NCBI GenBank assembly: GCA_031260805.1
Contig: JAISKV010000004.1
Span: 4,227-68,226, forward strand
DNA: 64,000 nt
Source: Rickettsiales bacterium
GTDB lineage: Bacteria; Pseudomonadota; Alphaproteobacteria; Rs-D84
Reading direction: 5' to 3'
Below, one piece after another: positions 1 through 64,000 of the stretch (positions within the stretch are counted from its first letter, which is position 1; every line of letters begins with the position of its first letter). A program made the translations under genes and the position numbers. The notes below the pieces were generated by a model. That model had not been told where the DNA came from and searched no databases. It saw nothing but the letters and a program-made list of their open reading frames with translations.

Positions 1-207
1 GATGCACGGACAAAACCCATGCGGCGAACAGTCCGGCGATTGTTGACTTGCCCGAATGACGAAACGCCAGCAGCAGTCCGCGGCGCGGCGCGGTTTCCCA
101 CACGGATACCAGAAATTCCAGTATGCGCAAATGATGCCGGGGTGTTTTATTCCCCAGCATCCGGTTCCAAGAATTTACAAAAGATATTGCGGAATCCAGC
201 ATAAAAA

Positions 208-555
208 TTATGCCAGCAGCGACTCAAACTTTGCGATGAATGATTTCAGCAAGTTTGGCTTTTTCGTCTTTAATTTGGAAATCTTTTCCATGTTCGCCAA
301 TCGTTTTGACTGAAAAGGCTCTTCCGTTTCATCGCGCAGTCTTTTAAGAACCGCTTCATCGCTCATGCTGCGCCCTGATGCGCCGCTTGCGCCGTATTTG
401 GCGCGCTGGGCGGCCAAGGCTTTCTTTACCAGATTCGCCTTGGCTTTTTCGTCTTCGGCAATCTGCGCCAAGATTTTTGACTTCTCGGCCTTGGTCGCGT
501 TGTTTGCTTTTTTGTTTGTGATTATTTCCTGGATGTCGTTTACAATTGTTCCCAT
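208..555 (-). CDS. Hypothetical K/E-rich coiled-coil protein, last gene of the phage-like operon in this window (internal virion or scaffold-like)
   Basis: ORF directly downstream of the gp12-like gene; charged, low-complexity helical composition. Confidence 0.4.
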   Translation of the reverse strand: MGTIVNDIQEIITNKKANNATKAEKSKILAQIAEDEKAKANLVKKALAAQRAKYGASGASGRSMSDEAVLKRLRDETEEPFQSKRLANMEKISKLKTKKPNLLKSFIAKFESLLA

Positions 556-574
556 TTTTACACTCCTGTGTTTT

Positions 575-2287
575 TTATATTAAATACTGGCCTTCCATTT
601 TTATGGAAAGTATTGTCGCGCGCATGCCGCTGGTTCCTGAAATTTCCCACGGCGACGATGTCGCTGCGCGGTTCGTTCCCAGAAATACTGCTGACACGGC
701 ACCGGAAAACGGTTCCGTGAAAGTATGTTCAGATTCTGATTCGCAAACTGTGAATTTCAGATAATCCGATTCATGCAGCACGGCCGAGATTTTATTTATG
801 CGGACCTTTTCCGGCATGTGCCCGCCGCCCAGCATAGGCAGTCCGGATGCAGAGTATTGAAACGGCGGCTCGTCCGGGTCATCTGAAAATTTTTCCAGCC
901 AGAAATCGTCCCCGCGCCGCACGATGGCAAAAGTTTCATTGCCCAGGGTTACGACGGATCTGAATTGCCCGTCTGTTTCATACCGCGCCCAGCCCGAGAT
1001 TCCCATTTCGGAATTTTTATTCAAGACCGCCATGGTTCCGTCCGCCATCGCGACGAACAATTTTCTCGCCGCGCCGTTAAATGAAATGTCAACCGGCCCG
1101 TTCATCAAATGCCGCGCCGCCGCGCACAAATCGCGCGCGTTGTAATTCTGCTGCAAGTCATCCAGAACCAGTTCGCGCAATTCATCGCCTGTGCCGGCGA
1201 TGAAAACGGTGCAGTTTTCAATGCTCTGCGGTTCCAGATATTTTTCGCCGAAAGTGCCGATGGTGGCGTGCTGCTTGATGTCAATGGTTGAAGGCGTCAG
1301 CGGCTTGCTGGAAATCGCCCACACGCCGGCCGTGGTCAGAATCTGCAAGTTGTCGCAGGATACGGCCGTGCAGATTCTTTGCCTTTTGGATGCCAGCAGA
1401 GTCATGAAAATCGCTTCGTCATCCAATCCCGTTCCAGCGTTGAAATTATAGTGGTCGCCGACCTTGGACATCCAGATTCCGGCATCCCATTCGCGCGATC
1501 CGCCGAATACCAGACGGTTCTGATGGAATGTCGCGCAGCGCGGATATCCGCGGCGCGCGCTGAATGCCGATTCAGACCAGTCGCTCGTCTGCGTGCCTGG
1601 CGTCGTCCATCCGCCGTTCGTGTACGCGACGATCTGCGTCGGAGAAATGTATGACGAAATTATCCACTGCTTGCCCAGCGCCGTCAAATTCCCGTTAACA
1701 TTTCCGGCCGTCCAGAAATTACCGCTTGCGGTTATGGTGGCATAGTTCGTGCCTGCGCCGTTTTGCGCGAATGTCAGTTTAATATTCAGCGAATCGTCAA
1801 AGCGCATGAACGGGATATTGCGCGACATGTCGTCATTCACGCTGAAATAAAACTGCGCGATATCAAATGATTCGTCCGGCAGTTTTTTCAGCACCATCGG
1901 CGGATGATTTTCATGCGTGAAAATCATAGTGCCGAATCGCTGCGTGTACTGCACCGACGGGGTTTCGGCATCATTCCAAGGGGTCTGCAAATTTTGATAA
2001 AATTCGCCGTCCGGCGAAAAGATATCCACATGCCCGTCTGACAATGCCAGAATAAAATTGCTGCTGTCATCCGCGCAGTACGGGACCAGCACTGAATTTT
2101 CCGCAACGCCGTGCAGCCGCCGCAATCCGCGCCGCGGACGAATCGCTCCGCTGTCCGCGATGTCCATGTTGCACAGCCGCGCCAGCCCCGACGCCGCAAA
2201 TCCGTTGTCGCCGCGCCCCAGAAATTCCGGCGATATCTCGCCGTTTGCAAAAGAGTTTTGCGTCTTGATAAATTTTCCCATGTTCAC
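575..2287 (-). CDS. Phage tail tubular protein B-like (T7 gp12-like)
   Basis: N-terminus FIKTQNSFANGEISPEFLGRGDNG ... SGAIRPRRGL recalls T7 gp12 SIKNLKGGISQQPDILRYPDQG ... EGLQKRPPL; it follows the gp11-like gene with an ATGA overlap. Confidence 0.45.
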   Translation of the reverse strand: MNMGKFIKTQNSFANGEISPEFLGRGDNGFAASGLARLCNMDIADSGAIRPRRGLRRLHGVAENSVLVPYCADDSSNFILALSDGHVDIFSPDGEFYQNLQTPWNDAETPSVQYTQRFGTMIFTHENHPPMVLKKLPDESFDIAQFYFSVNDDMSRNIPFMRFDDSLNIKLTFAQNGAGTNYATITASGNFWTAGNVNGNLTALGKQWIISSYISPTQIVAYTNGGWTTPGTQTSDWSESAFSARRGYPRCATFHQNRLVFGGSREWDAGIWMSKVGDHYNFNAGTGLDDEAIFMTLLASKRQRICTAVSCDNLQILTTAGVWAISSKPLTPSTIDIKQHATIGTFGEKYLEPQSIENCTVFIAGTGDELRELVLDDLQQNYNARDLCAAARHLMNGPVDISFNGAARKLFVAMADGTMAVLNKNSEMGISGWARYETDGQFRSVVTLGNETFAIVRRGDDFWLEKFSDDPDEPPFQYSASGLPMLGGGHMPEKVRINKISAVLHESDYLKFTVCESESEHTFTEPFSGAVSAVFLGTNRAATSSPWEISGTSGMRATILSIKMEGQYLI

Positions 2288-2808
2288 CCCCGCACGCCGA
2301 TCAGCGGAAAGTTTTGTATGCCGCGAATCGGCGAATTGCTGCTGTCAATGAACTTGGCGTTCGCCAGTTCCAATTCATATAATCCGGACAGAGTTCTGAA
2401 TAAATTCTGATCGCCTGTCAGCGGCATGCAGAATTCCATGGCCAGTTTTGTCGCGGCGACCCCGATGAAATGACTGGGAAAAAATTCGCAGGATTTTTTC
2501 GCTATGGCGATTATTTTTATATTTTCCGCCGCGGTGAAAATCTCGTTTCCAATTATCTCGAAATTGCTTTCCGAACAAGAAATAATGCGCAGGACATCGG
2601 TCGGAATTGCAAATCCGCCGGATGCGCTGCGCGTCAAATCATATTTCATCGTCGCGAATCTCCAAGGATGCGCGGCGGTCAGATTGTCAATCGTCATGTC
2701 CCACACGGCGGCGGCCAGCATTGCGGCGGCCGAATTCTCATCCAGGGCCGCAATCGGCTTTTCCCCCAGTTTCAGCAAAGCCAGTGAAATTAAGTCAATT
2801 TGCGTCAT
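2284..2808 (-). CDS. Phage tail tubular protein A-like (T7 gp11-like)
   Basis: N-terminus IDLISLALLKLGEKPIAALDEN ... HPWRFA resembles T7 gp11 NDILASIGEPPVSTLEGD ... RGWTFN; gene order capsid, gp11, gp12 as in T7-like podoviruses. Confidence 0.45.
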   Translation of the reverse strand: MTQIDLISLALLKLGEKPIAALDENSAAAMLAAAVWDMTIDNLTAAHPWRFATMKYDLTRSASGGFAIPTDVLRIISCSESNFEIIGNEIFTAAENIKIIAIAKKSCEFFPSHFIGVAATKLAMEFCMPLTGDQNLFRTLSGLYELELANAKFIDSSNSPIRGIQNFPLIGVRG

Positions 2809-2809
2809 G

Positions 2810-3034
2810 TTAAATCCTTTTTATTTTTACGGCTGGCGCGGCGTCTGTTATCTTGAACAGCGCGGTGTCGTCCAAACCGCAGATTATTATTATGTCGCCG
2901 CCGTTCATCAGGCTTTTCATAGTGTTGAAAAATCCGTCGCAGCACAAAGCATCCATTTTGTCATGCGAACTGTAATGCCACAGCGTGAATCCGTTCGCGT
3001 ACGCGATGACGGACAGGTTTTTGTTTTGGAACAT
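2810..3034 (-). CDS. Small hypothetical phage-module protein
   Basis: 74 aa ORF packed between the hairpin and the gp11-like gene. Confidence 0.3.
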   Translation of the reverse strand: MFQNKNLSVIAYANGFTLWHYSSHDKMDALCCDGFFNTMKSLMNGGDIIIICGLDDTALFKITDAAPAVKIKRI

Positions 3035-3044
3035 GCTAAACTCC

Positions 3045-3133
3045 TTGGTTAAGTTTAAGGTTTGAGGTTTGAGGTTTAAGGTTTAAGGTAATTTTGTCAA
3101 TAACCTTAAACCCCAAACCTCAAACCTTAAACC
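3045..3133. terminator. Long near-perfect hairpin (aaggtttaagg / ccttaaacc arms, about 32 bp stem) immediately downstream of the capsid-like gene
   Basis: Inverted repeat seen directly; its position mirrors the T7 T-phi terminator after gene 10; the same aaggttt motif flanks host terminators elsewhere in the window. Confidence 0.5.
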
Positions 3134-3137
3134 TTGT

Positions 3138-3953
3138 TTATTCGCCGCACTTGATTTTAACGATGCCTTCGTTGTCAATCAGAACGCTGCCTTGGCTCAT
3201 GGAATTGCAGACAAAGTGCGAAGCGCGTTCGCCCACCCACGAGATGTCTGTTTTGACATCTTGGCCGACCGCGTGTCCGATTGCGGACGCGTGATACATA
3301 AAGCAGTCGCGCTCGTCATCGTCCACAGGCAATCCGTTGTGCAAAACCCAAATGACGCCCAGCCATTTCTTGGTCTCGAACCCAGACACCAGCGGTGTTT
3401 CGCCGCCGACATATTCCGCGGAAACGAATTCGTCCATGGACAGCAATTCATTCCACTGATGCACACCGACAACGGCGAACCTGCGCCCGTCATCAGGAAT
3501 GTCATTCGCGTTCAGCGATTCAATCGCGGACAAAATTCCGTCCTTGGTCAAACCGTCAGAGTAATCGCCGACAAAGTTGGTGGCGGCCGCCATTGAATTG
3601 ATAATCAATTCATCTGTCTTGCGCCCCAGCGCGTACGCGCCCGCGGACGCAACGACGCGCCGCTCGTCAATGTTGGTTTTGATTTCGTCCAACGCGTCAA
3701 CCCAGTCGCCGGCATAGTAATCCTGCAAGGCGCATTCAACGGATGTGTGCGCCAGATTCATGACGGGAACCAAGTCATGACGGGTTTTCGTGCTGGCGGT
3801 GCCGCGTCCGACTTTTTGGAAAGTCGTGCTGGAACCGACAATGCCGTCTTTGGAACGGATGGTGCTGCGCAGTTTTGTGCCCATCTGCTGGTATGCGAGA
3901 TGAACATCGGCCTCGAACTGCTTGACAAAGGCCTGGTTTATGCTTGTTGACAT
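3138..3953 (-). CDS. Putative phage major capsid protein
   Basis: 271 aa ORF at the capsid position, upstream of the gp11-like and gp12-like genes; no strong motif, so this is a positional call. Confidence 0.4.
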   Translation of the reverse strand: MSTSINQAFVKQFEADVHLAYQQMGTKLRSTIRSKDGIVGSSTTFQKVGRGTASTKTRHDLVPVMNLAHTSVECALQDYYAGDWVDALDEIKTNIDERRVVASAGAYALGRKTDELIINSMAAATNFVGDYSDGLTKDGILSAIESLNANDIPDDGRRFAVVGVHQWNELLSMDEFVSAEYVGGETPLVSGFETKKWLGVIWVLHNGLPVDDDERDCFMYHASAIGHAVGQDVKTDISWVGERASHFVCNSMSQGSVLIDNEGIVKIKCGE

Positions 3954-4106
3954 TATATTTTCCTTTGGTTGTAAAAAAACTTCGCGTATGCGAAGTCTGA
4001 TTGATTTGATTGTCCGTTATGCGTTGCCGCGCGGATTCTCAAATATCGCGGGTCCCAAAGATTTTCCGCAAATAGAAATGCAAAAAAATCGCCCGAAGGC
4101 GATTTT

Positions 4107-4373
4107 TTATTTTTTAACGACTTTTTTTGCCGCCGGTTTTTTCGCAACAACTTTCTTTGTGACCGGTTTTTTCACCGCGACTTTTTTCACCGCCGGTTTT
4201 TTCGCAACAACTTTCTTTGCGACCGGTTTTTTCACCGCGACTTTTTTCGCCGCCGGTTTTTTGGCGACAACTTTTTTCGCAGCCGGCTTTTTCGCGGCGA
4301 CTTTCTTTACTGCCGGTTTAGCAGCCGGTTTCGCGGCGGCTTTGACAACAGGTTTTTTTCCAAACAATGCCAT
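4107..4373 (-). CDS. Lys/Ala-rich basic repeat protein (histone H1-like), encoded by about 60 bp tandem DNA repeats
   Basis: AAKKPAAKKVVAKKP periodic repeats; tandem nucleotide repeats at 4121-4300; the plus-strand ORF 3922-4446 is its antisense artefact. Confidence 0.5.
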   Translation of the reverse strand: MALFGKKPVVKAAAKPAAKPAVKKVAAKKPAAKKVVAKKPAAKKVAVKKPVAKKVVAKKPAVKKVAVKKPVTKKVVAKKPAAKKVVKK

Positions 4374-4496
4374 TTTTCTCTCCTTTCAGGACTTAGTCAT
4401 TAGAAACAAATTTTATTGTTCCTTAACCACATTGTATCTGAAATAAAATTCGCGTGCAAGAGAAAAACATTTTTTGCGAATTATTTTTTATTTTTT

Positions 4497-5096
4497 TCAA
4501 CTGTATAATTTTCTGAAACCAGATTCTATTTTCCGGATGTGTTCGCCGTCGCGGTCGCGCCAGTATTTAGGATCCGCCATCATTTTTCGCAACGCCGCGT
4601 CATTCAGGGATTCCGCGGTGTTGGATGCGGTTTCAATTTTCGGTTCGGACGATCGCATCATCGCGAACACGGACTTGATTCCTTCCGCAGACCGCGACAA
4701 GTTTTCATACACATCGCCCGGCAGAAATTTTTCGCCGAAAGAATTTATTTCGCGCATCGCGTCATTCATTTTGTCTTCGCCGCCGAAAAATTTCTTTAAC
4801 TCTGCAAAATTTTCCGATTCGTATTGCGTTGAAAAAATGTTTTCCAGAACCGGCTGCAAAAATTCGTTCGCGATTTCATAAATTTTTTCCGCCTGGGCGC
4901 GGGACAGCCCCGCGTCCTTAAAGCGCTGCTTTAACTCTGCCGATGAAAACAGTTCGTGTTCCGGGTACTCGTTCGGGTCTTCGGGAATGTCGGCCGTTCT
5001 GGCCCCCAGTTTTTTTTCCAATTCGGCATAAGATTTAATCAGCATTTCATTGTTCAGCGAGCCGTCTTCATTCTGAAACTTTTTTGGGACTTCCAT
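4497..5096 (-). CDS. Acidic helical hypothetical protein (scaffold-like)
   Basis: 199 aa acidic, helical composition; sits upstream of the capsid-like gene as in T7 gene 9. Confidence 0.4.
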   Translation of the reverse strand: MEVPKKFQNEDGSLNNEMLIKSYAELEKKLGARTADIPEDPNEYPEHELFSSAELKQRFKDAGLSRAQAEKIYEIANEFLQPVLENIFSTQYESENFAELKKFFGGEDKMNDAMREINSFGEKFLPGDVYENLSRSAEGIKSVFAMMRSSEPKIETASNTAESLNDAALRKMMADPKYWRDRDGEHIRKIESGFRKLYS

Positions 5097-5292
5097 TTTT
5101 TCTCCTTTTGTTATCCATGCCGCGGCGCAGGAAATAAATCCCGGCCAGCGGATAAATTGCGTTCAGCATCTCGAATATGTTTTGCAATCCGGTTAGGTAC
5201 GCGCCGACGGCCGTCAAAATGCCGATGCCGGAAATTATAAAAGTGCGATGCCCGGCCAGCGCGCCGCCGGAAATTATCTGCTTTAATTTCAT
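5068..5292 (-). CDS. Small membrane protein (holin-like: hydrophobic segments plus a charged C-terminal tail)
   Basis: Start moved to MKLKQ so it abuts the stop of the upstream gene; hydrophobic segments and a basic tail. Confidence 0.35.
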   Translation of the reverse strand: MKLKQIISGGALAGHRTFIISGIGILTAVGAYLTGLQNIFEMLNAIYPLAGIYFLRRGMDNKRRKNGSPKKVSE

Positions 5293-5296
5293 AGAA

Positions 5297-5692
5297 TCAT
5301 CCTTTGTAGAATAAAAAATCGCCGACTTCGGCGATGTATCCAATATTGTAAGCCCAACTGGGGTTTTCGTTCTGGCGATGAAACCGCACCGCGCCGTTCA
5401 CACGATCGGGCAGTAGTTTTTTAAGCGATGCCTTTGCAACGCGCGTCGCCATTTTGATTTCCGGTGAATCGGAATCGGCGTACGCGAATCCGACCGGTGC
5501 GAACATGGGAATGATTTCTTCCCAGTCGCGGTCGTACTGTTCGCACAGATTATTTAACGCTGATGCGACGGCCTCGCATTCGGCCAGGGTCCTGGTCGCG
5601 CCCAGCGCGTTCAGTATCCGCGCTATCTTTGCGGCGGTTATGTCAAATTCGCTTTCATTTTCATAAACGGTCAGTTCCATTGGCGGCTCCAT
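5297..5692 (-). CDS. Hypothetical protein
   Basis: Start trimmed to MEPPMEL to avoid overlap with the divergent gene at 5808. Confidence 0.4.
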   Translation of the reverse strand: MEPPMELTVYENESEFDITAAKIARILNALGATRTLAECEAVASALNNLCEQYDRDWEEIIPMFAPVGFAYADSDSPEIKMATRVAKASLKKLLPDRVNGAVRFHRQNENPSWAYNIGYIAEVGDFLFYKG

Positions 5693-5807
5693 AAAAAAAA
5701 GCCGCGAATGCGGCGTAAAAAAAACGCGCCTTGCGCGCATCGTTGTTAAAAGCAGTATATCATAAAATGGCATTAAAATCAAGTCAAAAATATGATATAA
5801 TTGTATC

Positions 5808-8327
5808 GTGCTGAAAAATATACTCTGCGGTTTGCTGGTCGGAACCATGCTGTTCCAAAATATTTCATTCGCTGCGACGAACGCGCGCCGCGGGATTTCA
5901 GCGCCGGTCAGCGGGCCCAAGATTGTCGCGCGCGCGGCGGCAACCGCTTCCGTCGCGGGGGACGGGCAAAAGATACAGGTTGCGAAAACAAACTCGCTGG
6001 CGCCCCAAGAATGCCAGGATTATTGGTTCGGATGCATGGACGGATTCTGCATGTCTGATTCCGACAATGGCGGCCGCTGCATGTGCGGCGCGGATAAAGT
6101 CAAACTGGATGCGGAACTGCAAGGCATCAAAAATCAGATAAATGACAACGCGAATGCCGCATTGATTGCCAGCGACACCATAGCGGCCGGCGCAAATGCG
6201 GAAATCGTAAATTCCGGAACCGTGCGCCAGAATCGCGCCGCGGTCAAGGCGGCCGCCGCGTTGCGGACTTCGTCAAATGACGATGACATTTCCAGCATGA
6301 CCGGCATCCGGCGCCAGAACGCCGCCACGGAAATCTGCATGGAAAATCTGCCCGTCAATTGCGCGGATTCAATAACGATGACGAAAAGCCTGTATGCGAC
6401 GCAAATAGCGTCCGACTGCGGCGCGTATAAAAATTTCGTCGCGTCGCAGAATTTGGCGCTGCGCGATTCCAACTATGAAAAAGACAAAACGATTCGTGCC
6501 GCCGCGATGAAGAGTTTCGAGGATTCCAACAAATACACCCTGGGCGAATGCACGACTGAATTTATCAAGTGCATGCACACGCCGGACGCGTGCGGCGAAA
6601 ATTTGTGGGGCTGCATTTATCCTGACGAAAACGCGATGCAGACCGTCCTGCAAAGCAAAAAGTTGGTCTGCGATCACATAACAGCCAACTGTGTTCAATT
6701 CCGCGACGAAGTATGGCCGGCGGCGATGGCGGCGATGCGGGATGAATTTATCTTTGCGGCCCAGGCCAAGACCAGCGACGAATTGCAAAACTGCGGCGGC
6801 GAAATTGAAAAGTGCATACTGACGGCGTGCAATGAAAAAATCAACGGCGCGGACGCGAACGCATGCCTGGCGCGGCCGGAAATGGTGGAATCGTTTTGCA
6901 GGCCGCAGATAGAAAGATGCAACACGATAAACCCGCAGATTTACGAGTACAAACTGGCGGAATTGCAAGGCATGCGCAAAGATGCCTGTATGAAGGAATT
7001 TCAAGACTGCCTGTTGTCCGACAATGCCTGCGGCGAAAACATGTCCAATTGCATCGGGCTGGATCGTCCGCATATCCAGAAAATGTGCCCGCCGGAAAAG
7101 TTAGTAATTTGCAAAGGGTCAAATCCGAACTTTTCAATAAGCGACATAGACGACATGATAAACGGGATTTATCTGACGGCTGATAACGAAATGTGGAAAC
7201 TGTGCAGCAAAACAATCCAAGATAAAATGACTGAATTGTGCGGCGCGACGACCAGTTGCAATTACTTTGCGAGCACGGCGATTGGCAAAGACAATGTGAA
7301 TTATCAAAAAGTGAAAGACCAGCACTTGCTGACCGGAATGATAAATTGGGAAAGCGTTCCCGTGGTTGATGGAAAGATAGATACCGACGCGTACATCAAG
7401 ATGGTGCGCGGGATTGGCGATACAAAAAACACTGCGGATTCCGAAGCGGTGCTGGCCGGCATCCGCACGGGGCTGGACGATGCCCAGGGCTATGCGGACC
7501 GCGTGATAAATCTGTTGACCGCGGATCCGGGCGTCAGCGCCTGCATCAATGGGCGCGACATGTCCCAGGTGTCCGGTCGCAACAGCAAAATAGAAGGCCG
7601 CTTTCCAAATATTGCCGAGCCGTATAAAAATGTCATAACCCAATCAATATTGAACTATGCGCAGATGAATCAGAATGCCCGCGTTTTGGAATTGACGCAA
7701 AAGGCCAAGGAAGGCAAAAGCGCGGAAGAAATTGAAATGATGTGCCTGCAACTGCCCAGCCTGCTGGAAGGCGGCGCCAAGCAATTCAGCCAGGATCAGA
7801 ACAGCGAATTTATAACTGAAAGCAATTTTGCGACGACAAAGGTTATCGGAACAACGCTCAGTAATGTGCAGATGGCAAAGTTGAAAACGACAAAATTTCA
7901 ATTCACAAAGAACGATGTCATGTCGCGCGAGACATGGGCCGTGTACGAAGCCAGGGATAAAATATGCCATATTTATGGCAAGGATACTTTCTGCGGCAAG
8001 GAATCAACGGTCAAGGCGTATGTGCAGGCTGCGGAAAAGTCGTATGAAGACATCAAGAAAGAAGCGGCGAAAAACCTGAAAAAAGAAAGACTTGGTGAGG
8101 CAGGCGAAGCGGTCGCAATCGGTGCAGGAATCGCGATTGCCGCTGTTGCGGCGAATGCGGCGATTGTCGCGACATTCGGCGCGATTATAACGGTCGGCGC
8201 GTGCGTCCCGATTGTCGGCTGGATTGTGGCGGCGGCGGCGATTATAGTCGGCGCATTGCTGATAATATTCCGTAAAGAAAAAACGCTGTGCGAAACGCGC
8301 GATTGGGATAATCCGGTGCCGTTTTAA
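5808..8327 (+). CDS. Large secreted Cys-rich protein with C-terminal Ala/Gly-rich membrane anchor
   Basis: Signal peptide MLKNILCGLLVGTMLFQNISFA; recurring C..DACGEN..C motifs; hydrophobic C-terminus; antisense ORFs in this span are artefacts. Confidence 0.7.
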   Translation: MLKNILCGLLVGTMLFQNISFAATNARRGISAPVSGPKIVARAAATASVAGDGQKIQVAKTNSLAPQECQDYWFGCMDGFCMSDSDNGGRCMCGADKVKLDAELQGIKNQINDNANAALIASDTIAAGANAEIVNSGTVRQNRAAVKAAAALRTSSNDDDISSMTGIRRQNAATEICMENLPVNCADSITMTKSLYATQIASDCGAYKNFVASQNLALRDSNYEKDKTIRAAAMKSFEDSNKYTLGECTTEFIKCMHTPDACGENLWGCIYPDENAMQTVLQSKKLVCDHITANCVQFRDEVWPAAMAAMRDEFIFAAQAKTSDELQNCGGEIEKCILTACNEKINGADANACLARPEMVESFCRPQIERCNTINPQIYEYKLAELQGMRKDACMKEFQDCLLSDNACGENMSNCIGLDRPHIQKMCPPEKLVICKGSNPNFSISDIDDMINGIYLTADNEMWKLCSKTIQDKMTELCGATTSCNYFASTAIGKDNVNYQKVKDQHLLTGMINWESVPVVDGKIDTDAYIKMVRGIGDTKNTADSEAVLAGIRTGLDDAQGYADRVINLLTADPGVSACINGRDMSQVSGRNSKIEGRFPNIAEPYKNVITQSILNYAQMNQNARVLELTQKAKEGKSAEEIEMMCLQLPSLLEGGAKQFSQDQNSEFITESNFATTKVIGTTLSNVQMAKLKTTKFQFTKNDVMSRETWAVYEARDKICHIYGKDTFCGKESTVKAYVQAAEKSYEDIKKEAAKNLKKERLGEAGEAVAIGAGIAIAAVAANAAIVATFGAIITVGACVPIVGWIVAAAAIIVGALLIIFRKEKTLCETRDWDNPVPF

Positions 8328-8407
8328 TAAAAACCGCCTTTGTGCGGTTTTTTGACTTTAATTTCGGCTTGCAATATTGGATTTATCATTTATAATGTAC
8401 CGCGCAT

Positions 8408-8483
<76 letters not shown>

Positions 8484-8488
8484 ATATT

Positions 8489-8515
8489 CACCGCCATTTT
8501 CGGCGGTTTTTATTT
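8489..8515. terminator. Rho-independent terminator hairpin
   Basis: caccgccattttcggcggtt followed by a T-run. Confidence 0.5.
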
Positions 8516-8529
8516 CGCTGCTGGCATTC

Positions 8530-11147
8530 TCAAATATTGTCATAGATTGCGGTTATTTTATCGGCCATTGTTTTTGCGGTGAAATTATTCAGATAATGCC
8601 GGCGCGCGCATTCGCCAATTTTCACGCGCTGATTTTTGTCATTAATCAGCCCTATTATTTTATCCGCCAGATCATTCGTATCAACGCGCAGCCCCCGTTT
8701 TTCATCCCATACGGGGCTTATCTTTACCGCGGTGCCGGGCGCGAATATTTCGCCCAGGCCATCAATGTCCGTCGTGATAATCGGCAATCCGAACGACATC
8801 ATTTCAATTGCCGCGTACGAGCATTGCTCTTGCAGCGAAGCAATAATTCCGATATCCGCGGATTTATAATATTCGCACAATTTGTCAAATTCAATCGTTC
8901 CCAGAATATTAACCGGCAGATTTAATTTGTCTATTTTCTTTTTATATGTTCCGCTTATCGCGCCGGCGACATCCAGACGGACATCGTATCCGCGGGCAAT
9001 GACTTTCGCGACGGCTTCCACGATAAAGTGCAATCCCTTGCTGGGGATTTCGGATCCCGTGAACAGCAAATTGAACCGCCCGCTTGTTTTGTATTCGCGC
9101 GCAAAGTTTTCCGCGCGGTCTGCGATTCCATTATAAATGCATTCGGATTTGGCACCGCATAAATTTCTTGAAAAATCCGCGCCGTTTTTTGTGCAGCATA
9201 TTAACTTGTCGGAATTCAGGTAAGACATTTTCTCAAAGTTTTCAACAATGAATTCGTCGTTGCATATTCCGTTCTGCGCCATTTTGTACAATTTGTTAAA
9301 TTTGGCAGGATTGGAATTAAAATAACTTTTCCAAGGCATGCAATGCAGGTGCGATATGATTTTCGCGCCCGACTTGCCGCGTATGAATTCCGCAAAGCCC
9401 ATCAGGTTCAGCGTATGCAGATGCAAAATTATGTTTTGTTTATTATCAAACAAATGCCTTATCATGTGCCATACGAATTCAGGCTGGGAATCCAGCAAAT
9501 TAAAGTGAACTTGGTTTATCCCGATTATATATTCGTTTCCATTGTCGCGGAAAAACACATCCCGCCCGACAATTATTTTTATACTGCGAACGATAACATT
9601 GCCGCGGATTTGCAGTTCTTTTTGCAATTCATCAAGATATCTGACGACCCCGGATACCCCGGAATTAGAGATGTTCATGAAAAACACGGTTCGTTCCGGC
9701 GGCAATTTAGCAAGTTCCGCAGCGCACCAATTGGTTGTATTCTTATCGTCGCAGCCCTTTGCAATTCCGTCCAGATGCGCGCGGCGAATATTTTCGCTGA
9801 TATCAGACTTGTGCTTTTCCAAGACTGAAATAACGGAATTCACATTGATTTTGTATTTTTTCTGATGCAGAAAATAATGAACGGTTTGTTTGTTCAGAAT
9901 GGATAGTTTGTATTTTTTATGATATCGCGCCAGAAAATCCAGATCTTGATACCGTTCCAACTGTTCGTCCCAGAGAATATCCCGAACGCTGTCCGCCGTC
10001 ATGACCCAGGTTGATGTCTGGGCGACGAACGGTACGCGCAAAAGGAAATTTATCATAGGCTCGCCCAGCCCCGGCAATCGCGCCGGCACAAGTTGTTTTT
10101 GGTTGATGACCAGGTCGCCGTAAACGCCATCGGATTTATCCCGCATCAAAACACGCAGTGATTCTTCCAAATGTTCCGGCACCCATGAATCATCGGCGTC
10201 CAGGAAAGCGATATATCTGCCGCGCGCCGCCTGTATTCCGGCATTGCGCGCGACATTTGCATTCTTGTGCGGCAGTTTTATCAGCCTGATGCGCGGGTCG
10301 GTGTGGCGCGCGATTTCTGATACGGTTTTGTCCGTGCTGCCGTCGTCAACAATGATGATTTCGGTATTGAACAGCGTTTGACTTATAACGGATTGGATTG
10401 TATCAAATATAGTATCCTGGACATTAAAGGCCGGAATTATCACGCTGGTCAAAATGTCTGGGAAAAATAATTCGTTAATCCGCGCAATGGATTTCAATTG
10501 AATGTCTTTCTGCGTCGCGGATACGGATTTGTCAGACACGCGGTATGCGGTCAGCGGTTCGGCAATGCAGTGATGCCGGCCGCCATTCTTTGCAATATCG
10601 CACCATAATTTGTAATCTTCGGCGGCGGGGAAATCGCCGTATTCCAGATTGTGCGCGGTCAGGAAGTCTTTGCGGATAACCGTGGTCGGATGAAAAATGC
10701 AATTTCCAAATTGCAACTCAAAAAACAAATCGTCTGTTTCCGTCTTGGATTTGGCAAGCGTGCCGGATCCGATAATATTCATCCAGGAACTGCAAATCGC
10801 AATATCCGGATTGTTGTTCATGAAATGAAATTGTTTTTCCAGACGGTCCGCCCGCATGATGTCGTCAGCGTCATGCCGCGCGATTAAATTTGCGCGCGCG
10901 CGTTTGATACCGATATTTAATGATTCGGAAATCCCGCTGTGTTCTTTGTTAATCAAAACAATGCGCGGGTCGGTGTGGCGCGCGATTTCTGATACGGTTT
11001 TGTCCGTGCTGCCATCATTGACGATAATCAGTTCCAGTCCGGAAAATGTCTGATTTAATACAGAACGAATTGAATCCGCAATAGTTTCCTGCGCATTATA
11101 TGCCGGCATAATCACGGATATCTTAATTGCGTCAGAGTTCATCCGAA

Positions 11148-11151
<4 letters not shown>
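8530..11151 (-). CDS. Multidomain glycosyltransferase (two GT2 domains plus a C-terminal GT1/GT4-type domain)
   Basis: Two IVNDGSTDK / IVDDGSTDK DxD-type GT2 N-terminal motifs and a GT4-like C-terminal half; internal DNA duplication noted in findings. Confidence 0.8.
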
Positions 11152-11909
<758 letters not shown>

Positions 11910-12037
11910 TTTCAGCCCCTTAATATATCTCTAACTTTTGCATTTATAGCAAATAAAGACAGCCCTTAGCAATAGGAATTTTTATATTTATTTATATAAT
12001 TTTTATAAGATTTAAGGAAGGGATAACAAAATATATA

Positions 12038-12212
12038 CCACTACCCCGTCTGCCTGCGGCGTCCACCCCTTCGCTTGGCGAAGGGGATTTACTTGGCCTG
12101 TACCATACAATAAAACAACACTTATTGAAACGAAGTCGGGATAATTCCCCTTCGCCAAGCGAAGGGGTGGCATCACGCCGAAGCGAAGCGTAGGCGGATG
12201 ACGGGGTAGTGG
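12038..12212. repeat. Palindromic repeat element, family A (ccactaccccgtc ... gacggggtagtgg with ccccttcgctggcgaagggg hairpins)
   Basis: Terminal inverted repeats; other copies at 32178-32312, 35757-35893, 46630-46828, 62516-62665, partial at 32497-32560. Confidence 0.7.
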
Positions 12213-12303
12213 TAAAAAAAAGTGATAATAAAGTATAAAGAATGGCATAAAAATTCTTGATTTCACCAATGAAGTTTATTACAATAACGCGGCATTGAAA
12301 AAT

Positions 12304-12420
12304 ATGAAAAAAACAATCTTGATTTTAATGACTTTTCTGCTGGTTGCAGGATGCGGGATTAAATCCAAACTGGAACACCCGTCCGGCGATAAATTTCCGC
12401 GAAATTATCCGACTGATTAA
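12304..12420 (+). CDS. Small lipoprotein (38 aa)
   Basis: MKKTILILMTFLLVAGCG lipobox; below the ORF-track size cutoff. Confidence 0.3.
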   Translation: MKKTILILMTFLLVAGCGIKSKLEHPSGDKFPRNYPTD

Positions 12421-12537
12421 AAAAATAGTGGCGTGCAGCCGTCCGTCGTCACCCCGGGCTTGACCCGGGGTCCACTGCCGCGTAGCGGTAATTAAAAAAT
12501 AGTGGCGCGCAGCCGCTAATTTTTTTATACTGCTCCC

Positions 12538-14514
12538 ATGGCGAAATCACTTGATTTATTTCACGCCGCCCGGCATGCGGAACTGATGAAGCAGTTGCGC
12601 GAATGGGACGACGCGTACCATAAAAACGACGCTCCGCTGGTTGATGACGCGACATACGATGATGCCAAGCGGGCGGCAATTGCATTGGAAAACGAATATC
12701 CGGAATTGGCCGCGGATGCCGATTCGGTCGCCCGGCGCGTCGGCGGCGGATTGAAATCGGGATTCAATCAATTCGCGCACAGCATACCGATGTTGTCCAT
12801 CAGCGATGTCTTTGACGAATCGGAATTAAACAACTGGGTTGCCGGCGTCGGGGATCAGGAGTTTTTTATAGAGCCCAAGGTGGATGGCCTGGCATTTTCA
12901 GCGCGGTATGAAAACGGCGTGCTGGTTCGCGCATTGACGCGCGGAAACGGGGCGCTGGGCGAAGACATAACCGAAAATATAAAAACAATTTCGGACATCC
13001 CCCAGGAATTGCCACAGGCTGGGGGGGGGCTTGAAATCCGCGGCGAAGTTTACATGCCGCGCGAAGTATTTCTGCGCCTGAACGAAAACGGCGAAAACTT
13101 TGCGAATCCGCGCAACGCGGCGGCGGGCAGTCTGCGCCAGTTGAATCCGGAAATCACGCGCGCGCGGGGTCTCGGCGCATTCGCGTATACCTATGGCGCG
13201 GCGGACGAAACGCATTGGAAATCGCAGTCCGAATTCTTTGATTTTATTGAAAAATTGGGATTCCGGACGACGCGCAAGTGGTGCGCGCTGGCCCGCAATG
13301 CCGCGGAAATCCAACGGCATTACGAATATATAAACAGCATCCGCAGCGAGATTCCTTTTGACATTGACGGCCTGGTGATCAAGGTGAACAACATTGCGGC
13401 CCAGTCAAAGTTGGGCGCGACGGCGCACAGCCCGCGCTGGGAAATCGCGTATAAATTCCCTGCGGCGCGCGCGATTACAAAACTGAATGATATCGTGATC
13501 CAGGTGGGGCGCACGGGTGTCCTGACCCCGGTGGCGGAACTGGAACCGATTAATATCGGCGGCGTCGTCGTGTCGCGCGCGACGCTGCATAATGCGGACT
13601 TTATTGAAAAAAATGATTTCAGAATCGGCGATGCCGTTCTGGTGCAGCGGGCCGGCGATGTTATCCCGCAATTGATATCAGTCGCAGTGCGCGGCGGCGG
13701 GGATAAATATGTTTTCCCGGCGATTTGCCCTGTATGCGGCAGCGCGGTGGTCCAGGAAAGCGGGCTGGTCGCGCGCCGGTGCGTAAACTCTTTGTCTTGT
13801 CCGGCTCAAATTTCGGCCAGCCTGCGGCACTTTGTATCGCGGCACGGATTTGATATAGAAGGGCTGGGGCCGCGGCAATTGGAATTTTTCCTAGGATCCG
13901 GATGGATAAAAACTCCATCTGATATTTTCGCGCAAATCAAAAATCACAAATCGGAAATCATAAATGCGGACGGGTTCGGTCAAAAGAGTTTTGACAATTT
14001 AACCGCCGCGATTGACGCGCGGCGCGCGGTTGATTTTCACCGGTTCTTGTACGCGATTGGAATTCCGGAAATCGGATCGGCGACGGCGAAAATTCTGGCG
14101 CGCGAATTTATAAATCTGGATGCGCTGCGCGCCGCGGATTCCGCGCGGCTGCAAAAACTTGACGGCATCGGCGAAGTCATCGCGTCAGAAATAGTTTCGT
14201 TTTTCGCAGACGAACGAAATAAACAAGCGATTGATGATTTGTTGTCTGAAATTGAAATCATAAATCATAAATCTGAAATCATAAATCAAACGGTGTCCGG
14301 CAAGAAAATTGTGATAACCGGAACTCTGTCGCGTCCGCGCGAAGAGATAAAAGAGATTCTGGAAAGCATGGGGGCCAAGGTGCAAACCAGCGTCAGCGTC
14401 AAAACTGATATTTTGATAGCAGGTGAAAATGGCGGCAGCAAACTGGCGAATGCGGAAAAGTTCAGCGTGGAAATCTGGAATGAAGAAAAATTGCAAGAAG
14501 CAATTGGCGGTTAG
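12538..14514 (+). CDS. ligA: NAD-dependent DNA ligase
   Basis: KxDG adenylation motif region, Zn-finger Cys cluster CPVCGS, HhH and BRCT-like C-terminus. Confidence 0.9.
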   Translation: MAKSLDLFHAARHAELMKQLREWDDAYHKNDAPLVDDATYDDAKRAAIALENEYPELAADADSVARRVGGGLKSGFNQFAHSIPMLSISDVFDESELNNWVAGVGDQEFFIEPKVDGLAFSARYENGVLVRALTRGNGALGEDITENIKTISDIPQELPQAGGGLEIRGEVYMPREVFLRLNENGENFANPRNAAAGSLRQLNPEITRARGLGAFAYTYGAADETHWKSQSEFFDFIEKLGFRTTRKWCALARNAAEIQRHYEYINSIRSEIPFDIDGLVIKVNNIAAQSKLGATAHSPRWEIAYKFPAARAITKLNDIVIQVGRTGVLTPVAELEPINIGGVVVSRATLHNADFIEKNDFRIGDAVLVQRAGDVIPQLISVAVRGGGDKYVFPAICPVCGSAVVQESGLVARRCVNSLSCPAQISASLRHFVSRHGFDIEGLGPRQLEFFLGSGWIKTPSDIFAQIKNHKSEIINADGFGQKSFDNLTAAIDARRAVDFHRFLYAIGIPEIGSATAKILAREFINLDALRAADSARLQKLDGIGEVIASEIVSFFADERNKQAIDDLLSEIEIINHKSEIINQTVSGKKIVITGTLSRPREEIKEILESMGAKVQTSVSVKTDILIAGENGGSKLANAEKFSVEIWNEEKLQEAIGG

Positions 14515-14542
14515 TAGTTGCGTGGGCAGTTCCCATTCCATC

Positions 14543-14620
14543 GTCATTCCGGGGGAGCGCAGCGAAACCCGGAATCCATTGAGCCATGGACCCCGGGGCG
14601 TGGCCGGGGTGATGACGGAC
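14543..14620. repeat. RPE-like palindromic element (gtcattccggg ... cccggaatcc family)
   Basis: Other copies at 24745-24835, 26675-26790, 31730-31795, 45625-45765; partial at 15700-15745. Confidence 0.6.
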
Positions 14621-14662
14621 CACGAGTACCGAGTACGAATAACGAATAACAAAAAAAACGCG

Positions 14663-14690
14663 GCGTCGCCGCGTTTTTTATTTCTTGCTT
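14663..14690 (+). terminator. Rho-independent terminator after ligA
   Basis: aaaacgcggcgtcgccgcgtttttt. Confidence 0.6.
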
Positions 14691-14782
14691 TTTGTATGAA
14701 ATCTCTATACAATGCAGACGATACGGCGATTTGCTGTGTTTGGGCTTGATAACCCATCTTGAGTGTCCGCAGGGACAGAAAA

Positions 14783-14886
14783 AACTCCAACTGCTGGTTG
14801 GAGTGCGTTGAATATATTGAATACCACGCGCAATTCTCAAGATTGTTATCAAACTCCAACCACCATATCTGTTGGTGGTTTTTTAT
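14783..14886 (+). promoter_or_regulatory. Structured 5' leader, copy 1: hairpin A, conserved ttgaatatattgaata box, terminator hairpin B; the A 3' arm can alternatively pair with the B 5' arm
   Basis: Stems read directly; a second copy with compensatory changes at 16362-16468. Confidence 0.5.
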
Positions 14887-14905
14887 GTCGTCAAAGGAGT
14901 TGCGG

Positions 14906-15502
14906 ATGATTATGGGCGATTGGGGATCTGCGCATTACATAACCAGTCAGATTTTTATCAGTGTTGCGTACATGCTGCTGGCGTTCAGTTATTTTATCCG
15001 CGCCAGGACAAAATTGCTGGGCACGATTATAACCAGCAACTTGCTGATGGGCGTCGGGTTTTTATTATTGAACGCGTGGGTCGGATTGGGAATGTGCCTG
15101 GTTGCGACAGCCCGCGATATTGTCAGCGAAATTATATGGAATAAAAGAAATCCCGCGGACAGGGACAAAATAACCAGGTCTGACTGGTGGCTGCTGGGAT
15201 TATGGCTGGCGGCGATTTCGGCAATAACATTATTTACAATGGATGGATTTCCGACTTTGTTCGCATATTTTGCAACAATGTGCTTTACAATTTCAATATG
15301 GCAAAAGAATGGATTGGTATACAGATTGCTGGGGATTGCGGTCGGGGCATTCTGGATAATTTATAATATTGTAATCAGCAGTTTTATGGGACTGACGCTG
15401 GAAAGCGCATTGCTGGTCTTTGTAATTTTCGGGCTGGCCGCGTATATTAAAAAGAATTATCTGCGTACCGCATCGCGCATTGTTGACACTCGCGCTCTGT
15501 GA
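14906..15502 (+). CDS. Polytopic inner membrane protein
   Basis: Start placed at the ATG after the aaggag RBS; multiple hydrophobic helices. Confidence 0.6.
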   Translation: MIMGDWGSAHYITSQIFISVAYMLLAFSYFIRARTKLLGTIITSNLLMGVGFLLLNAWVGLGMCLVATARDIVSEIIWNKRNPADRDKITRSDWWLLGLWLAAISAITLFTMDGFPTLFAYFATMCFTISIWQKNGLVYRLLGIAVGAFWIIYNIVISSFMGLTLESALLVFVIFGLAAYIKKNYLRTASRIVDTRAL

Positions 15503-15745
15503 CCCCACCCCGGAAAATTCTAATGAATTTTCCGACCCGCCCTCAAGGGGCGGGTAGTGAGTTCGGAGCCACTTGAAACTCGGAGCAAATCACCCGCCCC
15601 TTGAGGGCGGGTCAAAACGCCATCGGCGTTTTGGGGTGGGGTTGCATCACGCCGAAGTGAAGCGTCGCGGGATGACCAGTATGGGTGGTTCTGCACGGCC
15701 ATAGACCCCGGGGCGTGGCCTGGGGTGACGATGGGATAAACATAT
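15503..15745. repeat. Complex nested palindromic element (ccccacccc/ggggtgggg and cccgccctcaaggggcggg arms) between convergent genes
   Basis: Inverted repeats seen directly; ORF 15520-15702 inside it rejected. Confidence 0.5.
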
Positions 15746-15773
15746 CAGACAATATATATTAATTCACTTGAAC

Positions 15774-16340
15774 TTAAAATTTTATGCTGATACTGGTATC
15801 AAGCGCGATTGCAGAACCGATTATATCAATATCAAATCCGTAGATTTTTGTTGACGAAGAAAATCCGCTGTATGACAATCCAACTTTAATGTTGGATGTA
15901 TCGGTCAAGTTATATTGGACCCCGGCGCCAATCCCATAAGAGAATCCTGTTGCAGAAATTTCTTCACCATAAACATCAGCATCTATGTTGATAGATGCTA
16001 TTCCGATATTTGTTGAAATATATGGGGTAAATTGAGTATCCATCAGCGCGTATGTCCAGCCGATATCAAATTCATTTATTGAAGTTGTATCGTCTGTTTC
16101 GCGCGCAAAAAAAACGCCGCCCATCATTTTATTATTCCCGTACCCTAATGCAAATCCTCCGTAATTGTTAAATCCGCCGCTTGTGTTTTTAGCGATATTT
16201 ACCCCTTCAATTGACATTTTTATGTCAGTTGAACTGAGAACATTCGCACCAGTTGAGACTATGAACCCGTAATCATTGGCGGCATTTGCCGCGCCTGCCG
16301 CAATCATTGCCCCAAAAGACATTAACATAACTTTATTCAT
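15774..16340 (-). CDS. Small outer membrane beta-barrel protein
   Basis: Signal peptide; alternating amphipathic beta strands; C-terminal F. Confidence 0.6.
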   Translation of the reverse strand: MNKVMLMSFGAMIAAGAANAANDYGFIVSTGANVLSSTDIKMSIEGVNIAKNTSGGFNNYGGFALGYGNNKMMGGVFFARETDDTTSINEFDIGWTYALMDTQFTPYISTNIGIASINIDADVYGEEISATGFSYGIGAGVQYNLTDTSNIKVGLSYSGFSSSTKIYGFDIDIIGSAIALDTSISIKF

Positions 16341-16361
16341 GAAGTATCTCCTTTGTTTTCA

Positions 16362-16468
16362 CAAAACAACCACCAAAAATGTTTGGTGGTTGGAGTTTTC
16401 TAACAATGTCTTGTGATATTGCTGGCTTTATTCAATATATTCAGCCAACTCCAACCGTTTGGTTGGAT
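16362..16468 (-). promoter_or_regulatory. Structured 5' leader, copy 2, upstream of the OMP gene
   Basis: Reverse complement aligns with 14783-14886: ggttggagt, tgaatatattgaata, aactccaaccacca ... tggtggtt plus T-run. Confidence 0.5.
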
Positions 16469-16631
16469 ATTTTTCGTAATCTCTTACGCACAAGATCTGG
16501 GTTAGAAAGCCCCCGTGCAATTATTTATTGCACTGATGCGAGTTTATAAAGTATTTGTCAGATTGTAAAGATAAAAATAACCCCTGTCCGCTGTGGCGGA
16601 CAGGGCGCGCGCAGGCATCGGCCTGCATTTT

Positions 16632-16913
16632 TTATTTCTTGCACATTTGCAATTCCCATGCCGCGGCCAGACCCGGGACCAGGAACAGCACTAGGCCCGC
16701 GATTTTCCACAATCCGATCATGGTGTATGTATAGTGCACAGCCGCTCCTTCGGTACAGATCATGACATTTTCAATCATACCCATGTACCAGCCGGTCTTG
16801 GACACCAGCCAGAATATTACGACCAGAATCAAGTTTATGACAAACGCGCGCAAGTACAGATTGCGTTTATGATGCAGTTTATGCATGATTTTTTCCATTT
16901 GGATTTTATCCAT
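16632..16913 (-). CDS. Small membrane protein
   Basis: Start at MDKIQMEK after an aaggag RBS; two hydrophobic helices; terminator hairpin just downstream. Confidence 0.45.
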   Translation of the reverse strand: MDKIQMEKIMHKLHHKRNLYLRAFVINLILVVIFWLVSKTGWYMGMIENVMICTEGAAVHYTYTMIGLWKIAGLVLFLVPGLAAAWELQMCKK

Positions 16914-16994
16914 GTTTTCTCCTTTTGGGGTTGCCGGTCGGATTTTATCAGAAATTATGGCAGTTTGGTCTAGGAATGAAGTCAAAGTTTGTTA

Positions 16995-17200
16995 GGCCAG
17001 TTCCCCTCCCTTGGAGGGGTGGCCGAAGGCCGGGGTGGTTTACAAAAGTAGAGTTCAGAGTACAGAGTTCAGTTTTTTACAAATCACGCAGTGAATTTAT
17101 AAAAATATTTATTATTTTCACTCTTTTCACTTTTTTTACTTAACTTTGGTAAACCACCCCGCCGCTACGCGGCACCCCTCCAAGGGAGGGGAACTGGCCA
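16995..17200. repeat. Palindromic repeat element, family B (ggccagttcccctcccttggagggg termini, internal ttcactcttttcac tract)
   Basis: Full copy also at 50653-50854; short hairpin-only copies at 38913-38942, 46863-46985, 57241-57275, 63601-63640. Confidence 0.7.
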
Positions 17201-17270
17201 CTCTCGCACCTTAAACCTTACACCTCAAACCTTATACCTCTAAAAAACGCGGCGTCCGCCGCGTTTTTTA

Positions 17271-18074
17271 TCAAACCGCGCTGATAAAAATGCCGCGGCG
17301 GTTTGCCGTTGCGATGACCGCGGCCCGATCAATAACAAAGCATGTTTTCGCATTGATTACAATTCCGTGCAGGCCCGCATCCGCCACCGCGTTCACGGTA
17401 TCAACGCCGATTGCGGGAATATCTATTTTCAGGTTTTGTCCGGGCTTGGTCATTTTCGCAAAGACGCCGGACTTCTTTTTTCCGCAATGAACCGCCGCGA
17501 CCCGTTCCAGCATTTTTGCAGTGCCTTCGGCCGCTTCCACCGCCAGGACCGCCCCGTCAACCGCAACGCTCTGACCAATGTCTTCGCGGCCGATCATATG
17601 CGACACCGCGATCGCGCGCGCACAGTTTGCCTGGTCTGACTTTGACGGCCGGGTTCGGGTATGAATTCCTGCATCCAGCGTCAGGTCGGGGCAAATATCC
17701 TGGGCCGCGACAACGCGAAACCCGCGTCGCTGCAATTCTGCGATTAATGCGGTTGACATTGAATCGTATCCCTTTGCATTTTTTGCTATTTTAGCCAGTA
17801 TTCCCAAACTGAACAAGTCCGGGCGAATGTCAGACAGATTTGGGTGTCCGATTGCGCCGACAAAGCACATTTGCGTTATGCCGCGCCGTTTCATTTCGCG
17901 TATCGCCGCGCCGCCGCCGCCCAACCGGACCACCATGTCTGTTTTCAGCGCGGAATCATAAAATCCGCGAAGCCCCACGGCCAGCACGGACCAGCCGTTT
18001 TCCCGCAGCGAATCAACCACCAGAAACGGCAGTTTTAATCCGCCGCAAAATACTGCAATGCGTTTGTCTTTCAT
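17271..18074 (-). CDS. lpxI: UDP-2,3-diacylglucosamine hydrolase LpxI-like (DUF1009)
   Basis: N-terminus RIAVFCGGLKLPFLV resembles the LpxI GGGxLPxLV motif; length about 270 aa. Confidence 0.5.
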   Translation of the reverse strand: MKDKRIAVFCGGLKLPFLVVDSLRENGWSVLAVGLRGFYDSALKTDMVVRLGGGGAAIREMKRRGITQMCFVGAIGHPNLSDIRPDLFSLGILAKIAKNAKGYDSMSTALIAELQRRGFRVVAAQDICPDLTLDAGIHTRTRPSKSDQANCARAIAVSHMIGREDIGQSVAVDGAVLAVEAAEGTAKMLERVAAVHCGKKKSGVFAKMTKPGQNLKIDIPAIGVDTVNAVADAGLHGIVINAKTCFVIDRAAVIATANRRGIFISAV

Positions 18075-18125
18075 GCTTTGATTTTAATCGCAAATTGTGA
18101 TAAAATCAAGGTAAATAGGTTGGCT

Positions 18126-18896
18126 ATGAAAAAAGCAATATTACTTTCACTTTTCACTTTTCACTTTTCACTTTGCGGCTTTGCCGCGAATGCTGTCTAT
18201 AATCCGGAACGATTTCGCGCGGAAATCCGCGATGGGCTGGACATCGTCGTCGCCGATACCGACCCGACGGATCGCCAGGCAGAGTTTAATGCGGGCGAAT
18301 TGGGCCGCGATGTTTACGGGCAATATGGCGCCAAGGAATATGATGGTCTGACCGTATTCGTTCCGACAGACGCGTATGTCCGCGGCGGAATTGGGTTGAA
18401 TCTGGGCGCGATTTCGGCAAAAATTGACGACAATGAATTGGAAAACGGAATGACAACCTGGCTGGGATTGGGTTGGGACTTGTCTTCGTATGTCAGATTG
18501 GAAGCGGATTTTCAGGCGCGCAGCCTGGCGTTCCAGGGGGCTGATGTCGGCGGCGGGCATGCGCGCGAATTGGCCGGAAATTTGTACTTTGACTTGGCGC
18601 GGCGGTTTGTGCGAACCGGGGACTTGACCGTGCGGCGGACATTTGTTCCGTACATCGGATTTGGGTTTGGCGTCGGGGACTTTCTGTTTGACGATGTTGG
18701 CGGCGTTGACGGGGGCCATGGCGGATTTATCGCCCCGCGCGGAATGGTTGGATTTAATGTCGCGCTGACCAGTTTGTTCAGCATTGATTTGTCGTGCCAG
18801 TATTCGCTGGTTGTGGCAAAAAATTACGGCTGGGGCGATGACCGGGCAACGCATGGGCTCAGTGATATTCGCGCATCAGTGCGGTTTGCATTCTAA
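18126..18896 (+). CDS. Outer membrane beta-barrel protein, paralog 1
   Basis: Signal peptide MKKAILLSLFTFHFSLCGFAANA; C-terminal VRFAF. Confidence 0.6.
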   Translation: MKKAILLSLFTFHFSLCGFAANAVYNPERFRAEIRDGLDIVVADTDPTDRQAEFNAGELGRDVYGQYGAKEYDGLTVFVPTDAYVRGGIGLNLGAISAKIDDNELENGMTTWLGLGWDLSSYVRLEADFQARSLAFQGADVGGGHARELAGNLYFDLARRFVRTGDLTVRRTFVPYIGFGFGVGDFLFDDVGGVDGGHGGFIAPRGMVGFNVALTSLFSIDLSCQYSLVVAKNYGWGDDRATHGLSDIRASVRFAF

Positions 18897-18905
18897 GGGA
18901 CAGTT

Positions 18906-19580
18906 ATGAAAAAAGCAATATTACTTTTACTTTTCACTTTTCACTTTTCACTTTGCGGCTTTGCCGCGAAAGCGGATCTGGTCTATGTCGCGCAAAGGGT
19001 GGAAGATGTTGATCCGAAAAACGCGAAAGAGCGCGGTCGTGAAGACCTGTCCCGGGATCGCCGGTATTATCTGGGCGGCGACTTTTCGTATTCGTTCTGG
19101 CAGTCAGAAAAACAGAACGGATTTGACATTGATGGGCGCGGCAATACCGGGTTTGATCTGATGGCCGGCATCCGCGTGTACGATACTTTCCGGTTAGAGG
19201 CGAACTATGCGAATACTGCGGCGAAGTACCGTGGATTTTCGGTATCTGAAAATATAGTCATGGTGAATGCGATTTGGGATGCACGAATTGATTACCTGTA
19301 TCGCTGGTTTCATCGCCAGTATGTTATGCCTTATGCCGGATTCGGCGTGGGATTGGCGTTTAACGATGCGTCAGGCGGTGCTGAAATTCGGCGCGAAACC
19401 AGCATTGCCGCGAATGCGATGGTCGGGCTGGGGATTGAATTCAACGAATGGTTTGCGCTGGATTTCGGATACCGGTATCTGTATGTGTCGTCGCCGGAAT
19501 TAAAAATCAGCGGCGTGAAAATCAGTTCTTTCGCGCCATCCGCGCATCAATTGCGGGCGGGCGTCCGTGTCAGTTTCTAG
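18906..19580 (+). CDS. Outer membrane beta-barrel protein, paralog 2
   Basis: Near-identical signal peptide MKKAILLLLFTFHFSLCGFAAKA; C-terminal VRVSF. Confidence 0.6.
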   Translation: MKKAILLLLFTFHFSLCGFAAKADLVYVAQRVEDVDPKNAKERGREDLSRDRRYYLGGDFSYSFWQSEKQNGFDIDGRGNTGFDLMAGIRVYDTFRLEANYANTAAKYRGFSVSENIVMVNAIWDARIDYLYRWFHRQYVMPYAGFGVGLAFNDASGGAEIRRETSIAANAMVGLGIEFNEWFALDFGYRYLYVSSPELKISGVKISSFAPSAHQLRAGVRVSF

Positions 19581-20493
19581 GTGCCCGTATTTTGGTCGGT
19601 GCGGCGGCTGCAAGTATGATTTTGCAGACCCCGATTATCGCCGCGCCAAAGCGGAAACATTAAAGAATTTTCCCATTGATGAATTCGTGTGGCTGCCCGC
19701 TGGAAATCGGCGCAGGGCTGATTTTGCCTTTGCCGGCGGCGCGGTCGGATTTTATGAATCCGGCACGAAAAACATAGTTGAAATTTTAGATTGCCAAATG
19801 CTGGACGACGAAATCAGGAAAATAATTCCGCAGTTAAAGCAATTGCCGGCATCCGGCGGCGCGCTGATTACCCGTTGCGACAACGGGCTGGATATCGCGA
19901 TAACTTCGCCGGTTCCGTATTTTTCGGGCAGATTGAGTTTTGATGCAATCCGCGTTTCATGGAATGGGCGCGTTGTTTCGCAGACCGCGCAGCCGACGGT
20001 TGATTTTGACGGCCGTAAAATTGATTATCCGGCCGGCGCGTTTTTGCAGCCGTCTGTCGCTGGTGAAAACGCAATCCGCGACTTGATTGCAGGCGGCGGG
20101 CGAGCGATTGATTTGTTCTGCGGATTGGGAACATGGACCGGAAAAATCAAAGGCATCGGGTACGATTCTTACGCGCCGGCAATCGCGGCCGGGCGGGCGG
20201 CGGGATTGCAGTTGAATGTCCGCGATTTGATGAAGAATCCGATTCCGGCGCGCGCCATTGCAAAATACGATTTGCTGGTAATGGATCCGCCGCGCGCCGG
20301 CGCGTCCGCGCAATGCGCCGAGATTGAAAAAGCCGCGCGCGGCGGACAGAAATTAATCTATGTTTCGTGCAACCCTGCCAGTTTCGCGCGCGATATGAAA
20401 ATATTGAGATCATGGAAATTGGAAAAACTGACCGCGATTGATCAATTCCCCGGCAGCGAACATATGGAACTGGTGGGGGTGATTGGAAAGTGA
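19567..20493 (+). CDS. SAM-dependent RNA (uracil-5)-methyltransferase, RlmD/TrmA family
   Basis: CPYFGRCGGC Fe-S Cys cluster as in RlmD; C-terminal class I methyltransferase fold with DPPR-type motif. Confidence 0.6.
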   Translation: MSVSRCPYFGRCGGCKYDFADPDYRRAKAETLKNFPIDEFVWLPAGNRRRADFAFAGGAVGFYESGTKNIVEILDCQMLDDEIRKIIPQLKQLPASGGALITRCDNGLDIAITSPVPYFSGRLSFDAIRVSWNGRVVSQTAQPTVDFDGRKIDYPAGAFLQPSVAGENAIRDLIAGGGRAIDLFCGLGTWTGKIKGIGYDSYAPAIAAGRAAGLQLNVRDLMKNPIPARAIAKYDLLVMDPPRAGASAQCAEIEKAARGGQKLIYVSCNPASFARDMKILRSWKLEKLTAIDQFPGSEHMELVGVIGK

Positions 20494-20620
20494 AAAGTGT
20501 AAAGTTAAAAGTGGAAATAATGTGCTTGCTGCGCTCACATAAAATAATCAATTAATGTGTCGGCTTGCGCGACCAGCCGCATTTCCACTTTTAACTTTAC
20601 ACTTTTCACTTTTGTATTGT
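20493..20620. repeat. Long inverted repeat (gtgaaaagtgtaaagttaaaagtggaaat arms) between convergent genes
   Basis: Seen directly; arms of about 30 nt. Confidence 0.7.
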
Positions 20621-22438
20621 CTGTTTTTTCCACATGCTGGCGTATGCGCCGCGCTGTTTTATCAGTTGTTCGTGCGTGCCGCTTTCCACTATGCGCCCGT
20701 TGCCCAACACGATTATCCGGTCCATCTTCATCAGCGTTGCCAGACGATGCGCGACGACCAGCATGGTTTTTCCGGATGAAATGTATTCCAGGCTTTGCTG
20801 AATTATCCCCTCGGTCTCGCTGTCCAGACTGCTGGTCGCTTCGTCAATCAGGATGATTGGCGCGTTCTGCAAGAAAGCCCGCGCGATGGCAATTCTCTGC
20901 CGCTGGCCGCCGCTCAATTTCACCCCGCGATCCCCGACGACGGTGTTGTATCCGTTCGGCTGCTGCATTATAAAGTCATGCGCGCCCGCAAACCGCGCCG
21001 CGCGAATGACTTCGCTTTTCGTCGCGCTTTCATTCGCGTATTTCAGGTTGTCCAGAATGCTGCGGTTAAACAGCGCGGTGTCTTGGGGAATATAAGATAT
21101 ATTCCTGCGCAGGCTGTCCAGTGAAACCGCGGAGATATCCTGGCCGTCAATGGTGATTTTGCCGCCGCAGACATCATACATGCGCAGCAGCAGTTTGATG
21201 ATTGTTGACTTGCCGCCGCCCGATTGCCCGACCAGCCCGATATGTTCCCCCGGCGATATGTTCAGATAAAAATCACTCAATACCAGATCCCCGCGCGATT
21301 CATAACTAAAATCAATATCGTCAAATTTTATCCGGCCGCGGCGGACAATTAATTCCGCCGGATTCTTTTTGTCATGAACCGAAATATTGCGGACCAATTC
21401 GGTGTAGTTCTGCGCTGTCTCGGCGCCGGACTCAAACAGTTCCGTCCACTTGAATACAAAGTTCCAACTGGCCGAATTCAATGAAACAAAAGTTCCGATT
21501 GCAAAGACCACCTGGCCAAGATCCATGGATCCCTGATAGAAAAACCAAACGCATAATCCGGCGATGACGACAAAGAATATTTCTTCCATGATTGACAGCG
21601 GCGCCCAGAATTTTCGGTCTGCGAAAACATGCCGTTGGTAATTGTCTTCGTATTTTTTCAAGACGCCGTTCAGCAGAAACAATTCTTTCAGCCGTCCGCC
21701 GAACGCGCGCACCGACAATCCGCCGCCCAGCGTGTCTGTTGTCGCGCCGTGGATTTCGCTGACCGCGGACGCGGTCTTTCTGTTTGTCGCGATCATGTTT
21801 CGGAAATTGAATCTGAACCAGATAAGGCGCAGCAGAATTTCAGCAAAAATGAATGCGGCGATAATCCAATGCAGTCTGGCAATCAATCCGAATCCCAAAA
21901 CCAGTATTATAAAATCCGACCCCATTGACGCGAATAATTTTTGCAGAATCAAAATGGAGTTAAGTGCGATGTTGTTTGACTGCTGGCTTAATTTCCCCAG
22001 CATTTTCTTGTTTATAAACCCCATGGACTGGCAGTGCAAATAGTTTACCAGATCCAATAAAACCCGGGACCGGGATTGGCATCGCACGCGCTGCCAGAAC
22101 CAGTTTTGCAAGATGTCCGCGAATTTCAGAATCAAACTGACGCATAGAATCATGGATAAAATTATGACCGCGGTCCGGCCTGAATGAATGCGCGCCGTGT
22201 CCAGCAAATCGGTAATCATCCGCATTGCGACCGGCGGGAACAGCGCGAATCCCACGCGCGATAAAATGTAAAAACAGCAATAGAAAATAAAGCCGACGCC
22301 GAAAAACCGGCCAAAGTTCTTGGCCAGATACCGCGTGAATGTTTTTGGATTTTTCACCAAGGAACATTCCATCGGATATGTTTCAGGTATTAATTGCCGA
22401 ACCATTTCTCTCTCTCTGGGCTGCGCGTTATTTTCCAA
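20606..22438 (-). CDS. ABC transporter fused permease/ATPase (exporter type)
   Basis: Walker [10 protein letters not shown], signature [15 protein letters not shown]-terminal TM domain. Confidence 0.85.
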
Positions 22439-24662
22439 ACTTGCCGCTGCGTGGAAATCCGACCGGCACCGGGCGTCCCTGGGCCGCGCGCCGTCCCATC
22501 CATATTTTCCATTCGTCCAACTTTGTCGTGCCGCGGCCCGTCGTCCATCCGAATCCGTCGCCTTCGTTAAAGAACGCGATGTCCATGACGCTGGTTTTTT
22601 CCGCTTTGTACTTTTGCAGCATGACGCCTTTGCCGCGCGCCATTTCTGGAATTTCGGATGCCGGGAATATCAAAAGATTATCATTGCTGCCCACAATCGC
22701 GACAGTATCGCCGTTTGCGGCGATGCAGTGCGTCGCAGGATTTTCCGCATCCACATTCATGACCTGCTTGCCATTGCGCGTTTGCGCCAGGCAATTTTCG
22801 CCCGGAATTATAAAGCCGTTTCCATGCCGCGATGCCAGCAGGTATTTTGCCCCCGCATCCAGCACGAATGCCGCGATAATTTTATCGTCCGCGCCGATGT
22901 CGCACAGCATGCGCACGCTTTCGCCAAAGCCGCGTGCCGACGGCAAATCGTTTGCGGCCAGAGTATACATTTTCCCATTGCTGGCGAACAGGTTGATTTT
23001 ATCCGTGGATTGCGCGTGGAACGCGGCGGAGAGCCCGTCGCCCTCCTTGTATTTAAGGTCCAGCGCATCCAGCGGCAGCGTCCCTTTGGCCGCGCGTATC
23101 CAGCCCAGTTCGGACAGAACGATTGTCAATGGCTCGCGCTCTATAAACTCTTCCGCGTTCACGACTGCTTCTTCCGTGGATGCCGCCCATTCCGTGCGCC
23201 GCCGCCCCAGCGCGGTATTTTTCGCAAATTGTTTTTTGATATCTGAAAACCATTCCCGCAGTTGATTGTTTTGGATTTCTTCACTGGCCAGCAATGCCCG
23301 CAACTCTGCCTGCTCTTTCAGCAAGTCTTCATTTTCGCGCCGGATTTCCATTTCTTCCAATTTGCGCAATTGGCGCAGGCGGGTGTTCAGGATTGATTCA
23401 ACCTGAACTTCCGTCAATGAAAACTCAGCCATCAAGACGCCCTTGGGCTCGTCTTCCGTGCGAATGATTTCAATAACGCGATCCAGGTTCAAGAACGCGA
23501 TAAGCAGACCGCCCAGGATTTCCAGCCGCCGCTCTATATTCATCAATCTGAAATTCGTCCGGCGCAATAAAACCGTTTTCTGATGCGCCAGAAATTCGCG
23601 CAAGACATCGCCGATCGGCATCAGACGCGGCGTGCCGGTTGAATCCACCACATTGAAATTCATGTTGAACCGGCATTCCAAATCGGTCGTCGCGAATAAG
23701 TGCGCCATCATTTTTTCAATCGGCACATTGCGAGATTTCGGCGTGATGACAATCCTGATTTCTGTCGTGGATTCGTCCGCGATGTCATCGCACAGCGGCA
23801 ACTTTTTAGCGTCTATCAGGCCGGCGATTTGTTCCACCAACTTCTGCTTGGTCGGGCCGTAGGGGATTTCGGTTATGATAACCTGGGACGCGCCGCGTTC
23901 CAGTTCTTCCGCATGCCAGCGCGCGCGGACGCGGAACGCCCCGCGTCCGGTTTCATAATTTTTCACAATCGTGTCAAAATCATCGCATAAAATTCCGCCG
24001 GTCGGAAAATCCGGCCCGACCATTTTCTTTATAATCTGCGCGGTTGTCGCATCGGGCCGATCAATCATCATGTTCAGCGCGTCGCAAACTTCCGATACAT
24101 TGTGCGTCGGAATGTTTGTCGCCATGCCGACCGCGATACCCATGCTGCCGTTCGCCAGCAGGTTCGGAAACGCGCCGGGCATGATGACAGGCTCGGTCGT
24201 GGTTCCGTCAAAGTTCGGAACCATCGGAACGCTGTCTTCGTCCAGCCCGTCCATGATCGCCATGGCCGCGTCCGTCATCTTGGATTCGGTGTACCGGTAC
24301 GCCGCCTGGGGATCGCCGTCAATATTGCCAAAGTTCCCTTGGCCGTCTATCAGCGGGTACCGCACGGAAAAGTCTTGGGCCAAGCGCACCATGGCGTCGT
24401 AAACGCTGCTGTCCCCGTGCGGATGATAATGCCCCAGCACATCGCCGACCACAGTCGCGCACTTGCGAAAACCGGCGTTCGGGCCCAACTTGTTCCGCAG
24501 CATGGAATACAAGATGCGGCGGTGCACAGGCTTTAACCCGTCGCGGACATCGGGCAGGGCGCGCGCGACAATCGTGCTGACCGCGTACGCCAGATACCGC
24601 TGGCCCAGTGCGTCGGACAGCGGCTGGCCGCTGATATTTTCATTGATAATTTCGTTTTTCAT
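22428..24662 (-). CDS. parC: DNA topoisomerase IV subunit A
   Basis: GyrA/ParC N-terminal domain with active-site [10 protein letters not shown]; a length of 744 aa favours ParC over GyrA. Confidence 0.7.
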
Positions 24663-24864
24663 AGCACGGATAATCTAAACCATTTGCATTAATTTCGCAA
24701 TCAAAAAATCATTGATAGTTATTCTGGACTTGTATTCTGTACCTGCGTCCCATCGTCATTCCGGGCAAGCGTAGCGCGCCCCGGAATCCATGCATACCGT
24801 CTGGATTGCGGGTCAAGCCCGCAATGACGAAGGAATGTGTGGGCATGAGTTCCGAATAACCAAA

Positions 24865-26667
24865 TCATTTTTTTCTGAACTGGATGTCGCGCAGTTTTTT
24901 ATATTCGCCGCGCAGTTCCGTCAATTCGGCGTCCGTGCCGCGCTCTATAATTTCGCCGCCCTTGACCACGCAGATTATATCCGCGTCAATGATGGTGGAC
25001 AGACGGTGCGCGATGACAAAAGTAGTCCGGTTTTTCATCAGATTTTTCAGCGCGCCCTGAATCAATTTCTCGCTCTGCGTGTCCAGCGCGCTGGTCGCTT
25101 CGTCCAGCAATAATATCGGTGCGTCTTTCAGAATCGCCCGCGCGATCGCGATGCGCTGTTTCTGGCCGCCTGACAGCAGCGCGCCGCGTTCGCCCACATC
25201 GGCGCGGTATTTGTGCGGCATTTTCATTATGAATTCATGCGCGTTCGCCATTTTTGCGGCCGCTTCCACCTGGGCCATTGTCGCGTCTTGATTTCCGTAT
25301 TTTATATTGTCGGCAATCGTGCCCTTGAACAGGAATACATCCTGCGAAACTTCCGCAATGTTTTCGCGCAGTGTCTGCAAAGTGTATTTTCTGATATCTT
25401 TGCCATTAATCAGGACGCGTCCCGAACCCGGATCGTAAAACCGCTGAATTATGTTAAATATCGTTGATTTTCCGCCGCCGGATTCGCCGACAAATGCGCA
25501 GACTTTGTTTGACGGAACCGCGAACGAGACCCGTTTTAACACATCGCCGTCCGTCTGGTTGTACGCGAATGAAACCCGGTCAAACGCGACTGAAAATTTA
25601 TTTCCGGTCAACGGCACCGCATTCGGCGCGTCAGTTATTTTTGATTCGCTGTCCAAGAAATTAAATAAAATTTCCGCAGACATCAGCCCGTTTACCAATG
25701 TCTGGCCAACGCCCGTAACACTCTTCAACGGTTTGTACGAAGCGGTCAGCGCCATGACAAATGCTGTGAAATCACCGATTGTCATCGCGCCGCTGGTAAT
25801 AAAATGTCCGCCCAGAATCAGGGTCATGCACAAGCCGATTGAAATGATTATTTCCATCAGCGGGCTGCGCAGCGCGGCGTACTTGGTTGTCTTTAATGCA
25901 ATTTTTGCGGACTGATCCAGTATTTTATCAAACTGCTGTGATTCAGATTCCGCGGTTCCAAATGATTGGATTGTTTTGATGCCTTGCAGACTCTGATTCA
26001 CATGCTGGGTTGACGCGTTCGCGACGCCAAAAGATTTCAGCGTTAATTTCTTGCGCTTGCGCGTGATCCAAACCATCGGCAGAACGACCCCCGGGACCAG
26101 CACCATCAAGGTCAGGAATAATTGCGGCGCTACCCACAGCATGACCCCCAGCATCATCAGCAATGTCGCGGTCTGCTGGACCAGGCTGATGATCGTCGTA
26201 GTAACCAGGCTTAACACCGCGCCGGAATACAGGCCGAAATAATTCAAGTATTTCCCGATTCCCTGGTCATAGAAATCCCCGATGTTGACCTGCATCATCT
26301 TGCGGTAAATTTTGGACTGCAAATTATTGGAAGCCATCAGACCGGTTTTTGACATAATCATGTCTTTGGCATAAGAGAATACATTTTTTCCGCCGAATGT
26401 CGCGATAATCAGCAGGCCGAAATGATACAGGTCCGCCATGTTTTTATCAACAAAACCCTTGTCAATAACCTGTTTCAGAATCAGCACTGAAAAAGACTCG
26501 CCCGTTGCGGCGATAATCGTGCAGATAATCCCGGCCAGCAGCCATTTCCAGTACGGCAGCCCCAGATCGCGCCATACGCGCAGGTACAGCGACCACTTTA
26601 TCTTGTGATCGTCCGCCGGCGCCCGGAATATGTTAATTTTTGATAAAATTCTTTTTATGCCCATCAT
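24865..26667 (-). CDS. ABC transporter fused permease/ATPase (MsbA-like)
   Basis: Walker A GESGGGKST, signature [14 protein letters not shown]; start set at the ATG after a ggaga RBS. Confidence 0.85.
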   Translation of the reverse strand: MMGIKRILSKINIFRAPADDHKIKWSLYLRVWRDLGLPYWKWLLAGIICTIIAATGESFSVLILKQVIDKGFVDKNMADLYHFGLLIIATFGGKNVFSYAKDMIMSKTGLMASNNLQSKIYRKMMQVNIGDFYDQGIGKYLNYFGLYSGAVLSLVTTTIISLVQQTATLLMMLGVMLWVAPQLFLTLMVLVPGVVLPMVWITRKRKKLTLKSFGVANASTQHVNQSLQGIKTIQSFGTAESESQQFDKILDQSAKIALKTTKYAALRSPLMEIIISIGLCMTLILGGHFITSGAMTIGDFTAFVMALTASYKPLKSVTGVGQTLVNGLMSAEILFNFLDSESKITDAPNAVPLTGNKFSVAFDRVSFAYNQTDGDVLKRVSFAVPSNKVCAFVGESGGGKSTIFNIIQRFYDPGSGRVLINGKDIRKYTLQTLRENIAEVSQDVFLFKGTIADNIKYGNQDATMAQVEAAAKMANAHEFIMKMPHKYRADVGERGALLSGGQKQRIAIARAILKDAPILLLDEATSALDTQSEKLIQGALKNLMKNRTTFVIAHRLSTIIDADIICVVKGGEIIERGTDAELTELRGEYKKLRDIQFRKK

Positions 26668-26792
26668 ATATTCTCCGTCGTCATTCCCGCACCGAACCAC
26701 ACCCCGTCGTCATTCCGGGGGAGCGCAGTGAAACCCGGAATCCATTGAGCCATGGACCCCGGGTCGTGGCCCGGGGCGACGATGGGGTATTA

Positions 26793-28151
26793 CTAAATTA
26801 ATATCTGCAACAATTTCCCCGGCAAGTCCGCAATCGCAACCCGCTCTTGTTGCATCGTGTCGCGATAGCGCACTGTCGCGGTTTTATCTTCCAGCGACTG
26901 ATGATCAATCGTTATGCATATCGGCGTTCCGATTTCGTCGTGGCGGCGGTAATTCTTGCCAATGTTCCCGCTGTTTTCCATCGCGATCCGGCCAATATTC
27001 AATTTGCGCAAACCGGCTTCAACAGATTCCGCCAGCGCGACCAGTTCCGGCACATTGCGCGCCAGCGGTATGACCGCCGCCTTGATCGGCGCCAACGCCG
27101 GTTTCAGTTTCAGAACAATGCGTGAATTTCCGTCGCCCAGGTCTTCATCCGTGTACGCGTTCAACAGCACGGCCAGCATGCAGCGCTGCACCCCCATCGC
27201 GGTTTCAATAACAAACGGTATAAAGTTCTCGCCGCTTTGCGCGTCGGCATAGTTCAGTTTCGCAATGCTGTCCTTGTTGTCCAGATGCGCGGCCGCAATC
27301 TTGAATTCCTTCTGCGATTTCGTATGCGACCCCAGGTCAAAGTCCTGGCGGTTGTGAATCCCCTCTACTTCGTCAAAGCCGTCCGGAAATTCGTATTCAA
27401 TGTCAAACGCGGCCTTGGCGTAGTGCGCCAGTTTGTCATGCGGCGTGAACCGCAGTTTTTCGGCTGGAATGCCCAGCGTGTCCACCCACCAGTCCATGCG
27501 CAGTTTTTTCCACATGTCAAAATACTTCGCGTCATCCGCCGGATTGACGAAGTATTGCATTTCCGCCTGCTCGAACTCGCGCATGCGGAAAATATAGCCG
27601 CGCGGGGAAATTTCGTTGCGGAACGCCTTGCCAATCTGGCAGATTCCAAAGGGCAGTTTGTGCGGCACGCTGTCCAAAACATTTCTGAAATTAGTATAAG
27701 TCGTTGTCGCTGTTTCCGGGCGCAGGTAAGCATTTATTTCGCCATCCGCGGTCGCCCCCAGCGACAATCCCATCATCAGTTGATATTCGCGGGCCGGCAA
27801 CAAATCAGCACTGGCGCACTTGTCGCATTTGGCCGGATCGGCCATCTTGTCCTGACGCATGCGGGCGCCGCATTTTTTGCATACGACCAGCGGGTCTGTG
27901 AAACCGGCTTCGTGCCCGGAATATTTCCACATCGCGCGATGGGAAATCTGGGCGGCGTCCAGGCCTTCCACATCGTCGCGCTGGTACACCATGGCGTTCC
28001 ACCAGGCGTTCCGAATATTGCGCAGCAATTCCGTGCCCAGCGGCCCGAAATCATAAATTCCGGCCAAACCGCCGTAGATTTCTGATCCTGTGAAAATAAA
28101 GCCGCGCCGCTTGGCCAGGCTTTCAATATCTTTTACTTCTTTTGCCGACAT
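26793..28151 (-). CDS. glyQS: Glycine--tRNA ligase (homodimeric type)
   Basis: N-terminus RRGFIFTGSEIYGGLAGIYDFGPLG and class II aaRS motifs. Confidence 0.85.
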   Translation of the reverse strand: MSAKEVKDIESLAKRRGFIFTGSEIYGGLAGIYDFGPLGTELLRNIRNAWWNAMVYQRDDVEGLDAAQISHRAMWKYSGHEAGFTDPLVVCKKCGARMRQDKMADPAKCDKCASADLLPAREYQLMMGLSLGATADGEINAYLRPETATTTYTNFRNVLDSVPHKLPFGICQIGKAFRNEISPRGYIFRMREFEQAEMQYFVNPADDAKYFDMWKKLRMDWWVDTLGIPAEKLRFTPHDKLAHYAKAAFDIEYEFPDGFDEVEGIHNRQDFDLGSHTKSQKEFKIAAAHLDNKDSIAKLNYADAQSGENFIPFVIETAMGVQRCMLAVLLNAYTDEDLGDGNSRIVLKLKPALAPIKAAVIPLARNVPELVALAESVEAGLRKLNIGRIAMENSGNIGKNYRRHDEIGTPICITIDHQSLEDKTATVRYRDTMQQERVAIADLPGKLLQILI

Positions 28152-28153
28152 GC

Positions 28154-28774
28154 TTATAAATCCCTTATGTCTAAAATATTTTCTTTTTGTATTTTATTGC
28201 AGCCGCCGCGCAATTGCAACAAATCATAAATCTCATCAACCGACTTGTTCACGGCGTATATTTTTAATCCGTATTTCAATACCAAATCGGAAATAGAAAT
28301 TGACTGGGTGCTGCGCACCGTATTGCCGGCCTTGAACCATTTTACTTTATCTTCCAGAAATTTGCCAATTTCTTTATTCCGCCCATAAACAATGAACAGC
28401 AATTCCGATGCCGCGCGCCATACTGACAAAGCCAGATAAATATTATCCTGCTTGAATACATCCGCCTTTTCCAGATTGGTATCATTGAATGTCGCCTGCC
28501 AGGATCGGGCGTCAAAACTGGCGGTTTTCACCTCTAAATAATCAAATCCGCTTTTGGATGCGCGCCGCGCGTCAAATCCATGCTTTTCAGTGTTCACATG
28601 GGTGTAATTCAGATATTTTGCGGCGATTGAATCGCGCACTTCATTTATGAAAGTATCTGTGTCCAGTTTGTCGTATTCGGTTTGTATTTTAGTCAGCGAT
28701 TGAAAAACATCCAAACTGCGCGATAGAAACACTTCATCTATTTTCTGAAAATTGCCTTTGTCCAGTAATTTCAT
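28154..28774 (-). CDS. Type II restriction endonuclease (PD-(D/E)xK)
   Basis: FDYLEVK catalytic motif; start ATG overlaps the methyltransferase stop (ATGA); the longer ORF extension to 28942 is rejected. Confidence 0.55.
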   Translation of the reverse strand: MKLLDKGNFQKIDEVFLSRSLDVFQSLTKIQTEYDKLDTDTFINEVRDSIAAKYLNYTHVNTEKHGFDARRASKSGFDYLEVKTASFDARSWQATFNDTNLEKADVFKQDNIYLALSVWRAASELLFIVYGRNKEIGKFLEDKVKWFKAGNTVRSTQSISISDLVLKYGLKIYAVNKSVDEIYDLLQLRGGCNKIQKENILDIRDL

Positions 28775-29649
28775 AATAAAGTCCCCGCCATATAATTCTT
28801 GACATTCTCGTTCGCCATTAGAACATAATCCGGATTGATTTCGAATGCTATATAATTTCCGCCGTTTTTCAGAACTGATATGCACTCGCTGCCGCTGCCG
28901 CAAAACGGGATGACGACATTGAAAGGAATGACGGGCTTGCACGATTTTATCAATTTGTCGGTCAATTCCAAGGGCTTCTGGGTAGGATGGATTATGATGT
29001 CATGCCCGTAATGCTCTTTGCGTTTTGACGGCGCGATAATTTTCCCGCAATCTTTGCAATACATGATGCGTTCTTTCAATGCCGCGCCGCCGGCCAGCGT
29101 TGACTGGCAGATTACATCCCGCGGCAGCGCGCCGCGCTCGTCCGCATTATAAAGTGTTTCGACGCCGCCGTCTTTGGCAAAACGGCCGTGCCCCGCCGGG
29201 CGAACCCTGCCGGCGCTGCCGCGCAAAAATCCATCCGTGTACGGTTCGCGCACTTCATCGCGATTGAATAGCGGCTTGCTGCGCCAATAGCAGATTATTG
29301 ATTCGTGGCTGCGCTGCCAAAAATTCAACGACGGGACATTTTTATTCGTATAATACCAAATCAGCCACCGTTGCTGGTCGATCGGCAGCAGTACGGAAAT
29401 ATGCGCCAGAATTTCATCAAATCCGTAAATGAACATGGTGCCGGTCGGCTTTAATATCCGAATGCATTCGCCCAGCCAGGATTTCACCCATTCTATATAA
29501 TCAGCATTGTTTCGTTTGTCTGAATCATTGCCAAAGTCTTTGCCAATATTATACGGTGGATCAGCGATAATTATATCTGCAAAAGCATCAGGCAGTTCTT
29601 TCATGCCGGCGACGCAGTCTTGCAAGATTATGCGGTTCTGATTATCCAT
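28771..29649 (-). CDS. DNA methyltransferase (N6-adenine or N4-cytosine, beta class)
   Basis: Motif IV DPPY precedes motif I FCGSGSE. Confidence 0.75.
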   Translation of the reverse strand: MDNQNRIILQDCVAGMKELPDAFADIIIADPPYNIGKDFGNDSDKRNNADYIEWVKSWLGECIRILKPTGTMFIYGFDEILAHISVLLPIDQQRWLIWYYTNKNVPSLNFWQRSHESIICYWRSKPLFNRDEVREPYTDGFLRGSAGRVRPAGHGRFAKDGGVETLYNADERGALPRDVICQSTLAGGAALKERIMYCKDCGKIIAPSKRKEHYGHDIIIHPTQKPLELTDKLIKSCKPVIPFNVVIPFCGSGSECISVLKNGGNYIAFEINPDYVLMANENVKNYMAGTLL

Positions 29650-29842
29650 TATTTTTCGGTGCGGTGGCGGCCTTGGCGATTGCCATTACGGGGCATACTG
29701 ACGCGCAGGTGCCGCAGTCTATGCATTTGTTCGCGTCAATCACGCACTTGCCGGCGTCCCCGATTGATATCGCCCCGACCGGGCACATCGCCATGCAGGT
29801 ATGGCATCCGATGCAGTTATTTTTATTTATTTCGTACGACAT
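29642..29842 (-). CDS. 2x[4Fe-4S] ferredoxin
   Basis: Two CxxCxxCxxxCP motifs. Confidence 0.8.
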   Translation of the reverse strand: MSYEINKNNCIGCHTCMAMCPVGAISIGDAGKCVIDANKCIDCGTCASVCPVMAIAKAATAPKNNG

Positions 29843-29881
29843 TGTTGGTCCTTGGTATAAATAGTTGGTAATTGGTATTTT

Positions 29882-30562
29882 TTATCTTCGGTTCAATAGC
29901 GACAGCACATACTGGAACATTGCGATGAACGAGATGTACAAGTGCAATGCGCCCAGCACCGCCAATTGGCCTTCGGATTCGCGCGGGACCGAGTTGTATG
30001 CGTTCTTCAAGAACTGCATGTCATACGCGGTGAACAGCGCGAATACCAAGACCCCGATGATGGATACTATCATATTCGCGGTGCTGCCAAAAGGCCAGAA
30101 CATGCTGATAATTCCGGTTATAATTAAACCAATCATCCCGATGAACAAGAATACGCCCATGAACGAAAGGTCTTTGGTCGTCTTGTACCCGAACAGCGCC
30201 ATGCATCCGAACATCAATGCCGCGATGACAAAGGCCTGCAACACGGATACAGGATTGACGGCCAGCGCGAACGCAACCAGCGGCGCGATGCAGAATCCCA
30301 TCGCGGCAGAATAAATGGCCAGACATCCCGCGCCGCCCGCAGCGGACATCTTGAACGCGCGCGCCTGGGCGAACAGCGACAGTCCGAATGCCGCGAACAA
30401 AACTATGTAAAACAGCGGCGAAACACTGCCCGATTCCGTGATTATCAGCGGCAATCCCCAGCGCAGCGTCGCATATGTCGTCAGCGCGGTCAGGCCGACC
30501 GCCGCAAACATGACTGCGAAAATCCTTTTCAGATATAATTCAATTCCTGATTTTTTGGCCAT
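29882..30562 (-). CDS. BAX inhibitor-1/YccA family membrane protein
   Basis: Seven hydrophobic helices with the family-typical layout; start at MAKKSG after a ggaga RBS. Confidence 0.6.
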   Translation of the reverse strand: MAKKSGIELYLKRIFAVMFAAVGLTALTTYATLRWGLPLIITESGSVSPLFYIVLFAAFGLSLFAQARAFKMSAAGGAGCLAIYSAAMGFCIAPLVAFALAVNPVSVLQAFVIAALMFGCMALFGYKTTKDLSFMGVFLFIGMIGLIITGIISMFWPFGSTANMIVSIIGVLVFALFTAYDMQFLKNAYNSVPRESEGQLAVLGALHLYISFIAMFQYVLSLLNRR

Positions 30563-30630
30563 ATTTTTCTCCTTGTAATTGCGACAACGAATATAATACA
30601 CTTTTGACTGGAAATCAAGGAAGATAAAAG

Positions 30631-31467
30631 ATGATAATTATTCACCCAATTTCGCCGATTGCGATTGATTTGTTCGGGCTGCCGATACGCTGGTACGCGA
30701 TTGCCTATATCCTTGGGTTTGTGCTGGGGTTCTGGCTGTTAAAGAAGATGACAAAATGGTCAAAAAAAGAATACGACGACCTGATGACGGCGATAATCCT
30801 GGGCGTGATTCTGGGCGGCCGGCTGGGATATTGCCTGATATATAACTTTTCGTATTACATCGCGCACCCGCTGGAAATACTTGCAATATGGCAAGGCGGG
30901 ATGAGTTTTCATGGAGGACTTATCGGGGTGATTGCCTCCGTTTTTTGCTTTGCCCGTCGCTCTGTCATCACCCAGGCGAAGGCCGGGGTCCATAGTGGAT
31001 TCCGGGTCGCGCTATCAATCCTTGATGCGTTAGCGGTTGTCGCGCCAATCGGCCTGTTTTTCGGGCGCGTCGCCAATTTTATAAATATGGAAGTCATGGG
31101 TCGCGAAACCAGCGGGCCGCTGGGAATTGTGTTCAGCGGCAGCGGCCAGCCGCCACGGTACCCCAGCCCGTTGTTCGAGGCCGCAACCGAAGGCCTGCTG
31201 CTGTTTTTGATAATGCTGGGCCTGTGGCGATGGACGAAATTGCGAGAGCGGGCAGGGGCGCTGTCAGGAGTGTTTGCAATTTTGTATGCGGTTTTCAGGA
31301 TATTCTGCGAACAATTCCGCGAACCGGATGCCCAGATTGGATTTTTGACAAATTGGGGCCTTACCATGGGGCAGTTGTTAAGCGGCCTGATGCTGGCAGT
31401 TGGAATAGTGATAATGTTATTTGCAAAATGTGCCACCAGCCCAAGAAAATCTGAAAAGATAAATTAG
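30631..31467 (+). CDS. lgt: Prolipoprotein diacylglyceryl transferase
   Basis: N-terminal pattern and GGMSFHGGLIGV signature-like segment. Confidence 0.75.
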   Translation: MIIIHPISPIAIDLFGLPIRWYAIAYILGFVLGFWLLKKMTKWSKKEYDDLMTAIILGVILGGRLGYCLIYNFSYYIAHPLEILAIWQGGMSFHGGLIGVIASVFCFARRSVITQAKAGVHSGFRVALSILDALAVVAPIGLFFGRVANFINMEVMGRETSGPLGIVFSGSGQPPRYPSPLFEAATEGLLLFLIMLGLWRWTKLRERAGALSGVFAILYAVFRIFCEQFREPDAQIGFLTNWGLTMGQLLSGLMLAVGIVIMLFAKCATSPRKSEKIN

Positions 31468-31544
31468 TTTTCAGAGTGCAGAGTTCAGAGTTCAGTAATT
31501 TGCCCCGACTCAAGATTCACCAACCGGGCAAAGCCCACACCCCG

Positions 31545-31652
31545 TCGTCATCCCCGCGCACTGAACCACACCCCGTCGTCATCCCCGCGCACTGAACCAC
31601 ACCCCGTCGTCATTCCCGTGCACTGAACCACACCCCGTCGTCATTCCCGCGC
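31545..31652. repeat. Tandem repeat, about 27 bp x 4 (caccccgtcgtcatccccgcgcactgaac), ending in an RPE-like palindrome
   Basis: Counted directly; no spacers, so not CRISPR. Confidence 0.85.
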
Positions 31653-31814
31653 AGGCGGGAATCCACTGTTAGCAATAAAATAAGTTAAGTATTGTTAACA
31701 AATGAATAAATTTTGAGATTGTTAACAATGGATTCCGGCCTTCGCCGGAATGACGCCTGCGCGGGGATGACGACGGGATGGCAATCTTGGGTGGGTGATT
31801 GTTTATAAAAATAT

Positions 31815-31899
31815 TGGTGCGGATAAGAAGACTCGAACTTCCAAGGGTTGCCCCACTAGTACCTGAAACTAGCGCGTCTACCAATTTCGCCATATCCGC
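31815..31899 (-). tRNA. tRNA-Leu (anticodon CAG)
   Basis: Hand-folded; long variable arm; loop TTCAGGT; CCA encoded. Confidence 0.8.
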
Positions 31900-32046
31900 A
31901 TAGAACGGCTGTAATTATAAATAAAAATTTAATAATTGCAAATGTTTATTTTTGCGCGTTTCACGCGCTAGTTTGTTCGCTTCGCTCATCATTCGTTCCC
32001 GCTCACTTCGTTCGCTGCGCTCGCCCATGGCTCGCTGACTCATACG

Positions 32047-32097
32047 CAGGTACTAGTGGGGCAACCCTTGGAAGTTCGAGTCTTCTTATCCGCACCA
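32047..32097 (+). pseudogene. Inverted partial copy (3' 51 nt) of the adjacent tRNA-Leu
   Basis: Identical to the 3' 51 nt of the tRNA at 31815-31865 but on the opposite strand. Confidence 0.8.
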
Positions 32098-32356
32098 GAA
32101 TTAGATAAAAATTAAAAGATAATAGATAAAAATTTCCGACTATCGTTCCGGCCTTTGCTGGAATAACAAAATATATACCACTACCCCGTCGCGCTGCGCG
32201 CGCCACCCCTTCGCCAGCGAAGGGGATTTATCCTTACTTCGTTTCAAGTGCAGGCCATCAAATTCCCCTTCGCTGGCGAAGGGGTGGCGCGCGCAGCGTG
32301 ACGGGGTAGTGGTATATAAAAAAACGCGCCGTACGGCGCGTTTTTTCGTTATTTAT

Positions 32357-32432
32357 TGGTGGAGTTGATGGGGCTCAAACCCACGACCTCTGCATTGCGA
32401 ACGCAGCGCTCTATCAACTGAGCTACAACCCC
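32357..32432 (-). tRNA. tRNA-Ala (anticodon CGC)
   Basis: Hand-folded; G3:U70; loop TTCGCAA; CCA encoded. Confidence 0.75.
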
Positions 32433-32692
32433 GACGGGTATGGATTATAAACAAATTCCCCGCGAATGCAAGTGAAAAAAGACGGCGCATCGCGCCGTTT
32501 TTTTGAGACATGTGAAATGAGATATGAAACATGAACCACTACCCCGTCCGCCTGCGGCGTCAATTTATGGGAGGAAAACTGGCCACTCTCACACCTTAAA
32601 CCTCACACCTAAAACCTTAAACCTAAAAAAACGGGCAACGCCCGTTTTTTTGTTTAGATTAATATCTACAAAAATGATATAATACCTACACA

Positions 32693-35263
32693 ATGATAAA
32701 AATTGCACGATTTTTGGCGTTTGCTTTGTCTGTATTTTATGGCGTTGGTGCGGTTGCCGATACGACATTGTCGGGCAGCGGCACCGGCAGCGCAAATATC
32801 AGCGAATCAGGAAATGTTTATTTGCAAGATTACACCCTTAACGCGGACAGCATCAGCGCGGGCATAAACATTGAATCTGTATCCGGGAAAAAGTTCGTTG
32901 TAAATCCAGATTTTGTCAATAATCCGGAAATGACCGCAACAAATGCCGTCATTATCGCCGATGGAATTTTTATGGGGAATGCCGGCGTCGGATCTGAATC
33001 AATTCATATAAATTCCGGTGCGGCCGGCAATATCTTTACCATAACGGGCGACACTATTGAAATAGACGGATTTGTTAATGCCGCGTTGGGGACGCTGGTT
33101 CTGAATGGACTGAACGGCATTAATATTGCCGGTGATATCCTGGGGAATGTCAATGGATACGCGTCTGATATAATTATTGGCGGTGGCGTTGACGGGGATA
33201 TAGATTTTAACCTGACCGGCGGAATGGAACTGGGCGGCGCGTCGCTGGCGCCGGGTTCGGTTGGCTCTTTTGCAGACTGGCGGGATAAATTTATATCTGG
33301 CGGCGGCGATGATGATTTGCGCGGCGGCGGCGCGATTGATGCGGTCGGCGATATTGTTATTGACAATAATATTGACGGGGACTTTGATATTTTCACCCTG
33401 GGGGATTTGTGGGTCGGCGGCAATCTGAACAACTTTTTTGATATAAATGCGGACAATGTTTATATTATCGGCGATGTAAACGGCGACGGTGTTATAAATG
33501 CCGATGATGATATTTACATTGGCGGAAATCTGGGCGGCAATGTGGATATGAACGCCGATGACATTTATGTCGGCGGCGATATCGTCGCAGGCGCGAAAAT
33601 TCGTCCAAATCTGCCGAATGGGCCTGGTTCTGATGCTTTGGGAAATTTTCATATGAGCCCCAGCGGCAATCCGGCGGATCCGTTCAAGACGCTGAATCTG
33701 CATATTGACGGGACTTATTATTTTGGAAACGATTCGTATCTGCAATTGGTCTTGAATCAAGATGTAGCGGATGCGGATGGGAACAGCGCGTATAATCCGG
33801 ATACTGATCGGGCTCTGCTGGAAGTAAGGAATTTTGTATCCCAAGTCAGTGTCAGTCCGAATTTTGTAGACATGAATACGACGCCGAATTTGGAAATCTT
33901 GGTTGACGGTCTGGGCCAGCAAAAGAAAATCTGGGTTATTCATGCGGATAACGCGATTGCAGGACTCGGCGACCTGGATGTTGCCGGCGTATGGTTTTAT
34001 GATGCCGCCCGTACCGAGCGGTTGTTCCAGGAAGCGGCCTTGATTTTAGAGAACGGCGATCATGATATCATGGCGATACTGGCGACAATGCGTCGGATGA
34101 AGGTTCTGGCGCTGAATGCGGCCGCCCATACCGGAAACGATGTCGCGATGGCGTCCGCAATGGATGACTTGATTGAATTGCGGTTGCGCGCTTACAATGG
34201 GTCTTCGGATATAGAGGATAATTTGACGAATATCATGGGATCGCTGTTCGGCAAAAGCGATGTGTATTACAAAATGATGGTTGCCGGCGGGTATCATGAT
34301 GACGCGGTTGATGTCATGGTGGCGAATATCGCAGGCAATGAAACGCCGGCCAGTTATGCGCGCGCGTTAAAGTATATCCGCGGATTCGGATTGGATTCAT
34401 CGGTTGGCTTGATAAAAAATATGGCTGTCGTTGCAACGCAGATGCGCGGCGCGGCGGTTGCGCAGTTGTTTAACGAATATACTTGGAACCGCTGGCGAGA
34501 TCCGCGCGGATTGTGGCTGAATTTTAATTCGTCCGGATTGGGCGATGACGATTATCTGTCGCTGAACGGCGGATTTGATTGGCAGTTCAACAAGAAGATA
34601 CTGGCCGGAATTAATTTCGGATACGCCGCCGGCGATGTATCAGAAATATTTGATTTCGGATTGTACGGAACATATCGGGTTAACAGCAAGATCAGGGCGT
34701 ACGCCAGTCTGAATCTGCTGTTTAATTCAGGAAAACTTGCCAGCGAAAATAAACTGATGGGCGAATTAAAGTCCGATTTCGGCGGCACCGATGTGTTCGT
34801 TGATGCTGGTATCATACATAATATTTTCAGCCCGTATATCAATGGGCGCGCTTCATTGGTCATCGGGAACCGCGGGGCGTTGGATTTGTCAAATCATATT
34901 TCCGACGGCCGCAACTTTATGGATATAAAATCGGACGGGGCGTTTGTGTTCGCGCCTGGATATGAAATAATGGTCGGCCGCGATGTGTGGCTGAATGTCA
35001 ATTCTTACATTCGTCCGATGGCAAAGTTTGGATTGGAATACAATCTGGCGGCGGGCGACGAACACTTGCGGTTCAAGTTCAGCGACGCGGGCAAATGGTA
35101 TAATTGGAATTACAGTTCGGATCCGCTGTGGGTGAAATACTCAATCGGAATTGATTACGCGCATTACGCACTGCGCACGACATTCAACTTGTCATACGAA
35201 GTTATCAAGAACGACAATATGAAAATGAACAACATAAAATTCGGCGGCACGGCACGATTTTAA
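32693..35263 (+). CDS. Autotransporter-like outer membrane protein (beta-helical Gly/Asp/Asn repeat passenger, C-terminal beta-barrel)
   Basis: Signal peptide; GD..I.GN repeat passenger; C-terminal alternating beta strands ending in F. Confidence 0.5.
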   Translation: MIKIARFLAFALSVFYGVGAVADTTLSGSGTGSANISESGNVYLQDYTLNADSISAGINIESVSGKKFVVNPDFVNNPEMTATNAVIIADGIFMGNAGVGSESIHINSGAAGNIFTITGDTIEIDGFVNAALGTLVLNGLNGINIAGDILGNVNGYASDIIIGGGVDGDIDFNLTGGMELGGASLAPGSVGSFADWRDKFISGGGDDDLRGGGAIDAVGDIVIDNNIDGDFDIFTLGDLWVGGNLNNFFDINADNVYIIGDVNGDGVINADDDIYIGGNLGGNVDMNADDIYVGGDIVAGAKIRPNLPNGPGSDALGNFHMSPSGNPADPFKTLNLHIDGTYYFGNDSYLQLVLNQDVADADGNSAYNPDTDRALLEVRNFVSQVSVSPNFVDMNTTPNLEILVDGLGQQKKIWVIHADNAIAGLGDLDVAGVWFYDAARTERLFQEAALILENGDHDIMAILATMRRMKVLALNAAAHTGNDVAMASAMDDLIELRLRAYNGSSDIEDNLTNIMGSLFGKSDVYYKMMVAGGYHDDAVDVMVANIAGNETPASYARALKYIRGFGLDSSVGLIKNMAVVATQMRGAAVAQLFNEYTWNRWRDPRGLWLNFNSSGLGDDDYLSLNGGFDWQFNKKILAGINFGYAAGDVSEIFDFGLYGTYRVNSKIRAYASLNLLFNSGKLASENKLMGELKSDFGGTDVFVDAGIIHNIFSPYINGRASLVIGNRGALDLSNHISDGRNFMDIKSDGAFVFAPGYEIMVGRDVWLNVNSYIRPMAKFGLEYNLAAGDEHLRFKFSDAGKWYNWNYSSDPLWVKYSIGIDYAHYALRTTFNLSYEVIKNDNMKMNNIKFGGTARF

Positions 35264-35288
35264 TAGAGATTAAAAGATAAAAGATTTA

Positions 35289-35699
35289 ATGAAGAAAATA
35301 ATATTATTTTCACTTTTCGCTTTTTCCGTTTCACTTTGCGGCTTTGCCGCGGTGGATCCGACGCTGTTGTGCGACGGGTCGCCGAAATGGGATAAATATC
35401 TGGTGAATGAACAGGATGTGAACTTTGCGATAAATGCAACCGGCTGCGGGAACGATTATAAACCGGACAGCGTGTACTCGCAGATACGCGTGCAGTCCGG
35501 CCGGGATGAAACCGTGGCCGGATATGGAACTGGCGCCGGTGGCAATGGTTATGGAAAACAAACACCGGCTGGATACGGCGGATACGGCGGATACGGCGGG
35601 GGATACGGAATCGACGGAATGTACGATAAATACCGTATGGATCCGTCAAAGCCAATGTACGGCCGCCCCGAAGAAGTCGGGATAGTCGTAAAGAAATAA
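35289..35699 (+). CDS. Secreted Gly/Tyr-rich protein
   Basis: Signal peptide MKKIILFSLFAFSVSLCGFAA shared with the OMP family; GYGGYGGYGGGYG tract. Confidence 0.5.
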   Translation: MKKIILFSLFAFSVSLCGFAAVDPTLLCDGSPKWDKYLVNEQDVNFAINATGCGNDYKPDSVYSQIRVQSGRDETVAGYGTGAGGNGYGKQTPAGYGGYGGYGGGYGIDGMYDKYRMDPSKPMYGRPEEVGIVVKK

Positions 35700-35952
35700 A
35701 AAACGCGGCATCGCCGCGTTTTTTTGAGACATGTGAAATGAGATATGAAACATGAACCACTACCCCGTCCGGCTGCGCAGTCCACCCCTTCGCTTAGCGA
35801 AGGGGAGTTGTCCGAACTTCGTTTTAATGTGCAGGCCAACGAATTCCCCTTCGCTGGCGAAGGGGTGGACGCCGCAGGCGGACGGGGTAGTGGTAAAAGA
35901 AGTGAAAAAACATTTGTAAAATTTGGAATGATGATATAATATTGCCGTAAAT

Positions 35953-36029
35953 CGGGGCGTAGTTCAGTCTGGTAGAATGCTTGCATGGGGTGCAAGTGGT
36001 CGTCCGTTCAAATCGGGTCGCCCCGACCA
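35953..36029 (+). tRNA. tRNA-Pro (anticodon GGG)
   Basis: Hand-folded; loop ATGGGGT; CCA encoded. Confidence 0.7.
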
Positions 36030-36172
36030 TCCTTTGCGTTGCCGCACCACATAAAATGTAATTGATTTTTGCATCAATTTATGATACAATTCCAAGCAAG
36101 AAAAGCGGTTTTGCCGCTATTTATTTTGCCCCTTAAAGGGGCTTTTTTATTTACAACAAGAAAGGAAAAATT

Positions 36173-36751
36173 ATGGAACCTATTTATGTGTCGGCTTTCC
36201 CTGGTATTGGGACTAACAGAATGTATGTTGGATCAAACGGAAATATTTATGAAGCCAGTGGCGGAGACCGCGCTTGGCGCAACAATAATCCTGGTAATAT
36301 AGAAGACGGAAAGTTTGCAAGAAACAATGGAGCAATAGGATCTGATGGCAGATTTGCTATATTTCCAGATAGAAATACTGGCTGGAATGCAATGGTAGGG
36401 CTGCTGTCAACGGACGCATACCAAAATCTAACCATTGAAGGTGCAATAAATCGTTATGCTTCACCCAATGAAAACAATGTTAACGACTATCTGAAATCTA
36501 TTGAAAATCAGACTGGTTTCCCACGCATTACCCCTATGAACAATTTATCCAAAGATAATTTATTGAATCTTGCGAAAGCGATGAAAGCGCATGAAGGTAA
36601 TAAGCCTGGCAAGAAACGGCTTGTGCCTAGAAATGAAACATATATCTGGATTACACAAGGTGATGATAAAGTTCGTCCTGAACATGAAGGACTGGACGGG
36701 GAAGAAAGAAGTTGGTATGATAGTCCGCATCTGGGTGAAGAATATGGGTGA
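36173..36751 (+). CDS. Hypothetical protein with C-terminal phage Mu F-like motif (VRPEHEGLDGE)
   Basis: The RPxH..LDG motif resembles the head morphogenesis (SPP1 gp7 / Mu F) family; low-GC context next to tRNA-Pro. Confidence 0.4.
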   Translation: MEPIYVSAFPGIGTNRMYVGSNGNIYEASGGDRAWRNNNPGNIEDGKFARNNGAIGSDGRFAIFPDRNTGWNAMVGLLSTDAYQNLTIEGAINRYASPNENNVNDYLKSIENQTGFPRITPMNNLSKDNLLNLAKAMKAHEGNKPGKKRLVPRNETYIWITQGDDKVRPEHEGLDGEERSWYDSPHLGEEYG

Positions 36752-37280
36752 AGATGCAGTGCAAAATCGGCTTATTAAATATTTTTCAGTTTTACTGTTT
36801 TGTGCATCTTGCGCAAGCAAACCGGTATATATTAATCATGATAATATGGATTATGGATTGCCGAAAGTGCCAGATGAAAAGGAAATTTTTAATATAGAAA
36901 CCGAAAATTGGGATATTTATGGCATTTCAAGCATAGAGACATTTTATATAGATGTAAATAATGATGGCAAAAAAGATAAAATTATCCGCGGGCGTTTCTC
37001 TAACATAAGCGCTCATGGATATGATTTTTATGAAATATACTCTGACAACGGCACAGAAATAGCGAAATTCAGAACTGTTGAGGGTGCGGATTGTTTTCTA
37101 GAAGCCTATAAATTTCAATTTAATCCATTCTTGTTGATAAAAGCATCTCGTCCTTGGCATAAGACTTGGGCCACACCGATGCCTGCAAAAATAGAACGAT
37201 ATCAAATTATTGACGATAAATTGGAAAAAATATCTGAAACTGTCGGCGGAATAATTTGTGATGTCAGAGAATTGCTATAA
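36744..37280 (+). CDS. Lipoprotein
   Basis: LLFCASCAS lipobox; overlaps the upstream gene by 8 nt. Confidence 0.45.
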   Translation: MGEDAVQNRLIKYFSVLLFCASCASKPVYINHDNMDYGLPKVPDEKEIFNIETENWDIYGISSIETFYIDVNNDGKKDKIIRGRFSNISAHGYDFYEIYSDNGTEIAKFRTVEGADCFLEAYKFQFNPFLLIKASRPWHKTWATPMPAKIERYQIIDDKLEKISETVGGIICDVRELL

Positions 37281-37359
37281 TGTATAAAATCCCGACCATA
37301 ATAATTCACATATAAAATAACTGTTGAATCTGGCGGATTTATTTTTTAATATTCAACGC

Positions 37360-38364
37360 ATGGGGATTGTATGGAAATTTTTTCATAATGCCAGATTTCG
37401 CAATATGGCTGTTTGGGTTGCGGCGCCCATAATTTTTAGTATTAATTTTGCATGTGCAGATATTGCCGGCACAGGATATGTTCATGACTTGGCGCAGAGT
37501 TATACCGGGACGCCAATCCCTGTTGTGCCGGCCGGGATTGCCAGCACAAAATACGCGATGGAGTTTGCAGAATCTTACGGCGGCCGCAGCGCGTGTTATT
37601 CAGCCAAGATGTCAAACAATATATTGACTGCAAGAATCGCATCGGTTGATTTCGCAAACAGCGCGTTTCGGCGAAATATCGCGGATTACTGCTATATTGA
37701 TTCAGATAGTCTGATTATGGATATCCGGGCAAATAATGACGGGCGTGAATTGCTGGATATCAGCGGGTATTATAATGACATCACAATGTACAATGGCGCG
37801 GCGGTTGATGTATCTGAAAATGCGGTGAAAATAGACACGCCCGGATACGGGCGCACATCGCGATACATTGACTTGTCCCAGTATTCCAGCATCACGGTAG
37901 AAGTCCGATTCCTGGCGCTGGACCCGACAAAAAGCGGCGACATATTTGAGTCCAGTATAAATTGGAACAATCAATCCGGCGGATTCGGATGCTATTACAA
38001 TCTGAACAGTTCCGTGTATCGGGCGGATATGGTGCACTGCAATCATAACGGAACTGATGTGCTGAACATAACGGTCCCGATAAATACCGGCTCGTCGCAT
38101 ACGATAACCAAGGTTTTATCCAGCAGCGCGGCGACGAATAATCATAAATTGTATTGGGATGGATTATTGATAAATCAGGCGACATCAAACAGACCGCTGC
38201 GGAATGACTATATGTTCTTTGGCTGCCGCGCCGGCGAATCATGCACGCCATTTCTTAATTATTATTCTATAAGAATATACAAGCGCGAGTTAACCGCGGT
38301 GGAAATTTGCGATAACGCCTGGGCGGACTATAACGCATTCGGCGGCGCGGTGCCGAATTGCTAG
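37360..38364 (+). CDS. Secreted hypothetical protein (beta-rich, lectin/jelly-roll-like composition)
   Basis: Signal peptide AVWVAAPIIFSINFACA; no recognisable catalytic motif. Confidence 0.45.
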   Translation: MGIVWKFFHNARFRNMAVWVAAPIIFSINFACADIAGTGYVHDLAQSYTGTPIPVVPAGIASTKYAMEFAESYGGRSACYSAKMSNNILTARIASVDFANSAFRRNIADYCYIDSDSLIMDIRANNDGRELLDISGYYNDITMYNGAAVDVSENAVKIDTPGYGRTSRYIDLSQYSSITVEVRFLALDPTKSGDIFESSINWNNQSGGFGCYYNLNSSVYRADMVHCNHNGTDVLNITVPINTGSSHTITKVLSSSAATNNHKLYWDGLLINQATSNRPLRNDYMFFGCRAGESCTPFLNYYSIRIYKRELTAVEICDNAWADYNAFGGAVPNC

Positions 38365-38588
38365 GCTTTTTTGTTAACTTGCTCGCACATTCTATTGTGT
38401 TTGTAGATATTGCGCGCCAAATCGTCGCTGATAATGTCCCAGTCTGAATCGCGCCCGTAAATCGGATCGCATGTCTGCTTGACCGCGGCGCGCGCGGCCG
38501 GCGCGGATACGGTCTCAGGCCCGGATGGTGTACTTTGCGCGCAGGCGGTCGCGAATATCACGGACGCCAGTATTATAAGTTTCTGCAT
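38361..38588 (-). CDS. Small lipoprotein
   Basis: ILASVIFATACAQ lipobox. Confidence 0.35.
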   Translation of the reverse strand: MQKLIILASVIFATACAQSTPSGPETVSAPAARAAVKQTCDPIYGRDSDWDIISDDLARNIYKHNRMCEQVNKKA

Positions 38589-38954
38589 TTATTGCCCCTT
38601 TGGTATCTATAATTTCTTCGGTTATCGCGATTTGTGTCGCGCCGCTGCTGGCGGCGTTCGCGGCCAGGCATTTGACTTCGCCCACCCGTCCGCCGGACCA
38701 GTAAGCCGCGGCGACCACGGCGGCGACGCCGATCGCCATAAATAAGTAAATTGTCTTCATGATTTTTTTCTTTTTCTGCATGCCGTCATTTTATCATGCC
38801 GGCAATATGATTTTAATAGGAATGATTGCCCAAAAGATTAAAGCCAGGGGTGAATCTTTTGGGGGCAGTTATTAATTATTAGTTGTTAGTTATTATACTT
38901 TTGTTTGTTGTGGCCAGTTTCCCTCCAAGGGAGGGGAACTGCGCGCCGTTTTTT

Positions 38955-40223
38955 TCACCCGTTCATTGAATTGAAAAAGTCCGTGTTGGTTTTTGTATTC
39001 CGCATTTTATCCAGCAAGAACTCCATCGCTTCCAGTGTCCCCATCGGATTGATAATACGGCGCAGGACCCACATTTTCGCCAGCGTTTCCTTGGACACCA
39101 GCAAGTCTTCCTTGCGCGTGCCGGACCGTGTTATATCAATCGCCGGGTACACGCGTTTGTCGGCCAGTTTGCGGTCCAGAATGATTTCACTGTTGCCGGT
39201 CCCCTTGAATTCCTCAAATATTATTTCATCCATCTTGGATCCGGTTTCAACCAGCGCGGTTGCGATGATGGTCAGGCTGCCCCCGTCTTCAATATTCCGC
39301 GCCGCGCCAAAAAATCTTTTCGGCCGTTGCAAAGCCTGGGCGTCCACGCCGCCGGTCAAGACCTTGCCCGATGACGGCATAACTGTATTGTACGCGCGCG
39401 CCAGGCGGGTTATGGAATCCAGCAGAATGACGACATTTTCGCCGCCTTCAACCAATCGCTTGGCCTTTTCAATAACCATTTCCGCGACCTGGATATGCCG
39501 CGCGGCCGGTTCATCAAATGTAGACGAGATTACTTCGCCCTTGACGCTGCGCTTCATATCCGTAACTTCTTCGGGCCGTTCGTCAATCAGCAGCACGATT
39601 AATTTTATTTCAGGATAATTTGATGAAATTGAGTTTGCAATGTTTTGCAGCATGACCGTTTTTCCGGTGCGCGGCGGCGCGACGATTAACGATCGCTGGC
39701 CCTTGCCGGTCGGCGATATCAGGTCAATGACGCGCGCGGACAGCGAACGGCCGCGATCTTTTTCCGTTTCAACTTCCATTTTTAACATTTCGTCGGGGTA
39801 CAGCGGCGTCATGTCGTCAAACGAGACGCGGTGGCGCAGTTTTTCCGGCACATTGCCATTGACGCGCTCTATCGTTTCCAATGCAAAGTACCGCTCTGAT
39901 TCGTTCTGCGGGGCCTGGATTCGGCCTTCTACATAATCGCCGGTTTTCAGACCGAACTTCTTTATCAGATTCGGCGCGACATACAGATCGTCCGGCCCGG
40001 CCAGATAATTCGCTTCCGCGCTGCGCAGAAAGCCAAAGCCGTCCTGCATTTTTTCCAATACCCCGTCGCCGACCAGAGTGGTCTTTTTATCCGCGGCAAT
40101 GATGGACAGCACGGCAAAGCGCAACTGTTGAACATTCAACTGCGACGCATTGTCCAGACCCATGTCTTCCGCCATTTTCAGCAATTGCTGCGGCGATTTC
40201 GCCTTTAATTCATTTACATGCAT
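38955..40223 (-). CDS. rho: Transcription termination factor Rho
   Basis: N-terminus [15 protein letters not shown]; P-loop APPRTGKT; start trimmed from the longer ORF. Confidence 0.9.
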
Positions 40224-40321
40224 AAAAATTTCCTTTGGAAAGTTCAACGGGCGATTGCCCGAGACCTTCATCATACCGCATTTTTTGTTAAAAGTCAAGT
40301 TTTCTGATATAATGGCGTATC

Positions 40322-42088
40322 ATGGATAAAAAAGACAAAAAGGAAAAAAAGCGCGGGTTCGGCATATGGATGCTGACCGTCGCGTCAAACGCTGTGCTGG
40401 CGGTCGTGATTGCCGTCGCTTTTTATGTCTTTATCGTGTTTTTGCAAATGCCGTCCCTGGACGCGATTCTGCGCGAAACCCGCGCGCCCAGCATTTCATT
40501 TCTGGACCGCAGCGGCGCGGAAATTCAATCGCGGAATAAAATCATGGAAACGCCTGTGTCAGTTTTGTCTCTGCCGCCGCATGTGTGGCAGTCGGTTGTC
40601 GCGATTGAAGACCGCCGCTTTTTCAATCATGGCCCGATTGATTTCCGCGGACTGTCCCGCGCGGTGTTTTCCAATCTGCGTGCGGGACATGTCGCCGCCG
40701 GGGGCAGCACGATTACCCAGCAGACGGCGAAAAACATTTTCTTGAACCGCAACCGCACCATGTCGCGCAAGGTGCAGGAAGTAATTTTATCGTATTGGCT
40801 GGAAAACAGGTTTGATAAAAATCAAATTCTGGATTTGTATCTGAACCGGGTGAGTCTGGTTGGCGGCCTGCGCGGGATTGACGCCGCATCGCGAACTCTG
40901 TTCGGGCATGGCGCGGACAAGATGACGGTGGCGGAAAGCGCGACCATCGCCGCGATGTTAAAGGCCCCCACGACTTACAATCCGCAGAAAAATCCGGAAC
41001 TGGCCGCCGCGCGCGCGAAACTGGTATTAAAAGAAATGGTGCGGCAGAATTATATCAGCCTGGGCGATGCGCGCGCCGCGGCATCGCAGTTGAACAAATT
41101 TTCCGCCGTTCGCCGCGATATGAACATTTACCGGTATTGGACGGACTTTGTATTGGACGAAGTTCATTCGCAGATTGGCGATGAAATAACAAGCGACATC
41201 ATCGTTCATACGACTCTGGACGGCGAATTGCAATCGCGCATCGCAAATGTCGTCGCGCGCGGCATCGCGGCCGCGCGTGATAAAAATGCGGGCCAGGGCG
41301 CGGCGGTATCGCTGGATCCGAACGGCGCGATTCGCGCCATGGTCGGCGGCGGCGATTATCAGGCCAGCCAGTTCAACCGCGTTCTGGCCCCGCGCCAGCC
41401 GGGCAGCGCGTTCAAGCCGATTGTGTACCTGGTCGCGTTGGAAAACGGCATGACGCCGGACAGCATTGCAAACGATTCCCCGTTCAGCATCGGCGATTAC
41501 AATCCGAAGAATTATAATGAAAAATATTACGGCGACATCACGCTGGGCGCGGCGTTTGCAAAAAGCGTGAATTCGGTCCCGTTAAAACTGACACAGCAAT
41601 TCGGCATAGACAGCGTCTTGAAAATGGCGGGACGGCTGGGCGTCGGCGCGCGCTTGCGGCGCGAATACTCCACAGTGCTGGGGTCCAGCGAAATGAGCCT
41701 GATGGATCTGGCCACCATGTACGGCGTGATTTGGAATAATGGAAATTCAGTACGGCCGTACGGCATAGAAAAAATAACGACGATTGACGGCCGCGTTTTG
41801 TATGCTCATGGCGACGGCGATAAAATAAAATTGCTGGACGATGATGCCGTCGCATACATGCAGGAACTATTGCGCGATGTTGTCGCGGCCGGTGGAACCG
41901 GCGCGCGCAGCGGCGCGGCCGGCGGCAAGACCGGAACCAGCAACGATTACCGCGATGCTTGGTTCATCGGATTTGACGGACAGAAAGTTATTGGAATCTG
42001 GGTCGGCAACGACGACAACAGCCCGATGAAGAACATAACCGGCGGCACCATCCCGGCAGAGATTTTTAATAAAGTTATTAGTTATTAA
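40322..42088 (+). CDS. mrcA: Class A penicillin-binding protein (transglycosylase plus transpeptidase)
   Basis: GT51 motifs EDRRFFNHGPID and TITQQTAKN; transpeptidase SAFKP and KTGTS. Confidence 0.8.
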   Translation: MDKKDKKEKKRGFGIWMLTVASNAVLAVVIAVAFYVFIVFLQMPSLDAILRETRAPSISFLDRSGAEIQSRNKIMETPVSVLSLPPHVWQSVVAIEDRRFFNHGPIDFRGLSRAVFSNLRAGHVAAGGSTITQQTAKNIFLNRNRTMSRKVQEVILSYWLENRFDKNQILDLYLNRVSLVGGLRGIDAASRTLFGHGADKMTVAESATIAAMLKAPTTYNPQKNPELAAARAKLVLKEMVRQNYISLGDARAAASQLNKFSAVRRDMNIYRYWTDFVLDEVHSQIGDEITSDIIVHTTLDGELQSRIANVVARGIAAARDKNAGQGAAVSLDPNGAIRAMVGGGDYQASQFNRVLAPRQPGSAFKPIVYLVALENGMTPDSIANDSPFSIGDYNPKNYNEKYYGDITLGAAFAKSVNSVPLKLTQQFGIDSVLKMAGRLGVGARLRREYSTVLGSSEMSLMDLATMYGVIWNNGNSVRPYGIEKITTIDGRVLYAHGDGDKIKLLDDDAVAYMQELLRDVVAAGGTGARSGAAGGKTGTSNDYRDAWFIGFDGQKVIGIWVGNDDNSPMKNITGGTIPAEIFNKVISY

Positions 42089-42089
42089 T

Positions 42090-42178
42090 TATTAGTTATT
42101 ATACTCTTGTGAGTGTTGCAAAAATTCCGCCACCACAAACAGAAGTATAATAACTAATAATTAATAACTATTGAAAAT
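42090..42178. repeat. Palindromic AT-rich repeat element, family C (ttattaattattagttattatac ... gtataataactaataattaataa)
   Basis: Second copy at 43449-43557 on the other side of the M16 peptidase gene; partial at 38866-38905. Confidence 0.7.
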
Positions 42179-43439
42179 TATCAATCCATGCTTTGCGCAG
42201 GTCCGCGTCAAATTCCGGCCCTTGGGTGATGATTGAAAAATCCCCGTCAAAGTAATTCATACTGAATTTTTTTATGTCGCCTGCCGCAACGCTATCCGCC
42301 ATTTTGACCGCCGCGTCAAAGTCATACAGCACGCCGTGCTTGCGATAAAATCCGATAAGGCGGTCGCGCCGCGATGCCGCGTTTTCCAGAAAGTTGGCAT
42401 CGCCCAATTTCCCATAGTTCTTGTACCGCTGCAACTCGCTTTCCGTAATCCCGTTTGTCAGCGAATCGCGGCATACGCGCGCGATTTGGGCAACGCACTT
42501 TTCCAAATTTTCCGGCGCGGTTTCTGTATCTATGATGCTGACTCCGGCGTTTTCATTGCCCAGCGTGTCCAGCCCGATGCTGTATACCAATCCATGTTTC
42601 TGGCGGACTGTTTCATTCAGGTTGCGGCGCAGCATCATGTCGTATTTCCCGACGCACATGTTCTGATACTGGCCGCTTAAATCGCGCGGCGTTTTGTCTG
42701 TGAATGCAATGGACAATTTCACATTCTTCTGCCCGGGCTTGCGATTATGCCAAGCGCCGTGCGTGATCGGCAGCGCGTCGTTCGGCGCAAACGGCGTTCG
42801 CGGCGCCCATCCGTACAGCCGTTCCAAATCGGCCAGCAGTTTGTCGCAGTCTTCCATCTTGCCGGAAATTCCGATAATGCAATTCGCGGCGGATAAATGC
42901 GATTTGGCATAAGCAATCAACTGATCGCGGCTAAACGAATTTATGTTTTGGACCGTGCCGACAATTTCATGGGCCATCCCGCTGCCCGCAAACAAGCGCT
43001 CGACCGCAAAGTCATACATCTGGGTATCAGGATCATCCAGACGGCGATTCAATTCATCGGTAATAATTTTCTTTTCTGTCTCTATCTTCTTTTCATCAAA
43101 CAGCGAATGTCCTATCATGTCTGCGAATACTGACGCCAATTCCCCGATATTTTCCGACAATATCCGCCCGTAAACGCGCACCCCGCGGCTGGTCGTGCTG
43201 GCATTGCGCGTTCCGCCCAGATTTTCCAGATAATCAGCAATCGCCCTGGCGCTGGGCAAACGCGCCGTTCCGTTGTTCAGTATGTGTTCCAAGAAATGAG
43301 CGATGCCGAATTCATGCAGCGCTTCGTCGCGCGATCCGGTTCCAAAAGAAACAGACATGCATGCCGTCGCGATATCCATCGGATCAATGATAACCGGAAT
43401 ACCGTTGGAAAGTTTGTGAAGTGTCGGAACAAATTGCAC
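42168..43439 (-). CDS. M16 family zinc peptidase
   Basis: Inverted zinc motif HFLEH. Confidence 0.75.
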   Translation of the reverse strand: MQFVPTLHKLSNGIPVIIDPMDIATACMSVSFGTGSRDEALHEFGIAHFLEHILNNGTARLPSARAIADYLENLGGTRNASTTSRGVRVYGRILSENIGELASVFADMIGHSLFDEKKIETEKKIITDELNRRLDDPDTQMYDFAVERLFAGSGMAHEIVGTVQNINSFSRDQLIAYAKSHLSAANCIIGISGKMEDCDKLLADLERLYGWAPRTPFAPNDALPITHGAWHNRKPGQKNVKLSIAFTDKTPRDLSGQYQNMCVGKYDMMLRRNLNETVRQKHGLVYSIGLDTLGNENAGVSIIDTETAPENLEKCVAQIARVCRDSLTNGITESELQRYKNYGKLGDANFLENAASRRDRLIGFYRKHGVLYDFDAAVKMADSVAAGDIKKFSMNYFDGDFSIITQGPEFDADLRKAWIDNFQ

Positions 43440-43560
43440 TGTAATTATCCTTAGTTATTAATTATTAGTTATTAATTATTATACATTGGTGCGTATTATG
43501 AAAATTCTGCCGCCACAAACAGAAGTATAATAACTAACAACTAATAATTAATAACTATTT

Positions 43561-45609
43561 TCAGTCTTCTAAAAATGACCGCAGTTTGCGCGCGCGCGTC
43601 GGGTGTTTTAACTTCTGCAACGCTTTTTGCTCTATCTGCCGTATGCGTTCGCGCGTCACGCCGATGTATTCGCCGACTTCTTCCAAGGTGCTGGTTTTAT
43701 TTGACGACATCCCGAACCGCATGCGGATAACCGATTCTTCCTTGCCGTCCAGTTCCGACAATATCTGCGTGACGATTTTGCGCAAGTTCTTCTGCGTCGC
43801 CGACACAAACGGATTTTTCGCCGTTTCGTCCGCGATTGTTTCTATGCGTGAAGAATCGTCGTCCGTGCCGATCGGCCCTTCCAGCGATACCGGTTTGAGG
43901 TTCACCTTTTTCGCCTTTTGGATTTTTTCCACCGGCAGATAGATTATCTTGGACAATTCTTCGTCTGTCGGCTGGCGCGAGTGCTTGTGCACGAAAAGGC
44001 GCGTCGCCTTTTGTATCTTGTGAATGTTGTCAATCATGTGGACGGGAATGCGGATCGTCCGCGCCTGGTCCGCGATAGACCGGTTGATTCCCTGCTGAAT
44101 CCAATGCGTCGCGTATGTTGAAAACTTGTTCCCCAAACGATAGTCAAATTTGTCAACCGCCTTCATCAATCCCAGATTGCCGTCCTGGATTAAATCTGAC
44201 AGGTCCAGACCCAGCCCGCGATTGCTGTGCTTTTTCGCAAAGTTGATAACCAGGCGCAGATTCGCCTCTATCATTTCGCGCTTGGCCCGCGCGGTTTCAG
44301 CCTGGCCCAGACGCACCAGTTCCACGACGCGCCGGTATTCGGATGTCGGCTGGCCAATCTCGTTCGCGATTTCAATAATGCTGTCCTGGATCTTTTCAAT
44401 GTCCGCGCCATGCTTGGTCGCAAATCTCACCAATGCCGGATTTTTGTGTTTTAATAATTTCTTGACCCAGTTCCGATTTAATTCATTTCCGCTGTATTCT
44501 GCCAGAAAGTCATCGCGCTTGACCCGAATCCCGACTGCCAGGCGCAACAGTTTTCCTTCCAGCCCGACCAGCAGTTGATTGCGTTTGATTAATTGATCCA
44601 GAATTTCTTCCACGCGGTCTTCGTTAAGTTTAAGTTTATTAATCTGGTCAAACAAATCAAACCGCAATTTTTCGTATTTCTTTTCCAGCGCATCGTCCAA
44701 TTTCGCCGTTTTCAGCAAGTTGTCCATGCGCATCTTCTGAAACTTGACCATCTGGTTGAAAATCTTTTTTATCTTGGTAAAAGTTTCCGTGATGACCGGC
44801 ATCAAGGATTCTTCCATAACAGGAATCGGCACGCCGGATGACCCGCGGGCATTTTCTTTGCCGGTGTTTTCTTCTGCGGCTTCTTCCTCTTCCTCGAACT
44901 CTTCTTCCACTTCGTCAAGATCTTCGTCGCCCAGGTCTTCTATGCTGTCCACGCCCTTGGATTTCAAGACATTGGAAATCGCCGCCAGGGACCGCTTCTC
45001 GAAATCATTGGAATACATCAGTTCCAGATTGACGATGTATCGCAGCCGGATTTCGTCGGCCAGCAGTTGTTCGTACCATTCCAGCAAAGTTTTTATGGTC
45101 AGAGGACTCTCGCACAGGCTGTACACCAGCAGGCACGATGCCGTCTCTATCCGTTTGGCAATCGCAACTTCGCCGGCCGCGGTCAGCAGTTGCACCCCGC
45201 CGATTTGTTTCAGGTACGATTGCACGCTGTCCTGGGCCCCCAGAACCAAATTCCCCAATTGCGACCGCTCTAACTGTTTGGCGTAAAAGTCGTAATCGTC
45301 GCTGTTTACATCAACCTGTTCCGGTTCTATATCATCACGGGTGTCTTTTTCAGAATCATCTTCGTCTTCGTATCTGGTGATTTTTTCATCAAAAATAGAG
45401 GTTTCCAGGATTTCAACGCCCAAATCTTTCTGGAAAAAGGATAAAACTTCATCCTGCTCGTTGTCCGGGATTTCATCCAGAGATACCGCGGCGTCAAATT
45501 CCATCTGGGACAGATAGCCCAGGCTTAACGCGCTGTCAGCCAACTTTTTCAAGTTTTTCGGCAAATTGTCTTTCAGAAAAGTTGTTGCGTCATCAATGAT
45601 TTTCGGCAT
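43561..45609 (-). CDS. rpoD: RNA polymerase sigma factor RpoD (sigma-70) with acidic insertion
   Basis: Regions 1.2 to 4 recognisable (for example IRIPVHMIDNIHK and the region 4 HTH); poly-Glu insertion. Confidence 0.9.
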   Translation of the reverse strand: MPKIIDDATTFLKDNLPKNLKKLADSALSLGYLSQMEFDAAVSLDEIPDNEQDEVLSFFQKDLGVEILETSIFDEKITRYEDEDDSEKDTRDDIEPEQVDVNSDDYDFYAKQLERSQLGNLVLGAQDSVQSYLKQIGGVQLLTAAGEVAIAKRIETASCLLVYSLCESPLTIKTLLEWYEQLLADEIRLRYIVNLELMYSNDFEKRSLAAISNVLKSKGVDSIEDLGDEDLDEVEEEFEEEEEAAEENTGKENARGSSGVPIPVMEESLMPVITETFTKIKKIFNQMVKFQKMRMDNLLKTAKLDDALEKKYEKLRFDLFDQINKLKLNEDRVEEILDQLIKRNQLLVGLEGKLLRLAVGIRVKRDDFLAEYSGNELNRNWVKKLLKHKNPALVRFATKHGADIEKIQDSIIEIANEIGQPTSEYRRVVELVRLGQAETARAKREMIEANLRLVINFAKKHSNRGLGLDLSDLIQDGNLGLMKAVDKFDYRLGNKFSTYATHWIQQGINRSIADQARTIRIPVHMIDNIHKIQKATRLFVHKHSRQPTDEELSKIIYLPVEKIQKAKKVNLKPVSLEGPIGTDDDSSRIETIADETAKNPFVSATQKNLRKIVTQILSELDGKEESVIRMRFGMSSNKTSTLEEVGEYIGVTRERIRQIEQKALQKLKHPTRARKLRSFLED

Positions 45610-45797
45610 AAGCGGCTCCGTTATATCCCATCCCCATCGTCATTGCGGGCTTGACCCGCAATCCAGGTCATTATTGTCAATTTTGCCGCCGGCAAAATTG
45701 GGCTTTATTTTACCTGGATTCCGGGTTTCGCGTTGCTCCCCCGGAATAACCAAGCAAGGGGCACTCACCTCTCTAATAGAGGATAACTGCAATTTTA

Positions 45798-46322
45798 TTA
45801 TTTCTTTCTTCCGGCTTTGGCCAATTGATCTTGCAGCGCGGATTCAGATGCCAGCCCCAAAACAATCGGATTCTGCACCACGATAGAACTGTAATTTTTA
45901 TGCGTTTTGTTCCGTATGGACGCGACTGTCGGATTCGTGCTGCGCATCAGGCGCGCAATCTGGCCATCTGACAGGTCCGGATAGTTTTTGACAATCCACA
46001 AAATCCCGCCCAGGCGGTTTTGACGATGCAGTTTCGGCGTATACCCGACGCCTTTTTTGTTCATAGACTTTTGCGCGTCAACGATGACGGTGCGCAAATG
46101 CAGTTCCGCCGTCGGATCTGCTTCGGCCGCTTCAATGTCTTCCTTGGTCAATTGGCCGGAAATTATAGGGTTCAGGCCATTGATTTTGTGCTTTTCTGCA
46201 TCGGCAATGGATTTAACCTCTAACTCGTGCATGCCGCAGAACTTGGCAATCTGGTCAAAGTTCAGGGCAGTGTTTTCAATCAGCCACAAAGCAGTGGATT
46301 TTGGCATATACGGGTAATTCAT
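45798..46322 (-). CDS. DUF1013 family protein
   Basis: N-terminus MPKSTALWLIENTALNFDQIAKFCGMHELEV matches the conserved DUF1013 N-terminus. Confidence 0.6.
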   Translation of the reverse strand: MNYPYMPKSTALWLIENTALNFDQIAKFCGMHELEVKSIADAEKHKINGLNPIISGQLTKEDIEAAEADPTAELHLRTVIVDAQKSMNKKGVGYTPKLHRQNRLGGILWIVKNYPDLSDGQIARLMRSTNPTVASIRNKTHKNYSSIVVQNPIVLGLASESALQDQLAKAGRKK

Positions 46323-46610
46323 AGGGAACCTTTCTTATTAGCGGATAGAATATAATACAAAGTTTTTGATTTTTCAAGACTTTTATGAAAAAAGAAACCC
46401 GCCTTGCGGCGGGTTTCTTCCGAGTATCCAAAAGGAAGGAAGGAAGGAGAAAACGGACACTCTAAACTGTAAAAGGTGCAGCACGGATCAGAGGAGAGAG
46501 AATGTAGGAGGGAGTCTGAATCCGTGCTGCTTGTTGATTGGTTTCCCATCCAACGAATCGTAATATAATACATAAAATCCGTTTGTCAAGTATTTTCTTG
46601 ACAAAATATT
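46323..46610 (-). promoter_or_regulatory. Promoter (TTGACA-N16-TATATT) with overlapping palindromic operator ttgtcaag-N6-cttgacaa, then a leader of about 230 nt holding a 13 bp hairpin and an intrinsic terminator (possible attenuator, riboswitch or sRNA)
   Basis: Read directly on the minus strand; terminator aaacccgccgcaaggcgggtttcttttttc about 60 nt upstream of the ATG. Confidence 0.5.
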
Positions 46611-46987
46611 TTTTATCGTCGTTGTTTTACCACTGCCCCGTCATCCGCCTACGCTTTGCTTCGGCGTGATGCCACCCCTTCCCCGGGCCCCGCGAAAAAC
46701 TTCGTTTTTCGTGGGTGGGTCCCAGCGAAGGGGATTTAATGGCCTGCATCACACAGTATTAAAACGAAGTCGGGATAATTCCCCTTCGCTGGCGAAGGGG
46801 TGGCCGCCGCAGGCGGACGGGGTAGTGGTAATATATTTTGTCATCCCATCCTTAAATCATACTTCATAAATCCTGTAAACCACCCCGCCGCTGCGCGCCA
46901 CCCCTCCAAGGGAGGGGAATTGGCCGCTCTCGCACCTCAAACCTAACACCTTGAACCTCAAAAAAACAGGCGCCTGCGCGCCGTTTT

Positions 46988-47866
46988 TTAATGCCGCTTG
47001 CGCCACCAAATCGTGGCAAATATGCCTACAAATCCCAGTATCATCAAGAATATCCACAATGCGGCATGACTATGCCCGGCAAATGGCAGCGCGACATTCA
47101 TCCCATAATACCCGACAATTATTGTCGGTATCATCAGTATGATATTCCAAATTGTCAGCCGGTTAATATATAAATTCGCGTCAATCTGGGTGGCGCTGTA
47201 AAAAGTATCCTTGACCGCGCGCAGCATTTTGGAATAACTGGTAATAATCTCGCTGGCCTGGCTAAGTTCAATTTTCACATCTTCCAGCAAATCTTCCAAA
47301 TCTTCTGTTGCCTTGAAGGCCCGGATTTTCTCTAATTTTTCCACAACCCCGATATTTCCCTTGATGCCGGACATATACAGCGTGTAAGAGTTCTCTATTT
47401 CCAGCAATTGCATCAGATCGGATTTGCTGATTTTCTTTTGCAGATTGGTTTTGGCGGTGAACACCTTGCGATTCAGTTCTTTCAGCGATTTCAAGTAAGA
47501 TTCTGAAATATAATACAGCGCGTTCAGAATCAGCATTTCGCGGCTGTCTTTTTCGCGCGATTTGATTTTGTCCAGCGCGTCGCACCGCTTGCGGCAGATG
47601 GTTATTACGCGGTTTGGCGCATAGATTATGGATAAAGGTTCTGTATGCCAGGCTGTTTCCGTCTCGCGGTTTACGATTGGAAAGCGAACAATGATGTTTT
47701 TGTAATCGTCTTCGGTTTCCACGCGCGATTGTTCGTCCGGGTCCAGAATGTCTGTAATGGTGTCTTCTTCAATGTCATAGTATCGTTGCAGGCGCGAAAA
47801 GTCATCATGGTCCGGGTGCGCCACATTAATCCAATTGAAAGAATTTAATTTATCGGTGTCAAACAT
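46988..47866 (-). CDS. corA: Magnesium/cobalt transporter CorA
   Basis: YGMNV (GMN) motif and two C-terminal TM helices. Confidence 0.85.
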   Translation of the reverse strand: MFDTDKLNSFNWINVAHPDHDDFSRLQRYYDIEEDTITDILDPDEQSRVETEDDYKNIIVRFPIVNRETETAWHTEPLSIIYAPNRVITICRKRCDALDKIKSREKDSREMLILNALYYISESYLKSLKELNRKVFTAKTNLQKKISKSDLMQLLEIENSYTLYMSGIKGNIGVVEKLEKIRAFKATEDLEDLLEDVKIELSQASEIITSYSKMLRAVKDTFYSATQIDANLYINRLTIWNIILMIPTIIVGYYGMNVALPFAGHSHAALWIFLMILGFVGIFATIWWRKRH

Positions 47867-47997
47867 GCCTGCATTCTACCGCGAAACCCGCATATTTGCA
47901 AATTTAAGTGCAGGTGTAGGTGAAGGTGTAGGGTGAAGGCCATTAACTTTCACATGCACCTACACCTGCACTAAAAAAACGGGCTTGCGCCCGCTTT

Positions 47998-48402
47998 TTA
48001 TTTCTTCCAGAAACCCCAGCCCTTGCGGTCGTCGCCATCGCGTCCACCGCCACGACGGTCGCCGCCGCGATCATCACGACGGTCATATCCGCCGCGCCGT
48101 TCGCCGCGATCACCGCCACCACGACGGTCGCCGCCGAATTCGCTGCGTCTTTCCTGAAACTTTTTCGCGCTTTCTTCGTCGCGTTTCACCATTTCAATTG
48201 TTGTAACGGACAGTTTTCCGTTTCTGACTTCGGTATCAAACTTAACAATATCGTTTTCGTTCAAGAAACGAATATCTGCATTTTTCAGAGCAGTTGCGTG
48301 AACAAATACATCTTCTGTGCTGTTGTTGGCATCCGGTTCATCAGGTGTTATGAAACCGAAACATTTTTTACCATTGTACCATTTTACTTTACCTTGACGC
48401 AT
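47998..48402 (-). CDS. cspA: Cold-shock protein with C-terminal Arg/Gly/Asp-rich tail
   Basis: CSD motifs KWYNGKKCFGFI and VFVHATAL; RGG/RGD repeat tail. Confidence 0.8.
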   Translation of the reverse strand: MRQGKVKWYNGKKCFGFITPDEPDANNSTEDVFVHATALKNADIRFLNENDIVKFDTEVRNGKLSVTTIEMVKRDEESAKKFQERRSEFGGDRRGGGDRGERRGGYDRRDDRGGDRRGGGRDGDDRKGWGFWKK

Positions 48403-48543
48403 AATTGTAATCCTTTACTATGCTTGTTATGACCTGGCTGCGCCAGACCTGAACAGAGTGTAGTCTTTCTTTTTGACAAAAGCAAGATATTTAATTAAGA
48501 TAAAAATCTGCGCAGGTATGGTATATATACACTGGCAGATAAT

Positions 48544-48628
48544 GCGTCCATGGTGGAATTGGTAGACACGCTACCTTGAGGTGGTAGTGGGGCAACCCTT
48601 GGGAGTTCGAGTCTCCCTGGACGCACCA
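48544..48628 (+). tRNA. tRNA-Leu (anticodon GAG)
   Basis: Hand-folded; loop TTGAGGT; long variable arm; CCA encoded. Confidence 0.8.
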
Positions 48629-48636
48629 TTAAAAGA

Positions 48637-50652
48637 ATGAATAAAGAGTTTCTATCTTCCGATTTGCAGTTCATACGGGGTATCGGGCCGGTTCTGGCGG
48701 CGCGGTTTGATGAACTGCTGGGCGGCCGCCGCGTGCTGGATTTCCTGCTGCATGCGCCGTCTTATGTCAAGCCGCGCGGCATGACGGACACCATAATCGG
48801 CGCGCCTGCGGGCGAATCAATAACTGTCCCCGTGCTGGTCAAATCTGTACGGCGTGCGGCGGTTGCGCGATCGGGGCGGCGGCTGCCGACCCAGGTTATC
48901 TGCGCCGACAAACTGGGCGGCGAACTGACTATCCAATTTTTCGGGTCGTCATTTTTGGATTACTGGCTGGAAAAACTGCCGGTGGGCGGGTGGCGGATTG
49001 TCAGCGGAAAACTGGACATGTCCGGATCGCGCGCAGTCATGAATCATCCGGACTTTATTGAAAAACCCGAAGACGCCGGAAAAATCCCGGAATTCCAGGC
49101 AATTTATCCATCCAGCAACGGACTGACCCAGAAAATATTCGCAAACGCGCGCGATCAGATTTTTGCAAAGTTGGAATGCAATACGGACTTTCTGGGCGCG
49201 TTGAAGAAAATTCATTATCCGACCAGCAATGAAGACCTTTCGCCGGAAAACCGCAATATTCAGACGCTGGCGTATGCGGAACTGTTAAGCCATCAGATGG
49301 CGATTTATCTGACGCGTGAAAAGCGGAAAGTCGGCGAAGTCGCAACGCCAATTGCGGGCGATGGGCATCTGCGCGGAAAATATTATGCTTCGCTGCCATT
49401 CAGACTGACCGCCGCGCAGAGTCGCACAATTGAAGAAGCCGAGCGCGACATGGCCTGCGCGACGCCAATGTTCCGCCTGGTCCAGGGCGATGTGGGCAGC
49501 GGTAAAACCGCGGTCGCGGTCGCGGCGATGCTGAACGCGGCAGAGTGCAAATTTCAATCGGCATTGCTGGCGCCGACGGACACGCTGGCCAAGCAGCATT
49601 ATGAAAAGATTAAGCCTGCGTGCGACGGACTGGGGCTGGAATGCGATTTGTTGACGGGCAGGGACAAGGGCAAAATCCGGACAGAAAAATTAATAGCCCT
49701 GCGATCGGGGCGGACAAATATTGTTATTGGAACGCACGCGCTGTTTTCCGAAGATGTGGCGTATAAGAATCTGGGCTTGGTTGTTATTGACGAACAGCAC
49801 CGGTTTGGCGTGGCCCAGCGCGAGGCATTGCGGGCCAAGGGCCATTGCCCGCATGTTCTGGCGCTGTCCGCGACGCCGATACCGCGAACGCTGTCCATGA
49901 CCGCGTTCGGCGACATGGATATTTCAGTTATAAATGAAAAGCCTGCGAATAGAAAGCCAATCATTACGACGGCATTGCCGTTGAACAGATTGAATGCGTT
50001 GGTTGACCGGGTGAAAACGATAGGCAAGACTTTCTGGGTATGCCCGCTGGTGGAACAGTCGGAAACCAGCGACATGATGGCGGCGGTATCGCGCGCCGAC
50101 GCGCTGCGCGAAATCTTTGGCGACAATGCGGTCGGCCTGGTGCACGGCAAGATGCCCAAGGACGAGCGCGATAAAATCATGGAAAAATTTGCGGATGAAA
50201 AATCGCAGATGAAAATACTGGTTTCAACGACGGTTATAGAAGTCGGCATAGATGTCCCGTCCGCGACGGTCATGGTTATTGAAAATGCCGAGCGGTTTGG
50301 TCTGTCGGCGCTGCATCAGTTGCGCGGCCGGGTCGGACGCGGCGCTGCGCAGTCGTTTTGCATCCTGCTGCATGGATACGCGGTTGGTGAAGACGGGCAG
50401 AAGCGGCTGCAAATCCTGACCGAGACGGACGACGGATTTGTTATCGCGGAACAGGATTTGATGATGCGCGGCGCGGGCGAATTGCTGGGCGCGCGGCAGA
50501 GCGGATGGATGAATTACCACTTTGTAGACTTTCGCGCGCACCGCGATTTGTTCAAGTTGGCGCAGGGCAATGTCCGCGATAAAAGGTACGATGCGGCAAT
50601 GATTGCGGACTTGATGTGGTTCTTTGGACAAAACTTGACAATGGGCGCATAA
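48637..50652 (+). CDS. recG: ATP-dependent DNA helicase RecG
   Basis: Helicase motifs GDVGSGKT, DEQHRFG and QLRGRVGRG; start uncertain (9 nt after the tRNA). Confidence 0.85.
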   Translation: MNKEFLSSDLQFIRGIGPVLAARFDELLGGRRVLDFLLHAPSYVKPRGMTDTIIGAPAGESITVPVLVKSVRRAAVARSGRRLPTQVICADKLGGELTIQFFGSSFLDYWLEKLPVGGWRIVSGKLDMSGSRAVMNHPDFIEKPEDAGKIPEFQAIYPSSNGLTQKIFANARDQIFAKLECNTDFLGALKKIHYPTSNEDLSPENRNIQTLAYAELLSHQMAIYLTREKRKVGEVATPIAGDGHLRGKYYASLPFRLTAAQSRTIEEAERDMACATPMFRLVQGDVGSGKTAVAVAAMLNAAECKFQSALLAPTDTLAKQHYEKIKPACDGLGLECDLLTGRDKGKIRTEKLIALRSGRTNIVIGTHALFSEDVAYKNLGLVVIDEQHRFGVAQREALRAKGHCPHVLALSATPIPRTLSMTAFGDMDISVINEKPANRKPIITTALPLNRLNALVDRVKTIGKTFWVCPLVEQSETSDMMAAVSRADALREIFGDNAVGLVHGKMPKDERDKIMEKFADEKSQMKILVSTTVIEVGIDVPSATVMVIENAERFGLSALHQLRGRVGRGAAQSFCILLHGYAVGEDGQKRLQILTETDDGFVIAEQDLMMRGAGELLGARQSGWMNYHFVDFRAHRDLFKLAQGNVRDKRYDAAMIADLMWFFGQNLTMGA

Positions 50653-50906
50653 AGTTCCCCTCCCTTGGAGGGGTGGCCGCAGGGCGGGGTGGTTTACAAA
50701 ATTAAAGTTCAGAGTACAGAGTTCAGTTTTTTACAAATCACGCAGTGAATTTATAATTTCACTCTTTTCACTCTTTTCACTCTTTTCACTTTTTTTACTT
50801 AACTTTGGTAAACCACCCCGGCGGCTATGCCGCCACTCCTCCAAGGGAGGGGAATACGCTTGACAATGGGCGCATAGTTGGTAAACTGCCCGCAAAGGGA
50901 AGCGCG

Positions 50907-52442
50907 ATGGAATTTCAGAATACAAATCTGCCGACAAATTTGGAAGCCGAACAGGCCGTCTTGGCCGCAATTCTGGTGAATAACCGCGCTTTGGAACGAT
51001 TGGACTTTCTGCGCCCCGAACACTTTACGCATCCGGCGCACATGGAAATTTACAAACTGGCATTGCGTCAATTCGCGGCCGGAATTCCTTTTGATTTAAT
51101 CACTGCTAAAAACTATTTGGAACAGGGCGGAACGCTGGAATCTGTCGGCGGCGTCAAGTATCTGGCCGATTTATCCGGCGCGGGGCTGGGCATCATGAAT
51201 GTTGAAGGGTACGGCCGGGTTATTTATGAAAACTTTATGCGGCGCGAACTGATATCGCTGGGCAAGGAAATTGCCGACAGCGCGTTTGTGGAAGATTTGG
51301 ACAATGGCATAGACAAACAGATTTCCAGTGCGGAAGCGAAATTGTTTGACCTGGGCACCAGCGGGACGATTGATCGCGGCGCTTCGTCAATGGGCGACGC
51401 GCTGCGCGCTGCATTGATCGAGGCTGAAATCGCGTATAAATCCGACGGCGGACTGTCCGGATTGACAACGGGGCTCCGCGATTTGGACAAGCAGATTGGC
51501 GGATTGCACAAATCGGACTTGGTAATTATCGCGGGCCGGCCGGCAATGGGGAAAACGACGGTTGCGATGAACATCGCGTTCAATGCCGCGCGCGAGATTT
51601 ATGAAAAACGCGCGAACAAGAATTTTACCGGCGCGGTCGTGTTTTTCAGTTTGGAAATGTCGGCGTCCCAGTTGGCGGGACGCATCCTGTCATCCACGAC
51701 TGAAATCCCTGGCGATGCAATGCGCAAGGGAACGATTAACGACACTGAATTCATGAAGATGTCCCAGGCGTCCGAATACTTGGCGAACATCCCGCTGTTT
51801 ATTGACGACACCCCTGGGATGAGTGTTTCAATGATGCGCACTCGTTCGCGGCGGCTGCATCGGAAACATGGCGGATTGGCCTTGATTGTTATTGACTATC
51901 TGCAATTGATGCAGTCGGACGGCGGGCGCAAGTCTGACAACCGCGTCCAGGAATTGTCTGAAATCACGCGAAAATTAAAAATGCTGGCCAAGGAATTGGA
52001 AGTCCCGGTAATCGCGCTGTCGCAACTTTCGCGAAATGTTGAATCCAAGGACCGCAGCGACAAGCGGCCGCAACTTTCCGATCTGCGCGATTCCGGATCC
52101 ATTGAACAGGACGCGGATATCGTAATGTTCACTTACCGTGAAGAATACTATTTGCAGGGGCGTGATCCGGCGGAAAAATTGGGCGGCCGCGGGGAACTGT
52201 CATTGGCCAAGGAACACGATACCTGGATTAAGCGATTGGCGGCGGCGCGTGGCAAGGGTGAACTTATCATCGGCAAGCAGCGCCATGGCCCCATCGGCAG
52301 CGTCTTGTTGCGGTACCAGGCGGAATACAGTTTGTTCAGCGATCTGAATATGGGGCCGGTTTATGATGCGCCTGGCGCAGCGCCCGCAGGCGCGTCCATT
52401 GCGCCGATTCCGGATATGGCCGATATCCCCGAAGATTTATAG
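50907..52442 (+). CDS. dnaB: Replicative DNA helicase DnaB
   Basis: N-terminus LEAEQAVLAAILVNN; Walker A GRPAMGKT; start trimmed to MEFQNT. Confidence 0.9.
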   Translation: MEFQNTNLPTNLEAEQAVLAAILVNNRALERLDFLRPEHFTHPAHMEIYKLALRQFAAGIPFDLITAKNYLEQGGTLESVGGVKYLADLSGAGLGIMNVEGYGRVIYENFMRRELISLGKEIADSAFVEDLDNGIDKQISSAEAKLFDLGTSGTIDRGASSMGDALRAALIEAEIAYKSDGGLSGLTTGLRDLDKQIGGLHKSDLVIIAGRPAMGKTTVAMNIAFNAAREIYEKRANKNFTGAVVFFSLEMSASQLAGRILSSTTEIPGDAMRKGTINDTEFMKMSQASEYLANIPLFIDDTPGMSVSMMRTRSRRLHRKHGGLALIVIDYLQLMQSDGGRKSDNRVQELSEITRKLKMLAKELEVPVIALSQLSRNVESKDRSDKRPQLSDLRDSGSIEQDADIVMFTYREEYYLQGRDPAEKLGGRGELSLAKEHDTWIKRLAAARGKGELIIGKQRHGPIGSVLLRYQAEYSLFSDLNMGPVYDAPGAAPAGASIAPIPDMADIPEDL

Positions 52443-52491
52443 CAAAATATTCTTATTTTTATAGCGCGCCGTAAATGCCAGAATTCAATCC

Positions 52492-53394
52492 ATGGAATGG
52501 GTGGTTTTAATTATCGGCCTGGCTGCAATGATACTGGGCTCGGACCAATTGGTGCGCGGCTGCGTCCGCTTTGCGCGCAGGGTTCAATTATCTGAATTTA
52601 TCACCAGCATCCTGATTATCGGAATCGGGACTTCGCTGCCGGAATTGGTTATCTCAATCTTGTCGTCGTTTCGCGGAATCGGCGGATTGGCTTTGTCAAA
52701 TACGATTGGATCAAATATCATAAATGTCTTGGGAATAATGGGGCTGGGCTTTGTGCTGCATGCAGTGCCGACGGATGCCCGCGCGCGGCGGCTGGATATC
52801 GCATTCGTCATGATTGCCGGCGTCGCGCTGGTTGTCATGATGATGACTGGGATTTTGGGACGGTTGGACGCGGCGATACTGTTTTCAATGTTTTTGATTT
52901 ATTCAGTCCTGGCGACGCGGCGGCCGGCGCGCAAACCCGAAGCGCACAAAATCCACGCATTAAAGATAGCGATTCCGATTGCAATCGGCGGATTGGCGTT
53001 GTATCTGGGCAGCAAGTATTTCATGGACGCGCTGACAGTTATAACGCGCAGCCTGCACATGGGCGATCGCTTGGCGGGGATTCTGATAACCGCGCCCGGG
53101 ACATCCGTTCCGGAATTGCTGGTTACGATTGTAGCCGCGATTCACAGGCGGCCCGGAATTGCGTTGGGGAACATTCTGGGCTCTAACTTGGCGAACATAT
53201 TGCTGGTCGTGGCGGCTGCGGCGGTAATCAGGCCGATAACGGTTTCGCCGGAATTGATGCGCCTGGACATCTGGGTTATGATTGCGTCAACAACAATGCT
53301 GTGCGCGCAATTGTGCGTCGCGAAAAAATTGGGGCGCAAAACAGGAATCTTGTACCTGCTGCTGCTGGCCGTGTATTTTTACTGGCTGATATAA
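52492..53394 (+). CDS. Ca2+/Na+ antiporter (CaCA family, YrbG-like)
   Basis: Two alpha-repeat GTSLPEL / GTSVPEL motifs. Confidence 0.75.
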   Translation: MEWVVLIIGLAAMILGSDQLVRGCVRFARRVQLSEFITSILIIGIGTSLPELVISILSSFRGIGGLALSNTIGSNIINVLGIMGLGFVLHAVPTDARARRLDIAFVMIAGVALVVMMMTGILGRLDAAILFSMFLIYSVLATRRPARKPEAHKIHALKIAIPIAIGGLALYLGSKYFMDALTVITRSLHMGDRLAGILITAPGTSVPELLVTIVAAIHRRPGIALGNILGSNLANILLVVAAAAVIRPITVSPELMRLDIWVMIASTTMLCAQLCVAKKLGRKTGILYLLLLAVYFYWLI

Positions 53395-53395
53395 A

Positions 53396-53420
53396 AAAAT
53401 CGGGCGATGCCCGATTTTTT
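53396..53420. terminator. Bidirectional rho-independent terminator
   Basis: aaaaaaatcgggcgatgcccgattttttt between convergent genes. Confidence 0.65.
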
Positions 53421-54052
53421 TATCTTGAATAGAATTCAATGACCAAGTGCGGCTGCATCGCGACCGGATACGGCACATCTTCAAACGCGGGAACGCGGAC
53501 GAATGTCGCGACAAAGTTCGCGCTGTCCACTTTCACATAATCCGGTGTCTGGCGTTCCGCGCTTTCCAGTGCCAAAACGACCAGCGGCATTTGCTTTGCC
53601 TTGTCCGAAATAGTGATTTCGTCGCCCGGCTTGACCTGATAACTGGCGATTTTCACCCGCTTGCCATTGACATTGACATGCCCGTGCGAAATCAATTGAC
53701 GCGATGAAAAGACAGTCGGCGCCAGTTTTGCGCGATAAATCACGGCGTCCAAGCGGCGTTCCAACAGACCGATCATGTTCTGCGGCGTATCGCCCTTCAT
53801 GTTCAGGGCTTCTTCATAATATTTGTGGAATTTCTTTTCGCCGATGTTGCCGTAATAGCCTTTCAGCGTTTGTTTCGCGCGCATTTGTTTCGCATAATCG
53901 GAAGAGTTTCCGCCACGCGCGGTCGGACCGTGCTGGCCCGGCTTGTACTTGCGTTTGTTGAACGGGGATTTTGCCTGGCCCCACAGGTTGACGCCCAGAC
54001 TGCGTCCGATTTTAAGTTTTTTTGTACTGCGCTTTGCGCCGAGTCTTGCCAT
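53420..54052 (-). CDS. rpsD: 30S ribosomal protein S4
   Basis: Conserved N-terminus and S4 domain. Confidence 0.9.
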   Translation of the reverse strand: MARLGAKRSTKKLKIGRSLGVNLWGQAKSPFNKRKYKPGQHGPTARGGNSSDYAKQMRAKQTLKGYYGNIGEKKFHKYYEEALNMKGDTPQNMIGLLERRLDAVIYRAKLAPTVFSSRQLISHGHVNVNGKRVKIASYQVKPGDEITISDKAKQMPLVVLALESAERQTPDYVKVDSANFVATFVRVPAFEDVPYPVAMQPHLVIEFYSR

Positions 54053-54217
54053 TTTGTTTTCCTTTGGTTATGCCGGTGTCTTTCAGAATCCTTATTAATG
54101 GCGTTAATCAGTTCTGGTTGACCAGCCGGGCAATTTTATACATATTTTTATGAAAACGCAAGTTTTTTCTTGCAAAACTGCGGCGGAATTTGTAATTTTG
54201 CGCAAAAGGAAGTAAAA

Positions 54218-55601
54218 ATGCTTGAATATTTAAGAAACGCGTCGGAAAAACCGCTGGCCAAAGTTTTGATGTTTTTGTTGATTTTCTCGTTCGTGGGCTG
54301 GGGCGTGGCCGATTGGATTCTGGGCCAGTCTGCATCTAACACGACCATCGTGAACGCGGGCGGGGCAAAAATTGAAATCGCGCAGTTCGAAGCGGTGCGC
54401 AGCCGCGCCATCGGCGAACTTACCCGCGCCCAGCAGAAAGAACTGTACGCGGACAAATACGCCCAAGCCCGGTTAAACCGCCAGATTTTATCTGAATTGG
54501 TCAGCCGGACTCTGCTGGACAACCGCGGGGCGGACTTGAAATACACTGTGTCAAATGCGGCGCTGGCCGGGATAATCCGCACTAATCCGCTGTTTATGGA
54601 AAATGGAAAGTTCAGCGCGCAGAAATTTGACTATGCGCTGATGCAAAGCGGCATGACCGAAGCGCAGTACTCGGCCAGCCTGCGCGACCAGGCCATCCGC
54701 GCGCTGGTGGTTTCCGGATTCGTCGCGAAAATGCCGGCTGCAAAATTCACTGAACAGTCCTTGTACAACGGGCGCAACCTGCAAAAGAAAATATCGTATG
54801 CGACTGTGAAGTTCGCGGATTTCAATGCGGCGAATCCGACGGATAAACAACTGGCCGAACTGCACGCGCAAAATCCTATACGGGTTCCGGAAAGCCGGGT
54901 TGTGAACTATGTCTTGCTGGAAGTCAAAATGGATGTGCCGGACGCGTACGACCGCGGCTATAAAACCGCCATCGCGATGGAAGACATGATTGTCAGCGGG
55001 GAAAGCATGAGGGCCGCTAGCGATAAAAGCCATGCAAAATTCGTATCCGTAAAACTGACAGCCGGACAGCCGGCCGCGGATGCTGTTCTGGCCGGCCGCG
55101 ATGCGGAAATCTTTGCGATGGACAGCGGGGTTGAATCCGAAATTATTGAAACCAGTCGCGGGTTTGCAATCATCCGCGTGGAATCAGTCGCGCCGCAGCA
55201 TAACGCGGAATTGTCGGCCGTGCGCGGCGATCTGGCCAAAATCTGGAAAATGAACGAGCAGAAAAAGCAGGCGTACCTGCGCGCGAATGAATTGCTGAAC
55301 GCAAAGAAATTCGGGACCGCCGCGACAGTGTCGCGCGCGGGCGGCGCGCCGCTGGAAGTCTTGAACGCGGCGTTTGCGAACGGGGCAGGGACCCAGACCA
55401 TAGTGCCGGGTGCGAGCGCGTTTTTCGTTCTGAATATTGAATCTGAAATCGTGCCGAAAACGGACGCGGCGAAGTTGGACGCGCTGCGGGGCGAAGCGCA
55501 AAAAATGCTGAACCTGAATCTGACCGAAGATTATACGGCATGGCTGAATCGTCAGTACAAAACGAAAGTAAATCAGAAATTGTATAACCGAATTTTCGGG
55601 G

Positions 55602-55606
<5 letters not shown>
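54218..55606 (+). CDS. ppiD: Periplasmic chaperone / peptidyl-prolyl isomerase PpiD-like
   Basis: N-terminal TM anchor, SurA-N-like domain and parvulin-like region; start at MLEYLRN after an RBS. Confidence 0.6.
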
Positions 55607-55688
<82 letters not shown>

Positions 55689-55781
55689 GCCCCACCAATA
55701 ATTCCCATCCTGTGGAGGGGTGGAAATTTTGCAAAGCAAAATTGACGGGGAGGGTTTAATAGTTCCGAAATCGTCCGCAGT

Positions 55782-56096
55782 ATGTTAAAAAAATCAGCAA
55801 TATTTTCACTGTCCGGGATTATGATGGTTCTGCCGCATTTGTTTTGCTGCGTTTTGCCCGCGGTTCTGGCCGTCATCGGCGCGGCATCGCCGGCAGCGAT
55901 TGAAATTATCCCGCACAGGGCCGAGATATGGCTGCTGGCATTTTCCGGAATTTTTCTGGCAATCAGTTTTTATATTTTATACTTCAACGATTGTCCTTGC
56001 GGAAATCACGGTCATCGGTGGCAGAAGTTATTGCTGTGGATTTCTATAATCATTTATGCTGGCGGTCTGTGCCACTTTCTGTTCGGCGGGCATTGA
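55782..56096 (+). CDS. Small membrane protein with Cys pairs
   Basis: Three hydrophobic helices; motifs LFCCVLP and CPCGNHGH. Confidence 0.4.
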   Translation: MLKKSAIFSLSGIMMVLPHLFCCVLPAVLAVIGAASPAAIEIIPHRAEIWLLAFSGIFLAISFYILYFNDCPCGNHGHRWQKLLLWISIIIYAGGLCHFLFGGH

Positions 56097-56723
56097 TTTC
56101 GGCGCATTCGCAACAACAGGCGCGATGCGCAATTCAATTCTGCGATTCATCTTCCGTCCAATGATTTCCTGGCCTGCAATCGGTTTGTCGCTGCCGCGGC
56201 CGACGATAAACAGCCGCTGGGCCGCCACAGAGTTTTTAACAAGGAATATTCCCGCGCGCTGCGCCATGTCCGTGGTCATCAGGCCGGCCGCGGTCTTGTC
56301 CCGCATCGCATCGGCATATCCTGAAATCTCAATCATCGTGTCGTTGTATTTTTTCAGGATTTTTGCGACCGCGCCCAGCGTCCTTTCCCCATTTTCAGAA
56401 ATTTCCGCCGCGTCAGTGTACATGAAGGCATCGCGCACGATTAAAACGATTACTTCGGTTCCGACGCGCTGGACGCTGACGCCGCTGACGCGCAGCGCGT
56501 CGTACAATTCGTTTTCCAGAATTACGGCGCGGGCGCGGGCGTCGCCGCTGAATATTTTTCCGCCCGCGCCCAGATAAACAGGCCGCGTCGCAACCTGCAT
56601 TTCCGGGGTCATATCGGTGAAATTCGCGCCACTTAAAACAGTTCCCCATTCGGCGCGCGGCGGCGTTTCATATTTCGCGCACGCGCAGAGAAAAAATAAG
56701 AAAGAATAAAGAATAAATTTCAT
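56028..56723 (-). CDS. OmpA-family lipoprotein (peptidoglycan-associated)
   Basis: FFLCACA lipobox; C-terminal OmpA-like domain NRRIELRI. Confidence 0.65.
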   Translation of the reverse strand: MKFILYSFLFFLCACAKYETPPRAEWGTVLSGANFTDMTPEMQVATRPVYLGAGGKIFSGDARARAVILENELYDALRVSGVSVQRVGTEVIVLIVRDAFMYTDAAEISENGERTLGAVAKILKKYNDTMIEISGYADAMRDKTAAGLMTTDMAQRAGIFLVKNSVAAQRLFIVGRGSDKPIAGQEIIGRKMNRRIELRIAPVVANAPKSMPAEQKVAQTASINDYRNPQQ

Positions 56724-57199
56724 TGCGCGATGAATGTCAACTGGTTCGGTCCATCCTGGCAGTGATTGTCGCCGCTGTCGCCGGTATAGCCGTTGATTAC
56801 GGTTTGCGCGACGCCGTCAATTTTCTTTATCGCCCAAAAAGAGCAGTCGCCGTAATTCATGTTTGCAAAGTTTACTGCAAACGCGATATTCCCGCTCATC
56901 GGCGAAACAGACCACTCTGTGTTTTTTACCGGGCTGGCTGAATTCCGCAACGCCCCGGCATTCACCAGATAATCAACGGATATGTTTTTATAGTCCCCGC
57001 CGCCGCGGAACAAGACGCGCGCATTGGTTATTGTTTCGGAAATTTGCGCGGCGGCGGTCGTTCGCGCGATGCGCGTGCGGACAGTGTTGTAAACTGCGAT
57101 TGTCCCGGCCAATAAAATTCCGGCAATCGCCAGATATCCGATTGTTTCCATCAGGCTGCGCCCGGATTCTGTGTGTGATTCTTTCATCTTTCTCTCCAT
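56720..57199 (-). CDS. Type IV pilin / pseudopilin-like protein
   Basis: N-terminus GRSLMETIGYLAIAGILLAGTIAVY with Glu at +5; atypical residue at +1. Confidence 0.5.
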   Translation of the reverse strand: MERKMKESHTESGRSLMETIGYLAIAGILLAGTIAVYNTVRTRIARTTAAAQISETITNARVLFRGGGDYKNISVDYLVNAGALRNSASPVKNTEWSVSPMSGNIAFAVNFANMNYGDCSFWAIKKIDGVAQTVINGYTGDSGDNHCQDGPNQLTFIAQ

Positions 57200-57264
57200 T
57201 ATAAACTCGTTAATATTTAATTAAAGCCGCCCATTCGGGCGGCACCCCTCCAAAGGAGGGGAAC

Positions 57265-58764
57265 TTAAATTATTGTTGCGCCGAAAAGGTCTATTGCGGC
57301 CGCGACCGCAGGATCGCTGGCGATTTCGGCCCTTTTTTCTTCTGCAATCGTCGGCTTGTTCTGCGATTCAACAGCGGTTAAAATCCAGTCGCGGCCGGTT
57401 TTATCGCGCAGGAATTTTTTAAGGCGCGCCATGAATTCCGCATCGTTCTTGCGATCGCAGTACCTGATATTCCCATCTGAAAATTCCATTATTTCCAGAT
57501 TGTTGTTCCAATGCGACAACAGCATCAATTCTTTGTCTTCTTGCAACGCCGCCGTCAGATTTTCGGCGGTTGAAATTCCATTTGGTTCTTTTATTTCCAC
57601 TTTCAACTTTTCATTTTTCACTTTGTCCTGCGCCAGCAAGACAGAAAAATCCGGGATTTCCGCAATGTTTATCAGGCGCACGACCAGCATGTCAAAAGCC
57701 TGCTTTTGATTTCCGGCCGTCTGGATTTCCAAAGTGCTGGACACCATGACCTGCCACAATCGGGACAGAGTATTCAGTGAAACGGTCTTTAAGATTGCAG
57801 CAATCTGTTCCCGTCCGTCCGCGGTGTACGGCGTGTTCTGCGAATTGTCCATGCGCAGCGCCGGATGCATTCGCGTCGCCCAGTGCGTCCATTCCATGAT
57901 GTCGGTCAGCAGCAGGGCCATGTCAGCGCCGCTGTTGTACAGTTCGTCGGTTTTGGTCAGCGCCGCCGCCGTGTCGCCGGACAAAATTGTTTTCATAAAA
58001 TCCAGAACCACAGCGCGATCGGCGCGTTTCAGCATTCCCAGCACGGCGGCTTCGTCAACATGGCCGCCCGTCTGCGCGATTGCCTGGTCCAGCAGGCTTA
58101 ATCCGTCGCGAACCGACCCGTCCGCCGCGCGCGCGATTAATTCGTCTGCGGCGTCGGACAGTTCAACCTGTTCCGAATCCGCAATCATCGCGAAATGCTT
58201 TTTAAGAGTTTCCACCGGCACGCGCGCCAAATCAAACCGCTGGCACCGAGATAAAATCGTGACAGGCACTTTGCGGATTTCGGTCGTCGCCAGGATAAAG
58301 ACCACATGGGCGGGCGGTTCTTCCAGCGTTTTCAGCAGCGCGTTGAACGCGCCCGTGGACAGCATGTGAACTTCGTCGATGATGTAAACTTTGTACCGGC
58401 CGTTTGTCGGGCGGTATCCTGCGGATTCCAGCATGTCGCGCATGTTGTCAACGCCCGTGTGCGATGCGGCGTCAATTTCAATAACATCAATGTGCTGGCC
58501 CGCGGCGATTGCACGGCAGTTGTCGCATGTCCCGCACGGCGTCGCGGTCGCGCGGTCTGATGACAAACAGTTCAATGCCTTGGCCAGAATTCGCGCGGTG
58601 GATGTCTTGCCGGTTCCGCGAATGCCGGTCAGCATGTACGCATGCGCGATGCGGTCGGTTTTTATCGCAGTGGTCAGCGTCTTGACCAAAACATCCTGAC
58701 CGATTAAAGACTCAAAATTCTGACTTCTGTATTTCCGTGCCAGAACAGTGTAATTCTCACTCAT
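57265..58764 (-). CDS. dnaX: DNA polymerase III subunit gamma/tau
   Basis: GIRGTGKTS P-loop; Zn-binding CxxC cluster; clamp-loader motifs. Confidence 0.9.
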   Translation of the reverse strand: MSENYTVLARKYRSQNFESLIGQDVLVKTLTTAIKTDRIAHAYMLTGIRGTGKTSTARILAKALNCLSSDRATATPCGTCDNCRAIAAGQHIDVIEIDAASHTGVDNMRDMLESAGYRPTNGRYKVYIIDEVHMLSTGAFNALLKTLEEPPAHVVFILATTEIRKVPVTILSRCQRFDLARVPVETLKKHFAMIADSEQVELSDAADELIARAADGSVRDGLSLLDQAIAQTGGHVDEAAVLGMLKRADRAVVLDFMKTILSGDTAAALTKTDELYNSGADMALLLTDIMEWTHWATRMHPALRMDNSQNTPYTADGREQIAAILKTVSLNTLSRLWQVMVSSTLEIQTAGNQKQAFDMLVVRLINIAEIPDFSVLLAQDKVKNEKLKVEIKEPNGISTAENLTAALQEDKELMLLSHWNNNLEIMEFSDGNIRYCDRKNDAEFMARLKKFLRDKTGRDWILTAVESQNKPTIAEEKRAEIASDPAVAAAIDLFGATII

Positions 58765-58774
58765 TTCGTACTCG

Positions 58775-59140
58775 TTACTCGTTATTCGGACTCGGGACTC
58801 GTGGTTTAATCATGCCACTCAGCATTTGTCCGATGTCATTAGTTTGTTTTATTAAATTACTTGCGATTTCACGATCCATAAACCCCAAGTCTCGCGCAAG
58901 TATTATATGATATTTTAATTCAGATGCAGAACCACGGGATATTCCTATGAATTGAATTCTCTCATTTATCGTTCGTCTTGCGCCGCCTTCCATCAAATTA
59001 GCGTTTATTGATGATGCGGATCTTCGCATCTGCGATACAAGTCCGTATAATTCGCTTCTTGGAAATGACTCGGTTAATTTATAAATGCTTAAAGTTAATG
59101 CATGTGCTTTCTTATAAACATCTAATTCTTCGGTAAACAT
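58775..59140 (-). CDS. Four-helix-bundle protein (23S rRNA intervening-sequence protein family)
   Basis: Family-typical N-terminus LDVYKKAHALTLSIYKLTESFP. Confidence 0.6.
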   Translation of the reverse strand: MFTEELDVYKKAHALTLSIYKLTESFPRSELYGLVSQMRRSASSINANLMEGGARRTINERIQFIGISRGSASELKYHIILARDLGFMDREIASNLIKQTNDIGQMLSGMIKPRVPSPNNE

Positions 59141-59150
59141 TTTTGCACCA

Positions 59151-60713
59151 TTATTTACGAGTCCCGAGTACGAGTCCCGAATTACGCTTAATCACCTGCA
59201 TCTGTAAAATTCCGAACAAGTTTGACACAGTCCAGTACAGGACCAGTCCAGCCGGCATCCATGCGAACATAATCGTGAATATGAACGGCATGTACTTCAT
59301 AGCCTTGCCCATCGGATTCGTGCTGTCGGATTGGGATGCGGATTGCAACCTTTGCTGCCACCACATGGTCGCGCCCATCAGTATCGGCAGGATAAAGTAC
59401 GGGTCCTTGACCGCCAGATCCGTCATCCATAAAAAGTCAGCCGCGCGCATCGGAACGCTGATTAGCAACGCCTTGTACAGCGCAAAGAAAATCGGAATCT
59501 GCAACAGCATCGGCAGACATCCGCCCATCGGGGATACCTTGTTCGTCTGGTACAGTTTCAGCATTTCCTGCTGCTGGCGGATTTTATCGTTAGCGTACAA
59601 TTTCTGGATGCGTTGCATTTCCGGCTGGATCTTCTGCATCGCCGCCATGGAAGAAAAACTTTTGCGCGTCAGCGGCCACATGATGATGCGCAGCAGAATC
59701 GTAAACAGAATAATCGCGATTCCATAGTTCGCGACGAACACGGCCAGATAATTTATTGACCATAAAAACGGCCGCGCCAAGAAACCGAACCATCCGTAAT
59801 CAATCGTGCGCGTGATGCCAGAAATCGCGGCCGCCGCGGTTTTCAGATCGCTTTGATTTTTCGGTCCGGCATAGATTGTGGTTGTGAACTCGCGCGTGCC
59901 GCCCGCAGGAATTGCGACAGAGTTCGCGGTTGTGTCGGTTTGGTATCTGGAAAATTCATTCAGCCGCATGCGCACGGTTTGATCGTTTCCGGAAACCGCC
60001 GCGATTGTTTCCCAGTACTGGTCTTCAAACCCTATGAATCCGCTGCGCGTGGACCATGCGTATGACCGCTTGTCCAGGTCATCCCAGTCCTGGCGCGTGA
60101 TGCTGTCCGCAATCAGCGCGATTCCGCCGGTCGCGACGCCCATGGTTGACTCAGTATTCTTGGCGCGGACAACGCGCGCGGTTGGCGCGACGGATATGTC
60201 GCGGCGCGACTTGTTCACGACGGTGTCGCGGACGGTTATCACATATCCGGAAATATCGTGCGAGCGGTTGAATTCAACGCCGTCGCTGTTGCGCCAAGAC
60301 ATCAGATTTCCGGCCGCATTGCGTGATTGCTTCCACAGCGTCGTCGCAATCGGCGCGGTCGTTCCGTTCGCGGTCAGACCGACTTCTATAAATTCATTTT
60401 CGCCGCCCAGCAGTTTTTCGCCGTACTGTTTCAGTGCGATATCGCTGATGCGCAGCCCTTGCAAATGAAAGTCAATATTTTCAGCATCAACGCGCGCCGC
60501 CGGAACATTGGACACATCCGCCGCGATTTCCGCGCGCAGATTTGTCATTGGCGCGGGCTGCTTTTTCGGCGTTAAAAATAATGACGCAGCGAACCATGCC
60601 GCGCAGATTATCACCAGCCAGCCAAAGAATCCGATGCCTTTTTTCTGCGCCGCTTCCTGTTTGGATTGAAATTGTCCGAATCCGCTTACCTTGTTATCAA
60701 TGTATTTCACCAT
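59151..60713 (-). CDS. yidC: Membrane protein insertase YidC
   Basis: Large periplasmic domain then conserved TM core. Confidence 0.85.
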   Translation of the reverse strand: MVKYIDNKVSGFGQFQSKQEAAQKKGIGFFGWLVIICAAWFAASLFLTPKKQPAPMTNLRAEIAADVSNVPAARVDAENIDFHLQGLRISDIALKQYGEKLLGGENEFIEVGLTANGTTAPIATTLWKQSRNAAGNLMSWRNSDGVEFNRSHDISGYVITVRDTVVNKSRRDISVAPTARVVRAKNTESTMGVATGGIALIADSITRQDWDDLDKRSYAWSTRSGFIGFEDQYWETIAAVSGNDQTVRMRLNEFSRYQTDTTANSVAIPAGGTREFTTTIYAGPKNQSDLKTAAAAISGITRTIDYGWFGFLARPFLWSINYLAVFVANYGIAIILFTILLRIIMWPLTRKSFSSMAAMQKIQPEMQRIQKLYANDKIRQQQEMLKLYQTNKVSPMGGCLPMLLQIPIFFALYKALLISVPMRAADFLWMTDLAVKDPYFILPILMGATMWWQQRLQSASQSDSTNPMGKAMKYMPFIFTIMFAWMPAGLVLYWTVSNLFGILQMQVIKRNSGLVLGTRK

Positions 60714-61216
60714 TATTTTTTGTTCCTTTGTATAATCCAGCTTAAAATATAAACCGCGACGCCGGCGCAGATGAAAACATCGGCCAGGTTAAATGCGGGC
60801 CAATGCCAGTCGCCAATGTGCCAGTCAATGAAATCCGCCACCGCGCCAAAGCGCAACCGGTCTATCAAGTTCCCCAACGCCCCGCCGACAATCAATGCCA
60901 GCGCGTACTTTTCAGTTGTCTTGCTTGCGCGGAAAATCAACTGGTGCAATAAAAATAGAATAATCAATCCCGTCAGAACCACAATGATAATCGGCGCGGA
61001 TTCGCCCAGATTTCTGAATAATGAAAACGAAGTCCCCGGATTCCATGTGAAAACCAAGTTAAACCAATCGGTTATCCGCGCAATCATGTACGGGTAAGGC
61101 AAAATCTGAAATGCGTCCCCGGTTAATGGCACGGTCCCGGTCAGCATATATACAAGGCCGCTTTTGGTCAGGGCATCCAACAAAACCGCAATAATTGCGA
61201 TAATTATAAATCTCAT
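60713..61216 (-). CDS. lspA: Lipoprotein signal peptidase
   Basis: Conserved Asp-containing motifs; start at ATG after an aaagga RBS. Confidence 0.8.
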   Translation of the reverse strand: MRFIIIAIIAVLLDALTKSGLVYMLTGTVPLTGDAFQILPYPYMIARITDWFNLVFTWNPGTSFSLFRNLGESAPIIIVVLTGLIILFLLHQLIFRASKTTEKYALALIVGGALGNLIDRLRFGAVADFIDWHIGDWHWPAFNLADVFICAGVAVYILSWIIQRNKK

Positions 61217-61272
61217 CTTGCATTCCTTTGGCAACTATAATAAACTTTTTACGAATAAAGTAAAGGAAGAAA

Positions 61273-62514
61273 ATGACATACATACTCGCGCTCAATTGTG
61301 GCAGCAGCACGCTGAAATACCAGATTTTTGATGTTGATTCGCACAAAATCGTTATCAGCGGAAATGTGCAGAAAATCGGAAATCCGGGGTCTTTCATAGT
61401 CCAGAAATATACGGACGGAACAAAACAGCAAAAAGATACTCAAATCGCAAATCATAACGAAGCGTTGAACCTGGTGTCATTCATGATGCGCGAAGCGTCC
61501 ATAGACTTGACGCAAATCGTCGGCGTAGGGCACCGCGTTGTCCATGGCGGGGAGAAGTTTTCTTCGTCTGTTGAAATAACGGACGAAGTCATCCGTACTA
61601 TTTCTGAACTTTCGCCGCTGGCCCCATTGCATAATCCTGCGAATCTGGTCGGGATTGTCGCTGCCCAGCAGTTGTTGCCGAATGCAAAGCAGGTCGCGGT
61701 TTTTGACACCGCGTTCCATCAGAGCATGCCCGACTTTGCATACCGGTATGCCGTGCCGCGCGCATGGTATACGGAATTGGGCGTGCGCAGGTATGGATTT
61801 CACGGAACTTCGCATTTGTATGTTTCCAAGCGGGCGGCCGCCATGCTGGGCAAGCCCGCATCGCAATGCAATCTGATAACCATGCACATCGGCAGCGGGG
61901 CGTCCGCGGCCGCAATCCGGGGCGGGCGCAGCGTGGATACTTCGCTGGGCCTGACGCCGCTGTCCGGACTGACCATGGGAACGCGGCCAGGGGATCTGGA
62001 TCCGGGCGTGATAATGTATGTCATGGACAGGTTGAAAATTGACAGCAAAACAATGCAAACGATACTTAACAAGCAGAGCGGTATTTTGGGAATCACCGGA
62101 TGCTATGAAGACCGCCGCGATATTCTGGAACATCTGGGCGACAACGACGACTGCCGTCTGGCGCATGACATAGAAGTTAACAACGCCAAGAAATTCATCG
62201 GCGCGTACATGGCGGAACTGGGGCATGTTGACGCGATTGTATGGACAGCCGGTGTAGGCGAAAACGGATCGCTGCTGCGCGCGAAAATAATGGCCGGATT
62301 GGAAGATTACGGAATAAAGATTGATGCGGAGAAAAACGATGGCACCGCGACAATGTGGGGCAGCGGCGAAACAGAAATCAGCGCGCCTGATTCGCGTGTG
62401 AAAGTATTTATGATTCCGACGAATGAAGAATTGGTCTTGGTTGAAGATACGATTGCGATAATCAACGGCACATACAATCCAAATCACTTGGAAATGAATT
62501 ATAGTTTTGTGTAA
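61273..62514 (+). CDS. ackA: Acetate kinase
   Basis: Acetokinase motifs NCGSSTLKY, VHGG and HLGNG-like. Confidence 0.9.
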   Translation: MTYILALNCGSSTLKYQIFDVDSHKIVISGNVQKIGNPGSFIVQKYTDGTKQQKDTQIANHNEALNLVSFMMREASIDLTQIVGVGHRVVHGGEKFSSSVEITDEVIRTISELSPLAPLHNPANLVGIVAAQQLLPNAKQVAVFDTAFHQSMPDFAYRYAVPRAWYTELGVRRYGFHGTSHLYVSKRAAAMLGKPASQCNLITMHIGSGASAAAIRGGRSVDTSLGLTPLSGLTMGTRPGDLDPGVIMYVMDRLKIDSKTMQTILNKQSGILGITGCYEDRRDILEHLGDNDDCRLAHDIEVNNAKKFIGAYMAELGHVDAIVWTAGVGENGSLLRAKIMAGLEDYGIKIDAEKNDGTATMWGSGETEISAPDSRVKVFMIPTNEELVLVEDTIAIINGTYNPNHLEMNYSFV

Positions 62515-62681
62515 AATCCCCTTCGCTGGCGAAGGGGTGGCGTCCCGCCAAAGCAAAGCGTAGGCGGACGACGGGGTAGTGGTAAATAAGATTAAGTTTC
62601 TGTATCCACTACCCCGTCTTGCCGCTGACGCGTCAATCCACCCCTTCGCCAGCGAAGGGGAATTAAAACAGAGGTTTTCTT

Positions 62682-63584
62682 ATGAATATTGGGATAATAG
62701 GGCTGGGCAGCGTGGGCGGCGCGATTGCGACCGCCGTGCACAACACAGGGGTCGTTCGCGAAATGGTTTTGTTTGACCGCGATCCGGCGCGTTCTTATGC
62801 GGCCGCCGAAGATCTGGGGCACGCGTCAATTTTCGGATTCAATGTTGATATCCGCAGCGGGCAATACAGCGACTTCAAGGGTTGCGACATTGTTATAATC
62901 GCGGCCGGCGCGAATCAAAAACCGGGCGAAACGCGAACTGATTTATTGCAAAAAAACGCCGTTGTGATTCAGGATATCATTCCAAAGTTAATGCGGCATG
63001 CTGACAAGAAAAAGGTTGTTCTGATTATTGTTTCCAACCCGCTGGATGTCATGACAAAACTGGCCGCGGAATTGTCCGGATTGCCGGCTGGCCGGGTTAT
63101 TGGCACCGGAACCATGCTGGACAGCGCGCGGTTCAAGATTATTTTATCGCGGCAACTGGGGGTGTCGGCGACTTCGCTGCACGCGATGATTCTGGGAGAG
63201 CATGGCGATTCTTCGGTCGCGGCATGGTCTGCGGTGCGCATCGGTGGATTGGAACTGGACGAATTCTGCCGGCAGACAAAGCATGGAATGACCGCGGCGA
63301 CCAAGAAAACGATAGAGCGGCGCGTCAAAACGGCGGCATACGAAATTATCAAAGGCCGCGGCGCGACCTGGGACGGGATCGGCGCGGCGGCGGCGGATCT
63401 GGTGCGATGCGTCGCGCGGGACGAGCGGCGGATTCTGACCGTGTCATTGGGCGACGGATCATTGCCGCGAATTGTAGGCGGCAGCGGGGTGGCGGCAACG
63501 CTGCATCCGAAATTGGACCGCGCGGAAACGGCGGCATTGAAAAACAGTTTTCGCGTGATAGACGGGAATTGGAAAAAGTTGTAA
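62682..63584 (+). CDS. ldh: L-lactate dehydrogenase
   Basis: Rossmann GLGSVGG and LDH-type GEHGDS motif. Confidence 0.75.
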   Translation: MNIGIIGLGSVGGAIATAVHNTGVVREMVLFDRDPARSYAAAEDLGHASIFGFNVDIRSGQYSDFKGCDIVIIAAGANQKPGETRTDLLQKNAVVIQDIIPKLMRHADKKKVVLIIVSNPLDVMTKLAAELSGLPAGRVIGTGTMLDSARFKIILSRQLGVSATSLHAMILGEHGDSSVAAWSAVRIGGLELDEFCRQTKHGMTAATKKTIERRVKTAAYEIIKGRGATWDGIGAAAADLVRCVARDERRILTVSLGDGSLPRIVGGSGVAATLHPKLDRAETAALKNSFRVIDGNWKKL

Positions 63585-63678
63585 TTTGTTATTCGGGACT
63601 CGTGGCCAGTTCCACTCCAAGGGAGGGGAACTGGCCGTACCAAAGTTTTTTTATTGACGCGGTTTATGCAAAATTTGT

Positions 63679-64000
63679 ATGATTTTTCACATAGTGAAAC
63701 GCGTATTTATCTTTTATCTTTCATCTTTTATTTTTCTGACGGCAATGCCCGCATTCGCCGCGTCGCGCGCGACCGACACTGGGCGCGCGGCCGCGACAAT
63801 CACCCGCGCGGCCGGACCGCAGAATATTTCCGCGCGGACTGCGGCCGCGCCGTCAAAAACCGTATCGGCGCGGGTTGCGCAAACGGCCGCGCCGGCCAAG
63901 GCGGTTGTCGCGCGCGCGGCGGATGCGGCCAGCGCTATGTCTGAATCCAGAACAGGGGCGGAATACGAGCAATGCAAGTCCGCCTATGTATCATGCATGG
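63679..64000 (+). CDS. Partial (5' end) paralog of the Cys-rich surface protein family
   Basis: Signal peptide MIFHIVKRVFIFYLSSFIFLTAMPAFA; Ala-rich linker then EYEQCKSAYVSCM, matching PQECQDYWFGCMDGFCM of the 5808 gene; truncated by the window end. Confidence 0.4.
   Translation, partial: MIFHIVKRVFIFYLSSFIFLTAMPAFAASRATDTGRAAATITRAAGPQNISARTAAAPSKTVSARVAQTAAPAKAVVARAADAASAMSESRTGAEYEQCKSAYVSCM

Follow-up and report, generated by a model that had tools for sequence, protein, structure and literature searches.

What kind of DNA lies directly 3′ of a tRNA-Pro gene in a Rickettsiales bacterium (GCA_031260805.1, contig JAISKV010000004.1), and what might its genes do? The stretch analyzed, referred to below as the window, comprises 64,000 nt (positions 4,227–68,226, forward strand). 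The original prediction placed a low-GC islet at 35953–38945 with a cargo of three genes of phage or toxin-module origin: a Mu F-like protein, an overlapping lipoprotein, and a secreted beta-rich protein. The features of this region are as follows.

35756–35894: inverted-repeat element, with a related copy at 12066–12167.
35953–36029, + strand: tRNA-Pro(GGG), left neighbor of the cassette (ARAGORN; Rfam tRNA model, 54.3 bits).
36173–36751, + strand: ORF1, 192 aa; residues 25–145 are Enc34/PHA02564-type lysozyme-like, and residues 149–192 contain a Mu F core motif.
36744–37280, + strand: ORF2, 178 aa, probable lipoprotein with a CarG/PliI-like beta-sandwich; candidate ORF1 inhibitor (immunity protein).
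37360–38364, + strand: ORF3, 334 aa, with a signal-like hydrophobic N-terminus and a C-terminal concanavalin A-like (Laminin_G_3) domain.

The predicted tRNA-Pro(GGG) was recovered by both ARAGORN and Rfam, and an inverted-repeat element lies upstream, where repeats had been predicted. AT-rich DNA does begin directly 3′ of the tRNA but is limited to 36030–37450, where 300-nt intervals from 35950 onward contain 33–42% GC vs. approximately 50% for the window, while 37450–38945 has the same GC content as the background (45–54%). Relative to the 46 other ORFs in the window (GC3 0.579 ± 0.088), ORF1 (0.311, z = −3.0) and ORF2 (0.268, z = −3.5) are compositionally foreign, whereas ORF3 (0.531, z = −0.5) is ordinary. 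The islet therefore measures approximately 1.3 kb, not 3 kb, and the cassette within it consists of two genes, ORF1 and ORF2, spanning 1.27 kb (~36031–37290) with their own control region. ORF3 has the predicted hydrophobic signal-like N-terminal segment but is outside the cassette: its composition is normal, none of its relatives were found near ~80 ORF1-like loci, and a word-indexed search returned only ORF3 itself. Its closest relatives are 40–49% identical, and 20 of its 27 homologues match PF13385. The three-gene cargo and its phage or toxin-module origin thus hold for ORF1 and ORF2 only. None of the three proteins matched the PADLOC defense-system protein models.

ORF1 had been described as a Mu F-like protein, a reading that overlooked most of its length, as residues 25–145 form another domain. 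This region is similar to phrog_873 (E = 2e-20) and, in profile searches against the PDB, to Gp29 (9vvp, E = 1.5e-16) and the Enc34 endolysin (7q47, E = 4.5e-8); the structure model (pLDDT 94.7) also matched 7q47 in Foldseek (E = 1.6e-5, probability 1.00). Among the catalytic-signature residues of Enc34, Trp79, Tyr95, and Glu131 (PMC8943055), the catalytic Glu131 aligns with ORF1 Glu141 (codon 36593–36595), which is invariant in the family, while Trp79 and Tyr95 align with ORF1 Tyr95 and Tyr106, each kept in at least 90% of sequences; at position 95, ORF1 has Tyr where Enc34 has Trp. Matches to ORF1 in tblastn fall in genes for an “internal virion protein with endolysin domain”, and BFVD yielded structural matches to virion and minor capsid proteins. 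Over most of its length, ORF1 is therefore predicted to be a lysozyme-like glycosidase of the Enc34/PHA02564 type that retains the catalytic residues. Compared with six relatives, it differs at 0.47–0.56 per site at codon position 3 and 0.11–0.23 at positions 1 and 2, a pattern of strong purifying selection.

In podoviruses, the Enc34/PHA02564 domain occurs at the N-terminus of internal virion proteins that are ejected. ORF1 shares with the Enc34-type endolysin and the internal virion proteins of the SP6, K1-5, and epsilon15 groups (7q47, 9vvp) the same catalytic fold, the three catalytic-signature positions, and a domain length of ~120 residues. Unlike the Enc34 endolysin, ORF1 has no membrane domain, and unlike the ejection protein Gp29, with its >1000-aa body, it is a free-standing protein of 192 or, in intact homologues, 201 aa. 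It also differs from these proteins in being chromosomal and paired with a lipoprotein, and it contains no signal peptide.

The predicted RPxH..LDG motif of Mu F/SPP1 gp7-like proteins is present near the ORF1 C-terminus as VRPEHEGLDG. Of the wider core motif, W..T..D.rVRp.H..ldG ... P ... CRC, ORF1 retains the W, VRPEH, and LDG elements but has Leu in place of a conserved Pro. The Mu F match is thus upheld for a core motif in the last ~45 residues but is partial, scoring below the cut-offs of both PF04233 (17.3 vs. 29.6 bits; model positions 59–95 of 112) and TIGR01641 (19 vs. 39.65). PF04233 is a precomputed assignment on most intact ~201-aa homologues, minor capsid and head-morphogenesis proteins are matched in BFVD over ~50 residues (rmsd 1.1–1.3), and one homologue (P0112) has the motif at its N-terminus instead. 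A role as a head-morphogenesis protein was considered and rejected: ORF1 is a lysozyme-like enzyme whose Mu F part is only ~45 residues long and here lacks its end, which was lost as follows.

36749–36778, + strand: premature TGA (36749–36751) and in-frame remnant (RCSAKSAY), with the ancestral TAA kept at 36776–36778.

Codon-by-codon comparison with seven relatives and protein alignments place a TGY to TGA change at the first Cys codon of an invariant CxC, which ORF1 thereby loses; the sequence is identical in an independent assembly (L001). Only one base has changed, and both the reading frame beyond it and the original stop codon survive, so the premature stop is very recent. The loss of CxC may have uncoupled the enzyme from a particle, and this copy of ORF1 may be decaying, its Mu F core being cut off and its Pro changed to Leu. 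Decoding of the TGA as selenocysteine was also considered and rejected: 36740–36810 folds no better than shuffled copies of itself (z = −0.33), giving no SECIS-like hairpin, and the window contains no tRNA-Sec.

The lipoprotein gene predicted to overlap ORF1 does so: ORF2 starts within the end of ORF1 (36744 vs. 36751), so the pair is probably translationally coupled. The N-terminus of ORF2 contains a charged region and a short hydrophobic stretch, followed by a conserved L-[FL]-C-A-[AS]-C box, which is non-canonical relative to the lipobox [LVI][ASTVI][GAS]C in having Cys at position −3. ORF2 is thus probably a lipoprotein exported to the periplasm. Cys172 is invariant, and Cys117 is kept in at least 90% of sequences. 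ORF2 evolves faster than ORF1. Its structure model (pLDDT 85.7) has as top Foldseek match CarG (4o7j; probability 1.00, TM 0.53/0.59), a carbapenem intrinsic resistance protein and not a proven lysozyme inhibitor; PliI-Ah follows further down as a weak match (probability 0.75, TM 0.32/0.43), and the Pfam CarG-like model is below threshold (18.3 vs. 28 bits). ORF2 shares with CarG and the PliI periplasmic lysozyme inhibitors a beta-sandwich, a probable periplasmic location, and a DxNxDG-type motif, but is only 14% identical to CarG and has no carbapenem biosynthesis genes nearby. By this resemblance in fold, we infer that ORF2 is a candidate inhibitor of ORF1.

Approximately 90 ORF1 homologues were found at 64–86% identity, and ORF1 and ORF2 are adjacent in 36 of 38 related loci, all from gut Alphaproteobacteria (Candidatus Enterousia and termite-gut relatives), a clade that is genome-reduced (PMC12306168). 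Rather than being peculiar to this genome, the pair is nearly universal in the clade, at changing positions: its neighbors vary among loci, it is often found immediately 3′ of tRNA genes, which differ from locus to locus, and it sits amid housekeeping genes in every locus. Composition and conservation, the two measures by which the original prediction proposed to be judged, give a split answer, as ORF1 and ORF2 deviate in composition and yet the pair is widely conserved. Pairing is likewise kept in many distant ORF1 paralogues, and one paralogous pair with a membrane-anchored enzyme occupies a stable locus beside RadC and methionine aminopeptidase. No close relative of ORF1 was found in IMG/VR viral contigs, and no portal or terminase genes were found within 6–10 kb of ORF1-type genes in ~40 loci.

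The control region of the cassette connects it to other loci. Two copies of this leader are found in the window.

36059–36172, + strand: cassette leader with a promoter-like site, two terminator-like hairpins, and a ribosome-binding site (scan, MAFFT, RNAalifold, covariance model R1).
5678–5785, − strand: second leader copy with a promoter and two terminator hairpins (R1, 48.4 bits, E = 1.3e-4; sequence read directly).

The promoter-like site of the cassette leader is sigma-70-like (TTGATT, 17 nt, TG-n-TACAAT; 36062–36090) and precedes hairpins at 36104–36118 and 36128–36142, each followed by a T-run. When the leader was compared with relatives by eye and by MAFFT, all close copies of the cassette contained a sigma-70-like promoter and then one or two terminator hairpins. 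RNAalifold identified compensatory changes in 8 of 12 pairs, and covariance model R1 scored the cassette leader at 76.4 bits (E = 2e-9). Across the ~1.1 Mb searched, R1 matches at E ≤ 0.0025 lie upstream of ORF1, the Mu F toxin family, or the structural operon described below, with the sole exception of a solo leader copy in a repeat after ORF2 (locus L002); four weaker matches had E values of 0.028–0.094. With two intrinsic terminators between promoter and start codon, the cassette is likely off or leaky unless termination is overridden, although the leader could merely give low constitutive expression. The short length of the leader leaves no room for an alternative fold. Lambdoid late and lysis operons combine a constitutive promoter and an early terminator with Q antitermination, and gene transfer agents are encoded in dispersed, co-regulated loci. 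The arrangement seen here resembles the former in having a strong promoter and immediate terminators ahead of structural and lytic genes, and the latter in having several separate loci under one control element. It differs from both in that no Q-like or other antiterminator was identified here and in that the structural genes are of T7 type, not HK97/RcGTA type.

Those structural genes lie ~30 kb from the cassette, behind the second leader.

575–5680 at least, − strand: phage-like structural operon (T7-like scaffold, capsid, tail).
4497–5096, − strand: T7-type scaffold.
3138–3953, − strand: major capsid protein.
575–2287, − strand: tail protein, 570 aa.
Within 575–5680, − strand: 127-aa putative cell-wall hydrolase, 74-aa membrane protein, and H1-like basic protein.

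Matches of the operon genes include PF05396 (E = 3.5e-12), PF19821 (E = 1.5e-68), and phrog_376 (E = 1.3e-74), while the putative hydrolase and two-helix membrane protein at the operon start are assigned from weak matches. Relatives in IMG/VR share the gene order, and 10 of 10 contain the leader. The structural cluster showed no portal gene, which leaves the usual Mu F binding partner unaccounted for, and terminase is represented by a fragment only. In relatives, the leader is also found ahead of polymorphic Mu F toxins that carry different cell-wall-degrading domains: PF04233 is present in four of five members, the C-terminal domains are GH108 (three), Phage_lysozyme (one), and Tlde1/YkuD (one), and small lipoprotein-like genes follow the toxin genes. 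The interchangeable toxin ends are seen in this sister family, whereas the toxin domain of the ORF1 family itself is constant. Because the leader is common to the cassette, the T7-like operon, and the Mu F toxins, the cassette appears to be part of a dispersed, co-regulated, phage-derived set.

We therefore favor, with a probability of roughly 0.55, the reading that ORF1 and ORF2 are an effector–immunity cassette of this set. ORF1 would be made in the cytoplasm as a cell-wall glycosidase joined to a ~45-residue Mu F minor-capsid core, and ORF2 would be exported and probably lipid-anchored to the periplasm, where its beta-sandwich would bind ORF1-type enzymes and inhibit them, sparing the producing cell and its kin. 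Transcription from the strong sigma-70-like promoter would be halted by the two intrinsic terminators and remain off or leaky unless overridden; Mu F-tagged cell-wall enzymes would be loaded into, or released with, a particle and act on the periplasm of a target cell. A larger picture, possible but doubtful, is that the Rs-D84/Enterousia lineage keeps a domesticated podovirus-like particle, encoded by the T7-type cluster, whose cargo is not DNA but Mu F-tagged cell-wall-degrading effectors. The effector genes would be spread over separate loci, each with its own partner gene for a periplasmic lipoprotein conferring immunity, and all would be switched on together by a shared promoter and tandem-terminator leader that needs a dedicated antiterminator. 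ORF1–ORF2 would be one such cargo module, carried from genome to genome through recombination at tRNA genes and at its repeated leader.

Temperate phages have been described as encoding Mu F polymorphic toxins (Jamet et al. 2017, PMC5576092; Zhang et al. 2012, PMC3482391), and 96% of muf genes are reported to lie in prophages or prophage remnants (PMC5576092). The cassette resembles them in joining a Mu F motif to a toxic enzymatic domain, in the small putative immunity gene directly downstream, and in having sister genes in relatives that combine a common Mu F part with exchangeable toxin ends. Kept linkage of toxin and immunity gene, as expected of polymorphic toxin systems, is seen in the 36 of 38 close loci where ORF2 follows ORF1. 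In contrast to the described toxins, ORF1 has only a ~45–50-residue Mu F core, C-terminal to the enzyme, the predicted target is peptidoglycan, the immunity candidate is a probable periplasmic lipoprotein instead of a cytoplasmic protein, and the cassette is neither beside a portal gene nor inside a prophage, in hosts that are Alphaproteobacteria. The bicistronic layout and effector without signal peptide also recall the Xanthomonas type IV pair X-Tfe(XAC2609)/X-Tfi(XAC2610) and the type VI pairs Tse/Tsi and Tge/Tgi, whose immunity proteins combine a lipobox with a PliI- and Tsi1-related beta-rich fold, much as ORF2 combines a lipobox-like motif with its beta-sandwich. Unlike in those systems, no type IV or VI secretion genes or XVIPCD-like recognition domains were seen here, the trafficking tag is a phage Mu F core, and ORF2 is nearer to CarG than to X-Tfi.

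Could the pair instead serve ordinary cell-wall remodeling, with ORF1 as a resident peptidoglycan glycosidase for growth, division, or an envelope machine and ORF2 as its lipoprotein regulator or anchor, without a role in conflict? Its presence in nearly every sampled species of these genome-reduced gut bacteria, the strong purifying selection on ORF1, the housekeeping neighbors, and the stable paralogous pair beside RadC and methionine aminopeptidase agree with this. We consider it unlikely, however, given an enzyme without export signal that bears a phage Mu F core, shifts position between genomes with enrichment beside tRNA genes, and has foreign composition in this genome; moreover, its leader is common only to phage-like structural genes and polymorphic toxins, and ORF2 diverges much faster than ORF1. 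That same leader, shared with the structural operon and with a promoter–terminator–genes layout resembling lambdoid late and lysis operons, would suit a lysis module in which ORF1 is the endolysin releasing particles and ORF2 a spanin-like outer-membrane lipoprotein, switched on late. The overlap of the lipoprotein gene with the enzyme gene fits as well, as does the proven endolysin, Enc34 ORF39, that defined the domain family (PMC8943055). Yet ORF2 is a ~150-residue globular CarG/PliI-fold beta-sandwich without a C-terminal membrane segment, not a short proline-rich o-spanin; there is no adjacent holin, and the structural operon already opens with a putative hydrolase and two-helix membrane protein (weak matches). 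A Mu F core is unexpected on an endolysin, and what this leader heads in the sister cassettes is a polymorphic toxin family whose ends vary, leaving a lysis role improbable in our judgment.

T4 Spackle blocks the gp5 lysozyme, and by analogy ORF1 could be a virion-borne entry enzyme whose counterpart on incoming particles or related phages is blocked by ORF2. The virion-type enzyme domain, the periplasmic inhibitor-like fold, and the tight linkage of the two genes would all be expected of such superinfection exclusion, which differs from the effector–immunity reading mainly in purpose; its chances appear slim, as nothing indicates DNA in particles (portal not seen, terminase fragment only) and the sister cassettes are toxin-like. 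Finally, the premature stop that removes the invariant CxC, the Pro to Leu change in the motif, the missing integrase, and the low GC could mark a decaying remnant of a phage or island without present function in this genome. This is very improbable: the catalytic domain, the whole of ORF2, and the leader are intact, every invariant family position outside the nine-residue lost tail with its CxC is kept, and the stop is a very recent single base change with frame and original stop codon preserved.

The cassette looks to have been acquired next to tRNA-Pro in this genome, judging by its composition and a short flanking repeat.

36022–36030, + strand: CCCGACCAT, left copy of a 9-nt direct repeat and candidate left junction (last 8 bases of the tRNA plus one).
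37291–37299, + strand: CCCGACCAT, right copy and candidate right junction, starting 11 nt past the ORF2 stop.

The repeat occurs four times in the window vs. 0.62 expected, and only 4 of 200 shuffles gave a shared word of at least 9 nt between both flanks. No 22-nt copy of the tRNA 3′ end was found at the far junction, even allowing three mismatches. Of the predicted insertion at the tRNA, the position directly 3′ of the gene stands, but the 1.27 kb unit contains ORF1 and ORF2 only, with no integrase found, and the 9-nt repeat is its one piece of site-specific support. Location at a tRNA 3′ end and deviant composition are shared with tRNA-associated genomic islands, as the short flanking direct repeat may be; the cassette differs from such islands in its small size, the lack of an integrase, and a repeat of just 9 nt. 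Synonymous sites are near saturation relative to all sampled relatives, and no donor was identified among them. Apart from a resolvase 8 kb distant in L002, the flanks examined at related loci showed no recombinase. In ~10 of 40 loci, the 500 nt upstream include a tRNA gene on the same strand, with six kinds of tRNA represented; locus L004 contains a 10-nt piece of its own tRNA 16 nt after ORF2, and at the remaining tRNA-adjacent loci no similar repeat was present (7–8-nt shared words at distances of 117–385 nt, or none). In other genomes, the cassette is flanked by repeats of 110–123 nt that duplicate its own promoter and upstream region.

Directly 3′ of a tRNA-Pro(GGG) gene, two short overlapping ORFs form a cassette that precedes a third, secreted-type ORF. 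The features of this locus, in window coordinates, are as follows.

Features of the tRNA-Pro(GGG) locus
35953-36029, plus strand, tRNA-Pro(GGG), on which ARAGORN and Rfam agree
36062-36090, plus strand, promoter of the leader
36104-36118 and 36128-36142, plus strand, hairpins of the leader
36173-36751, plus strand, ORF1, 192 aa
36744-37280, plus strand, ORF2, 178 aa
37360-38364, plus strand, ORF3, 334 aa

Mean GC of the window is ~50%; in 300-nt windows it lies at 33-42% directly after the tRNA to ~37450 and then returns to 45-54%. Relative to 46 further ORFs of the window, all 120 aa or longer (GC3 0.579 ± 0.088), GC3 deviates in ORF1 (0.311, z = −3.0) and ORF2 (0.268, z = −3.5) but not in ORF3 (0.531, z = −0.5). 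Therefore, the low-GC islet of the original prediction is real but limited to ORF1 and ORF2, spanning ~1.3 kb and not the 3 kb marked; the observation is partly confirmed, and its reading as horizontally acquired cargo of phage or toxin-module origin is partly supported and considerably sharpened. ORF3, which had been grouped with the other two, was rejected as a third member: its composition is normal, it is not linked to the cassette at any other locus, and no relative of it lies near any ORF1 locus. It combines a signal-like N-terminus with a C-terminal concanavalin A-like domain (PF13385; E = 0.0019 in ORF3 itself, present in 20 of 27 homologues). An exhaustive search places its closest relatives at 40–49% identity, a word-indexed search matches ORF3 alone, and no close relatives of ORF3 or of the flanks were found in databases.

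Most of ORF1 is an enzyme domain of phage type. Residues ~25-145 match phrog_873 (E = 2e-20) as well as other large virion protein families, and resemble the N-terminus of Gp29 in PDB 9vvp (E = 1.6e-12) and the Enc34 endolysin 7q47, with E values improving to 1.5e-16 and 4.5e-8, respectively, when a family profile is used. The domain was found by tblastn in 484 phage records, in features annotated as internal virion protein with endolysin domain, peptidoglycan transglycosylase or endolysin; no ORF1 relative in viral contigs exceeds 54% identity. The PHA02564 domain of Enc34 is muralytic, an all-helical relative of the lysozyme fold whose catalytic signature comprises Glu131, Trp79, and Tyr95 (PMC8943055). 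In a HMMER alignment these residues correspond to ORF1 Glu141, Tyr95, and Tyr106; across 44 aligned ORF1 sequences Glu141 is invariant, and both tyrosines are kept in at least 90%. An AlphaFold model of P0002, a full-length ORF1 homologue with 86% identity, is confident (pLDDT 94.7, pTM 0.87) and has 7q47 as its sole significant PDB match (E = 1.6e-5). Among predicted viral structures, its helical part resembles virion and internal virion proteins (best E = 7e-10), and its last ~50 residues resemble minor capsid/head-morphogenesis proteins (rmsd 1.1–1.3). The Mu F / SPP1 gp7 signal that had been noted in ORF1 does exist, but it is small: PF04233 covers residues 149-185 (model positions 59-95 of 112) with 17.3 bits against a cut-off of 29.6, and TIGR01641 scores 19 against 39.65. 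Direct reading of the sequence shows that ORF1 has no N-terminal hydrophobic segment, and none of ORF1, ORF2, and ORF3 matches a PADLOC defence-system model.

The ORF1 family is a tight group of ~201-aa proteins, 64–86% identical, from MAGs labelled Rickettsiales, Alphaproteobacteria or Candidatus Enterousia, and all of these relatives end in GEEYGCRCxAExVD. At the codons where they read GGG TGY AGA TGY ... TAA, the window reads GGG TGA AGA TGC AGT GCA AAA TCG GCT TAT TAA, so that a single C-to-A change (window 36744-36752) has converted the first Cys codon of the tail to a stop; past the premature TGA, the reading frame is intact and the ancestral stop (36776-36778) is still present. Because ORF1 and ORF2 overlap in different frames, the same change produces Ala3Glu in ORF2. 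A conserved Pro of the Mu F motif is also replaced, by Leu, in the window ORF1. The same truncated sequence is present in an independent Logan assembly with a run accession different from those of the NCBI/JGI records. Selenocysteine at the TGA was rejected as unlikely, since the RNA that follows folds no better than shuffled sequence (z = −0.33), with no SECIS-like structure, and no tRNA-Sec was found within the window.

ORF2 is a probable lipoprotein partner. In a comparison set of thirty homologues, a charged N-terminus and a short hydrophobic stretch are followed by a conserved L-[FL]-C-A-[AS]-C box; Cys172 is invariant and Cys117 is kept in at least 90% of sequences, a pattern suggestive of a disulfide bond and hence of an extracytoplasmic location. 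The predicted structure (pLDDT 85.7) is all-beta after the signal helix, with CarG 4o7j as its best PDB match (probability 1.00, TM 0.53/0.59, 138 columns) and PliI-Ah, a periplasmic lysozyme inhibitor, further down the match list. Both ORF2 and a distant paralogue carry a sub-threshold Pfam CarG-like match. [quoted passage not shown] Judged by fold, location, and linkage, ORF2 plausibly acts as an inhibitor of ORF1.

In order to follow the pair in relatives, one genome per species was scanned, yielding 79 distinct loci (80 hits kept). ORF2 lies directly 3′ of ORF1 in 36 of the 38 loci with a close ORF1 homologue, and it changes much faster than ORF1; between the window ORF1 and six relatives, 47–56% of third codon positions differ, compared with 11–23% of first and second positions. 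The pairing also persists in more distant paralogues, one of which is a 347-aa protein that has two membrane helices, ends in a PHA02564 domain, and precedes an ORF2-like gene. Genes flanking the pair sort into numerous small clusters, each found in at most 7 loci. Recurrent annotated neighbour families are mostly housekeeping (NrdD/NrdG, GyrA, FabI, MFS and ABC transporters, GNAT, deaminase); others include some without a Pfam match and one Tlde1-domain Mu F toxin family. A surrounding integrase or prophage was rejected; no integrase was seen among the annotated neighbours of related loci. Separately, paralogous pairs occupy a stable locus adjoining RadC and methionine aminopeptidase (L060 5365-7068, L053 5455-7082, and L002 15447-17021 on the minus strand; L-numbers denote related loci from other genomes or contigs), each comprising a ~340-aa two-helix protein with a C-terminal PHA02564 domain and then an ORF2-like protein, and many genomes encode a second PHA02564 gene ~2.8 kb upstream.

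Every close locus shares a leader upstream of ORF1. A near-consensus promoter (TTGMTT, 17 nt, TGnTATAAT) comes first; downstream of it are one or two GC-rich hairpins, each followed by a T-run, ahead of AAAGGAG and the start codon. Compensatory double changes occur in 8 of the 12 pairs predicted by RNAalifold, and a known RNA family was ruled out, Rfam matching the tRNA alone. The first hairpin begins only 10–20 nt after the transcription start, which leaves no room for an alternative fold; termination is therefore probably the default state, with expression past the hairpins probably depending on leak or a trans-acting antiterminator. A covariance model of the leader, R1, was built from 18 leaders and searched over ~0.8 Mb of loci plus the window. 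It matches the leaders upstream of ORF1, those upstream of a second gene family (L006, L017, L018, L019, L024, and L025), and one further site in the window (5678-5785, minus strand; 48.4 bits, E = 1.3e-4).

The second gene family consists of textbook Mu F-type polymorphic toxins aimed at peptidoglycan, encoded at the following positions.

Mu F toxin genes behind the leader
L006 3667-4812
L017 3194-4339
L024 266-1417
L025 3677-4873
L019 8714-9880, minus strand

They have in common a ~215-residue N-terminal part containing the Mu F core (...KIWIWHSEHGENTCDEC..DG...VHPNCRCWVEE), with PF04233 detected in four of the five (best E = 4.1e-7), and interchangeable C-terminal domains: three members end in GH108 plus PG_binding_3, one in Phage_lysozyme (E = 3.6e-30), and one in Tlde1/YkuD. 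These toxin genes are followed by small genes whose products carry lipoprotein or signal sequences, and in several genomes they adjoin the ORF1-ORF2 cassette. By hhalign, residues 155-200 of ORF1 match the Mu F core of this toxin family (E = 0.013).

The further R1 match in the window precedes a T7-like structural operon.

T7-like structural operon of the window (all on the minus strand)
575-5785, whole operon including its leader
5678-5785, leader with promoter and two terminators (hairpins at about 5691-5743)
Gene, 127-aa protein with weak cell-wall hydrolase matches
Gene, 74-aa two-helix membrane protein
Gene, T7-type capsid assembly protein (scaffold; PF05396, E = 3.5e-12)
Gene, H1-like basic protein
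Gene, major capsid protein (PF19821, E = 1.5e-68)
Gene, tail protein (phrog_376, E = 1.3e-74)

The operon has host-like GC, and capsid relatives with 73–79% identity occur in ~50 IMG/VR contigs of gut and rumen origin, where the gene order is unchanged. The R1 leader lies upstream of the first operon gene in all 10 loci that include this gene. In one such locus, L098, the genes that come next encode a T7 gp11-like tail protein, the N-terminal domain of a tail fibre, and a large-terminase fragment of 213 aa, after which host DnaB begins; no portal gene was seen there. Divergent from the window operon, 5808-8327 (plus strand) encodes a secreted Cys-rich protein of 839 aa that has a membrane segment at its C-terminus and matches no family.

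The cassette would belong to the Mu F-type toxin-immunity modules. The reading that fits best, to which we assign a probability of roughly 55%, is an effector-immunity cassette within a phage-derived, co-regulated gene set, because ORF1 lacks an export signal and carries a Mu F core, ORF2 is closely linked to it, evolves fast, is probably periplasmic, and has an inhibitor-type fold, the sister cassettes encode polymorphic Mu F toxins directed at the cell wall, and the leader is common to the cassette and podovirus-type structural genes. Of three rival readings, a housekeeping remodelling pair and a lysis module are both unlikely, the one about as much as the other, and a pair serving superinfection exclusion is more doubtful still.

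To our knowledge, descriptions of Mu F toxins place them almost exclusively in prophages, mainly those of Firmicutes, and with cytoplasmic targets, and we know of no work that has so far shown their delivery route. Unlike those toxins, the modules found here join the core to cell-wall enzymes outside any prophage, have candidate periplasmic immunity proteins as partners, and have a distinctive control element in common with a conserved T7-like particle gene cluster. Since genomes of the host lineage are mostly under about 1 Mb (PMC12306168), retention of the cassette and leader-linked genes is striking and suggests that they matter to the dealings of these uncultured hosts with their neighbours. 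With the leader as a simple sequence marker, the full co-regulated set could be catalogued in any genome, and the proposed enzyme-inhibitor pair is small enough for direct testing; the leader itself and the T7-like cluster merit further work the most.

As to how the cassette may spread, ~10 of 40 loci have a tRNA gene on the same strand no more than 500 nt upstream, far above chance positioning, and six kinds are represented (Glu-TTC, Glu-CTC, His, Arg-TCT, Pro-GGG, and Pro-TGG). Module GC is ~0.34–0.48 across loci, with flanks ranging from 0.31 to 0.51. ORF1 is 82% identical to Enterousia copies versus 55–75% for three housekeeping proteins, a comparison that is not decisive for transfer because ORF1 is simply slow-evolving, with saturation at synonymous sites. 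As to a possible attachment site, an extended copy of the tRNA 3′ end was rejected, none being present in the window at 22 nt with 3 mismatches allowed. The word CCCGACCAT, comprising the last eight tRNA bases and one more, occurs at 36022-36030 and at 37291-37299, the right copy beginning 11 nt past the ORF2 stop; it is found four times in the window (0.62 expected), and an equally long word common to both flanks arose in only 4 of 200 shuffles. The one other locus with tRNA-Pro(GGG), L004, repeats 10 nt of its own tRNA 16 nt past ORF2, and nothing comparable was found at the other tRNA-adjacent loci, where shared words are just 7–8 nt long and 117–385 nt away, or absent. Flanking direct repeats are much longer in several Enterousia loci, for instance L002 (110 nt) and L017 (123 nt).

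Direct repeats flanking the cassette
L002 9831-9941 and 11095-11203
L017 1686-1808 and 3012-3134

These repeats comprise the intergenic region upstream of the cassette and at least the start of the promoter, with the whole promoter included in L002; a coding N-terminal piece common to upstream genes and the repeat was rejected, as the repeat is intergenic. The second copy drives the next gene in L017; in L002 it faces the end of a convergent gene and is thus a solo leader. The most economical transfer route would be recombination at repeated control modules or conserved tRNA genes.

Several further elements were observed in the window and at L004. ORFs with low GC3 (0.31–0.43) at 15774-16340, 58775-59140, and 28154-28942, all on the minus strand, may be further foreign genes or spurious ORFs. 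Upstream of the L004 cassette, 4887-9493 holds a defence-island-like set with a reverse transcriptase, Mrr_N, PAPS reductase/DUF3440 and ParB_N (IbrAB-like), and HTH regulators. In the window, 32693-35263 (plus strand) encodes an autotransporter-like 856-aa protein with beta-helix-like repeats, a beta-rich C-terminus, and no Pfam match above threshold, followed just upstream of tRNA-Pro by a 136-aa secreted Gly/Tyr-rich protein (35289-35699, plus strand). Between a terminator and the tRNA lies a ~139-nt palindromic element (35756-35894) with 38-nt arms, 92% complementary, and inner CCCCTTCGC...GCGAAGGGG hairpins; a second, related copy is present at 12066-12167, and the L037 leader holds an inserted element of similar style.

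Follow-up and report, generated by a model that had tools for sequence, protein, structure and literature searches.

The minus strand of the 64,000-nt stretch of DNA analysed here (hereafter "the window") very probably carries, at 46557-46385, an independent, conserved and structured non-coding RNA gene of ~170 nt, as judged from the comparison of homologous sequences. The family to which this gene belongs comprises the window and 12 further loci (13 sequences, about eleven distinct), is previously undescribed, and has as its hosts gut alphaproteobacteria with reduced genomes that are related to Candidatus Enterousia, in the order Rs-D84. Combined with the mode of action proposed below, in which two pyrimidine-rich loops would pair with the ribosome-binding regions of mRNAs, such a gene provides what we consider the best overall explanation of these data, a combined reading that we hold with moderate confidence.

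In the window, the predicted gene is preceded by a putative promoter (P1, Table 1) whose hexamers lie at 46589-46584 (TTGACA) and 46567-46562 (TATATT), and which shares the top score among the 19 sites that reach 10/12 or more when both strands of the window are considered. The -35 hexamer is contained in the second arm of a palindrome, which extends to nine pairs with two extra flanking bases. The transcript is predicted to fold into four hairpins (-67.6 kcal/mol, z = -7.46, with none of 200 shuffled sequences folding as well), and its 5' and 3' ends are placed by P1 and by a putative terminator whose stem (46421-46390) is followed by UUUCUUUUUU to ~46385. This terminator was not called by an automated scan because part of its U-run pairs with an upstream A-run. 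Most of these signals had already been noticed in the initial annotation of this DNA: the palindrome described there as perfect is indeed exact, the sigma-70-like promoter with its 16-nt spacer is present, and the hairpin reported with a 13-bp stem was found again, with 15 pairs computed here. The terminator is likewise present, although it runs from 46421 to ~46385 rather than over 46385-46415, the terminated transcript is predicted to be ~170 nt long instead of ~230 nt, and two hairpins, SL1 and SL3, come in addition to those first described. On its other side, P1 abuts a palindromic repeat element of which the window holds at least five copies, and inside which the short-read assembly breaks; the presence of this element beside P1 marks the spacer between corA and trcR as a hotspot for insertions.

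Table 1. Features of the small RNA locus and its surroundings, in window coordinates.
Feature	Position	Strand	Basis or remark
Palindrome TTGTCAAG-aaaata-CTTGACAA (N6 spacer)	46604-46583	minus	exact
Distal -35-like element (TTGTCAAG in the window; left palindrome arm)	46597..46604	minus	upstream alignment
Putative promoter P1 of the small RNA, TTGACA-N16-TATATT	46562..46589	minus	11/12 matches
Predicted small RNA gene, ~170 nt	46385..46557	minus	covariance-model match 46389-46557, 160 bits, E = 4e-39
SL1, variable 5' hairpin (longer or doubled in relatives)	46533..46554	minus	predicted fold
SL2, with module 1 in its loop	46478..46530	minus	15-pair stem, 22-24-nt loop; outer stem covaries
Module 1, CAGACUCCCUCCUACAUUCUCUCUCCUCU, 29 nt (SL2 loop and closing pairs)	46490..46518	minus	identical in 13/13 members
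SL3, loop = module 2 (window UUUUCUCCUUCCUUCCUUCCUUU, family consensus AUUUCUUUUUCUCCUUUCCUUCCUUUC)	46422..46462	minus	predicted fold
Putative intrinsic terminator, 14-bp GC-rich stem, GCAA loop, U-run	46385..46421	minus	stem 46421-46390
Multi-copy palindromic repeat element, abutting P1	46627..46831	.	16-nt terminal inverted repeats
trcR (DUF1013, PF06242), downstream neighbour	45798..46322	minus	Pfam E = 7.7e-39
Putative promoter P2, TTGAAA-N17-TATATT, trcR's own, outside the small RNA	46349..46377	minus	26 nt before the ATG

No relative of the window's TrcR was found between 82% and 100% identity, look-ups of identical proteins led back to the same sample only, and as this lineage is without a close sequenced relative, homologues of the element were sought through an 84-aa open reading frame (ORF) that spans it. 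The alternative route through synteny, via 160 trcR loci (nhmmer, blastn), yielded no copy of the element. Used as a query in a large protein collection, the 84-aa ORF gave two weak matches, whose contigs both carry a clear DNA homologue in a gene neighbourhood unlike that of the window. Scanning viral contigs for exact matches to the conserved loop pattern added six more loci, and a HMMER profile of three ORFs recovered, from 1.84 billion protein clusters, 34 representatives at E <= 1e-3 (11 of them at E <= 1e-10). Translations of both conserved modules were present in all 28 of these representatives whose sequences were retrieved, and six were traced to DNA. With our covariance model (R1), the 13 family members score 112-211 bits. 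Four weaker matches to the model (L070, L112, L065 and L002) proved to be terminators of convergent genes and are not members. No Rfam family was matched at E <= 10 in the window region or at the gathering score in eight member loci, no paper containing the motif was found among those searched, and no copy was found in a deposited phage genome or plasmid, a search in which the BLAST low-complexity filter may hide the loops. More generally, ORFs called spuriously in protein databases offer a way to trace the homologues of a non-coding RNA.

Conservation of the hairpin and terminator in relatives had been named in the initial annotation as one of the observations on which its reading would stand or fall, and both are kept, with covariation. 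The four helices (SL1 to SL3 and the terminator) were recovered independently by RNAalifold. In a MAFFT alignment, which is free of any bias towards the model but includes six sequences only, 95.5% of the cells were paired (87.3% in shuffles), and 15 of 44 pairs had changed on both sides, compared to 5.0 in shuffled alignments (none of 500 reaching the observed count) and 0-4 with slid partners. The alignment of all 13 sequences, which was fitted to the model and hence favours its structure, had 92.8% of cells paired and 22 of 44 pairs changed on both sides (8.6 when shuffled, 0/500 reaching this count, and 2-8 with slid partners). Changes on both sides affect six of the eight pairs of the SL3 stem in these 13 sequences, and eight of the 13 pairs of the terminator, which is kept in all members.

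The sequences displayed by these helices are conserved to another degree. Module 1 (CAGACUCCCUCCUACAUUCUCUCUCCUCU) is invariant at 29 of 29 positions across the 13 sequences, and both module 2, which forms the SL3 loop (AUUUCUUUUUCUCCUUUCCUUCCUUUC), and the linker AGUU(U/A/C)AG(A/G) are almost invariant in the family. Both loops are rich in pyrimidines (88% for SL2, 100% for SL3). The genomes that carry them are distant, with a capsid-like protein 73-77% identical to that of the window and other proteins of the same cluster only 29-51% identical. A small RNA whose loops stay identical despite such divergence of the non-capsid cluster proteins is probably a central regulator. Across the family, the gene is accompanied by its own conserved promoter and terminator, is independent of its flanking genes and contains no conserved reading frame, as expected for a stand-alone small RNA.

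Both P1 hexamers are conserved in all 13 members, and the alignment of the upstream regions revealed a further conserved signal. In the 12 other members, an A5-T7 tract is followed by TTGACAA, 5-6 nt, and a second TTGACAA that corresponds to the -35. This tandem arrangement (TTGACAA-N4-7-TTGACAA) was found at 14 of 14 relatives' loci with the small RNA and at none of 169 other loci. Among the 13 aligned members, only the window has TTGTCAA at the distal position, its palindrome being the product of one substitution and a 1-nt insertion in the distal repeat (TTGTCAAG). The inverted-repeat operator suggested by the initial annotation is hence not supported, since the symmetry is confined to the window's lineage and not kept in the orthologous promoters (direct repeat in 12/12 others). 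The idea that further copies of the palindrome would define a regulon fared no better: the window contains a single exact copy of the pattern, and a search of it allowing up to three mismatches gave two matches (0.32 expected) and no second convincing copy. The conserved signal at this predicted promoter is instead a promoter-specific direct repeat, i.e., a family-specific duplicated -35-like element.

The genomic neighbourhood of the gene differs between the window and its relatives. In relatives, the small RNA gene is divergent from a cluster encoding a conserved 81-94-aa Cro/C1-like protein, a ~145-aa protein with a winged-helix match, lipB, and a phage-like hydrolase/scaffold/capsid cluster. 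The Cro/C1-like and winged-helix assignments are sub-threshold, with HTH_26 and Trans_reg_C matches below the Pfam cutoffs (for Trans_reg_C in the neighbouring protein, 16 bits vs. a cutoff of 26) and no match in NCBIfam. A regulatory role of these neighbouring proteins is a lead only, and so is the winged-helix-like one as a candidate binder of the tandem repeat. Downstream of the small RNA, a convergent gene is called in L163/L165, L177, L179 and L181, so that the RNA cannot be a leader at these loci, and in L182/L183 the genes that follow are co-oriented with the RNA. The window also has a capsid cluster (208-5728), but no copy of the small HTH gene, and nothing in it matched the relatives' lipB in our comparison. 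Its small RNA gene is located 40 kb from this cluster, between corA and trcR and by the multi-copy palindromic repeat, which means that the gene has moved in this lineage. An independent gene that has been relocated can pass for a "leader" when a single genome is considered.

Copies of one loop were also detected outside these bacterial loci. Three IMG/VR contigs (L169, L170 and L172) include a hairpin whose loop is the 22-nt core of module 1 (CUCCCUCCUACAUUCUCUCUCC), presented on stems that are unrelated to the bacterial stems and to one another (covariance-model scores of 23-41 bits, with two units in L169). The unit of L172 consists of TTGACA-N17-TATAAT, a single hairpin and a U-run, and L169, a 231-kb contig, holds two tandem promoter-to-terminator units within 1 kb of non-coding DNA, the upstream one of which also contains a module-2-like tract. 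The hairpin of L170 is found just after a small gene in a recombination module. Both L170 and L172 encode typical phage proteins; when looking for the hosts of these phages, a structural protein gave no match and the methylase matched phages of many hosts. Four 16-mer matches to the loop (L173 to L176) were dismissed as chance matches inside coding sequence, without flanking stems, and serve to calibrate the loop scan.

The window places this element directly upstream of trcR, and the initial annotation accordingly offered a choice between a regulated leader of this gene, then called a poorly characterised DUF1013 gene, and an independent small RNA. The description of the gene is out of date, Pfam family PF06242 being now TrcR, which in the account of Delaby et al. 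(2021) given in PMC12864828 is an RNA-polymerase-associated cell-cycle factor in Caulobacter. In a leader or attenuator of trcR, transcription begun at P1 would end at the terminator or else continue into the gene. Such a reading agrees with the position of the element, which adjoins trcR in the same orientation, and some read-through from P1 may occur. However, the 62 nt that separate the terminator from the ATG at 46322, noted earlier as a gap of ~60 nt, are not empty: they are filled by P2, a promoter overlooked at the time, from which trcR is predicted to be transcribed separately, and this promoter is decisive for the interpretation. We examined 160 loci encoding TrcR relatives (74-81% identity), taken from genomes as well as metagenomes of gut alphaproteobacteria similar to Candidatus Enterousia, and 157 of these loci have a promoter of at least 9/12 within 100 nt of the trcR ATG. 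Its form is mostly TTGAA(A/T)-N17-TATATT, with 25-29 nt between the end of the -10 and the ATG. Immediately before this promoter, most relatives have cysS followed by its terminator and others have another gene, and no copy of the hairpin element was found in any of the 160 loci (nhmmer, blastn, covariance model). With the promoter conserved and the element absent, the latter is not a conserved part of the trcR upstream region. Reciprocally, trcR was not called in the fetched DNA of any of the 12 other member loci, several of which have a convergent gene downstream as described above, and no alternative antiterminator fold is evident in the predicted structure. No link between trcR and the small RNA was found either: the trcR start region is predicted to pair poorly with the loops (-3.4 and -5.1 kcal/mol), and trcR was rejected as a target. 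Comparison with relatives has thus largely refuted the leader, which we now see as extremely unlikely, and leaves the independent small RNA.

Two other readings were also weighed. The 22-29-nt core could be a site acting at the DNA level, such as a phage attachment core (attB/attP), given that a short identical core with unrelated flanks, common to phage and bacterial DNA, is att-like, and that the relatives' gene sits beside a phage-like capsid cluster. Yet the phage flanks form complementary stems of their own, promoter-like and terminator-like signals surround the hairpin in L169 and L172, the phage copies are without the bacterial 3' part that would restore an intact gene upon integration, the 12-13 kb of sequence obtained for L170 and L172 revealed no integrase, and the covariation of the bacterial stems argues for selection on RNA structure, all of which makes an attachment site very unlikely. 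A small protein encoded by the 84-aa ORF (46573-46319) or by a shorter internal ORF is barely credible, even though the longer frame is ATG-initiated, spans the region, and has counterparts that gene callers called in other genomes. The ATG of this ORF falls inside the -10 box, the ORFs within the transcript all lack a Shine-Dalgarno (SD) sequence, and the internal ones run through the terminator, the longest having no stop before it. In addition, the frame in which module 1 is read from the same start varies among members, all three being represented, conservation at the nucleotide level is highest in the loops, the stems have compensatory changes, and neither P0121 nor P0122 has a Pfam domain on record. 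An independent non-coding RNA gene hence remains the reading that we adopt.

As to how this RNA would act, we propose that it is transcribed from its own sigma-70-type promoter, with the duplicated -35-like element, and ends at its own intrinsic terminator, and that it would present two long single-stranded pyrimidine-rich loops on the covarying stems. These loops would base-pair in trans with purine-rich ribosome-binding regions and block translation, and the phage promoter-to-terminator units, with the loop-2 sequence in common, would presumably act on the same partner. We give this predicted mode of action, pairing in trans at ribosome-binding regions, close to an even chance of being correct, and it has the best support of the mechanisms considered. 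The reverse complements of the two loops (GAGGAGAGAGAAUG and AAAGGAGAAAAAGAAAUG) look like start sites, with an SD, a spacer and an AUG, and, in the window, start regions are better pairing partners of the loops than the interior of coding sequences is (p = 0.004 and 0.0006). Composition-matched shuffled loops, however, pair at least as well with these start regions (188 of 200 for loop 2 and 195 of 200 for loop 3), so that generic anti-SD pairing does not explain the invariance of the exact sequence and was rejected as its cause. In 1.09 Mb of DNA from the clade, once the small RNA genes and chance matches were excluded, the longest loop complements are almost all located in start regions, namely those of the HTH gene, of a gene in L136, and of the scaffold gene (window 5097-5108), the last with a moderate match. 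The divergent HTH gene was also considered as "the" conserved target, and rejected, its predicted pairing being strong in five loci and weak in four.

A serious rival to base-pairing, although one that we consider unlikely, is that the RNA binds or titrates a conserved protein or the ribosome and does not pair with mRNAs at all. The partner could for example be a pyrimidine-tract binder with a cold-shock, S1 or KH domain, as proteins with these domains have a preference for pyrimidines; the loops would then be recognition sites, and phages would copy loop 2 to compete for the factor. This would account for the invariance of the exact loop sequence despite the equally good pairing of shuffled loops with start regions, for the fact that no single conserved mRNA target emerged from the 1.09 Mb of clade DNA, and for the retention of loop 2 by phages on unrelated stems. 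Perhaps by coincidence, the window moreover encodes, 1.4 kb away, a protein that combines a cold-shock domain and an Arg/Gly-rich tail. On the other hand, the resemblance of the reverse-complemented loops to start sites, in which the AUG is suitably spaced, would not be needed for a protein site.

It is tempting to go one step further and to view the loops either as idealised antisense copies of a start site or as factor-recognition sites, serving a clade-wide control of translation from which loop 2 was captured by phages, a picture that is for now rather doubtful. If true, phages would take over or blunt the translation control of their hosts, in a host-phage contest played out through a shared RNA module. 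Bacteria of the Rs-D84/Enterousia group, none of which has ever been brought into culture, occur widely in the guts of humans and animals and possess genomes smaller than 1 Mb (PMC12306168). The published papers found on these groups describe genome content only. To our knowledge, nothing is known of gene regulation in this lineage, and no regulatory RNA has been described from it. The interest of the family thus lies in the degree of invariance of its loops, its promoter-specific tandem repeat, its phage-borne copies, and the uncultured lineage in which it occurs, and it offers a testable entry point, with one promoter signature, two candidate seeds, few candidate targets and phage-borne mimics.

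Several known systems share some of these features. Promoters of the PhoB/OmpR type have direct repeats in tandem that overlap the -35 or stand in its place. The small RNA promoter is similar in having a pair of 7-bp direct repeats confined to this one promoter, of which the proximal copy occupies the -35 position, as well as, in relatives, a neighbouring protein with a weak winged-helix match. It differs in the period of its repeats (12-13 bp vs. about 11), and the winged-helix-like neighbour gene is absent from the window. On the RNA side, the trans-acting RsaE/RoxS-type small RNAs of Firmicutes use conserved C-rich unpaired motifs to pair with G-rich ribosome-binding sites of many mRNAs, much as proposed here. 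When compared by description, they have no sequence or structural relationship to our family, and rely on short C-runs where the latter has invariant blocks of 22-29 nt.

The phage-borne units find their closest counterparts in small RNAs of phages and prophages that share or oppose host seeds, such as DicF and the anti-sRNA AgvB of enterohaemorrhagic E. coli prophages. In both cases mobile elements encode short RNAs that plug, or here would plug, into the RNA network of the host. Unlike DicF and AgvB, the phage RNA predicted here shows the host loop sequence itself, and not its complement, on an unrelated stem.

Finally, the family resembles the cuckoo/alpha-r14 small RNAs of alphaproteobacteria (RSs0680/CcsR1-4 of Rhodobacter; C14/SmelC397 and NfeR1 of Sinorhizobium), with which it shares adjacent hairpins, C/U-rich anti-Shine-Dalgarno-like loops, compensatory changes in the stems and a conservation confined to the loops (PMC4615179). 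Cuckoo RNAs have two to four adjacent hairpins, and four helices were found here. Their defining motif, CCUCCUCCC in each hairpin loop (PMC4615179), is however absent from all 13 members, the closest string being CUCCCUCCU, in one loop only. The two loops of our family also differ from one another and are much longer (22-27 nt), no alpha-r14-type covariance model rises above noise at E <= 10 in the window, the host order is Rs-D84, and cuckoo RNAs are not known to have phage copies. With CCUCCUCCC missing from every member, the RNA presented here represents a new family, comparable to the cuckoo RNAs in its design but separate from them.

The phage-like cluster of the window, which encodes a tail-like protein, a PF19821 capsid, a T7-type scaffold and a hydrolase, recurs in distant genomes (see table), where its capsid is 73-87% identical while neighbouring proteins are only 29-51% identical. 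This conservation suggests that the cluster is domesticated and particle-forming. In relatives, the gene of the ~170-nt small RNA (sRNA) lies at the end of this cluster, beside two small conserved proteins. One, of 81-94 aa, is a Cro/C1-like helix-turn-helix (HTH) protein sharing 78-100% identity among relatives' loci, and the other, of ~145 aa, has a C-terminus weakly resembling the OmpR/PhoB winged helix (Pfam matches below threshold for both). Even with the threshold relaxed, the window gave no match to the HTH protein, nor did a comparison with the window at E ≤ 1e-8 recover the ~145-aa protein.

Locations of the features discussed (window coordinates unless a locus is named)
Feature	Location	Strand
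Phage-like cluster	208-5728	-
Phage-like cluster, other genomes	L163 1-3300; L167, L168, L171, L181	
Two small conserved proteins beside the sRNA	L163 4555-4800 and 4040-4549; orthologues in L167, L168, L171, L178, L180-L182	
Exact 11-mer	30590-30600, 46349-46359, 46562-46572, 47507-47517	all -
trcR promoter region of relatives	L002-L161, 10-45 nt upstream of ATG	
Cold-shock-domain gene	47998-48402	-
Long, almost perfect hairpin, between cold-shock-domain gene and corA	47903-47976	-
MITE/REP-like element, first type	46627-46831; about 12006-12220, 32159-32318, 35756-35896, 62514-62665	
Second, shorter repeat type	46875-46945; about 16995-17218; about 50655-50855	
Two tandem RNA units, phage-like contig	L169 3990-4660	-

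Within the window, the 11-mer TGTATTATATT occurs in four exact copies, against 1.16 expected even when one mismatch is allowed. Three of these sit at promoter-like positions: one in the sRNA promoter (P1), one in the promoter of the DUF1013 gene trcR (P2) and one in front of the gene at 29882-30562. The fourth falls within corA. Many relatives' trcR promoters carry GGGGC in the spacer and GCCCC directly past the -10 box, a pair which may form an inverted repeat flanking the -10 and which is missing from P2. As for the trcR start (window 46307-46322), the protein collection contains just one further copy of this TrcR (P0001, JGI-sourced, 169 aa), which spans 97% of the 174-aa ORF, as fits a start called at Met6. 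Since relatives keep the longer N-terminus, MNYPYMPK, translation more likely begins at the ATG at 46322.

A cold-shock-domain protein whose long C-terminal tail is rich in Arg, Gly and Asp is encoded 1.4 kb from the sRNA gene, and given this proximity, such a single-strand nucleic-acid binder is a conceivable sRNA partner. The hairpin between its gene and corA, detected only through a noise-level mir-197 match, is probably the terminator of the cold-shock-domain gene.

The window also holds two types of multi-copy repeat. The first is a palindromic MITE/REP-like element (termini CACTACCCCGTC...GACGGGGTAGTG) whose predicted fold is a long hairpin (-110 kcal/mol); this organism's short-read assembly is broken within it, and L071/L110 have a similar element upstream of trcR.

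Lastly, RNA units that share loop sequence with the sRNA are found on phage contigs. A 231-kb phage-like contig (L169) carries two tandem promoter-to-terminator units in ~1 kb without ORFs, both containing the core of module 1 (the conserved SL2-loop sequence of the sRNA), and the first additionally has tracts resembling module 2 (the SL3 loop), in swapped order. On a second phage contig (L172 11620-11725, minus strand), a hairpin has the stem GCAGCAC / GUGCUG, identical to the outer stem of SL2 in the window (46530-46478), which may hint that this phage copy came from a host belonging to the same lineage as the window.
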